32,000 nucleotides of DNA, taken from Halogeometricum borinquense DSM 11551 (lineage in GTDB: Archaea; Halobacteriota; Halobacteria; Halobacteriales; Haloferacaceae). The translations under genes and the position numbers were made by a program. The notes beneath the pieces were generated by a model. It saw nothing but the letters and a program-made list of their open reading frames with translations, did not search any database and had not been told where the DNA came from. The stretch is taken from assembly GCF_000172995.2 (NCBI RefSeq), contig NC_014729.1, positions 660,001-692,000 on the forward strand, given 5' to 3'. This document shows positions 1 through 32,000 of this stretch, one piece after another (the first letter of the stretch is position 1; each line of letters opens with the position of its first letter).

Positions 1-2
1 TC

Positions 3-548
3 TACGGGGCCAGTGAGTTTGGGTCCGTCCCATCCGAGACACAGCAGGAGTGGATAACAGTCGGAACCAGGGAACTTACGGTGTGTACGGGTGTCCGGCC
101 AACGACGTTTGTCCCGCCGATGAATACCTATGACAAGAACACGACGCGGGCGGTGGCTGCGTCGAATCTCACTGTTATCTCCGGTGGGTCGTGGTTCACT
201 GAACCCTACTACGGCGAACGAGGTGTGTTCCGAGCGAGTAATGTTGTTCACGTCGGTAATACCACGGGATATGTGGCAAACTGGACGACAATGGAGACGA
301 AGTCTCGCTCCGACTTGCGCGCAGACTTCGACAAGGCGTATGCTGAGGGAGGTACGTATGCGATGATGCTTCACTACCCTCACTTCGACACCGCGGAACG
401 TCGGAGTGATCTCCGAGCACTGCTCCGCTACGCGAAGTCACACGACGGTGTTCGCTTCATGACGGTCGGAGAAGTCGGGTCACGTCTCTCGAACGAGACG
501 ATGGAACGAACGGACGAGGGGTGGCGCGTCCTCGAATCGGAACGTTAG
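3..548 (+). CDS. 3' part of a hypothetical, probably secreted/N-glycosylated protein (weakly polysaccharide-deacetylase-like); open to the left window edge
   Basis: The frame of the listed ORF 81..548 has no stop back to nt 3, so the CDS is probably truncated by the window. Composition is acidic. Five N-x-S/T sequons are present (NTT, NLT, NTT, NWT, NET). The stop overlaps the stop of the convergent dys gene (TTAG at 545-548). The functional label is only a weak recollection. Confidence 0.45.
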   Translation, partial: YGASEFGSVPSETQQEWITVGTRELTVCTGVRPTTFVPPMNTYDKNTTRAVAASNLTVISGGSWFTEPYYGERGVFRASNVVHVGNTTGYVANWTTMETKSRSDLRADFDKAYAEGGTYAMMLHYPHFDTAERRSDLRALLRYAKSHDGVRFMTVGEVGSRLSNETMERTDEGWRVLESER

Positions 549-1627
549 AACCGCTCGTCGGCACGTTCACGCGCCGCGGCGGCGACGAACGGGAGCGTGA
601 TGGTGGCGTCGCCGACGACGGTGACGTTTTTGGCGGATTTCTCCAGTTTCCCCCACGACCGGGCCTCGTCTAACGTCGCGCCCGACAGCCCGCCGGTGTG
701 ATCGGGGTCCATCGTCAATTGGACGCCGTAGTCGTACGCGTCAGGGATGGTCAGCATCGTCTGGAGGACGTAGTTTTTCGGTACGCCGCCGCCGACGACC
801 ATCGCTCCAGCTTTCTCCGCCTCGAACGCGAGGTCTGAGAGATGCGTCATATCCGTGAGGGCGTCCAGCGTGAACTCGGACGTCTGCGAGTAGATCCACG
901 CCTGAATGCCCAGCACGGAGTCCTGAATCGCCGGACAGTAGATGGGCACGTCGTGTTCGTAGGCCGCGGCGGCGATGCCGGCGTCCTCTTCGATTCCCTC
1001 CGCTCGATTGCGTTCGAGGTTCGCCCGCCCGAGTTCGGCGGTGAACTCCCGAATCGACACCGTGCGTTCGATTTCGGGGAACACGTTCTCGCGGAGGTGG
1101 CTCTCGAACAGGGCGAAGTACTCCTGCGGGAGATAGACGTTGTAGATGCGGTCTACTTGCTCGTCGCGCAAGTGTTCGTCGTGGTCGCGCAGCGTCTCAC
1201 CCGTCGGTTCTGCGTCCTCGTTCGTTGGATGCGGATCGTGCGGTTCCGCCCGCCCGTGATGGTGTTTGCCGCCGATAGCCTCGATAGCGTCGTGAGTCAG
1301 ATTCGCCCCCGTCGTGACGAGCGCGTCGATGTGGCCCTCTCGGATGAGGTCAACGACAATCTGACGCATCCCTGCCGGTACCATCGCGCCAGCGAGACCG
1401 AACAGATTCGTCACGTCGTCTCTGCCGATCATTTCGGCGTACACGTCCACCGCACGCTGGAGGTTCGCCGCACCGATGCCCGCCTTGCCGTACTCGCCCG
1501 CGAGTTCGCCGACGCTCATGCCTCCACGGACCTGTGCGTGACCGATTGGGTTCTCGTGGAACTCCTCGCGGTGTGGTGGGTGGTATTCGTCGTGGTCGTC
1601 CGTATCCTCGTGACCGTCGTCGCTCAT
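545..1627 (-). CDS. dys: deoxyhypusine synthase
   Basis: Motifs LVTTGANLTHDAIEAIGG and VGGGVPKNYVLQ are typical of DHS. I chose the start at MSDDGH (ATG 1627) rather than the upstream 1675 start. The gene lies in a cluster with aIF5A and agmatinase. Confidence 0.9.
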   Translation of the reverse strand: MSDDGHEDTDDHDEYHPPHREEFHENPIGHAQVRGGMSVGELAGEYGKAGIGAANLQRAVDVYAEMIGRDDVTNLFGLAGAMVPAGMRQIVVDLIREGHIDALVTTGANLTHDAIEAIGGKHHHGRAEPHDPHPTNEDAEPTGETLRDHDEHLRDEQVDRIYNVYLPQEYFALFESHLRENVFPEIERTVSIREFTAELGRANLERNRAEGIEEDAGIAAAAYEHDVPIYCPAIQDSVLGIQAWIYSQTSEFTLDALTDMTHLSDLAFEAEKAGAMVVGGGVPKNYVLQTMLTIPDAYDYGVQLTMDPDHTGGLSGATLDEARSWGKLEKSAKNVTVVGDATITLPFVAAAARERADERF

Positions 1628-1685
1628 ATCTCTCGGTGCGCATCCCGTCTGTTTAGTGGTCGCGGTCCGCGCCAAATCGCGCCGC

Positions 1686-2456
1686 CTACAATCCGGTCGG
1701 GAAGTCCAGATACGTCGTCTCTAGTCCCCACTCCTGCGCGAGCGCCGCGAGGTTACGCACACCGAACGTCTCAGTCGCGTAGTGTCCCGCCAAGAAGACG
1801 TTCAGGCCTGCCTCGCGCGCCTCGTGGTACACTTGCTGTTTCCCCTCGCCGGTTACGAGTGCGTCCGCACCGACGGCCTCGGCCTCCGAGAGCCAATCGA
1901 CGCCGGAACCGGTGACGATTGCAATCTCGGAAATCTCGTCGGGGCCGAAGTCGAGTACCTGCGTCGGAGTACCGCCGTTGTCGAACTCGTCTAACGCCTC
2001 ACGAAGCTTCTCGACTGAGTACGGCTGAGAAGCCTGCCCGCGTTGTCCGATGTGGACTGGACCCATCTCTCCGAACGGTTCGCGGGCCTCCAGTTCGAGC
2101 TGGTCCGCGACGCCCGCGGCGTTGCCCAGCGATTGGTGGCCATCCAACGGAAGATGCGAGACGTAGAGACCGATGTCGTTTTCGACCAACGGTGCAATAC
2201 GGTCGTACTCCTGCCCGGTCACGCGGTCCAGTCCCCCCCAGATGAGGCCGTGGTGGGTCACGAGGAGGTCCGCGCCCGCCTCCACCGCCGCTTCGATGGT
2301 TGCTTCGGCGGCGTCAACGGCGAAGGCGACGTGTTCGACTGTCCCCGACTCGCTCCCGACCTGTAGCCCGTTCGCGCTAGCGTCAACGTCCGCGTACGCG
2401 TCGGTGGCGAGTTTCTCGTCGTACCGTGCGATTACGTCGGCGCGGTCCATCGTCAT
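1686..2456 (-). CDS. Nif3-like dinuclear metal centre protein (NIF3/YbgI family)
   Basis: Motifs DLLVTHHGLIWGG, YVSHLPLDGH and FLAGHYATETFG are present. I chose the start at MTMDRADV (ATG 2456). The longer ORF prefix, up to 2720, is basic S/P/K-rich sequence that overlaps the agmatinase 3' end. Confidence 0.85.
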   Translation of the reverse strand: MTMDRADVIARYDEKLATDAYADVDASANGLQVGSESGTVEHVAFAVDAAEATIEAAVEAGADLLVTHHGLIWGGLDRVTGQEYDRIAPLVENDIGLYVSHLPLDGHQSLGNAAGVADQLELEAREPFGEMGPVHIGQRGQASQPYSVEKLREALDEFDNGGTPTQVLDFGPDEISEIAIVTGSGVDWLSEAEAVGADALVTGEGKQQVYHEAREAGLNVFLAGHYATETFGVRNLAALAQEWGLETTYLDFPTGL

Positions 2457-2637
2457 AGGCGACTCGTGGACCGCCCGTGGCTTGTATCCCGTTGGTTCGG
2501 ATGCTTGTGGGGGAGGAGCCGACACGCTCGCAGAGCAAGGATGACAAACGTCCAAACAGAACGACGGGGGCAGAGTGGCACCGGCCGTGATACCAGTGTC
2601 TTGGATTGCTACTCCGCGTTTTCGGTGTTTTAGCTCT

Positions 2638-3486
2638 CTATTCCGCGTTTTCGGCGTCTTGGCCACCTTCGTCGTCGGCGCTCGCGTGCGAAAAGACGAA
2701 CTCGCGGAGGAGCTTCCCACCCAATGACGCGGCTTGGCCGTCGTCGCGGTCGTTCACCTCGACAACGTCGAAGCCGTCTGCGTTGGGTGCGACGGTTCGG
2801 ACTACGTCGCGCATCTCTCGCGGAGCCATCCCGAACGGTTCTGGTGTTCCCGTTCCCGGCGCGAACGCGGGGTCCGCGCCGTCGATGTCCACGCTGAGGT
2901 AGACTGATCGCCCGTCCAAGCGGTCACCGAAGTCGAAATCGGCAACGGCTTCGGGAGCGACGACGGTCACGTCTTCGGCCTCGGCGCGGTCCCATTCCTC
3001 TGGCGACCCGGTTCTCGCACCGAGGATGATCGCTTCCTCGGCGCCGAGAGTGTCGAGGACGCGTCGAGTGATGGTCGCGTGACTCCACTCGTTGCCGTCG
3101 TACTCGGATCGTAAGTCGAGATGCGCGTCGAGACAGACGAACACGTCGGGTTCGACGGCGTCTACACCGGCGTAGGTGACGGTGTGTTCGCCGCCGAGGA
3201 GAAGCGGAACGGCGTCGTCGAATCGTACGTCTCGGAGTGTTCCAGCGACCCACTCGACGTACTCTTGGGCGTCGTCCCACGGGTGGATATCGCCCTCATC
3301 GTGGACACAACAGTCGGAAAAGTGCAGGTCGGTCCGCCGGTCGTAGTCGTCGAACGTCCGGGCGAACCGCCGGATTCTCTCGGGACCAAATCGGGTCCCA
3401 GGTCGGAACGTTGTCGAGATATCCAGCGGGGCGCCCACGACGACGTACGCGGCGTCGTCACGTGATGCGGTTGCCCCGGGAAACAT
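2638..3486 (-). CDS. speB: agmatinase (arginase/ureohydrolase family)
   Basis: Mn-binding motifs GGEHTVT, DAHLDLR and SVDIDGADPAFAPGTGTPEPFG are present. The gene sits directly downstream of aIF5A on the same strand with a 5-nt gap. Confidence 0.9.
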   Translation of the reverse strand: MFPGATASRDDAAYVVVGAPLDISTTFRPGTRFGPERIRRFARTFDDYDRRTDLHFSDCCVHDEGDIHPWDDAQEYVEWVAGTLRDVRFDDAVPLLLGGEHTVTYAGVDAVEPDVFVCLDAHLDLRSEYDGNEWSHATITRRVLDTLGAEEAIILGARTGSPEEWDRAEAEDVTVVAPEAVADFDFGDRLDGRSVYLSVDIDGADPAFAPGTGTPEPFGMAPREMRDVVRTVAPNADGFDVVEVNDRDDGQAASLGGKLLREFVFSHASADDEGGQDAENAE

Positions 3487-3491
3487 CCCGA

Positions 3492-3866
3492 TTAGACGAT
3501 CTTTCGCTGACCTTCGTATTCGAGGTACTCGATCTCGTCCTCGGGCGAGAGGTCCTCGTCCTCGGGGATACGCATCGTGAACGTCTCGTACGTGCTGAGG
3601 TCCATGATCTGCGCGTCAGAGCCCGTCACAGAGACGACCTGTCCCTGTTTGCGCTCGATGATCGGCACCCACACCTTCGCGTCAACGGGCTGGCTGAGCG
3701 AGCGTTTCTTACTGTCGAAGACGCCCTTACCCTCGATTCGGGCCTTTGCACTGCCGTGCTTGCCGGGTTTGGCCGTGCTGTACGCATTAATTTTACACGG
3801 CGACTCATCCATCATCACGTAGCTACCTTCTTGAAGTTCGCGGACCTGCTTCTGTTCTTTAGGCAT
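3492..3866 (-). CDS. eif5a: translation initiation factor 5A (aIF5A)
   Basis: The sequence [22 protein letters not shown] contains the (deoxy)hypusine-acceptor Lys in the GKHG loop. The 124-aa length is typical. Confidence 0.95.
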
Positions 3867-3890
3867 ATCTGCGCGTTATCGGCAGACCGG

Positions 3891-3896
3891 TATAAA
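3891..3896 (-). promoter_or_regulatory. TATA-like box (TTTATA on the minus strand) for aIF5A-speB
   Basis: The element is centred about 27 nt upstream of the aIF5A ATG (3866). This spacing fits a leaderless haloarchaeal transcript. Confidence 0.4.
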
Positions 3897-4080
3897 CGGT
3901 TTGGAAACGGTTTATCCCCGCGTTCACCCTCGTGAACGGGTCACGAACGTGACGACGAGACGACTCGCTCTCGTCGCTGCTGAACCGCTATCGAACGACA
4001 CGAACGTCTGTCCTGTTTGAAACGGTGTTAACGATATTCACGTGATAGAGTACATCGGTGGGGAGGGAGAGTTTCGAACC

Positions 4081-4632
4081 ATGCCGCAGGATACGACTGC
4101 TCGCACCGACGCCGCTGTCAGTACTGTCGTCTACCGTCTTCGTCTGCCGCAGGGAGAGTCTCTCGCACGCCGCCTCCTCGCCGCTGAGTACGACCCCGAC
4201 GAAGGGCGCGGCCTCCTCCCGTCGGCGGTCGCCGCCTTCCGCATTGTTCGCCGTCGTCTCGGGTACGACGTCCCGCCGCTCTGCGATGCGGCCGAGACGC
4301 TCGATATCGACCCCCGCGACGTCGTCGCGGCGGAGCGAACGTTGGCCGCGTCGCTCTCGCCGCCCGCCGACGAGGACGAACAGCAACGACTGGACGACGC
4401 AATTCAGTCCATCCGAAACCGTCTTCAGACGGCTGAAGATGATGGAAATCCGGGGCATCACGGCCGGATGGTGTGTCCGGGAGAGAGCGCCGCTGAACTC
4501 CGCGCGCACCTCGACCGATTAGAAGCCGACCGGTCGATGGCGCGCCTGGGATTCACGCTGTACGACCTCGCTCACGGGAACAGCATCGCCCGAACGGGAC
4601 GACGGCCACAGAGCGGCGCGGACCACGCGTAA
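4081..4632 (+). CDS. hypothetical protein (acidic, soluble)
   Basis: This is the ORF 4042..4632. I prefer the ATG at 4081 (MPQDTT) over the GTG at 4042. The acidic composition fits the proteome better than the overlapping minus-strand ORF 3988..4509, which is R-rich. I recognised no motif. Confidence 0.45.
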   Translation: MPQDTTARTDAAVSTVVYRLRLPQGESLARRLLAAEYDPDEGRGLLPSAVAAFRIVRRRLGYDVPPLCDAAETLDIDPRDVVAAERTLAASLSPPADEDEQQRLDDAIQSIRNRLQTAEDDGNPGHHGRMVCPGESAAELRAHLDRLEADRSMARLGFTLYDLAHGNSIARTGRRPQSGADHA

Positions 4633-4651
4633 GTACGCGATAGCTGGTTAC

Positions 4652-5086
4652 TCAGGCTTCGTTCTCCGTATCTAACCATCCGTCCACGCCACCCGGCCCG
4701 TCTTCGTCGCGTCCGTCGCGTTCTCGTGAGAGACTTCCGAGGATACCCACCGCGACGTTCGGGAGCGTGACCGCAAGGAGTACTCCCGTCGTCGCTTCAC
4801 CGGGTGTATCGAACAACGGAGCGAGATATTCGAACGGGAACGGAAGCGTCCCGCCGCCGACGACGGCGAGTGCGACCAGGCCCGGGATGAGAACGATGCC
4901 CCACGTGAGCGCAGACAGCAGTCCGTGCCACGCCCCGTCGGCGGGATCTGGGCCAACTAGGTAGCCCGCGAAGGCGCTTCCGGCCAGTCCACCGACAAGC
5001 GTCACCCTTCCTGTCAATAAAAACACAATCGCTTCGCTGCATGCCGCGAGTGCAAATCCGGCTACCACGGCCCGCCAGCGGGTCAT
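4652..5086 (-). CDS. small integral membrane protein (about 4 TM, acidic C-terminal tail)
   Basis: Four hydrophobic G/A/L/V-rich segments are followed by a tail ending ...DGRDEDGPGGVDGWLDTENEA. Confidence 0.6.
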   Translation of the reverse strand: MTRWRAVVAGFALAACSEAIVFLLTGRVTLVGGLAGSAFAGYLVGPDPADGAWHGLLSALTWGIVLIPGLVALAVVGGGTLPFPFEYLAPLFDTPGEATTGVLLAVTLPNVAVGILGSLSRERDGRDEDGPGGVDGWLDTENEA

Positions 5087-5176
5087 TGGGGGGAAGATAC
5101 ACTACCATCCGCAATAAACGTCCGCCTCCAAAACTCAGCTTTGATAAGTATACTCGATGGGAGAGAACCGACCGTC

Positions 5177-6856
5177 TCAGTCTTCGCCGCGCTGCTGCCG
5201 CATGTTTTGTCGAGTGAACTGTGGCGTCGTTTTGAGGCCTCGTTTTTTGCGGAACGACCGGTAGAGTTGGATGATAATGGGCAGCGTCAACGCCGCGGCG
5301 ACGGCAGCGGGGACGACGCTGGTTTGGTCGAAGGCATAGAGAATTGCCGTCGAGAGGACGCCGACGGCGAGAAGGAGACCGTAGACGATCCGGCGCGCCA
5401 GTTTATCCAGCACGTTGTTTTTGTCCTCGAGTCGGACGTTGACCGTCAGGTTCTCGCGTTCGACGCTATCGAGGACGCGGTCGAGTTTCGGCGGGACGGT
5501 GAACATCGCTTCCGTCGTCCGTTGCATCTGTCGTCCGGTATCTGCGACGATCTCTTTGGCCGTCTCCTCGTAGTATCCCTCTTCGCGGAGGTAGTCCGTG
5601 GCGACTGAGATGAAGTCGAACTCCTGATCGAGGGTGACGCAGACACCCTCTACGACAGTTGCCACTCGGAGGACGAGTGCGAGGTTTCGCGGTAATCTAA
5701 GCGGGAACTCGTAGATGGTGGACTCGACCTGCTCGATAATCTGCTGGACGCGGTACTGTTCGATGTCCTCGCCGCGGGCGTCGGCGATGGCTAACTCCAT
5801 CACATCGCCCATGACCCGCCGATCCGCTTCGGGCGAGAGCGTCCCCATCTCAACGAGCGCGTCTAAGATGCCGTCGATGTCTTGGTTGGCGACAGCGACG
5901 TAGAAGTCTACAATCTTGTCCTGAACGAACGGATCGACGCGGCCGGACATACCGAAGTCGTAGAAGATGATGCGACCTTCCTCGTCCACGGCGAGGTTTC
6001 CGGGATGTGGGTCGGCGTGAAAGACGCCGTCGTCGATGATCATCTGGAGGTAGATTCGTTGGAGTCGCGTCGCCAACTCCGTCCGGTCGATTCCCTCCAT
6101 ATCGATGGTTTCCAGGTCGTTTATCTTCGTTCCGGGTAGATACTCCATCGTCAACACGCGCGGTCCCGAACGCTCTTCGACCGGTTTGGGGATTCGGATC
6201 GTTCCGTTGCCGTTGAAGTTCGATTGAATCTGTTCGAGAATACGTCGCTCCCTGCTGTAGTCCATCTCCTGCCGGATGGTCTTGGCGAACTCGTCGGCGA
6301 GGTTCTCCAAAGAGAACGCTCTCCCTTGCCCGATAAAGCGCATGATGAACGGAAGCGACCACCGGATCACGCGGAGGTCTGCCTCGACGAGCGATTCGAT
6401 GCCGGGCCGTCGAACCTTCACCGCCACATCGTCGCCGTCGTACTGGGCGGTGTACACCTGTCCGAGACTCGCCCCGCTTATCGGGTCGTTATCGAACGAC
6501 TCGAACACCTCGTCAACCGGTCCGAGTTCCTCTTCGATCACCTGCTTTGTCTCCTCCCAAGGCGCGGGCGGCACATCGTCCTGCAGACTCGACAGCACGT
6601 CGATGTACTGCGGCGGCAGGATGTCCGGACGCGTCGAGAGCAGTTGGCCGAGTTTGATGAACGTCGGTCCGAGTGTCAGAAGCGAGTCGAGTAGTATCTC
6701 GGCCCGTTTCGACTGCATCTCGGCTGTGACGGTCCGACTACCACCGAACAGGAGGTACGTTCGACGGTCGCGGGCGTAGGCAACAATTAGCGGGAAAAAC
6801 TGGTAGACGACGACCAGAAACCGCCAATATGAGCGTAGATTGACCAGCGTCACCAC
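5177..6856 (-). CDS. ABC1/UbiB/AarF-family atypical kinase with C-terminal TM anchor
   Basis: Motifs ISGASLGQVYTA...VAVKVRRPG and FHADPHPGNL are present. A C-terminal hydrophobic segment reads LLLAVGVLSTAILYAF...ALTLPIIIQLY. Confidence 0.85.
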   Translation of the reverse strand: MVTLVNLRSYWRFLVVVYQFFPLIVAYARDRRTYLLFGGSRTVTAEMQSKRAEILLDSLLTLGPTFIKLGQLLSTRPDILPPQYIDVLSSLQDDVPPAPWEETKQVIEEELGPVDEVFESFDNDPISGASLGQVYTAQYDGDDVAVKVRRPGIESLVEADLRVIRWSLPFIMRFIGQGRAFSLENLADEFAKTIRQEMDYSRERRILEQIQSNFNGNGTIRIPKPVEERSGPRVLTMEYLPGTKINDLETIDMEGIDRTELATRLQRIYLQMIIDDGVFHADPHPGNLAVDEEGRIIFYDFGMSGRVDPFVQDKIVDFYVAVANQDIDGILDALVEMGTLSPEADRRVMGDVMELAIADARGEDIEQYRVQQIIEQVESTIYEFPLRLPRNLALVLRVATVVEGVCVTLDQEFDFISVATDYLREEGYYEETAKEIVADTGRQMQRTTEAMFTVPPKLDRVLDSVERENLTVNVRLEDKNNVLDKLARRIVYGLLLAVGVLSTAILYAFDQTSVVPAAVAAALTLPIIIQLYRSFRKKRGLKTTPQFTRQNMRQQRGED

Positions 6857-6868
6857 CTCACCGCGCGG

Positions 6869-7240
6869 TCAGGCCTCGGTGTCGTCGGCACTGGTGACGG
6901 GGATGGTCCGTTCGGGTGCGGCGTCGCGTTTCGGTAAGCGAATGGTGAGGACCCCGCGGTCTATCTCGCTGTCGGCCCCGGCACCCGTCGCGTCCGGCGG
7001 AAGCGGAATTTCGGCATCGAGAAACAGCGACCGGTCCTCGCGGACGTAGCGGAACTCGGGCGGAAGTTGCTTGTCGCGGCGCGCCTCGATGACAAGACGC
7101 CCCTTCTCGACGCGGACCTCCACCGTGTCGGGAGTGACCCCGGGAAGATCCAAAACGAGGAGGTACGCATCGTCGGACTCCAACAGGTCAGCGAACACCG
7201 CGTCCGGAAGTTCCTGAAGCGCGTCCCGCAGTGCAGACAT
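6869..7240 (-). CDS. hsp20: Hsp20/alpha-crystallin family small heat-shock protein
   Basis: The alpha-crystallin core pattern is present: YLLVLDLPGVTPDTVEVRVEKGRLVIEARR ... GVLTIRLPK. Confidence 0.8.
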   Translation of the reverse strand: MSALRDALQELPDAVFADLLESDDAYLLVLDLPGVTPDTVEVRVEKGRLVIEARRDKQLPPEFRYVREDRSLFLDAEIPLPPDATGAGADSEIDRGVLTIRLPKRDAAPERTIPVTSADDTEA

Positions 7241-7404
7241 ACCAATGCGTACGGATGCCGGGTCGAAAAAGGCCGCGGTCGGCGGCTCGTTGCCGGATTA
7301 CTTTGCGGCCCTGCCGCCGGAATCGACCCCAAAACACACCGAATCTGACGCCCCGCGCGCTCGACGCGCGGAGCCTTTTATGCTCCGCCCGCCAACTCCC
7401 GGCC

Positions 7405-8682
7405 ATGACGAACGCGCACGACCGGCAGACCGCCGGGTTCAAAGAGCGCACGCGGCTCGCCGACGCACGGGAGACGCTTCTTGCGGCGGCGACACCGCAC
7501 CAACGGACTGACACGCTCCCGCTCGGGCGGGTGGACGGTCGATCCCTTGCGGAGGCAGTCACCGCAGCGAATCCGGTCCCGAACTACGACCGCGCGGCGA
7601 TGGACGGGTGGGCCGTCCGCGCCGAAGACACGTTCGGTGCATCGGACCGGTCACCCTCGATTCTCCGCGTGGCAGTCAGCGAGGCCGAATCAGACGCCGA
7701 CGCCGCTGTCGAACCGGGATCAGCCGTCCGCGTCCACACGGGGAGCGAACTCCCGCCGGGTGCGGACGCCGTAGTCATGGTCGAACACGCGGACGTCGTC
7801 GGCAGCGAATTAGAGGTGTTCGACGCCGTTACCGAGGGAGAGAACGTCGGCGATGCGGGCGAAGATGTGGCGGAAGGACAGGAACTGTTCGATATCGGTC
7901 ACGAACTTCGCCCCTCCGACCTCGGGCTGCTGAAATCCGTCGGCCGCGACGAAGTGACGGTGTACGACCGGCCGACGGTCGGTGTGATCCCGACCGGCGA
8001 AGAACTCGTTCAGTCCGATCCTGAACCGGGGGAGGTCGTCGAGACGAACGGACTCACCGTCTCGCGGTTGGTTCACCGATGGGGCGGCGTGGCGACGTAC
8101 CGCAATGTAGTGACCGACGACCCGGCCGCTCTCCGTGCAGCCGTCCAACGGGATCTGACAAAGGACGTGGTTGTGACGACCGGCGGCTCCTCCGTCGGCG
8201 AGCGCGACCTGATTCCCGAAGTCGTGGACGAACTGGGCGAGGTACTCGTCCACGGTGTCGCCCTGAAACCGGGGCATCCTGTCGCCCTCGGCGTCGTCGA
8301 GGACACACCGGTCGTGATGCTCCCCGGCTATCCTGTCGCCTGCATCGTCAACGCCGTCCAGTTCCTCCGTCCGCTCCTGAAGCACGTCGGCCACCTCGAC
8401 GGCCGCCCGTACCCGTCTGTCGAGGCCCGTCTCGAACGGAAGATACCGAGCGAGCCCGGTGTGCGGACGTTCGCGCGCGTTCGCCTCCGCGAGGAGAACG
8501 ACGAGGGGGACAACGGTGGAAACGACCCGGTCGAACGAATCGCCGAACCGACTCGTACCTCCGGGTCGGGCGTTCTCTCCTCCGTCGCACTCGCTGATGG
8601 GTGGGTTGCCGTCCCCGAGGAGACGGAAGGATACGCCAAGGGTGAAACCGTGACTGTCGAAGGCTGGGAGTGGTCGGCGTGA
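7405..8682 (+). CDS. moeA: molybdopterin molybdotransferase MoeA
   Basis: Motifs NYDRAAMDGWAV, VVTTGGSSVGERD and LPGYPVA are present. I chose the start at MTNAHDR (ATG 7405). The upstream part of ORF 7231.. is R/P-rich and overlaps the hsp20 promoter region. Confidence 0.85.
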   Translation: MTNAHDRQTAGFKERTRLADARETLLAAATPHQRTDTLPLGRVDGRSLAEAVTAANPVPNYDRAAMDGWAVRAEDTFGASDRSPSILRVAVSEAESDADAAVEPGSAVRVHTGSELPPGADAVVMVEHADVVGSELEVFDAVTEGENVGDAGEDVAEGQELFDIGHELRPSDLGLLKSVGRDEVTVYDRPTVGVIPTGEELVQSDPEPGEVVETNGLTVSRLVHRWGGVATYRNVVTDDPAALRAAVQRDLTKDVVVTTGGSSVGERDLIPEVVDELGEVLVHGVALKPGHPVALGVVEDTPVVMLPGYPVACIVNAVQFLRPLLKHVGHLDGRPYPSVEARLERKIPSEPGVRTFARVRLREENDEGDNGGNDPVERIAEPTRTSGSGVLSSVALADGWVAVPEETEGYAKGETVTVEGWEWSA

Positions 8683-10613
8683 GCCGAAAGGAGTTCCGCG
8701 ACTTGGCCGCCCCGGAGGCGGCGCACGAGGCCATCGCGGGGCTGGATCTGACGCCCGAAACCGAGAGAGTCCCCCTGCGAGAGTCGCGCGGTCGTGTCCT
8801 CGCCGAACGGATCGACGCCGAGATGGACGTGCCCGGATTCGACAGAGCAAGTATGGATGGGTATGCCGTCCGCGCCCGCGACACGTTCGGTGCGGACGAA
8901 GCGTCGCCGGCGGAACTCGAACTCATCGGGGAGGTACACGCCGGAGTCGAACCCGACGTGGTCGTCGGAGAAGGCGAAGCGGCCGAAATCTCCACCGGTG
9001 CGGTGATGCCAGACGGCGCGGACGCCGTCGTCATCGTCGAACGAACCGAGGAACGCGACGGAACGCTCGTCGTCCGCGACGCCGTCGCACCGGGCGACAG
9101 CGTGATGCTTGCGGGCGCGGACGTAGCCGCCGGTGCGCGCGCACTCGGTCCCGGGACGTACCTGACGCCCCGCGAAATCGGCCTGCTTTCGGCGCTCGGC
9201 GTTGACGAGGTGCCTGTCCGCGGCAAACCGACTGTCGGAATTATCTCAACCGGTGACGAACTCGTCCGCCCCGGTGACCCGCTGAACAGCGACGCCGGAC
9301 AGATTTACGACGTGAATAGCTACACCATCGCCACCGGCGTTGAGGAGGCTGGCGGCGAGGTTCGTATGTATCCGCATGCGGGAGACGACTACGAAGAGAT
9401 GGAGCGAATCCTCGTGCAGGCGGCCGAGGAGTGCGATTTAGTGCTCTCCTCCGGATCCACCTCCGCCTCCGCCGTAGACGTTATCTACCGCGTCATCGAG
9501 GAACGCGGCGAACTCCTCCTGCACGGCGTCGCGGTCAAACCGGGCAAGCCGATGCTCGTCGGTACTCTCGGCGGCGAGCGTGGTGCCAAGAGTGAGAACA
9601 AAGGGGACACCGCGGCGACCGACTCGCCCTCCGCGTACGTCGGTCTCCCGGGCTATCCCGTCTCTGCGCTTACGATCTTCCAGACGTTTGTCGCGCCCGC
9701 TATCCGTCGCGCTGCCGGGCTTCCAAACCCTCAAACCGCGACCGTCTCGGGGTCGATGGCCGTCCGGGAACGGTACGCCGAGGGCCGACTGCGACTCATG
9801 CCCGTCGGCCTCCTCGAAAACGAGTCCGGCGAGACGCTCGTCTACCCGGTGGACAAAGGAAGCGGGGCAACCACCTCGCTGGTCGAAGCCGACGGCGTGG
9901 TCGAAGTTCATCCAGACACCGAGTACCTCGCCGACGGGGAGTCTGTCGAGGTACGTCTGTTCTCACCGGACGTACGTGCGCCGACGCTCCTCGGCGTGGG
10001 TGAGGATGACCCGGCACTGTCCCGACTCCTCGACAGACTCGACTCGCCGCGCTACCTCCCCGTCGGAAGCCGCGAGGGTCTGCGCCGCCTCCGCGACGGC
10101 GTGCCGGATGTCGCCGTCGTCGCCGGACCAACCGAACGAACCGTCGAAAGCGTCGATATCGGCGGCTGGACGCGCGAGTGGGGGCTTATCGTCCCCGCAG
10201 GCAACCCCGATGACGTATCCGGACTCTCCGACCTCGTCGCGCGTGACCTGCGGTTCGTCAACCGTGATACAAACGCCGGTCTCCGTGCAAGTCTCGATGC
10301 TGCTCTTGACGAACTCGCGGCCGAACGCGATACGTCGAAACGCGAACTCACAGCGCGGATCGACGGCTTCGAGTTGACGACGAAGGCGACGGAGAGTCCC
10401 GCAAGAGCCGTCCTGCGAGGAAAAGCTGACGCCGGACTCGGATTACGCGCCACCGCAAATGAGCTTGATATGGGGTTCATCCGAGTCGGAGACGAGTCCG
10501 TTCGTGTCCACGCGAACCCCGACAGAACGGAGAAGCCGAGCGTTGAAGCGATCACAGCGCTTCTCAGTGACGCTGACGACGTGTTCGACGAACTCTCCGG
10601 ATATAATCGGTAA
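8670..10613 (+). CDS. moeA: MoeA-family molybdopterin biosynthesis protein fused to a C-terminal periplasmic-binding-protein-like domain
   Basis: The N-terminal part carries GFDRASMDGYAVRA, SSGSTSAS and LPGYPVSA. An extra C-terminal region of about 230 aa (LLGVGEDDPALS...GFIRVGDE) resembles a substrate-binding domain. The start is GTG at 8670, or GTG at 8679 which overlaps the upstream stop as GTGA. Confidence 0.8.
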   Translation: MVGVSRKEFRDLAAPEAAHEAIAGLDLTPETERVPLRESRGRVLAERIDAEMDVPGFDRASMDGYAVRARDTFGADEASPAELELIGEVHAGVEPDVVVGEGEAAEISTGAVMPDGADAVVIVERTEERDGTLVVRDAVAPGDSVMLAGADVAAGARALGPGTYLTPREIGLLSALGVDEVPVRGKPTVGIISTGDELVRPGDPLNSDAGQIYDVNSYTIATGVEEAGGEVRMYPHAGDDYEEMERILVQAAEECDLVLSSGSTSASAVDVIYRVIEERGELLLHGVAVKPGKPMLVGTLGGERGAKSENKGDTAATDSPSAYVGLPGYPVSALTIFQTFVAPAIRRAAGLPNPQTATVSGSMAVRERYAEGRLRLMPVGLLENESGETLVYPVDKGSGATTSLVEADGVVEVHPDTEYLADGESVEVRLFSPDVRAPTLLGVGEDDPALSRLLDRLDSPRYLPVGSREGLRRLRDGVPDVAVVAGPTERTVESVDIGGWTREWGLIVPAGNPDDVSGLSDLVARDLRFVNRDTNAGLRASLDAALDELAAERDTSKRELTARIDGFELTTKATESPARAVLRGKADAGLGLRATANELDMGFIRVGDESVRVHANPDRTEKPSVEAITALLSDADDVFDELSGYNR

Positions 10614-10684
10614 GCAATACAGTTCCGTATTATTACATTTCTACCGCCACGAAAACTTTAGTGATATGCCACTAATTGTCTCAC

Positions 10685-11446
10685 ATGGTCCCTCGCGCGA
10701 CGGTCCTTCACGTGGACGACGATCCGGACTTATTGGAGCTTTCTGCGTTCTCTTTCGATCAAGCGGCGAGTGACGAACTCGAGATGGTGACGGCATCGGA
10801 TGCGGTTGCGGGTCTCGATACACTCGAATCGCAGTCTGTCGATTGTCTTGTCAGCGACTCGCTTCGACTCCCGGACGATACGCCGTTCATCGTCGCCGCA
10901 CGCCAGCGAGAGCCGTCGATACCTATCGTCTTCTACACCGCCAAAGGATGGGACACCGTCGCTCTCGACGCACTCGAAGCCCGTGTCTCTGAATACATTC
11001 GCAAGGGTGACGAGGGCGATATTGCAGCCGTTATCGAGCGCGTGCGCGAACTTGCAAAGCAGAACCAAACGCCGACCATCGACGAGGAGATGCTGTTCGA
11101 CGGCCGGCCGTGCGATGCGGTCGAAGAAGCCGTCGATACGTTCCCCGCAGAGAGTGTGAACGATGCATGGACGGTTATCGGCGTCCACGACTGGGAAGTG
11201 GACGACGAACTCGCCACGACTATTGCCCAAGTGATGGAGGCGTACACCGGTATCGACGCCCTCGAAGCCGAACCGCTGTTCTCCTCGTTGGATATGGATG
11301 CGTTGGATTCGTTACTCGAACCGCGAGCGAGCGAGACGCCGCGCTACGATATTCAGGTCCGGTTCCCGTACGAAGAGTGGGAACTCTCCGTCTCCAGCGA
11401 CGGCTTCATTTCGGTTCGTCCTCTTCCCGAGACGGACGCGGAGTAA
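10685..11446 (+). CDS. response-regulator receiver domain protein with C-terminal HalOD1 output domain
   Basis: The N-terminus VLHVDDDPDLLEL...DCLVSDSLRLPD...VFYTAKG fits a receiver fold. The C-terminus AEPLFSSLDMDALDSLLEP...IQVRFPYEEWELSVSSDGFISV fits the halobacterial output domain 1 pattern. The ATG at 10685 is preferred over the TTG at 10676. A weak TATA-like TTTAGT lies about 26 nt upstream. Confidence 0.7.
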   Translation: MVPRATVLHVDDDPDLLELSAFSFDQAASDELEMVTASDAVAGLDTLESQSVDCLVSDSLRLPDDTPFIVAARQREPSIPIVFYTAKGWDTVALDALEARVSEYIRKGDEGDIAAVIERVRELAKQNQTPTIDEEMLFDGRPCDAVEEAVDTFPAESVNDAWTVIGVHDWEVDDELATTIAQVMEAYTGIDALEAEPLFSSLDMDALDSLLEPRASETPRYDIQVRFPYEEWELSVSSDGFISVRPLPETDAE

Positions 11447-11448
11447 GT

Positions 11449-12132
11449 TCAGTCTACGACGAATCCGCCGTCGGTAGCGACGCGTCGGTTCCGTAAATCC
11501 TCGAACGTCTCGACGCGTACGTCAGCAAGCACGCACCGCCCGCGCCGTTCGGGTGTGTGCCGTTCGACGTGGATGCCGTCAAGTCCGGCGTTCCATGCGG
11601 CCCCGATATCACTGGACCCGTCACCGGCGAGGACGCCTTGACTGTCTGAGTTGGGGTCGAGACCCAGCGCCTTCATCGTGTGATGGACTGGTTCTGGGTC
11701 CGGTTTCCACCCCAACTCTTCGGTACAACAGACGACGGTATCGAACCAGTCGCGGACGTCGAGGTGGTCGATCACCGGATCAGCGAGGAACTGCTGACAG
11801 TGAGTGACGACGCCCACCGGTCGGTCGTCTACGAGGTCTGCGAGGAGGTCAGTGGCATCGTCGTGGAGATACGTCGCCTCCGCGCGTGCCTGCGGGTCTT
11901 CGACGGCGTGGAAGGCGGGCCAGAAGTCGTCGGGATCGATATCCCACGCGCGCAGTTGTGGGTCACGTGCCCCGCCGAGGCCGTGCCAGATGATCTCGGC
12001 TTCACGGTCGGTGAACTCCCGGCCGAGTCGGTCGCCCACGCGGTCGAACACCTCGCGGGTGTACGACCAGTCGGCGTCTACGAGCGTGCCGTCGAGGTCG
12101 AATAGCCAGAAGTCGTACGCGTCGGCAACCAT
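11449..12132 (-). CDS. HAD-superfamily hydrolase (phosphatase-like)
   Basis: Motif I is FDLDGTLVD. Motif IV resembles AGDGSSDIGAAWNAG. Confidence 0.8.
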   Translation of the reverse strand: MVADAYDFWLFDLDGTLVDADWSYTREVFDRVGDRLGREFTDREAEIIWHGLGGARDPQLRAWDIDPDDFWPAFHAVEDPQARAEATYLHDDATDLLADLVDDRPVGVVTHCQQFLADPVIDHLDVRDWFDTVVCCTEELGWKPDPEPVHHTMKALGLDPNSDSQGVLAGDGSSDIGAAWNAGLDGIHVERHTPERRGRCVLADVRVETFEDLRNRRVATDGGFVVD

Positions 12133-12290
12133 CGGAAATCAATTATATGCGATCTATAGCTAAGTGCTTTTCGCCGTTACTATCGGCATATCCCATATCT
12201 CACACCGGAAAGAACGTCACAAATCACGACTGAGCGGTCCGGTTTCACTTCTTTCGAAATTCTCATTGGCGTCCACTATAAATTTGTTCT

Positions 12291-12740
12291 ATGTTTAGAA
12301 GGCGGTTCCTCGCGGAACTCGGCAGTGTGGGCGGAGCGATTGCAATTGCCGGCTGTTCCGGTCCCTCGAACGGTGCTTCAGGCACCACCACGCCCTCTCT
12401 CGATGAGATAAAGGAGAACGCTTCCGCTGTAAAACACGAATCGTTGTACCGGGATAACAGCCAGTACAAGGGTGAGTACGTCGTTTTCGAGGATGTCTAC
12501 ATCGCCGATGTCGTTACGTCAGATGATGGGTTACACGAGTACATTATCGGCGTTCCGCAGGATGGCCTTTTTGACGATGATTACCTCTGGGGAACGTGGA
12601 CGGGTGACCCGTACCGAGAAAACGATCAGATCACTCTCTGGGGGAAGGTAACCGGGCTACACGAATACGACACGCTCGGTGGCAATAAAACGGTCCCCGA
12701 ACTGGAGTTGGTTGACATCGAACTGCTCGATAGCGCGTAA
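12291..12740 (+). CDS. Tat-signal lipoprotein, function unknown
   Basis: The N-terminus MFRRRFLAELGSVGGAIAIAGCSG has a twin-arginine motif, a hydrophobic region and a lipobox Cys. GC is locally lower: one hand-counted coding line gives 50 % and the upstream intergenic line about 37 %. Confidence 0.65.
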   Translation: MFRRRFLAELGSVGGAIAIAGCSGPSNGASGTTTPSLDEIKENASAVKHESLYRDNSQYKGEYVVFEDVYIADVVTSDDGLHEYIIGVPQDGLFDDDYLWGTWTGDPYRENDQITLWGKVTGLHEYDTLGGNKTVPELELVDIELLDSA

Positions 12741-12750
12741 CGAACGGCTC

Positions 12751-13125
12751 TCAGCTATCGTCCTCGATTCGAATACTCGACCCCAGATACTTGTGAAGCA
12801 CTTCGCGGGTGGAGTCAGCATTAAACAGCGTGAGGTCTGCAGCAATCTCCGTGCGCAACGCCTCCATGTACGCCTCGTCAGCACGCAACTCGCTGAACGA
12901 GACGGACTCGACCGGGAGGGAGAGCCACTCTTCGGCGAGTTCACGTGCGTACCGGTCGTCGTTGACTTCACCCCGCCAGAGCGTGTTGCGGAAGAACAGC
13001 CAATCGCCCTCGCCCGGTTCGTCGGCAGGAACTTCAACGACGGTCTCGAACGACCTCGGGTTCGTTCGAACTCCGGACGCTGGGTCGAGTCTGAACTGGA
13101 CGCGAAAGACGTACGCGGCATTCAC
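12751..13125 (-). CDS. conserved-looking acidic hypothetical protein, tightly coupled to the pterin dehydratase gene
   Basis: The GTG at 13125 lies 2 nt after the TAG of the upstream gene (TAGCCGTG). The product begins (M)NAAYVFRVQFRLDP...WLFFRNTLWRGEV. The R-rich prefix of ORF 12751..13353 overlaps the PCD gene and is rejected. Confidence 0.5.
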   Translation of the reverse strand: MNAAYVFRVQFRLDPASGVRTNPRSFETVVEVPADEPGEGDWLFFRNTLWRGEVNDDRYARELAEEWLSLPVESVSFSELRADEAYMEALRTEIAADLTLFNADSTREVLHKYLGSSIRIEDDS

Positions 13126-13127
13126 GG

Positions 13128-13403
13128 CTATCGTTCGTCGTCGAATAGGTCCGCAAGGCGGATGTCTTTTTCCGTGATTCCACCCTCTTCGTGGCTGGTA
13201 AGGCGCACTTCGACCGTTTTGTAGCCGACGATTATTTCGGGATGGTGGAACTCTTCTTCTGCAACTTCGCCCACCTTCGTGACGAACTCGATTCCCCTCA
13301 GGTAGTCGTCGAACTCGTACGTCTTCGTGATCTCGTCGCCGTCGCGTTCCCACTCGTCGGGGAGTTGGCTCTCTATCTCGTCGTCGTCAAGTAGTTCGGC
13401 CAT
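13128..13403 (-). CDS. 4a-hydroxytetrahydrobiopterin (pterin-4a-carbinolamine) dehydratase family protein
   Basis: The signature EEFHHPEI is present within ...FVTKVGEVAEEEFHHPEIIVGYKTVEVRLTSHE. The 91-aa length is typical. Confidence 0.85.
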   Translation of the reverse strand: MAELLDDDEIESQLPDEWERDGDEITKTYEFDDYLRGIEFVTKVGEVAEEEFHHPEIIVGYKTVEVRLTSHEEGGITEKDIRLADLFDDER

Positions 13404-13444
13404 GGTCGGCGTCTCGGACGCCGAGAGAATAATCTTTCTCCCAA

Positions 13445-14800
13445 TCAGTCGTCCGCGAGACTTTCGAGGACGTGCTGACCGTCGTCTGCGTCGTTAGACG
13501 CGTCTTCGGGTATCGCTCCACGCGGTCCTGAGGGCGTGTCGAACGACGGTTCCCCGCCGCTGAAGTCGGGATCGAACAGCGTCATCGCCGTCTGGATGGT
13601 GTCCCAGTCGTCCTCAACGGCGGCCTCGCGGAGACTCTTCGTCGGCGCGGAGAGCAGTTGGCCGACCAGCGCATCCGCCAGCGCAGCGACGGTTTCTCGC
13701 TGGTCGTCGGTCAACTCTCCCTGTGCGTCGAGTTTCGCCAGAGCCGTCTCCAGTTCCCGCTGTTTGACCTCCTCTGCGGCCTCGTACATGCCGCTGATGG
13801 CTCGGTCGGCACGTTTCCGTTTGAACGACTTCAAGAGCCGCTCGAACTCGTCGTCTATCATAGATTCTACTCGTTCGGCCGCCTCGCGCCGCAGTTCGCG
13901 CGTTTCGTCCGTGACCGCCTCTAATCCGTCCATGTCGTGAACGACGATGTCGGGAAGCGAATCGACGGCAGGGTCAACGTCGCGCGGTTGTGCGAGGTCG
14001 ATCAGTGTCGTCTCGCCGCTCGTTTCGACGTGGGGCGACGAAAGAACGTACTCGGGACTGCCCGTCGCTGAAATGACCACGTCTGCTGCTTCGATGGCTG
14101 CTTCGACGGCACTGAGCGGAAGGGCGCGCGCCGGAACGTCAACCTCTTCGGCGACGTGCTCTGCGTGCGGAAGCGTCCGGTTTGCGACGACCAGTTCGCC
14201 GATACCCGCAGCAGCGAGTGATTCTGCCGCCAACGTCCCCATCTCGCCCGCGCCGATGACTAACGCTGTCGCGCCGTCAAGTGTCGTTTCGGACTTTGCG
14301 AGCCGAACCGCGGCCGAGCCGAGCGACAGCGCCCCCTCGTTGATTTCGGTCTCTGTGCGTGCGCGTTCGCCGACGTGGATTGCCTTCGTCACGGCATCGT
14401 CCAGCATCGGACCGATACCGCCCGCGCCTCGTGCCTCCTCGAACGACCGCTTGATTTGGCCGAGAATCTGGTCCTCGCCGAGGACGAGCGATTCGAGTCC
14501 CGCCGCGACTCGCATCAGGTGACGGAGGCTCTGCTCGTGGTCCATCTCGACGACCGCCCCGTCCCGCACGTCGGGTGCGAAGTCGGTGAGTGCCCGTCGG
14601 CCGGTGGCCTGCGCGTCGGTGACGACGTAGGCTTCGGCCCGGTTGCACGTGTGGAGGGCGAACGCCTCCGAGACCTCCTCGTTAGTGAGGAGCGATTCGA
14701 CGGTGGTACGAACGTCGTCGTCGGACGCCGACGCGACCTCGTCTACGGTCGCGTGGTCGTGAGACACACGAACTCCAGAGATGACTCCTGCGTTTCTCAT
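13445..14800 (-). CDS. hemA: glutamyl-tRNA reductase
   Basis: The active-site motif HTCNRAE and the NADPH-binding motif VIGAGEMG are present. The 4-nt ATGA overlap couples it to the upstream gene. Confidence 0.92.
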   Translation of the reverse strand: MRNAGVISGVRVSHDHATVDEVASASDDDVRTTVESLLTNEEVSEAFALHTCNRAEAYVVTDAQATGRRALTDFAPDVRDGAVVEMDHEQSLRHLMRVAAGLESLVLGEDQILGQIKRSFEEARGAGGIGPMLDDAVTKAIHVGERARTETEINEGALSLGSAAVRLAKSETTLDGATALVIGAGEMGTLAAESLAAAGIGELVVANRTLPHAEHVAEEVDVPARALPLSAVEAAIEAADVVISATGSPEYVLSSPHVETSGETTLIDLAQPRDVDPAVDSLPDIVVHDMDGLEAVTDETRELRREAAERVESMIDDEFERLLKSFKRKRADRAISGMYEAAEEVKQRELETALAKLDAQGELTDDQRETVAALADALVGQLLSAPTKSLREAAVEDDWDTIQTAMTLFDPDFSGGEPSFDTPSGPRGAIPEDASNDADDGQHVLESLADD

Positions 14801-15459
14801 CTTTCACCTCCGACTGTGTTCCGTATCACGCGGTCTGCCTCTTGGCGGGCTTTAGATTCCCCTGTACGTAAAGCCTTCCAAACCTTCGGGGACTGTACTA
14901 CGGCGCGGACCGCCGCCCGTCGTTCATCGGGCGTATAGTCGGTCTCGCGGAGTTCTTGACGGAGTTGTCCCGTCAACTCCGCCATCGCGCCTGCACCGTC
15001 GATTTCTGACTCGATCCGCTCGCGCAGGTACTTCGCCAGCGCTGGACTCGCCCCGCCCGTCGATATCGCCACGCGCACGTCGCCGTCCTCGATGGTTGCC
15101 GGAACGACGGCGCTTCTCGCTGCTCGGTCGCCGTCTCCTGCGGCGGCGCTCTCGTCGGCGCGGTTCACGAGTGCACCCGTCTCCTGTGCGGCGCGTTCGG
15201 CGGCGTCGTTCACCCCGCCGTCAGGTGTTGCCGCGACGACTAACGCCGGTTCGACCCGCGATACCCAGTCACTGACGTCGTCGGGCGTCGGTTCGGCCCG
15301 AACACACTCGGCGTCGCCGTAGTCGTCCTCCTCGAACCTCGGACTGACGACGATTACGTTCGCCTCGGCGGCGAAGCGACGGGCTTTCCGCGCGCCGACG
15401 GGGCCGCCGCCGAAGACGAGGACGGACTCATCCGTGAAGTCGTGGTACAGCGGTATCAT
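14797..15459 (-). CDS. sirC: precorrin-2 dehydrogenase / sirohydrochlorin ferrochelatase (siroheme synthase N-terminal-domain type)
   Basis: The Rossmann motif VLVFGGGPVGARKARRF is present. Size is about 220 aa. It is coupled to hemA. Confidence 0.8.
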   Translation of the reverse strand: MIPLYHDFTDESVLVFGGGPVGARKARRFAAEANVIVVSPRFEEDDYGDAECVRAEPTPDDVSDWVSRVEPALVVAATPDGGVNDAAERAAQETGALVNRADESAAAGDGDRAARSAVVPATIEDGDVRVAISTGGASPALAKYLRERIESEIDGAGAMAELTGQLRQELRETDYTPDERRAAVRAVVQSPKVWKALRTGESKARQEADRVIRNTVGGER

Positions 15460-15584
15460 CGGTCGGTAGCCTCCATCTCACGTTTCTCCTCGGGTTCCAT
15501 TTTCCCCTTCATTTCTGTCTTTCTCACTGTCTCTGTGTGCCCCACCATCGTATGGTCTCCTCCGTGTTCGGTCTCCCTCGTTTC

Positions 15585-15616
15585 GGCCTACTCTATGTTC
15601 GGCCTACTCCGTGTTC
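15585..15616. repeat. 16-nt tandem duplication GGCCTACTCYRTGTTC x2 spanning the stop codon of the siroheme decarboxylase gene
   Basis: Copy A is 15585-15600 (ggcctactctatgttc) and copy B is 15601-15616 (ggcctactccgtgttc), identical at 14 of 16 positions. Copy B contains the TAG and the last codons (..NTE*). A further partial copy, ctccgtgttcg, lies at 15560-15570. Confidence 0.8.
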
Positions 15617-16695
15617 GCGTCTGCCCGTTCGGCCATCCTAATTCCGGTCTTCTTCAGGATGCGCGTCGAGAACAGGGTGTCCCAGTCGCCCTGCTCGTCG
15701 TCGGTCGTCTGGTCGCCCACGTCCCAGTACTCGGCCATCACGTCGCGCACCTGTTCGATGCGTTCTTGGCTCTCTGCTTCCGAGCGCCCGTGCGTCATGG
15801 CGAAGAAGTTGTACGGCCAAACGCCCTCGTGTCGCGGCCGCCGATAACAGTGCGTCACGAAGTCCAGTGAGGCGACGGCCGGGCCGACCTCCTGAACCAC
15901 GTCGTCGGGGACGTTCCAGACGGTCATGCCGTTCTCAGTGTAGCCGAGGGCGTAGTGGTTCGGGATGACGCCGACTCGACGGACTTTACCCTCTTGGTTG
16001 AACCGTTTTATCGTCCGGACGACCCACTCGGTATCCGTTTCGAGTTCGGCCGCCACGTCCGCGTACGGCGTCGCAGAGATTGGGAGTCCGCCCTGAATCT
16101 CCAACACGAGGTCGCGTTCGTCCGGCGTCAGCGTCCGGCGGTCCTCGGGGGTGACCGACGGGCCGCGGTCCGAGAGGTCCACATCGCCGTCCGGAACGGG
16201 ACCGTCCAGCATGAACTTCGCTTCGACGCGGAACTCGTCCTGTTTGGGGAGGTTGTACGTCGGTTGTCCCGTCTCTTCTTCAATCTCGCCCAGCACTTCC
16301 TCGACGCGACTCTCGTCGGCGACGCTGACGACGAACCACATGTTGAGGTGCGGGTGTTCGCGTTCGTAGTTGTGCGCGACTTCTCGGTGGGCGTTCACCT
16401 GTTCTGCCACCTCGTCGTATCGGTCCTCGGGAGCGTGCATGGCGACAAGGGTCGCCGTCCCGCCGATTTCCTCCGCGTTGACGAGTGCGCCGAACCGCGT
16501 CAACACGCCCGCGTCGTCAAGATGACGGACTCGTTCGACGAGTTCGGAAGCGGTCACGTCTACACCGCGCTCGCGGAGTGCCGTTGCGGCCGGTTCGAAC
16601 GGCCGCTCGACCACCGGAAATCCGCCCTGAAAGGCGTTGATGATGGCCCGGTCGAGATCCGTCAGTTCGGCTGTATCGACGTCGGCCCTGCTCAT
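15604..16695 (-). CDS. ahbAB: siroheme decarboxylase, fused AhbA/AhbB-like (two AsnC/Lrp-type modules; NirD/L/G/H family)
   Basis: Two tandem modules of about 170 aa are present. Each starts with an HTH-like segment (LDRAIINAFQGGFPVVERPF... and ERDLVLEIQGGLPISATPY...) followed by a ...NMWFVV... or ...NFFAMTH... core. It is adjacent to hemA and the siroheme genes. Confidence 0.75.
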   Translation of the reverse strand: MSRADVDTAELTDLDRAIINAFQGGFPVVERPFEPAATALRERGVDVTASELVERVRHLDDAGVLTRFGALVNAEEIGGTATLVAMHAPEDRYDEVAEQVNAHREVAHNYEREHPHLNMWFVVSVADESRVEEVLGEIEEETGQPTYNLPKQDEFRVEAKFMLDGPVPDGDVDLSDRGPSVTPEDRRTLTPDERDLVLEIQGGLPISATPYADVAAELETDTEWVVRTIKRFNQEGKVRRVGVIPNHYALGYTENGMTVWNVPDDVVQEVGPAVASLDFVTHCYRRPRHEGVWPYNFFAMTHGRSEAESQERIEQVRDVMAEYWDVGDQTTDDEQGDWDTLFSTRILKKTGIRMAERADANTE

Positions 16696-16793
16696 AGGTT
16701 CCCTTGCAATCCTGCGAGGATAAGTATCCCGAAGCAGGCGATTCGGTGGTCCGAACGCCCAATAATTATGACATAAAATCTATAACATGACAC

Positions 16794-17162
16794 ATGGACA
16801 AACGTGCCATCCTGTTCGGGTCCCTCGTCCAACTCGCCCTCACAATCGCCGCCGAACTGGCGGGGATGACCCTCCTCCCGTTCGGTGTTCTCGGTGGTCT
16901 CGTCGCCGGTAGTGTCTCTCGATCCTTTGAGAAAGAGTACCGTGACGCGGGCCTCGCCGGATGGTCGGCGTGGTTCGTCTTCGGCGTCGGAATCGCCGTA
17001 CTGAGTCTTCTCAGTGGTTCGAAACTATTCACCGACCAGAGTTTCGTCGGCGTCTGGTTCGGTGTCGGGTACGCTATCGTCGGTGCGGGAATCAGCGGTC
17101 TTCTGTCCGCTATCGTTGGCGTCGCCATCGGCGGCGTTCGCCGCCGCTTTAATCCTGTCTGA
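16794..17162 (+). CDS. small integral membrane protein (about 4 TM)
   Basis: The 122-aa product is G/A/V/L-rich and hydrophobic. I recognised no motif. Confidence 0.55.
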   Translation: MDKRAILFGSLVQLALTIAAELAGMTLLPFGVLGGLVAGSVSRSFEKEYRDAGLAGWSAWFVFGVGIAVLSLLSGSKLFTDQSFVGVWFGVGYAIVGAGISGLLSAIVGVAIGGVRRRFNPV

Positions 17163-17168
17163 GGTCGT

Positions 17169-17567
17169 TCAGGGGACGGGTCTCACGCGGTCGATGTGTT
17201 CTACGGCTTCGAGGTCGGCCGTCAGCGCGTCCTGATCGACGTTCGCCTCGTAGTAGAACACGAGGTCGAACGTGCCGTTACGGAGAAGTTGCTGGCACTC
17301 CCAGACGAACGCATCGTCGTCGAGAGTGAGACCTTGGAACTGGTTCGACGCGAAGTCGGGCGTGTCGTTTCCGGCGTAGATGTACGTCTCGCCCTTCTCG
17401 GCGTGGTCTGCGATAACCTCGTTTATCTCGACGGTGAGTTCGTGCATCTCCAGATCCTCCTGCCCGGAGAGGTCGGTGTGGATGATCGCGCCCACGAGTT
17501 CGATGTCGCCGGGTTCGAGGAGTGCAAGCGTTCGCTTGTAGAGGTCATCGTCTACGGTCTCGCTCAT
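17169..17567 (-). CDS. acidic cytoplasmic hypothetical protein
   Basis: Composition is typical of haloarchaeal proteins (MSETVDDDLYKRTLALLEPGD...). It is the only sensible frame here, since the opposite-strand ORF 17196..17573 is V/R-rich. Confidence 0.55.
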   Translation of the reverse strand: MSETVDDDLYKRTLALLEPGDIELVGAIIHTDLSGQEDLEMHELTVEINEVIADHAEKGETYIYAGNDTPDFASNQFQGLTLDDDAFVWECQQLLRNGTFDLVFYYEANVDQDALTADLEAVEHIDRVRPVP

Positions 17568-17740
17568 GCGTGAATGGTGAACGACGAAGGATAAACGGAT
17601 GGCGATTCGTCGCTCGGCCGGGCCGGTTGGTGCTGAACCTCCGCGAGAACGTAACTATCGACGGATACAGTCCGACGAACTCGGCTGCGTGGAGTGAGTG
17701 AACAAAAAGAAACATATGTGTCGGCGCGGTTTCCCCTCCA

Positions 17741-18673
17741 ATGAGACAGTGGCTTCGTCGGCAGTTCAACGGCGCATACGAGCGGATGCTCCGCCGTGAA
17801 CTTGGAGGCGGTCCCGCACACGTTGCCATCATTCAGGACGGGAACCGACGATACGCCCGTCGCCGCGGCGATGAGGCTCCGGACGGCCATAAGGAAGGCG
17901 CAAAGACGGCTGAGCAGGTCCTTCACTGGTGCGAGGAGTTCGGTGTCGAGGAACTGACGCTGTACACCTTCTCGACGGAGAACTTCGACCGCCCGCAGGA
18001 GGAACTTGAACCCCTGTTCGACCTCATCGAAGAGAAACTGTACGAGTTCGCAGACGCCGAACGCGTTCACGAAGCCGGCGTCCGTATTTGCACGATTGGT
18101 GAGACCGACCGTCTCCCACCGCGCGTCCGTGAGGCGATAGAATATGCCGAAAGTCGGACACGCGGCTACGACGGGTTCTGCCTCAACATCGCCCTCGCCT
18201 ACGGCGGCCGGGCGGAACTCCTCGGTGCCGTCCGCGACGTGGCCCGCGACGTTACCTCTGGAACGCTCTCGCCCGACGACGTTACCGTCGAAGAAATCGA
18301 CAGCAGACTGTGTCAGCATCCCACCCGCGACGTTGACCTCATCATCCGCACCGGCGGCGCTGAGCGAACCTCGAACTTCCTCCCGTGGCACGCCAACGGC
18401 AACGAGGCGGCCGTCTACTTCTGCGCACCGTACTGGCCGGAGTTCTCGAAAGTGGACTTCCTCCGCGGCCTCCGGACGTACGAGTCACGCGAGAAGTCGT
18501 GGCAGCGCACCCGCACCGAACGCGCCGTCGCACTCGTCCGCTCGGTCGCTGAGACGGAACTGGCCGAGGCGAGGGCCGTCACCGCCCGCCTCCGCGAGAA
18601 ACTACCCTCCGCCGGTGCCGAAGAGGTTGCTGCGGAGTTGGAGCGACAGGGCGACACCGAAGCGGCGGACTGA
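17741..18673 (+). CDS. uppS: cis-prenyltransferase (undecaprenyl/polyprenyl diphosphate synthase family), catalytic-type subunit with charged C-terminal extension
   Basis: Motifs HVAIIQDGNRRYARRRG, YTFSTENFDRP and DLIIRTGGAERTSNFLPW are present. The canonical C-terminal R-x-G (RRFG) is absent: the sequence reads ...LRTYESREKSWQRTR and continues into about 60 aa of A/E/R-rich tail. Confidence 0.88.
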   Translation: MRQWLRRQFNGAYERMLRRELGGGPAHVAIIQDGNRRYARRRGDEAPDGHKEGAKTAEQVLHWCEEFGVEELTLYTFSTENFDRPQEELEPLFDLIEEKLYEFADAERVHEAGVRICTIGETDRLPPRVREAIEYAESRTRGYDGFCLNIALAYGGRAELLGAVRDVARDVTSGTLSPDDVTVEEIDSRLCQHPTRDVDLIIRTGGAERTSNFLPWHANGNEAAVYFCAPYWPEFSKVDFLRGLRTYESREKSWQRTRTERAVALVRSVAETELAEARAVTARLREKLPSAGAEEVAAELERQGDTEAAD

Positions 18674-18741
18674 GCAGTACTAGCTGGTTCTGGAGTCGTG
18701 CTTGATGTACCAGACGTAGGACCGGTAGCTGAGTCGATGTG

Positions 18742-18799
18742 GGGCTATCGACCGAACCGGTGTCGGACACATCCGACGAAATTCGGGCTATCGACCGAA
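18742..18799. repeat. 15-nt perfect direct repeat GGGCTATCGACCGAA (18742-18756 and 18785-18799) flanking a hairpin GTCGGA-CACA-TCCGAC (18762-18777)
   Basis: Read directly from the sequence. The second copy contains the last codons and the stop (..FGR*) of the minus-strand cis-prenyltransferase-like gene. The element lies between convergent genes and may act as a terminator. Confidence 0.75.
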
Positions 18800-19396
18800 T
18801 CGCCGCTGTCGGTTCTGGAAGTCCAACACCGCTCGTAGGTAATCGCGCTTTCTGAAGTCCCGCCAGTTCACGTCGGTAAAGTACAGTTCCGAGTACACCG
18901 ACTGCCAGATCATGAAGTCTGAGAGCCGTTCCGCGCCGGTTTTGATGAGCAAGTCGGGTTCGTCCTGAAAGACCAGTCGTTCCTCGACGTGTTCTGCCCC
19001 GATGTCCTCCGGCGAAAGGTCGCCCGCGTCCACGTCTTCTGCGATATCGCGGACCACGTCGGCGAACTCGCGTTTGCCGCCGAGTCCGATGCTCACCTGC
19101 ACCGGTTCGTCGGCGCGTTCTCTGTCACCCGGTCCGCGGACGGCCATCGAGCGCGGCGATTCGATGTCGCGGAGTTCGCGTTCCAGCGTCGGAACGACGG
19201 CTTCGTCGAGTACGCTCACCGAGACAGTGACGCGTTCGGCACCGAACTCGAACGCCCAGCGGAGGAACCGTTCGAGTGTCTCGTAGGCTCCCTGTTCGAG
19301 GAGGTCACGTTCGGTAATCACAACCGCAACGTGCGAGGGGGAGTCGGCGTCGTGCAGTCGATGTCGAAGTGCGAGGTAACCGTCGTACAGTCCCAC
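18788..19396 (-). CDS. cis-prenyltransferase-family protein lacking the N-terminal catalytic motif but retaining the C-terminal RXG motif (NgBR/Nus1-like accessory subunit candidate)
   Basis: HVAVVITERDLLEQG replaces the H-x-x-I-I-x-DGNRR motif. The C-terminal half is conserved (DLLIKTGAERLSDFMIWQSVYSELYF...W) and the protein ends exactly in ...FQNRQRRFGR. Confidence 0.8.
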   Translation of the reverse strand: MGLYDGYLALRHRLHDADSPSHVAVVITERDLLEQGAYETLERFLRWAFEFGAERVTVSVSVLDEAVVPTLERELRDIESPRSMAVRGPGDRERADEPVQVSIGLGGKREFADVVRDIAEDVDAGDLSPEDIGAEHVEERLVFQDEPDLLIKTGAERLSDFMIWQSVYSELYFTDVNWRDFRKRDYLRAVLDFQNRQRRFGR

Positions 19397-19472
19397 GCTT
19401 CTCGGTGCGTCCTCCCACCGCTAAACGTCTCCGATTCGGGTTGTCGCGGTCCAACAAAGTCGTACAAACGCG

Positions 19473-20828
19473 ATGACCCATGTCGGGAGGGTTAAGTGCG
19501 AGTCTGCGATACCCGACTGTGTGCAATCGACGCTCCGGCGGGCGGGCGGATTCGCCGTCGTTGGGACGCTAGCACTCGCTGCGCCGGTACTGAAGGCGGC
19601 GACGTTCGCCCCGTTCGTCGCCATTGCTCTCCTCGCAGCGTTCGTCGTCACCGACGGGCCGCTCTTCGAGGTGTTTGCCCGCCCCGGCGACCACCAAGAC
19701 GGCCGACTGAATGGTCTTGCTGGCTTCGCACTCGCCGCCGCAGGACTCGCTATTCTGGTTGTGGCGGTTGATATGCCCGTCTCACTGTTCGTCGCTGCCG
19801 TGCTTGTCCTCTCGTACGGGAATCTCGGGAAGCAATGCGTCGCCGCCGTTTCCGACGACCCGTTCTTGGGGACGTCCGGATTCGTCGTCGGCGGATTCCT
19901 CGGTGGGGTACTCGGGCAGGTCGGGGTCGCTACCGCGACAACGCTCCCGACAGCGTACCCACTGTTCGTCTTCCTCGCATCCGCCGGCGCAATCGTCGCC
20001 GCGCTCTTCCGCGAGATGCTCTTCGAGCGTGACGACCCGCTGGTGATGCTCTCGACCGGTCTCCTACTTTGGTCGTTCGACGCACTGTCGGGAGCCATCG
20101 GGACCGTCGAGATCGCCGCCGCACTCGCGCTTACCGTCGCATTCGGACTCGTCTCGTACGTACTCAAAGCGGCGTCTGTTTCGGGGATGTTGTCGGGCGT
20201 ACTCCTCAGCCTCCTCGTTACCGTCTTCGGCGGATTCGGCTGGTTCGCCGTGCTGATGTCGTTTTTCGCCATCGGCGCACTCTCGACGAAGTTCAGGTAC
20301 GACGAGAAGCTAGACCGCGGTGTTGCGGAGGATAACGACGGCGCACGTGGGACTCGCAACGTCTTCGGTAATGCCGCCGTCGCCCTCGCTTCAGTCATCG
20401 GATTCGCAGCCAGCGCGCACACAGCCGTCGATGGAATGCTCTTTCAGTACGCCTTCGCGGGTTCGATGGCGGCCGCGTTGAGTGACACGCTCTCTTCGGA
20501 AATCGGGGGGCTGTACGACAACCCGCGTCTCATCACGACGCTCGAACGGGTTGACCCCGGCACCGACGGCGGCGTGACCTGGCAAGGCGAGTTAGCGGGC
20601 CTCGTCGGTTCCGCCATCGTCGCCGCCATCGCTGCGTTCCTCCTCTCCGGCGTAACAGGTCTCCTCGGCGGTGCTGTAGTCCTCCTCGGCGGACTCGCGG
20701 GCATGACGGTCGATAGTTTCCTCGGTGCGACTGTCGAGGGAGCACGGATCGGCAATGAGGCGGTCAACTTCTCTGCGACGCTCGTTGGTGCCGCCATCAG
20801 TACGGGTGCGGCGTTCGTTCTCTTCTGA
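19473..20828 (+). CDS. polytopic membrane protein with C-terminal DUF92 (TMEM19/VTE6-like) domain and an additional N-terminal region of about 200 aa with multiple TM segments
   Basis: The C-terminal half (...FFAIGALSTKFRYDEKLDRGVAEDNDGARGTRNVFGNA...SDTLSSEIGGLY...GTDGGVTWQGELAGLVGS) matches my recollection of DUF92. The exact start is uncertain. The minus-strand ORF 19421..20422 is a shadow. Confidence 0.7.
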   Translation: MTHVGRVKCESAIPDCVQSTLRRAGGFAVVGTLALAAPVLKAATFAPFVAIALLAAFVVTDGPLFEVFARPGDHQDGRLNGLAGFALAAAGLAILVVAVDMPVSLFVAAVLVLSYGNLGKQCVAAVSDDPFLGTSGFVVGGFLGGVLGQVGVATATTLPTAYPLFVFLASAGAIVAALFREMLFERDDPLVMLSTGLLLWSFDALSGAIGTVEIAAALALTVAFGLVSYVLKAASVSGMLSGVLLSLLVTVFGGFGWFAVLMSFFAIGALSTKFRYDEKLDRGVAEDNDGARGTRNVFGNAAVALASVIGFAASAHTAVDGMLFQYAFAGSMAAALSDTLSSEIGGLYDNPRLITTLERVDPGTDGGVTWQGELAGLVGSAIVAAIAAFLLSGVTGLLGGAVVLLGGLAGMTVDSFLGATVEGARIGNEAVNFSATLVGAAISTGAAFVLF

Positions 20829-21244
20829 TGTCGGTTCGCCGCGCCCGTCCCGGCGAGTACGAGACACTTTCACGCCTCCAGTCGTTCCTCGCCGAGCCAG
20901 CACCCGACCTTCTGGCGGCGGCGGACGTGGTCGGCACTGTTTTCGTTTCGACGGCCCACCGGAATCGTCCTGTGGGGTATCTTCTCGCTGTCGCATCCGA
21001 TGACGGCTGTCACGTGGCTGAACTCGTCGTTCATCCCGAGTACCGACGCACGGGTCGCGCGCGAGACTTACTCGAAGCACTGTTCGACGAACGTCCTGCG
21101 GAGTCGGCGGTGACAGTGACCGTCGCCGCCGGAAACGACGCGGCGCGGTCGCTGTACGAGTCGGTGGGATTCGAGGAATCTGACTGCCGGCCGGGCTACT
21201 TCGATAACGACGACGCAGTCGTGTACCGTCGGACTGTCGAGTGA
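20828..21244 (+). CDS. GNAT-family N-acetyltransferase (RimI-like size)
   Basis: The acetyl-CoA motif ELVVHPEYRRTGRARDLL is followed by ...NDAARSLYESVGFEE. The ATG overlaps the upstream TGA by 1 nt (TGATG). Confidence 0.8.
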   Translation: MSVRRARPGEYETLSRLQSFLAEPAPDLLAAADVVGTVFVSTAHRNRPVGYLLAVASDDGCHVAELVVHPEYRRTGRARDLLEALFDERPAESAVTVTVAAGNDAARSLYESVGFEESDCRPGYFDNDDAVVYRRTVE

Positions 21245-21299
21245 GATCCCGGATGCGAGAAATCGTCGCGTGAGTGCCACGAGACTGTCGAACACATGC

Positions 21300-22976
21300 T
21301 TACTCGCCGATTTCGAGCAGTTGGTCCGCAGTGAGAACTCGGACGCTCACCGGCTTCTTGACGAAGTCGCCGGTCTCGGCGGCGACAGCGTGTTCAACGC
21401 CGCGCTGTGCCGACACGTCAGCGAGACGTTGGTCGAACGTCCCATCGAGAACGACGGTGTGGGGTGGTGTCTCCGCGTCGCGGATTGCGTCGAACGACTC
21501 CGTGGCGTCCCGTTCTTCGACCGTCACGAAGTCGTCGTTCAGAAACCGAACGCTTCCGGTGTCGCCGCGGATGACCTCTCGAACGTGTTCACGAAGTGAC
21601 TGCGGCATCCGTTCGTCGGCGTCCGCGTCCGATTCCGTCTCAGCGCTCCCGACTGCGGCCGCGTCAGCTTCGGTTCCAGAACCGGGTTCACTCCGGGTCT
21701 CGCTCTCAGTCTTCGCGTCGGTTTCGGTCGGTGCTTCATCGGTGTCTTGCGTATCCGAATCGACGGAATCGTCGGTTTCAACCGCCTCGCTGACTGTCCT
21801 CGCCACGCCGTTCGAACCGCTCGATGCGTCGCTGCTCACTTCGGCATCAGTGTTGGTTTCGAGTGCGGTGTCGGCATCGGATTCGTGTTCGCCCTCGACG
21901 CTGGCGTCGGTCTTTTGCATACCTCCCGCTGTCCGTTCACTGGGGAGTACGTCTGTCGGCCGTTCCGCCGATGCGTCCGTCGTCTCCACCGGAAGGTCCT
22001 CGTCAAGCCGTTTGACGGTGACGCTCGCGTTAGGGTCAAGATACCGCTCGTCTGTCCTCGTCTCGGAGGATGGAGTCGCCGACTCAGTCGTCGGCGACCC
22101 CTGAGGAGGGTCCGATGACTCACCGTCAGTGTCCGAACGTTCGTCGGTCGCCGCCTCACGGACACTGCCCTCCGCCGGGAGCATCTCCAGTGCGACTTTG
22201 CTCCGCAGGGCGGACATGACCTCGTGGCGTTGGAGGTCCTCGACGGACTGGCCGTCGGGGGCGAACGCCACGTAGTCTACGTCACCGACCTGAACGAGTT
22301 CACGCAGGATGAGTTCGCCGCCGCGGTCGCCGTCTAAGAACGCCGTAACCGTGCGGTCCTGTGTTAATCGGGCGACTGCGTCGGGGATGTTCGTCCCCTC
22401 GACCGCGATGGCGTTTTTGACGCCGTAGCGGAGGAGCGTCAAGACATCGGCCCGTCCTTCGACGACGATGATGGCGTCCGAGTCGAGGACGCGCGGTCCT
22501 GCGGGAAGTCCCTCGTACTCGGAGATATCTTCGACGCGGACGCTCTCTTTGACCTCTTCGAGAATCTCCGAGGAGGTCATGATGCTGTCGTCGAACGAGG
22601 TAGAGAGCAGTTCCTTGGCTCTATCGACGACTTCGCGGCGTTTGGCTTCGCGCACGTCCTCGATATCGGTGACGCGAACGTCCGACTGACACGGACCGAC
22701 GCGAGTAATCGTTTCCAGCGATGCGGCAAGGATCGCTGTTTTCACCTTGTCGAGACTGCTGGCGATGGTGACGTTACCGAACGACTGGCCGTTTTCGCTT
22801 TCGATCTGTACGTCGATGCGACCGACTTTCGACGATTGTTGGAGGTCCCTGAGGTCCAAATCGTCGCCGAGCAGCCCTTCTGTCTGCCCGAAAATGGCGC
22901 CGACGACATCGGAACGTTCGACGACGCCGTCCGCAGTGATCGCGGCGTGAATGAGATATTTTGCTGTATCGTCCAT
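21300..22976 (-). CDS. dnaG: archaeal DnaG (TOPRIM) primase/exosome-associated protein with a long acidic low-complexity insert
   Basis: The N-terminus is YLIHAAITADGVVERSDVVGAIFGQTEGLLG. The TOPRIM motifs are IIVVEGRADVLTL and FLDGDRGGELI. Residues about 270-457 are T/S/D/E-rich low complexity, followed by a conserved-looking C-terminal domain. Confidence 0.9.
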   Translation of the reverse strand: MDDTAKYLIHAAITADGVVERSDVVGAIFGQTEGLLGDDLDLRDLQQSSKVGRIDVQIESENGQSFGNVTIASSLDKVKTAILAASLETITRVGPCQSDVRVTDIEDVREAKRREVVDRAKELLSTSFDDSIMTSSEILEEVKESVRVEDISEYEGLPAGPRVLDSDAIIVVEGRADVLTLLRYGVKNAIAVEGTNIPDAVARLTQDRTVTAFLDGDRGGELILRELVQVGDVDYVAFAPDGQSVEDLQRHEVMSALRSKVALEMLPAEGSVREAATDERSDTDGESSDPPQGSPTTESATPSSETRTDERYLDPNASVTVKRLDEDLPVETTDASAERPTDVLPSERTAGGMQKTDASVEGEHESDADTALETNTDAEVSSDASSGSNGVARTVSEAVETDDSVDSDTQDTDEAPTETDAKTESETRSEPGSGTEADAAAVGSAETESDADADERMPQSLREHVREVIRGDTGSVRFLNDDFVTVEERDATESFDAIRDAETPPHTVVLDGTFDQRLADVSAQRGVEHAVAAETGDFVKKPVSVRVLTADQLLEIGE

Positions 22977-23211
22977 GATGAAGCACCCCTACAGGGTGAT
23001 GAGATGATGTTGGTGATGATGTCACGAGCGGATCTGTGACGGCCTTATATAAGGGTCGCTAACGGCAAATAACTATCGTACTCACAACTGATTTCGACGT
23101 TCGTCGTCGTTTCGGCCACAAGTTCTTTCCCGTGCGTCCTCGCCGTCGCTGCCGTCGAACGGCCTCGTGAGGTGCGCAAAATCATACTGTGTATTCACCT
23201 CAAAAGCCACT

Positions 23212-23234
23212 TCTGAAGAAAATATTTCTTCAGA
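23212..23234. promoter_or_regulatory. perfect 10-bp-arm inverted repeat TCTGAAGAAA-ATA-TTTCTTCAGA in the AT-rich dnaG / symporter-operon divergent intergenic region; candidate operator
   Basis: Base pairing was verified by eye: 10 of 10 arm positions pair, with a 3-nt spacer. It lies about 60 nt upstream of the DUF3311 ATG (23294). Confidence 0.5.
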
Positions 23235-23293
23235 TTGCAGGATCGAATCATAAACAACAATACTTACTAATTTCGAGAGGCAATCAACGACAG

Positions 23294-23515
23294 ATGACAC
23301 GACCGAGGACGGATTATGTATGGGTCGGTGTGTTCGCCGTCTTGGTGACGTTTGCAATCCCGTGGTTTCTGTGGCGGGATGCGGCCACATGGGCGGGACT
23401 GCCAGTCTGGCTGTGGTGGCACATTGGGTGGATGGTACTCGCGTCGGGGGCGTTTTACCTGTTCACGCTGGGTGCGTGGGACCGCGGTATGAACGTCGAA
23501 CCGGAGGAGATGTAA
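23294..23515 (+). CDS. small 2-TM membrane protein, DUF3311-like partner of a sodium:solute symporter
   Basis: The product MTRPRTDYVWVGVFAVLVTFAIPWFLWRD...LPVWLWWHIGWMVLASGAFYLF has two W-rich TM helices. It ends 3 nt before the symporter gene. I chose the ATG at 23294 inside ORF 23189..23515. Confidence 0.65.
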   Translation: MTRPRTDYVWVGVFAVLVTFAIPWFLWRDAATWAGLPVWLWWHIGWMVLASGAFYLFTLGAWDRGMNVEPEEM

Positions 23516-23518
23516 CCG

Positions 23519-25021
23519 ATGGCTGAATCCGACCTGCTCGTCCAGATGGGCGTCGTCGGCGTCTATCTCGTTGTCTCGCTTCTCGTCGGCTTCGTCGCGT
23601 ACCGCCTGACGAGTCGGGACGCAGAGGACTACTACCTCGCCAGTCGGTCGTTGGGAACCGTCGTCCTCCTGTTCACAACGTTTGCAACGCTCCTTTCGGC
23701 GTTTACATTCTTCGGCGGTCCCAACCTCGCCTACGGTGCCGGGCCCGAATGGATTCTCGTAATGGGGTTGATGGACGGCGTTCTGTTCGCGGTTCTCTGG
23801 TACGCTGTCGGCTATCGGCAGTGGCTCATCGGTCAGAACCGGGGCTACGTCACTCTGGGAGAGATGCTCGGCGACCGCTTCGGTTCGAGAGCGCTTCGCG
23901 CCATGGTTGCCACTATCAGTCTCTTCTGGCTGTTTCCCTACGTGATGCTCCAGCAGATGGGTGCTGGCGAGGCTATCGTCGGCCTGACGGGTGGGACCGT
24001 TCCCTACTGGGCTGGTGCCGCACTCATCACGGTGTTCATGATTCTCTACGTCGTCCTCGCTGGTCTTCGCGGCGTCGCGTGGACCGACACGATACAGGGA
24101 CTGTTCATGCTCTCTATCGTCTGGGTGGCCGTCGCGTGGGTCGTTAGCTCCGCGGGCGGCCTCTCCGCCATCTCTGCGTCGATGGCCGAGACGAAACCGG
24201 AGTTTCTCGCACTCGGCGGCGGTCTCTACTCGCCCGAATGGATGATTTCGACGGCCGTCACCATCGCCTTCGGCGTCATCATGTTCCCGCAGATAAACCA
24301 GCGCTTCTTCATGGCGAAGGACGACCGAGTGCTGAAGCGGTCGTTCGCGCTCTGGCCGATTCTCGTGCTCCTGCTTTTCGTCCCCGCCTTCCTCCTCGGG
24401 TCGTGGGCCGCTGGCTTGGGCGTGCAAGTCCCCGAAGGATCCAACGTGATCCCCGCACTCCTGAACGAGTACACGCCGGTCTGGTTCGCCGCGCTCGTTG
24501 TCGCGGGCGCGATGGCGGCGATGATGTCCTCCTCGGACTCGATGCTCCTCTCGGGGTCGTCGTATCTCACGCGTGATCTCTACCGACCGTTCGTGAATCC
24601 GACCGCCTCGGACGAACGGGAAGGGTGGATCGCTCGTATCGGCGTCGCCGTGTTCGCCACGCTGTCGTTCGTCGCCAGCCTGTTCCAACCGGGGACGCTC
24701 ATCAACGTGGGCGACACCGCGTTCGGCGGATTCGCACAGATGGCGCTCCCGGTGATGGTCGCACTCTACTGGCCGAAGACGACCAAACTGGGGATGCTCG
24801 CGGGTATCGGCGGCGGGCAGGTGTTCTACATCCTGCACGTGTTCCTCCCCGAACTGACGGTCAGCGGGACAACGCTGTTCGGTGGGACATATTTCGGATG
24901 GGACTTCGCACTGTGGGGAATGCTCCTCTCGTTCGGTCTCACTGTCGGCGTCTCGTATCTGACTCCCGCGGCCGCGGACGAAGACGCCGGGACGTTCGCC
25001 GTCGGCAGTCGCGCCGACTGA
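23519..25021 (+). CDS. sodium:solute symporter (SSS) family transporter
   Basis: The 500-aa product has about 13 predicted hydrophobic helices and SSS-like segments (FFGGPNLAYGAG, LAGLRGVAWTDTIQG, MAAMMSSSDS). Substrate is unknown. Confidence 0.85.
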   Translation: MAESDLLVQMGVVGVYLVVSLLVGFVAYRLTSRDAEDYYLASRSLGTVVLLFTTFATLLSAFTFFGGPNLAYGAGPEWILVMGLMDGVLFAVLWYAVGYRQWLIGQNRGYVTLGEMLGDRFGSRALRAMVATISLFWLFPYVMLQQMGAGEAIVGLTGGTVPYWAGAALITVFMILYVVLAGLRGVAWTDTIQGLFMLSIVWVAVAWVVSSAGGLSAISASMAETKPEFLALGGGLYSPEWMISTAVTIAFGVIMFPQINQRFFMAKDDRVLKRSFALWPILVLLLFVPAFLLGSWAAGLGVQVPEGSNVIPALLNEYTPVWFAALVVAGAMAAMMSSSDSMLLSGSSYLTRDLYRPFVNPTASDEREGWIARIGVAVFATLSFVASLFQPGTLINVGDTAFGGFAQMALPVMVALYWPKTTKLGMLAGIGGGQVFYILHVFLPELTVSGTTLFGGTYFGWDFALWGMLLSFGLTVGVSYLTPAAADEDAGTFAVGSRAD

Positions 25022-25099
25022 ATCGCTCTCCGTCGCCATACTCTCGACCGTTTCTCGAACATCCGAAGCGCTCATACCCGCACAGCCGAAGGTGCGAGT

Positions 25100-25918
25100 A
25101 TGAACGAACCGGGCGTGCAGTCACTCGTCGATCAGGAGACGATGGCCGCTCGCGTTGAGGCAGGTGAGATGCCGGATTGGGCTGTTCGGCACTTCGAGAC
25201 CTTTACAGATGCACTTCTCGGGGAGCGAAACGGAACACCGTTCCCCTGTTTCTTCGGCGCACAGTCCGTCCGCGACGGCGAACCCGTCTACACTGCCGTT
25301 CCGTCGATGACGGACAAAGACGCACTTCTCGACTTCCGCGACGCGCTCTTGGAATATCTGGACGTGTACCGTGACTTACCGGGGAGAACGTCGTTCGTGA
25401 CGTTCTTCAAGCCGCCCGAACGGGAGTTCTCGGAGGGTGACTATCACGAGATTCTGTGGCACCTCTTGCAGTTCCTCCACGTTCACGACCCGGAACCGTG
25501 GCCCGAGGATATCCCGACCGATCCTGACGACCCCCACTGGGAGTTCTGTTTCGGCGGCGAACCCATGTTTCCGACGTGTCGCGCGCCGTTCTACGACGAA
25601 CGCAAGAGTCGATACTGCCCCGTCGGCCTCGAAATCACGTTCCAACCGCGCACGCTGTTCGACGGCATCACCCACGACACCGAGGCGGGACAGAAGGCCC
25701 GCGAAACTATCCAGTCGCGGATGGAGGAGTACGACGGTGTCTGTCCGCACGCCGACTTGGGTGACTGGGGCGTCGAATCCGACCGCGAGTGGCCGCAGTA
25801 TCTCTTCCGTGAGGACCCCGACGATTCGCCGGACGAATGTCCGATAGTCATCACCCGAGAACACCCGAAGGCCGCATCGCAACGAACCGAACGCACTCCC
25901 AAGGCCGCCGATGACTGA
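25100..25918 (+). CDS. YqcI/YcgG family protein
   Basis: Characteristic blocks are present: [49 protein letters not shown] and ITFQPR. Confidence 0.75.
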
Positions 25919-26498
25919 GTTCGGCGCTGCCGATGAGGCGGACTCGGAGACGAGTGCGCCCGCACTCGTCCTCGTGGACCTGCAAACTGGATTCGACGCG
26001 GACGGCTGGGGCGACCGGAACAATCCCGACGCCGAATCCAACGCCGCACGTCTCCTTGACGCGTGGCGCGAGAGAGACTTCCCCCGCGCCCACGTCCGTC
26101 ACGACTCCACTGAACCGACCTCACCCCTGCGCGGTGACGGTCCGGGATTCGCGTGGAAGCCCGAAACGGCACCCGTGGACGAGGAACCGACGTTCACAAA
26201 GCAGGTGAACTCCGGGTTCATCGGGACCGAGTTAGAGTCGTGGCTCCGCGAGAACGACTGCGAGACGGTCGTTATCGTCGGTCTTACGACTGATCACTGC
26301 ATCTCGACAACGACGCGAATGGCCGAGAATCTCGGCTTTGCTCCGATTGTGGTCTCCGACGCGACGGCGACGTTCGACCGGGAAGGGCCGGACGGCGAAC
26401 GCTACTCGGCCGAGGAGATGCATCGAACCGCACTGGCGCATCTGTACCGCGAATTCGCGGACGTGGCGACGACTGACGACGTTTTGACCCGCCTGTAA
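25911..26498 (+). CDS. cysteine hydrolase / isochorismatase-family protein
   Basis: [11 protein letters not shown] (Asp), FTKQVNSGF (Lys) and [15 protein letters not shown] (Cys) form the family triad pattern. An 8-nt overlap (ATGACTGA) couples it to the upstream YqcI/YcgG gene. Confidence 0.85.
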
Positions 26499-26548
26499 CG
26501 CCACATTCCAGTCGGTGAGTTTACAACTACCGGACGAGAGCGGCGAGT

Positions 26549-26923
26549 ATGGATCGTCGGCTGTATATCGTCAATGCTGTCGTTCTCCTCACCCTCGCTC
26601 TCGCGTATGCCGCCTTCTGGCCGCACACGACCACGATCATCGCTCTCATCGAACTGCTGGTTTTCGGAGCGCTCTGCTATTTCGCCACCGGATTCAGAAT
26701 CTCGATTTCTGTCGGTAGCTGGACTCTACCGTGGTACTCGATCTACGGTATCGGTACCCTCGCTCTTGGCGGTGCACTGCCACTGCTCGTGATGCAGATG
26801 GCCGGTGGTGGTCGCCTCGGCCCGTTTTACATCGTCTTACTACTCATTCTCGAAATTCCGATGGTAGTCGTCGGTGTCAAGTATCTATTCGGAACTCACA
26901 ACACGGGTATCGCCGCAGAATAG
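26549..26923 (+). CDS. small integral membrane protein (4 TM), unknown function
   Basis: The 124-aa product is hydrophobic. A T-run follows downstream (26966-26971). Confidence 0.55.
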   Translation: MDRRLYIVNAVVLLTLALAYAAFWPHTTTIIALIELLVFGALCYFATGFRISISVGSWTLPWYSIYGIGTLALGGALPLLVMQMAGGGRLGPFYIVLLLILEIPMVVVGVKYLFGTHNTGIAAE

Positions 26924-26965
26924 CCGCAACTATCCCTCCGGTGGTATCGAGAACGAACGATTATG

Positions 26966-26974
26966 TTTTTTATC
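26966..26974 (+). promoter_or_regulatory. T-run/TATA-like element TTTTTTATC
   Basis: It is centred about 26 nt upstream of the ATG at 26997. It could also terminate the upstream membrane-protein gene. Confidence 0.35.
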
Positions 26975-26996
26975 TGTGGACTACGCGGTATGTGGT

Positions 26997-27311
26997 ATGG
27001 GTACTCGTGCCTCTGGTGGTGGCGGTGCTTCCTTTCCCGACGTAGTGCCGTTCAACGTGCAGTGTCTCACCCGACTGAGTTGGGAACTCGGCTCTCGAAC
27101 CGTCGCTGACGACGAATCGACGCTTCGGGGCGAGTGGGAACACACGGGCACGTCGTGGACGTTGTCGCACTATCGCGTCACGACCAATACGGACATCGTA
27201 CGCCTCCGAACCCCGGTCGGACGAGAACGGTTCTACGGTGTCGCGCAGATGGATTTAGAGGCGGTGCTTCCGAATCTGGAGAACGCGCCGTACTGGCGGC
27301 GGTGCGAATAG
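26997..27311 (+). CDS. hypothetical protein (104 aa)
   Basis: This uses an internal ATG of ORF 26874..27311, chosen because the upstream part overlaps the preceding gene and a TATA-like element sits about 26 nt upstream. I recognised no motif. Confidence 0.4.
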   Translation: MGTRASGGGGASFPDVVPFNVQCLTRLSWELGSRTVADDESTLRGEWEHTGTSWTLSHYRVTTNTDIVRLRTPVGRERFYGVAQMDLEAVLPNLENAPYWRRCE

Positions 27312-27357
27312 TCGGGGAGACGTCGTCGTGTCCGAGAGGCCGAGGCGTCTCTGTTGA

Positions 27358-27364
27358 TTTTTAA
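27358..27364 (+). promoter_or_regulatory. TATA-like box TTTTTAA
   Basis: It is centred about 27 nt upstream of the ATG at 27388, which fits a leaderless transcript. Confidence 0.35.
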
Positions 27365-27387
27365 CCTTCCGTGGCGAGAGACTACGT

Positions 27388-28314
27388 ATGCAGACGCACG
27401 TCGTCCCCGTCGGGTTCGATTACGACCGACTCATCGCGCCACTCATCCGCGACCAGTTGGACGTCGATCACGTCATCCTCTTGGAGGGGGCAATCGGGAG
27501 TGAGGCGAACGTCGAGTACTCGCAGAACCTCTCGACGAAACTGGAGAAAGACTTTCAGAACCTCCTCGGCGCGGACACCGAACGCGTCGTCATCGAGGAC
27601 GTGTACGATTACGACGCCGCCTTCGAGCAGGCGTACGACCTCATCAACACGGAGTTGGACAAAAGCGACGACACCGAGGTCTGGGTAAACGTCTCCGCGA
27701 TGCCGCGGCCCGTCTCCTTTGCCTTCGCCACCGCCGCTCACTCGGTGATGGTCGAACGGCAGGCGGACAGAGAGCGCATCCACACCTACTACACGGCTCC
27801 CGAGAAGTATCTGGAGACCGAACTCGCAGAAGAGGTGCGCGCGGCGCGCGACTTGCTCGGTGACCTCCTGAACGGCGCGGAGTTGGACGACGACAGAATC
27901 CGCGAGCGGTTCGAGTCGGCCTCTGATCTCCTCGAAGAGTTCGACGAACGCGGGACGACTATCGGCGCGAAACGGATCGGCGACGAACACATCGTTGAAC
28001 TTCCCGTCGCGTCGTTCTCGAACGTCAAGCCGTTCGAGGAGATTATCCTGTTCGAGTTGGGCGAGTACGGCCAGTTCGAGTCCGTCTCCGAGTTGGCCGA
28101 AACGCTCGCCCGAGACATGAACGAGGAGTACACCGACTCCTTCCGGTCGAAAGTCATCTACAACGTTGACCGCCTCGGCCCCGGCGGGAAGGGCTACATC
28201 GAACAGGAAGAACATGGGAAGTCGTACCGAACGCGCCTGTCTCGCATCGGAGAACTGTGGGTGCGTTCGCACGCCGGTGCCGACGCCGACGAACTCTCAC
28301 GCGCCGGGAACTAA
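27388..28314 (+). CDS. Csa3/CARF-like Rossmannoid N-terminal domain + C-terminal winged-HTH protein (haloarchaeal putative transcriptional regulator)
   Basis: The N-terminus MQTHVVPVGFDYDRLIAPLIRD...HVILLEG...VWVNVSAMPRPVSFAF follows the beta-strand/GF/helix layout of Csa3-type CARF domains. The C-terminus ...IILFELGEYGQFESVSELAETLARDM...YNVDRLGPGGKGYIEQEEHGKSYRTRLSRIGELW looks like a wHTH. The call rests on pattern resemblance only. Confidence 0.55.
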   Translation: MQTHVVPVGFDYDRLIAPLIRDQLDVDHVILLEGAIGSEANVEYSQNLSTKLEKDFQNLLGADTERVVIEDVYDYDAAFEQAYDLINTELDKSDDTEVWVNVSAMPRPVSFAFATAAHSVMVERQADRERIHTYYTAPEKYLETELAEEVRAARDLLGDLLNGAELDDDRIRERFESASDLLEEFDERGTTIGAKRIGDEHIVELPVASFSNVKPFEEIILFELGEYGQFESVSELAETLARDMNEEYTDSFRSKVIYNVDRLGPGGKGYIEQEEHGKSYRTRLSRIGELWVRSHAGADADELSRAGN

Positions 28315-28343
28315 CGTTCGCTTCGGTTCTGTCACTCTCTAAT

Positions 28344-28371
28344 TTTCTGCTACTCTGGCTTTCTGCTACTC
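28344..28371. repeat. 12-nt direct repeat TTTCTGCTACTC x2 (period 16) between convergent genes
   Basis: The copies at 28344-28355 and 28360-28371 are identical. Each is followed by (T/A)GG. Confidence 0.7.
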
Positions 28372-28423
28372 AGGCACTCCCAATCGAGTCGGAGTGGGGG
28401 CACCCTCCCGATTCAGCTGTCTC

Positions 28424-29206
28424 TTACTCAGTTTGACGCGGAATGGACCCCGATTCCAGTTTCTTCACGCGCGTCGTGAGCGAGAAGAACGTGGCGACGA
28501 GCGTCAGGACGATAGCCCCCGCCGCGGCGATTTGGAGGACGCTAGACCCGCCGACGATGACACCGTCCGCGAGGGGAATTGATGTGTGGTGGGGGTCACC
28601 GACGATAGGAATGAAATAGTCTACTACGTCGTTGAACCCGTACCAGACGATGGCGACGGCGACGGCGCGGACGGGGAAGTCCGAGATGCGGTGGAGGACG
28701 AACGCCTCGACGACCATGGCGAGGTGGCTGAAGAACAAAAATAGGTACATCGGGAGGGCCGTCTGATCGAGGAACGCATCCGAGAACGCGGTGAGGACGA
28801 ACGGCGTCCACAGGCCGAGCTTCCAGCATCCGAAGAAGGCGAGTGCGTTGACGTACTCGTTCGTCCGGTCGAGTCGCCAGAGGGCGAACGCGCCGGCGAT
28901 AAACAGCGTCGCCATGGGGCTGTCCGGGACGAACGGCCACATGACGACGGGTTCTGATGCAAACTGCCACACGATCAGAGGATCCGACAGCGGCAGCGGA
29001 TGAAATCCGTAGTACCAGAAGCCGAACACCGTCCCAACGAGATTGATTGCGACGACAGTCCAGACGAGGTTGAGACCGACGTTCTCTAACCACTCGGGGA
29101 GGGGGGCGAGCCACCACGGTAGTTGGTCCGCGGGCGGGAGTCCGTCGTCGTCCGCGAGGCGGCGAGCCTCATCGACGAGACGCCGGATTCCGGTGGACGT
29201 GGCCAT
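28424..29206 (-). CDS. DUF1405-like polytopic membrane protein
   Basis: The pattern WWLAPLPEWLENVGLNLVWTVVAINLVGTVFGFWYYGFHP...FVPDSPMATLF... matches my recollection of DUF1405. About 6 TM segments are present. Confidence 0.6.
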   Translation of the reverse strand: MATSTGIRRLVDEARRLADDDGLPPADQLPWWLAPLPEWLENVGLNLVWTVVAINLVGTVFGFWYYGFHPLPLSDPLIVWQFASEPVVMWPFVPDSPMATLFIAGAFALWRLDRTNEYVNALAFFGCWKLGLWTPFVLTAFSDAFLDQTALPMYLFLFFSHLAMVVEAFVLHRISDFPVRAVAVAIVWYGFNDVVDYFIPIVGDPHHTSIPLADGVIVGGSSVLQIAAAGAIVLTLVATFFSLTTRVKKLESGSIPRQTE

Positions 29207-29468
29207 GTGTCAGGCTGGTCCGAGCGGTACAAATCGGTGGCGGTTCCGGGCGTGGACGAGACCCCGTTGGATTCGTTCGATGGTGATTTTGTCAGTGGAT
29301 GAACTTCGGAAGGTTCTCGTTCTCGATGCAGACGCCGCGAGTCTACGGCCACTCGCTGTAAATGGCCGAGTCTGTCGGCGGATGTGTGTGGGTTCAACTG
29401 CGGCTTCGGTCACTATCACAGTGATATCGTCGCGGTCACTTATAAAGCAACCATTGATCTGGTAGAAA

Positions 29469-29963
29469 TCACACGTGGTTTTCGAGAAGCGCAACGAAGT
29501 CTTCGGCATCTGCATCACGTGCGAGGCTGAGGGGGCTGATTTCAGCTTGGTTCTCGTGAGTTGGGTCAGCACCGTGCGTAACGAGCAGATTCGTCAACTC
29601 GTAGTTTCCGTTAGCCACCGCTTTGTGAAGCGGCTGTGCTCCATACATATCTTCAATATCGAGTCTAGCGCCATTTTCGACAAGCATCTCAACGATCTCA
29701 TGATGTCCACGATCAACCGCTTCATGGAGTGGGGTTCTCCCCTGATTGTCCTTGGCATCAAGTTCGATCCCACGCTCAATCAGTTCCGCAGCGAATTCGG
29801 GTTCTCCTGTCCATGCTGCTATGTGCAGTAAGTTACCACCATCTCCAGAACGGTGGTTCAAATCAGCATCCGAAATCAGCTGGTAAAACTGCTCTTTGTT
29901 GTTTTGAATGATTGCGGATTCGATCTCCGTGCTGGTGTATAGCTCGTCATCTTTCTCAGCCAT
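29469..29963 (-). CDS. ankyrin-repeat protein (3 full repeats + capping repeat); candidate immunity protein
   Basis: The repeats are GGNLLHIAAWTGEPEFAAELIERGIELDAKD, NQGRTPLHEAVDRGHHEIVEMLVENGARLDIED and MYGAQPLHKAVANGNYELTNLLVTHGADPTHEN. The ATG at 29963 overlaps the upstream stop by 8 nt (ATGGCTGA). Hand-counted lines give 42-53 % GC. Confidence 0.85.
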   Translation of the reverse strand: MAEKDDELYTSTEIESAIIQNNKEQFYQLISDADLNHRSGDGGNLLHIAAWTGEPEFAAELIERGIELDAKDNQGRTPLHEAVDRGHHEIVEMLVENGARLDIEDMYGAQPLHKAVANGNYELTNLLVTHGADPTHENQAEISPLSLARDADAEDFVALLENHV

Positions 29964-31212
29964 GTTTCTCACCTTCGATATCTCCCCATTTTTGCTTCCA
30001 ATACCTTCCTACTCCTTCATGTCTTCTACCCATATTTTCTCTTGGTGCTTCAGCTTGGTAGTGGTCCGGATTCTGGTACTCTTTCACGAATTCCTCTTCC
30101 GATATAATTCCTTGTTGATAATACTCAAGAAGATATCTGTATTCTCGCTGTTTTTTGTGGCCCATATGCCATTGTTCTCCTCTACCTCTGTCTTTGTCCC
30201 ACGTTAGCACTTCTTCTGTGTTTGGATCTCGAACCTTGTCGTCAATTCCCTCTGATCTTGCTCTGTTCCAGACTTCTTCGACTTGTCCTGGAGCGTACGG
30301 TGGTCGATGATCAATACTGTATTTTTTCTGCTTATACTGTTCTGTGTCTTTTTCGGCGAATCGACCGATATTGTCCCGAGGCTGATCTCTCCACCGCTGA
30401 ATGTGCACATCGGCTTTGTGCATCCGATAGATGCCGAGTTTCCCGCCGCTCATCACCCGCTGGGCCGTCTCTTCGGCTTCCCGTTCGAGACGCTCGTCAG
30501 GATCAATTTCTAATTTCCCTTCTTGCGGGAGCATCGAGACGGCCCCACCTGTTTGCTGTCTCACATGCGCTAACTCGTGAGCGAGCAGGTGTTGACCTTC
30601 TGTTGAAGAAGGGTCGTACTCGCCGTGGTTGAACGCGACATGATTTCCCACCGTGAACGCGCGAGCGTTGATATCCTCACAGGCGTTTGCGGCGCGTGAC
30701 CCAGTATGGATACGCACGTCGTCCAAACTCTCGCCCATGCGCTCTTCCATCGCTTGTTGAATTGAGCTATCGAGTTGCTGGCCTGGCGAAGAAATCACGT
30801 CACGAACCGAATCGGGGACTTGCGCGTTTCCAGATTTCGACGCCTCGTGGTGCGCGCCACGACTGCGCTGGACTGATTTAGCGTTCCGGCGCTCTATGTC
30901 TTTGGGCACTTCGGCAGGACGCTGTTTTTGCCGTTCACGGAATGCACGCATGTCGCGCGGTTTGCCCATCGTGTCCACGGTCATGCCCTCGTCGGCCCAC
31001 TGCTGGACTTGGCCCGCGCCGTGTTGTTTGACAAGACGTTGGACTATCACCTCCAATCCATTCCGATACATGTCCATGCCGAAGCGCTGTTCGCAGCCCT
31101 GTGCGGTCAGCCGTCCACTGCGTTGCCGACGCGAGGAGTCCACGCGGTCCCGCTCGCTAGAAGGAGACCATTGGGTTTTCTTTTGCACCTCGTTCGCGGA
31201 GCGAAATCCCAT
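29956..31212 (-). CDS. polymorphic-toxin-like protein: unknown basic N-terminal region + DUF4157 (HExxH metallopeptidase-like) + C-terminal GH-E/HNH-EndoVII-fold nuclease domain
   Basis: The DUF4157 pattern is QLDSSIQQAMEERMGESLDDVRIHTGSRAANACEDINARAFTVGNHVAFNHGEYDP...GQHLLAHELAHVRQQ. The C-terminal GH-E pattern is VRDPNTEEVLTWD...WHMGHKKQREYRYLL...EYQNPDHYQAEAPRENMGRRHE. The ATG at 31212 is preferred over 31278 because of the TATA box 28-34 nt upstream. Confidence 0.8.
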   Translation of the reverse strand: MGFRSANEVQKKTQWSPSSERDRVDSSRRQRSGRLTAQGCEQRFGMDMYRNGLEVIVQRLVKQHGAGQVQQWADEGMTVDTMGKPRDMRAFRERQKQRPAEVPKDIERRNAKSVQRSRGAHHEASKSGNAQVPDSVRDVISSPGQQLDSSIQQAMEERMGESLDDVRIHTGSRAANACEDINARAFTVGNHVAFNHGEYDPSSTEGQHLLAHELAHVRQQTGGAVSMLPQEGKLEIDPDERLEREAEETAQRVMSGGKLGIYRMHKADVHIQRWRDQPRDNIGRFAEKDTEQYKQKKYSIDHRPPYAPGQVEEVWNRARSEGIDDKVRDPNTEEVLTWDKDRGRGEQWHMGHKKQREYRYLLEYYQQGIISEEEFVKEYQNPDHYQAEAPRENMGRRHEGVGRYWKQKWGDIEGEKHG

Positions 31213-31239
31213 CGTTCGATTTCGCTGACACAACCTTCG

Positions 31240-31246
31240 TATATAA
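31240..31246 (-). promoter_or_regulatory. TATA box (TTATATA on the minus strand) of the toxin/immunity operon
   Basis: It lies 28-34 nt upstream of the ATG at 31212, inside an AT-rich stretch. If 31278 were the start it would fall inside the coding sequence. Confidence 0.45.
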
Positions 31247-31435
31247 TTGTTTGTTGCTGAGATAACATGGGAAAACACAATTTAGATGGACAACAAAATC
31301 GTCCGCCTCGCGGACGCTCAGGACTACATGCTGTCGGAACAGCGGTCGCGGCAGGTGTCACGCGACATATTCGCACCCAAACCGTACTGGTTGGTCTTAA
31401 GTAGGTTGGACCGTAACCATCGGTCATGCCCGAGG

Positions 31436-31999
31436 AGACTGATTTGGAGGAGCTTCGTCGCGGGACGGAACTCGTCAAGCGCGGGTTCGCACAGATGCAG
31501 AAAGGCGGCGTCATCATGGACGTTGTCGATGCCGAACAGGCCCGAATCGCAGAGGAAGCGGGCGCAGTTGCGGTGATGGCGCTGGAAGCCGTCCCGGCCG
31601 ACATCCGCAAGCGCGGCGGCGTCTCCCGCATGGCCGACCCCGAGACGGTCAAAGAGATCATCGACGCTGTCTCCATCCCGGTGATGGGGAAGGCTCGAAT
31701 CGGTCACCACACGGAAGCGCAGATTCTCGAATCCATCGGCGTGGACATGATTGACGAGAGTGAGGTCCTCACGATGGCCGACGACCGCTACCACATCGAC
31801 AAGCGCGACTTCACCGCGCCGTTCGTCTGCGGTGCCCGCAATCTCGGCGAGGCACTCCGCCGCATCAACGAAGGCGCGGCGATGATTCGAACGAAGGGTG
31901 AGGCTGGCACGGGCGACGTGAACCAGGCAGTCCACCACCAGCGCAACATCAAGGGCTCCATCCGCAAACTCCAGGGGATGACCCACCAAGAACGCGAAA
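31436..31999 (+). CDS. pdxS: pyridoxal 5'-phosphate synthase lyase subunit PdxS (5' part; runs off the right window edge)
   Basis: This CDS is not in the supplied ORF track. My manual translation from the ATG at 31436 gives [72 protein letters not shown]...[18 protein letters not shown]..., which is canonical PdxS/SNZ. No stop occurs before nt 32000. Confidence 0.93.
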
Positions 32000-32000
32000 A

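Follow-up and report, generated by a model that had tools for sequence, protein, structure and literature searches.

A pair of overlapping genes lies on the minus strand of the Halogeometricum borinquense DSM 11551 chromosome, flanked by pdxS (SOR_SNZ) and a DUF1405 gene. The genes code for a predicted effector of 418 aa (ADQ66343.1 / ELY27667.1 (C499_08857) / WP_006055088.1; 418/418 residues identical to P0121) and for an ankyrin-repeat protein of 164 aa. The window, i.e. the whole 32-kb stretch of DNA that was analysed, is otherwise occupied by housekeeping genes and carries no genes for contractile injection, secretion, or phage tails. An earlier note, made from the sequence alone, had described a two-gene minus-strand operon at this position, with a 418-aa toxin starting at the ATG at 31212, a 164-aa ankyrin protein, and no delivery genes in the window. 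The ORF list, domain annotation of the flanking genes, and inspection of all 32 kb bear this description out. The features of the locus are:

29956..31212, minus strand: effector/toxin gene, 418 aa plus stop codon (ORF list; Pfam)
29469..29963, minus strand: ankyrin-repeat gene, 164 aa, strongly acidic product; predicted cognate immunity protein (Imm-ank) (Pfam Ank; linkage to GH-E)
29956..29963, minus strand: ATGGCTGA, 8-nt overlap of toxin stop and ankyrin ATG (sequence)
31240..31246, minus strand: TTATATA, TATA-box-like element about 31 nt 5' of the toxin ATG (sequence read)
31120..31212, minus strand: residues 1-31, hydrophilic, basic, predicted-disordered N-terminus; candidate cargo signal for a contractile injection system (CIS) (AF2, composition)
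30835..31104, minus strand: residues 37-126, family-specific helical region before the peptidase-like domain (AF2 helices, conservation)
30544..30777, minus strand: residues 146-223, eCIS_core / DUF4157 / PVC-metallopeptidase domain (PF13699)
30394..30399, minus strand: invariant Gln272-Arg273, junction between constant module and variable toxin cassette (alignment, breakpoint, GC3)
30016..30243, minus strand: residues 324-399 (Pfam match), GH-E toxin domain of the HNH/EndoVII superfamily (PF14410)

The toxin ORF begins with the ATG at 31212 and ends with a stop codon at 29956-29958. The ankyrin gene had been said to start 8 nt before the end of the toxin gene, and this is indeed the case (ATGGCTGA); the overlap implies translational coupling, and an identical 8-nt overlap is found in a Halobaculum locus (L003). 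A GTG-extended alternative toxin frame would code for 440 aa and reach 31278. The reading of TTATATA as a TATA box follows the position rule for haloarchaeal promoters. Its distance of about 31 nt from the ATG favors the ATG start, and its placement would imply a leaderless or very short-leader toxin transcript. In a promoter/terminator scan, the number of sites was not above that expected from shuffled sequence. The interval between the ankyrin gene and DUF1405 is empty, with no trailing orphan toxin cassettes or immunity arrays, and NCBIfam returned nothing specific for the gene pair.

The toxin locus is identical or nearly identical in two independently sequenced isolates, and a toxin-free allele of the pdxS-DUF1405 locus was not found. 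An apparent strain polymorphism at this site was dismissed, as contig L043 and the window are 100% identical and only the gene calling differs.

The N-terminal 273 residues of the toxin form a constant module, which is shared by more than 1000 homologues with diverse C-termini. The module starts with MGFRS, as do the paralogues of the toxin. Residues 1-31 are modeled by AF2 at a pLDDT of about 35, and residues 1-35 are hydrophilic and basic (mean Kyte-Doolittle -1.66; 9 K+R vs. 4 D+E). Hydrophilic disordered N-termini have been described as an eCIS signal (Danov et al., 2024, PMC11297309). Conventional export features had been reported as lacking, and the 418-aa protein has neither a transmembrane segment (averaged over 19 aa, the Kyte-Doolittle value reaches at most 0.18) nor a twin-arginine motif. 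Residues 37-126 have no Pfam match; they are modeled as helices at pLDDT 69-91 and are conserved across the haloarchaeal family members.

The central domain matches PF13699 at residues 146-223 with E=1.2e-31 and 109.1 bits (profile positions 1-78 of 79), where the curated cut-off is 22 bits. PF13699 was formerly named DUF4157 and is now named eCIS_core. The intact HExxH motif reported for this domain is HELAH (H212-H216, nt 30579-30565) and lies exactly where it had been placed. It extends to HExxHxxQ (H212, E213, H216, Q219), and no substitution of H212, E213, H216, Q219, or Q220 occurs in 30 aligned family sequences. Together with a conserved downstream Glu, HExxHxxQ is the signature of the PVC-metallopeptidases (Zhang et al., 2012, PMC3482391); E243 and E247 are nearly invariant and are both candidates for this Glu. 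The domain is modeled as a helix-strand core at a pLDDT of about 80-90. Its best Foldseek match in the PDB, a mini-metallopeptidase zymogen (4jiu), is non-significant at E=2.6. For the bacterial DUF4157 toxin Cgo1, toxicity does not need the HExxH motif (Danov et al., 2024, PMC11297309).

The C-terminal domain (CTD) had been assigned to the GH-E nucleases in the earlier note, and the profile check proposed there was run. PF14410 matches residues 324-399 with E=4.9e-26 and 91.6 bits over the full profile (1-68), compared to a curated cut-off of 25 bits. The folded unit extends over about residues 300-414 (nt 29971-30315), and the key GH/E/N/E residues are present as G351, H352, E388, N393, and E399. 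Among these, G351 and H352 show no variation, E388 and E399 are conserved in at least 90% of the homologues, and N393 is replaced in a few of them. The domain-only AF2 model has a pLDDT of 90.8 and a pTM of 0.83. With this model, Foldseek retrieved the HNH nucleases Cap5, McrA, Cas9, and colicin E7 at non-significant E-values of 6-9.5. Searches against the PDB with full-length and domain-only models gave no significant solved structural homologue for either DUF4157 or GH-E, all matches having E>1, so that the fold assignments of both domains rest on sequence profiles. A PDB sequence search with the full toxin returned no GH-E structure; its only match, a subunit of an ATP synthase (E=0.21), is due to chance.

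When only the nuclease domain served as query, a word-indexed homology search gave just 2 matches, and an exhaustive HMMER search was used instead. In all 588 representative clusters that it retrieved, the GH-E domain is C-terminal. The 30 carriers of the CTD that were sampled include 10 with eCIS_core and 5 with RHS repeats, while PT-HINT, Tox-PAAR-like, and Hint_2 occur once each. The nearest relatives of the CTD outside the haloarchaea are almost all metagenome proteins, with one bacterial protein from Halarcobacter.

The boundary between the constant module and the nuclease cassette is sharp. Gln272-Arg273 is invariant in the family alignment, and nucleotide homology to related loci stops within 4 nt of the junction codon in 19 of 36 comparisons. 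The junction lies in a low-confidence linker of the AF2 model (residues 256-290). It also coincides with a compositional step: compared with a GC3 of 0.71-0.83 for host genes, the N-terminal module has 0.63 and the CTD 0.37, and the value for the ankyrin gene is 0.50. A bacterial origin of the low-GC nuclease cassette is plausible. At the level of sequence, the toxin has a modular junction at Gln272-Arg273, and a constant module followed by variable C-termini behind a sharp junction is the architecture of polymorphic toxins.

The 164-aa partner matches several Pfam ankyrin families, including Ank_2 and Ank, with E-values from 1e-15 to 3e-23. It is encoded directly downstream of the toxin and in the same orientation, which is the layout of Imm-ank genes. 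An ankyrin homologue directly follows the toxin gene in 6 of 6 loci with a GH-E C-terminus but in 0 of 26 loci whose C-termini are of other kinds (Fisher p=1.1e-6, a value which overstates independence since the loci are related). Within the loci compared, the linkage between toxin and ankyrin is therefore strict. The H. borinquense genome contains three GH-E/ankyrin pairs, one of them with a truncated toxin, and these have co-diverged (43-47% identity between the CTDs, 33-47% between the ankyrin proteins). The previous annotation, which paired a polymorphic toxin with a cognate immunity protein of the ankyrin type, is strengthened by this linkage, by the modular junction, and by the compositional step.

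In the earlier note, the mode of delivery had been considered an open puzzle. A membrane-bound T6SS-like CIS has, however, been described for the same strain; it is encoded by Hbor_38640-38890 on the 210-kb plasmid pHBOR03 (Zachs et al., Sci Adv 2024, PMC11566945). The puzzle does not persist, as this CIS secretes DUF4157 paralogues. Cryo-tomography of H. borinquense has shown the CIS anchored at the cytoplasmic membrane; the killing of Haloferax volcanii by H. borinquense is contact- and sheath-dependent (PMC11566945). Five DUF4157 proteins are enriched in the wild-type secretome compared to that of a cis2 mutant, and three of the secreted proteins (Hbor_01880, Hbor_02990, and Hbor_07690) are encoded far from the CIS cluster, their secretion requiring an intact sheath gene (PMC11566945). 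It had also been stated that no such archaeal module has been characterized. This no longer holds, since four toxin/partner pairs from the same strain, other than the one described here, have been validated in Hfx. volcanii, where the downstream gene neutralizes the toxin (PMC11566945). Some H. borinquense DUF4157 proteins are not toxic to Hfx. volcanii, for which the authors suggest other targets (PMC11566945). Overall, the DUF4157/GH-E toxin with its ankyrin partner stands as previously described, while the claims of missing delivery and of absent characterization do not.

The constant module of the toxin (residues 1-273) is 75-85% identical to those of the secreted proteins Hbor_01880 (P0031) and Hbor_02990 (P0024/P0131). 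The nine proteins with reported significant enrichment in the secretome of the wild type do not include ADQ66343.1, nor was its gene one of those expressed in Hfx. volcanii (PMC11566945). The order of accessions had suggested that the toxin might be the secreted Hbor_07690. This was rejected because the published primers encode MGFRST.../...EVQWQ*, so that both termini differ, and find no site in the window even when 3 mismatches are allowed. In Haloferax sp. S1W, family members that are 74-78% identical in the module are encoded in a CIS cluster that is complete (Phage_GPD, Phage_base_V, PAAR, gp25, sheath, two tube genes, Pvc16_N, and AAA). The GH-E/Ank copy of that strain is chromosomal and is followed by an immunity array (SUKH, a second Ank, and Colicin_immun).

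We consider it highly probable that the gene pair is an effector-immunity module which serves the H. borinquense CIS, the pair being chromosomal and the machine being encoded on pHBOR03. Residues 1-273, comprising the disordered basic leader, the helical region, and eCIS_core, would act as an address, coupling the protein to the CIS, and residues 274-418 would be an exchangeable GH-E nuclease cassette. After contact-dependent injection, this cassette would degrade nucleic acid in the cytoplasm of a neighboring haloarchaeon. The co-translated acidic ankyrin protein would bind and block the nuclease in the producer and its sister cells, and the cassette of nuclease and ankyrin may have been gained via recombination at the invariant Gln-Arg junction. 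We infer secretion, nuclease activity, and neutralization for this pair, as well as any proteolytic role of the HExxH motif; for paralogues from the same strain, the literature has shown that secretion depends on the CIS, that the proteins are toxic, and that the downstream gene protects (PMC11566945).

An extended version of this reading is put forward only tentatively, and we are inclined to doubt it. The 273-aa module might be a self-processing loader that acts in trans across replicons, its HExxH motif cutting at Gln272-Arg273 during or after injection and so freeing the GH-E nuclease, while the three pairs in the genome might represent specificities that do not cross-protect and that serve haloarchaea in kin discrimination. 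Autoprocessing for toxin release has been proposed in general form (Zhang et al., 2012, PMC3482391).

The toxin might instead be the cargo of a released extracellular particle (eCIS/PVC mode), freed by lysis and possibly directed at bacteria or eukaryotes. PF13699 is the signature of eCIS cargo, these proteins had been placed in the PVC secretory system (Zhang et al., 2012, PMC3482391), the absence of toxicity to Hfx. volcanii for some DUF4157 proteins would fit other targets, and the only named organism among the closest non-haloarchaeal CTD relatives is the bacterium Halarcobacter. Nevertheless, we regard release of a particle as unlikely, given the membrane attachment of the CIS in the same strain and its need for contact when killing (PMC11566945). 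A dedicated immunity gene further argues for targets that share the cytoplasmic chemistry of the producer, i.e., kin or related haloarchaea.

Very unlikely, in our view, is an intracellular toxin-antitoxin or abortive-infection module, with a nuclease that is never exported and becomes freed from the ankyrin protein upon stress or infection. An overlapping two-gene operon for a nuclease and a small acidic partner, the foreign composition, and the absence of the toxin from the published CIS-dependent secretome (PMC11566945) would all be compatible with such a module, and ankyrin repeats occur in some candidate defense systems. However, PADLOC found no matching defense-system family for the toxin, and its matches to the ankyrin protein are generic and confined to the repeat level. 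Two-thirds of the toxin consist of a module that is 75-85% identical to CIS-secreted proteins and is found within CIS clusters; this 273-aa conserved module would be superfluous for a toxin of the toxin-antitoxin type. The CTD, moreover, is common to exported toxins of the RHS, PAAR-like, and HINT types. The same absence from the secretome could be taken to indicate a silent or decaying paralogue, kept only because its ankyrin protein protects against the GH-E toxins of neighbors. The truncation of one toxin among the three GH-E/ankyrin pairs points in this direction, as does the foreign codon usage (CTD GC3 0.37), which could limit expression. Yet the ORF is full-length with all conserved catalytic and junction residues intact, a TATA-like element of its own precedes it, its N-terminus is the native one of the family, and the locus is preserved in two independently sequenced isolates, which makes a silent or decaying paralogue highly improbable.

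An effector-immunity module serving the CIS is therefore our preferred interpretation. With a characterized injection machine on pHBOR03 in the same organism, the locus does not represent a new type of archaeal toxin export: the pair belongs to an already known kind of effector, and the mystery of the missing delivery system is removed. The pair would be the first archaeal T6SS-like effector with a recognizable enzymatic activity (a predicted nuclease) and a recognizable immunity class (ankyrin). Three diverged GH-E/ankyrin pairs in a single genome provide material for a study of specificity and cross-immunity. For probing the old idea that DUF4157 is a releasing peptidase or a loading adaptor, the invariant Gln-Arg junction, with an intact HExxH motif beside it, offers a precise site. 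If self-processing were true, the junction and the system of three pairs would be directly testable in a genetically tractable archaeon.

The closest known counterparts are the CIS pairs of the same strain and family (Hbor_02990, Hbor_38900, and Hbor_38740 with their downstream genes, and the secreted Hbor_01880, Hbor_07690, and Hbor_38720; PMC11566945). Like the present pair, they combine an N-terminal module that is constant with a C-terminus that varies and with a small partner encoded downstream, and some are likewise chromosomal and distant from the plasmid-borne machine (PMC11566945). The toxin described here differs in having a recognizable GH-E C-terminus and an ankyrin partner, whereas the published H. 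borinquense toxins have no obvious toxin domain (PMC11566945). At most of the family loci that were examined, the downstream partner is a protein of about 320 aa (DUF7958 where gene calls are Pfam-annotated) rather than an ankyrin protein.

The combination of PVC-metallopeptidase, Tox-GH-E, and Imm-ank had already been tabulated by Zhang, de Souza, Anantharaman, Iyer, and Aravind (Biol Direct 2012, PMC3482391). Their catalogue describes Tox-GH-E as having an HNH/EndoVII fold, GH/E/N/E residues, PVC-type delivery, and a phyletic range that includes euryarchaeota, and it names H. borinquense as holding several PVC-metallopeptidase toxins with variable C-termini (PMC3482391). It is purely computational, and the text examined does not single out this locus. 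It assumed that a PVC-like particle is released for delivery (PMC3482391); the H. borinquense machine was later shown to be membrane-anchored and contact-dependent (PMC11566945).

Bacterial eCIS-associated toxins (EATs) have a hydrophilic disordered leader, an N-terminal DUF4157 domain with HExxH, and a C-terminal toxin, nucleases included, in common with this protein (PMC8213781, PMC11297309). Adjacent immunity genes are occasional in these and many lack one, in contrast to the tightly coupled predicted immunity gene found here (Geller et al., 2021, PMC8213781; PMC11297309). Most bacterial EATs are encoded within about 10 genes of an eCIS operon (PMC8213781, PMC11297309), whereas this toxin gene resides on a replicon separate from that of the machine. 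A further difference from bacterial EATs is that the haloarchaeal family has about 130 aa of additional conserved helical sequence ahead of DUF4157. Bacterial Rhs, PAAR, and HINT toxins that end in GH-E carry a homologous nuclease cassette with 40-55% identity, but they differ entirely from the toxin described here in N-terminal delivery module and route of secretion.

The minus-strand gene pair of Halogeometricum borinquense DSM 11551 codes for a putative toxin and an ankyrin-repeat protein. The two ORFs overlap by 8 nt (ATGGCTGA), in agreement with the earlier note, and have the following features.

Features of the gene pair and of the proteins it encodes (window coordinates; genes from ORF reading)
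31246-31240, minus strand: TTATATA element, ca. 31 nt upstream of the toxin ATG
31212 (ATG) to 29956-29958 (stop), minus strand: putative toxin gene, 418 aa
Toxin residues 146-223: eCIS_core (PF13699, formerly DUF4157), Pfam E=1.2e-31, 109 bits (cut-off 22)
Toxin residues 212-216, nt 30579-30565: HELAH (HExxH motif)
Toxin residues 324-399: GH-E (PF14410), Pfam E=4.9e-26, 91.6 bits (cut-off 25)
29963 (ATG) to 29469, minus strand: ankyrin-repeat gene, 164 aa

The 418-aa protein is identical over 418/418 residues to ADQ66343.1/ELY27667.1 (C499_08857)/WP_006055088.1 from H. borinquense DSM 11551, and the ADQ66343.1 gene is located on the 2.82-Mb chromosome. An alternative GTG start at 31278 would extend the toxin to 440 aa. 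The TTATATA element is presumably an archaeal TATA box serving a leaderless or short-leader mRNA, and its distance from the ATG favors the 418-aa start. The N-terminus MGFRS also occurs in paralogues. A GC-rich hairpin followed by a T-run (CGTCCGCGAGGCGGACG ATTTTGTTGT; 31300-31316, minus strand) is found in the divergent pdxS-toxin intergenic region, directly upstream of the TATA-like box. It may be due to chance because such sites are no more common in the scan than in shuffled sequence.

The rest of the window carries chromosomal housekeeping genes and, as previously noted, no injection, secretion, or phage-tail genes. Among the genes are those for deoxyhypusine synthase, aIF5A, agmatinase, an ABC1 kinase, two MoeA proteins, HemA, sirohaem enzymes, UPP synthase, DUF92, a Toprim protein, an SSF transporter, DUF1405, and PdxS; tRNAs and Rfam families were not detected in the window. 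The MoeA paralogues are tandem and slightly overlapping (7231-10613, plus strand), and the second of them carries a PBP_like (periplasmic-binding-protein-like) domain as a C-terminal fusion. A full-length cis-prenyltransferase of the UPP synthase family (17741-18673, plus strand) adjoins a convergent 202-aa ORF (18788-19396, minus strand). The match of this ORF to the same Pfam model is confined to the model's C-terminal half; the ORF may be a truncated copy, or a paralogue whose start was called wrongly. In the ca. 1.3-kb interval separating the HAD hydrolase gene from hemA (12132-13445), the ORFs, on both strands, all overlap one another; the one searched against Pfam (12751-13353, minus strand) gave no match, nor was an RNA family found in this interval.

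Pfam confirmed the DUF4157 domain with its intact HExxH motif and the C-terminal GH-E domain. The protein is devoid of a hydrophobic segment (maximal 19-residue Kyte-Doolittle mean 0.18) and of a twin-arginine motif, as had been described. When GH-E-bearing family members were aligned, G351 and H352 showed no substitution and E388 and E399 almost none; N393 is retained in the window protein and substituted in several homologues. These residues agree with the published GH/E/N/E signature. An exhaustive HMMER search found GH-E in 588 representative clusters (proteins of 100-3260 aa), always at the extreme C-terminus. In a sample of 30 carriers, all with a GH-E score, eCIS_core was present in 10, RHS repeats in five, and PT-HINT, Tox-PAAR-like, or Hint_2 in single proteins. 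The full-length AF2 model consists of a disordered (1-31), a helical (37-126), and a peptidase-like (134-255) region, followed by a low-confidence linker (256-290) and a compact domain (300-414), which is confidently predicted when modeled alone (pLDDT 90.8). Foldseek against the PDB returned no significant match for either model, only hits with E>1 (a mini-metallopeptidase; the HNH nucleases Cap5, McrA, Cas9, and colicin E7), so that the fold assignments rest on sequence profiles.

A homology search with the 418-aa protein retrieved 1034 relatives, which are nearly all haloarchaeal and occur several times per genome. Over residues 1-273, the protein shares 75-85% identity with Hbor_01880 (homologue P0031) and Hbor_02990 (P0024/P0131). 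In a 30-sequence alignment, H212, E213, H216, Q219, Q220, and Q272-R273 are invariant; past R273, the sequences split into unrelated C-termini. Compared with the window gene, DNA homology breaks at most 4 nt from the R273 codon in 19 of 36 related loci. Within the toxin gene, GC3 falls from 0.63 (codons 1-273) to 0.37 (codons 274-418) at the Q272-R273 junction; the flanking host genes have 0.71-0.83 and the ankyrin gene 0.50. The invariant dipeptide, the divergent C-termini, the DNA breakpoint, and the GC3 step fall together, a pattern characteristic of an imported, putative toxin/immunity cassette that recombination has attached to a constant delivery module.

A short-read assembly of the H. 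borinquense genome breaks at window position 30583 (start of Logan contig L042), within the conserved N-terminal module at the HExxH region. Such a break would fit a module that acts as a multi-copy repeat and collapses assemblies; draft genomes thus probably give too low a copy number for the family. Several family members from Haloferax larsenii and Natrinema thermotolerans (P0010, P0030, P0037) carry the older GenBank name "transposase" and appear to be misannotated DUF4157 effectors.

The 164-aa protein was confirmed to match Pfam ankyrin families (E 1e-15 to 3e-23) and is strongly acidic (34 D+E vs. 10 K+R). A homologue of this ankyrin protein is encoded directly downstream in all six GH-E loci examined, compared to none of 26 family loci with other C-termini (Fisher p=1.1e-6, the loci not being independent of each other). 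The six are the window locus, two further eCIS_core-GH-E genes from the same genome, and one locus each from Haloferax sp. S1W, Halobaculum sp. MBLA0147 (with the same 8-nt overlap), and Haloferax elongans. Among the three H. borinquense pairs, identity is 43-47% between the nuclease domains and 33-47% between the ankyrin proteins, a joint divergence as expected if the pairs have distinct toxin-immunity specificities.

The two further pairs are ca. 6 kb apart (3015-4871 and 10001-11376 on contig L044, AOHT01000033). The toxin of the latter, with 299 aa in the draft and 269 aa when annotated as Hbor_04090, is missing ca. 130 residues at its N-terminus, and its draft copy has an internally duplicated HELAHVRQQ segment; this copy is either decaying or wrongly assembled. 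A copy of the window protein with at least 90% identity occurs only in DSM 11551-type assemblies and one other isolate (RZHH01, 2.81-Mb contig). For the H. borinquense strains with 3.99-Mb and 2.818-Mb contigs, only a 63%-identical GH-E paralogue is among the matches listed, which suggests that the window cassette is present or absent according to strain. Most haloarchaeal family members have no recognizable toxin domain (L004-L037, L038/L039, L044 9016-9978). They have a C-terminus of ca. 150-230 aa, often coiled-coil-like, followed by a partner of ca. 300-330 aa; wherever the gene calls carry Pfam annotation (L038, L039, L044), this partner is DUF7958. This commonest pairing may include the published immunity partners.

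The architecture was catalogued in 2012. The PVC-metallopeptidase (HExxHxxQ-E; now eCIS_core) was defined as a constant N-terminal marker of toxins from phage-tail-like systems and proposed to free the toxin through autoproteolysis; Tox-GH-E (GH, E, N, E) was tabulated with euryarchaeota, PVC delivery, PVC-metallopeptidase, and Imm-ank, and H. borinquense was named as an archaeon with several such toxins of variable C-terminus (Zhang et al., 2012, PMC3482391). DUF4157 is a core marker of eCIS cargo, with loading, chaperone, and maturation as hypothesized roles (Geller et al., 2021, PMC8213781; Danov et al., 2024, PMC11297309). H. borinquense was shown to kill Haloferax volcanii on contact via a membrane-anchored T6SS-like contractile injection system (CIS) encoded by Hbor_38640-38890 on the 210-kb plasmid pHBOR03 (Zachs et al., 2024, PMC11566945). 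According to that study, five DUF4157 proteins (Hbor_01880, 02990, 07690, 38720, 38900) are more abundant in the secretome of the wild type than of a sheath mutant, three secreted ones being encoded far from the CIS cluster, and Hbor_02990, 38900, 38740, and 38760 could be expressed in Hfx. volcanii only when the downstream gene was co-expressed. The delivery machinery is thus known, and modules of the same type experimentally characterized, in this very strain, whereas the earlier note had seen no delivery genes in the window and was aware of no experimentally characterized archaeal module. While the annotation proposed there is now better supported, its claim of novelty falls, given the 2012 catalogue for this species and the family delivery and toxin/immunity behavior demonstrated in the strain in 2024.

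Accession order suggested that the window gene might be Hbor_07690. The published primers for Hbor_07690 encode MGFRST... and ...EVQWQ*, compared to MGFRSAN... and ...GEKHG* in the window, and no site for the forward primer was found in the window even with three mismatches allowed. The window gene is an additional paralogue beside the published tested and reported H. borinquense effectors.

An intracellular toxin-antitoxin or defence module is unlikely, as the toxin has no PADLOC match and two-thirds of it consist of the module common to proteins known as secreted. That the toxin is delivered by a released eCIS particle, or has a non-archaeal target, is likewise unlikely, since the CIS of this strain behaves as membrane-anchored and contact-dependent (PMC11566945). 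The gene is possibly a silent paralogue, and its product is not among the reported secretome hits (PMC11566945); against this, all conserved residues and the promoter-like element are intact. We consider the locus a further member of the known effector-immunity kind, with toxicity and secretion as predicted properties. It offers a test case, with a recognizable nuclease effector, predicted ankyrin immunity, and three diverged pairs within one genome; the mapped Gln-Arg junction beside an intact HExxH could be used to probe DUF4157 as a releasing peptidase versus a loading adaptor.

On the Haloferax sp. S1W chromosome (L002, 7266-10484), the genes downstream of the GH-E/ankyrin pair are of immunity type and have no toxin genes beside them: SUKH/SMI1_KNR4, a second ankyrin protein, DUF7957, and Colicin_immun. 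The run resembles a poly-immunity array, an arrangement described as rare in archaea. On plasmid pHFX2 from the same strain, family members whose N-terminal module is 74-78% identical are embedded in a complete set of CIS genes (Phage_GPD, Phage_base_V, PAAR, gp25, sheath, two tube genes, Pvc16_N, AAA ATPase). Haloferax sp. S1W and H. borinquense are thus alike in that the CIS is encoded on a plasmid but the GH-E/ankyrin pair on the chromosome.

Follow-up and report, generated by a model that had tools for sequence, protein, structure and literature searches.

The toxin gene analysed here lies on the reverse strand between pdxS and a gene for a DUF1405 membrane protein, and it is followed directly by an ankyrin-repeat gene. 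By the window we mean the whole 32,000-nt stretch of Halogeometricum borinquense DNA that was analysed, and all coordinates refer to it. The features of the locus are as follows.

28424..29206 (-): DUF1405 membrane protein gene, conserved flank (Pfam 5e-46)
29261..30394 (-): exchanged cassette, comprising the GH-E tip, the ankyrin gene and a 208-nt tail; 1134 bp, GC 0.482
29261..29468 (-): non-coding cassette tail, 208 nt; homology to the comparison strain L083 resumes at its end
29469..29963 (-): ankyrin-repeat gene, predicted immunity gene, 164 aa; ADQ66342.1; Pfam Ank_2 3e-23
29956..31212 (-): toxin gene, 418 aa; ADQ66343.1 / C499_08857; annotated with 418 aa in L001 and L002
29959..30393 (-): C-terminal toxin tip, residues 274-418; Pfam PF14410
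~30016-30243 (-): GH-E HNH/EndoVII nuclease domain, within the toxin tip
30394..30408 (-): junction motif VHIQR, residues 269-273, at which trunk conservation ends; upstream breakpoint
30544..30777 (-): DUF4157 / eCIS_core (PVC-metallopeptidase) domain with intact HELAH; Pfam PF13699
30778..31212 (-): N-terminal region of the trunk, residues 1-145, conserved among haloarchaeal paralogs
31426..32000 (+): pdxS (SOR_SNZ), conserved flank; ATG at 31426 (L001 gene table)

The pdxS gene is transcribed divergently from the toxin gene and continues past the end of the window. We placed the toxin start at the ATG at 31212, since homologues start at the corresponding MGFRS; the mechanical open reading frame extends to a GTG at 31278. 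At the other end of the gene, the toxin stop codon and the ATG of the ankyrin gene overlap by 8 nt (ATGGCTGA), as read from the sequence. Scans of the window for tRNA genes and Rfam families gave no matches, and a promoter/terminator scan gave no more than chance level.

The domain calls of the earlier note proved right. The eCIS_core/DUF4157 model (PF13699) matches at 1.3e-31 with 109 bits (cut-off 22), that is, above the gathering score and with its HExxH motif, while GH-E (PF14410) matches at 5.3e-26 with 91.5 bits (cut-off 25) and the ankyrin repeats at 3e-23. Within HELAH, the residues H212, E213 and H216 are invariant in alignment A1; in the GH-E tip, W348, M350, G351, H352, R356, E357 and Y358 are invariant in an alignment of 14 sequences. 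The AlphaFold model of the whole toxin, with a mean pLDDT of 61, is good for the GH-E domain only (pLDDT 84-93). It contains a helical segment at residues 51-96 (pLDDT 67-77), and the junction motif falls inside residues 231-293, where pLDDT is <50. As a check of the GH-E fold, a PDB sequence search returned no relevant match, and Foldseek against the PDB returned none with E <1.

Comparison of the 418-aa protein with its homologues places a sharp boundary at the junction motif. More than 100 homologues are 55-85% identical to it up to residue 273 and unrelated beyond, and of 99 alignments to homologues that bear a different tip, 53 stop at residue 273-274. The motif itself, VH[IV]QR, is strongly conserved in 117 homologues (Q272 in 100%, R273 in 97% and H270 in 93%). 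A constant trunk with unrelated C-terminal tips in >100 homologues is what a polymorphic toxin system in the sense of Zhang et al. 2012 (PMC3482391) would show. The earlier note had presented this architecture as being seen in an archaeon; the architecture is indeed present but is not new, because Zhang et al. already pointed to H. borinquense for its several PVC-metallopeptidase (DUF4157) toxins, whose C-terminal modules vary. The same authors listed Tox-GH-E with "PVC", "Imm-ank" and "archaea: euryarchaeota", and Tox-Colicin D with ImmD in euryarchaeota.

Trunks and tips have different closest relatives. The N-terminal region of the trunk is 73-85% identical to that of paralogs with other tips, and the nearest trunks (P0002, P0003 and P0005, 73-85% identical) bear tips that are only 47% identical. 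The nearest tips (P0008, P0019 and P0024) are 59-64% identical; the N-terminal regions of P0008 and P0024 are only 30-38% identical to that of the window, and P0019 is devoid of an N-terminal region.

Composition changes close to the same boundary. The GC values that the earlier note had counted by hand on 13 lines of 60 nt are all right to rounding, and the shift that it placed near 30360-30420 is borne out by an in-frame analysis of the toxin open reading frame, which detected one maximum-likelihood GC change point, at codon 308 of 440 (window 30353-30354), with the homology break ~40 nt away at 30394. Across the change point, GC3 goes from 0.61 to 0.35, and none of 1000 codon permutations gave as high a likelihood ratio. 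By codon position, the trunk (30394-31212) has GC values of 0.68/0.44/0.63 and the tip (29959-30393), whose overall GC is 0.44, has 0.59/0.36/0.37. As a correction to the earlier note, the ankyrin gene is intermediate and less depleted than the tip (0.67/0.34/0.51; overall GC 0.50). Among the 30,867 stretches of 1134 bp in the window, 29261-30394 ranks 35th with a GC of 0.482; the window minimum (0.481) is at 29271, and outside this region GC never falls below 0.542.

A drop of this kind could result only from the amino-acid composition or the functional constraints of a Lys/Glu/Tyr-rich nuclease domain, with no exchange at all. Consistent with this explanation, GC1 and GC2 fall too (from 0.68 to 0.59 and from 0.44 to 0.36, respectively), and a tip recoded with the codon usage of the trunk still drops from 0.584 to 0.531. 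Nevertheless, amino-acid composition accounts for ~0.05 of the 0.14 GC drop, and the shift is largely synonymous, by about two thirds: GC3s changes from 0.61 in the trunk to 0.34 in the tip, the synonymous GC3 of the host being 0.75 (12 host genes in the window), and the ratio of AGR to CGN arginine codons changes from 1:29 to 10:5 (Fisher p = 9e-6), with 24:320 in host genes. Additionally, the ankyrin gene and the non-coding tail are GC-poor as well, the unrelated cassette that other strains have at this site is just as low in GC (0.446), and allelic replacement is seen directly in those strains, as described below. We therefore regard composition without exchange as hardly credible; the GC drop is real and marks the junction of a cassette on a constant trunk.

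With the DUF1405 gene as an anchor, we located the orthologous site in two further H. borinquense assemblies, GCA_040679015.1 (L083) and one built from an independent read set (L084). On the pdxS side, which includes the trunk, both are 97.6-97.7% identical to the window up to 30395, and the last 123 bp of the L083 trunk hold flank-level identity to the junction codon. On the DUF1405 side, both are 97.1% identical to the window from 29260 on; the downstream breakpoint, 29260/29261, lies 54 nt ahead of the DUF1405 start codon. Between the two breaks, the sequence of L083 and L084 is unrelated to that of the window; it consists of a 716-bp block with a GC of 0.446 that encodes a Colicin_D tip (6e-19) and a Colicin_immun gene (3e-13) in place of GH-E and Ank. 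The cassette has thus been replaced as a unit within H. borinquense, where an orthologous trunk now occurs with either of two alleles, GH-E/Ank or colicin-D/ImmD. This is the conserved trunk with a different tip and immunity gene that the earlier note had predicted for related loci. At the downstream junction, a search for shared sequence, repeats or microhomology found none.

In the sister species H. rufum and H. limi, the interval from pdxS to DUF1405 contains no toxin. Of the earlier proposal that a toxin domain and its immunity gene were acquired as a unit on a resident trunk, the exchange as a unit is therefore supported by L083 and L084, but the trunk is resident only within H. borinquense, because these two species lack a toxin at the site. 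The complete lack of the module there would also be expected if whole modules, trunk included, had been inserted independently between pdxS and DUF1405 with no swap of tips on a resident trunk, and the GC3 of the trunk (0.61-0.63), which is under the host value of 0.75, points in the same direction. Independent insertions, however, are not expected to leave flank-level identity in the trunk: the L083 trunk DNA shows the same divergence from the window (97.6-97.7% identity) as the housekeeping flanks (97.1%), whereas the trunk proteins of paralogs in this species share only 73-85% identity. Repeated insertion of entire modules is accordingly very improbable, if slightly less so than an origin of the GC drop in amino-acid composition alone, and replacement of the cassette on an orthologous trunk is the reading that we retain.

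Searches for the cassette donor were made with both of its proteins. A tip-only protein search returned 2 matches only, the best of them 67% identical, and a metagenome scan with the ankyrin protein returned generic ankyrin matches only, at 32-46% identity. The nearest tip elsewhere is 64-67% identical and the nearest Ank 50%, and no donor was found.

The ankyrin gene appears to belong to the tip rather than to the trunk. Among the loci examined, a homologous Ank gene directly follows all 6 GH-E tips, and the divergence of the tips and that of the Ank proteins roughly co-vary. Each of three tip types has its own partner, namely GH-E with Ank, Colicin_D with Colicin_immun, and another tip with a SUKH protein, and the toxin and immunity genes overlap in both the GH-E/Ank and the colicin-D alleles. 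Judged by this gene order and pairing, the ankyrin gene is the predicted immunity partner specific to the GH-E tip type, and its product would neutralise the nuclease. By blastx, the cassette tail (29261..29468) resembles none of the other tips or immunity genes at the protein level. Together with the finding of no second trunk fragment in the window, this leaves the orphan cassettes that the earlier note had suggested looking for downstream without a counterpart at this locus. Nevertheless, many related loci (among them L007, L008, L012, L034 and L036) have orphan modules, in which a truncated trunk ending at the junction is followed by a new tip and a downstream gene; they are a frequent but non-obligatory feature of polymorphic toxin systems.

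To place the GC step in a wider context, we surveyed the 78 haloarchaeal loci among the matches listed, which include no loci of H. borinquense paralogs. Tip GC is below trunk GC in 102 of 109 pairs from these loci (Wilcoxon p = 3e-18), and the pattern holds across the 31 tip clusters among them. Tip GC correlates with that of the immunity gene (r = 0.68) more than with that of the trunk (0.30) or the flank (0.13). In Haloferax, Halovivax, Natrinema and metagenome-assembled genomes, the tips of GH-E/Ank units have a GC of 0.47-0.54, at 41-60% protein identity to the tip of the window. The GC step thus arises because trunks are near host composition, while tips and immunity genes are GC-poor family-wide and co-vary. 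This GC poverty is a standing feature of the whole family that marks the cassette compartment and cannot date the swap; it says nothing on how recent the swap was, because GH-E/Ank units of other genera are equally GC-poor, and at 40-60% protein identity their low GC makes a recent import that has not yet ameliorated insufficient as a simple explanation.

These observations raise the alternative that selection or a locus-specific bias, for instance slowed translation of a dangerous protein or its low expression, keeps tips and immunity genes GC-poor, and that composition carries no signal of foreign origin. The long persistence without amelioration suggested by GC-poor GH-E/Ank units at 41-60% tip identity and the recurrence of the pattern across the 31 tip clusters both speak for it. 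Tip GC, on the other hand, tracks immunity-gene GC and not flank GC, as expected for units that move together, and archaeal toxin domains nest within bacterial radiations (PMC3482391), which favours import. We consider a maintained bias unlikely, while giving it considerably more weight than the two alternatives above; it is in any case compatible with the exchange, which is shown independently, and addresses only the cause of the composition.

Taken together, the data lead us to assign a probability of roughly 0.88 to the reading that the toxin is a polymorphic DUF4157-family effector composed of a constant trunk and an exchangeable 1134-bp cassette that has been swapped as a unit in H. borinquense. 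The trunk comprises the N-terminal region, the HExxH domain and a linker ending in VHIQR, and the cassette comprises the GH-E HNH nuclease tip, the translationally coupled, predicted ankyrin-repeat immunity gene and the short non-coding tail. The crossovers fell exactly at the conserved end of the trunk upstream and just ahead of DUF1405 downstream. The conserved 3′ end of the trunk may have supplied the homology for recombination, and a cassette, once established, could spread between strains when the trunk on one side and the DUF1405 flank on the other undergo ordinary homologous recombination.

The delivery of related toxins has been described in the same organism. Zachs et al. 2024 (PMC11566945) reported H. 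borinquense DUF4157 paralogs as type-six-like effectors with immunity partners, and found Hbor_01880 and Hbor_02990 in the injection-system-dependent secretome. The trunk of the window is 83% identical to that of Hbor_01880 (P0031) and 75% identical to that of Hbor_02990 (P0022 cluster). Four toxin-immunity pairs were validated in H. borinquense in that study; the ADQ66343/ADQ66342 pair is not among them, and ADQ66343 is absent from the five DUF4157 proteins detected in the published secretome (PMC11566945). The candidate assignment of ADQ66343 to the secreted Hbor_07690 was rejected, as the published primers have no match in the window. The pair resembles the published type-six-like pairs in organism, in trunk family and in having the immunity gene directly downstream; it differs in that it is chromosomal and lies between housekeeping genes.

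No injection-system genes were found in the window, where the 10 large open reading frames in 1-19 kb and the annotated genes from ~20.4 kb are housekeeping only, and the annotated genes in the ~5 kb beyond the pdxS end are likewise housekeeping only. The published injection-system cluster is elsewhere, at Hbor_38xxx (PMC11566945). Linkage to this cluster is not required, since the published effectors Hbor_01880 and Hbor_02990 are also remote from it. By analogy with these paralogs and their 75-83% identical trunks, ADQ66343 is probably secreted through the injection system. The trunk, most likely by residues 1-145, would load the effector onto the membrane-bound, type-six-like contractile injection system that this species has; the nuclease tip, perhaps first cleaved by the HExxH domain, would then damage DNA in the cell under attack, and the ankyrin protein would shield the producer and its kin.

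The locus shares the N-terminal HExxH domain and the variable C-terminal toxin with PVC-metallopeptidase/eCIS_core toxins (PMC3482391; Geller et al. 2021, PMC8213781). There is no difference in kind from these toxins, and the existing picture of polymorphic toxins is unchanged. What is new here is incremental: the breakpoints of a natural allelic replacement resolved to the nucleotide, the VH[IV]QR motif and the GC signature. The locus is a clean natural case of tip-plus-immunity replacement in an archaeal contractile-injection effector, in the sole archaeon for which killing of neighbouring cells by this secretion system has been shown. It predicts a further candidate effector-immunity pair, a GH-E nuclease with an ankyrin partner, and the motif and the GC step together could serve as a simple finder for cassette boundaries in haloarchaeal genomes. 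Effector alleles vary between strains of one species, which is relevant to kin discrimination and to competition between strains in hypersaline communities.

In bacteria, the CdiA-CT/CdiI and Rhs-CT/RhsI systems have VENN or PxxxxDPxGL demarcation motifs, as well as orphan modules (summarised in PMC3482391). The archaeal toxin shares with them a boundary motif between trunk and tip and the joint exchange of tip and immunity gene, and the orphan modules at related loci likewise keep a fragment of the 3′ end of the trunk. The two groups differ in trunk, in delivery machine and in domain of life; the H. borinquense trunk is short (273 aa) and without filamentous repeats, and there is no orphan at the locus. 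Tentatively, and with somewhat less than even odds, we propose that the trunk end encoding VH[IV]QR is a dedicated crossover point at which haloarchaea, whose strains recombine freely with one another, shuffle a shared pool of GC-poor cassettes among many effector loci and species. If so, effector repertoires would be strain-specific "kin labels", archaeal populations would have toxin-immunity dynamics resembling those of the bacterial CDI and Rhs systems, and strains like GCA_040679015.1 would be resistant non-producers. The toxin of GCA_040679015.1 is disabled by a 277-bp frameshifting deletion, and its immunity gene is kept.

A 14-nt inverted repeat brackets the toxin module of the window, with its downstream copy inside the DUF1405 coding sequence. 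That copy is almost conserved in H. rufum, where the site has no toxin, and we regard the repeat as a probable chance occurrence.

The toxin gene and its putative immunity gene are flanked by pdxS and a DUF1405 gene:

29956-31278, minus strand: toxin gene as a mechanical ORF; annotated as a 418-aa protein from the ATG at 31212 (ADQ66343.1 / C499_08857), with an eCIS_core/DUF4157 domain (Pfam 1.3e-31) and a GH-E domain as C-terminal tip (Pfam 5.3e-26)
29469-29963, minus strand: ankyrin-repeat gene, putative immunity, 164 aa (Pfam 3e-23)
31426 onward, plus strand: pdxS
28424-29206, minus strand: DUF1405 gene

The toxin start at ATG 31212 agrees with the homologues, which likewise begin at MGFRS, and the ATG of the ankyrin gene overlaps the toxin stop codon by 8 nt. 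The H. borinquense DSM 11551 assembly GCA_000337855.1 is 100% identical to the window across 11.6 kb, and strain GCA_004150395.1 is 99.7% identical. Elsewhere in the window, the genes examined comprised ten large ORFs from the first 19 kb plus those annotated from ~20.4 kb onward; they are housekeeping genes, and no contractile injection system components were found among them.

Using the DUF1405 neighbour as an anchor, we recovered the same locus from other genomes. H. borinquense strain GCA_040679015.1 (L083) and a second, independent assembly from a read set (L084) match the window at 97.6-97.7% identity from the pdxS side through the trunk as far as 30395, and at 97.1% (L083) and 96.0% (L084) on the DUF1405 side from 29260 onward; between these positions, the DNA of both is unrelated to the window. 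At the upstream break, L083 and the window match through ...GTGCACATTCAGCG; the divergence starts at position 3 of the Arg codon. The window carries 1134 bp here (GH-E tip, ankyrin gene and 208-nt tail) versus 716 bp with a GC content of 0.446 in L083; the latter encode a Colicin_D domain (6e-19), which shares the reading frame of VHIQR, and a Colicin_immun gene (3e-13) overlapping that frame. The near-identical flanks, with an orthologous trunk, enclose an unrelated tip/immunity block; therefore, tip and immunity gene were exchanged as one unit, as the earlier note had proposed, with the breakpoints of the replaced cassette at the VHIQR junction and just ahead of DUF1405.

The L083 trunk also has a 277-bp deletion (L083 6107/6108, window 30518-30794), not a multiple of 3, that removes most of the DUF4157 domain, and the toxin is broken into ORFs of 141, 60 and 101 aa. 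Because of this frameshifting deletion, the toxin is probably dead, with its colicin-D immunity gene left intact, and the strain may be an immune non-producer. IS200/IS605-type Y1 transposase fragments, absent from the window, lie between usp and pdxS at L083 3877-4359.

The same junction was observed in protein alignments. A search of 5.8 billion proteins identified 807 relatives of the toxin, most of them 55-85% identical over the first ~273 residues only and completely divergent thereafter; when relatives bearing other tips are aligned, 53 of the 99 alignments stop at residue 273-274. The motif preceding this boundary is GGxLGIxRMxxxxVH[VI]QR; among 117 sequences, conservation reaches 100% at Q272 and 97% at R273. 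In the AlphaFold model, the motif falls within residues 231-293, a stretch of low confidence that separates the DUF4157 domain from the confidently modelled GH-E domain (pLDDT 84-93).

The GC values that the earlier note gave per 60-nt line were all correct on recount, and the shift that it placed inside the toxin gene has its single best in-frame change point at ORF codon 308 (window 30354), 40 nt from the last base of residue 273 (30394). Across the change point, GC3 falls from 0.61 to 0.35; in 1000 codon shuffles, the observed likelihood ratio was never reached. At synonymous sites, GC3 drops from 0.61 for the trunk to 0.34 for the tip; the ankyrin gene (0.49) lies between these values, and twelve host genes have 0.75. 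Arginine is encoded by CGN in 29/30 cases in the trunk versus AGR in 10/15 in the tip (p = 9e-6). Only ~0.05 of the 0.14 trunk-to-tip GC drop is due to amino-acid composition. The cassette (29261-30394, GC 0.482) is essentially the window's GC minimum for segments of this size, the lowest value elsewhere being 0.542. Milder dips of 0.52-0.56 (500-nt windows) occur at 10501-11000, 12001-13000, 23001-23500 and 26501-27000, the last spanning a DUF7994 gene and a 104-aa hypothetical gene.

A genome scan yielded at least 78 loci, from Haloferax, Natrinema, Halovivax, Natronobiforma and other genera. Among the loci listed, tip GC is below trunk GC in 102 of the 109 trunk-tip pairs (Wilcoxon p = 3e-18), with means of 0.57 versus 0.63 (GC3, 0.62 versus 0.72); downstream genes average 0.56 and flanks 0.63. 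At these loci, tip GC tracks that of the gene immediately downstream (r = 0.68, p = 1e-15), but is weakly correlated with that of the trunk (0.30) and not with that of the flanks (0.13). GH-E/Ank units of other genera in this set are equally GC-poor (tips 0.47-0.54), their proteins being just 40-60% identical, and no near-identical cassette donor was found in the databases searched; low GC is therefore the mark of the cassette compartment as a whole and gives no sign that the swap in the window is recent. This composition may reflect either repeated import from GC-poorer sources, in line with the reported nesting of archaeal toxin domains within bacterial radiations (Zhang et al., PMC3482391), or an actively maintained bias.

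Among the loci listed, a homologous ankyrin gene follows the GH-E tip in 6/6 cases, and the divergences of the two roughly co-vary. Trunk and tip histories conflict: the nearest trunks bear tips of just 47% identity, and the nearest tips are joined to distant N-terminal regions. Many of the listed loci contain truncated trunk remnants that stop at the QR junction, with another tip and a downstream gene following; such units appear to be orphan modules or tandem arrays, and the remnant-led modules resemble the orphan cassettes of bacterial CDI and Rhs loci. Orphan cassettes, which the earlier note suggested looking for, are present at many related loci, but none lies within the window. Ten loci (L007, L008, L012, L014, L020, L022, L034, L036, L041 and L051) hold tandem arrays with as many as four modules each, some starting with remnants that begin at query residues 166-234.

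Across L006-L076, 89 of ~105 downstream genes listed belong to one acidic family of ~300-350 aa with no Pfam match, located 3′ of most listed toxins with non-nuclease tips (e.g., L006 from ~9587) and paired with many different tip clusters. The Gly/Ala richness of these tips and their hydrophobic, glycine-zipper-like stretches suggest membrane-active toxins. Many tips served by one immunity family is an unusual arrangement.

At the orthologous loci of H. rufum and H. limi, no toxin separates pdxS from DUF1405; thus, the whole module was gained by insertion in the H. borinquense lineage. In H. rufum (L085), an ACT_7 gene occupies its place, and 6852-8660 includes an additional DUF8230 gene together with a divergent second copy of DUF1405. 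In H. limi (L087), a complete Y1_Tnp and OrfB_IS605 pair, absent from the window, lies near the locus at 1479-3130.

PVC-metallopeptidase was defined by Zhang et al. 2012, naming H. borinquense explicitly (PMC3482391), DUF4157 was described as an injection-system cargo marker by Geller et al. 2021 (PMC8213781), and functional evidence in H. borinquense came from Zachs et al. 2024 (PMC11566945), who validated four toxin-immunity pairs and whose system-dependent secretome includes the paralogs Hbor_02990 and Hbor_01880. The trunks of these two are 75-83% identical to that of the window. Based on these secreted paralogs and validated pairs, the toxin would load onto the organism's membrane-anchored, type-six-like contractile injection system, although it is absent from both the proteins detected and the pairs assayed in that study. 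Its identity with Hbor_07690 was ruled out, as the published primers have no match in the window. As proposed in PMC3482391, the HExxH domain may serve to free the tip; the GH-E nuclease would attack target-cell DNA, with the producer presumably protected by the ankyrin protein. The conserved 3′ end of the trunk would supply the homology for crossover. We found no published description of the VH[IV]QR junction motif, the allelic replacement or the GC signature, which are refinements of a known system rather than a new kind.

A perfect 14-nt inverted repeat, CGTCCGCGAGGCGG, lies on either side of the toxin-immunity module (29149-29162 and 31303-31316), its upstream copy belonging to a 17-nt hairpin (7-bp stem, 3-nt loop). 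By chance, 0.2 matches are expected, and two were obtained in 1/100 shuffles. The downstream copy falls inside the DUF1405 coding sequence, and H. rufum retains nearly the same sequence there; the repeat is thus probably due to chance. Antisense ORFs lie opposite pdxS (31324-31989) and, at near-equal length (27382-28272, minus strand), opposite the HFX_2341-like/DUF7776 gene (27388-28314, plus strand); both are spurious ORFs typical of GC-rich DNA.
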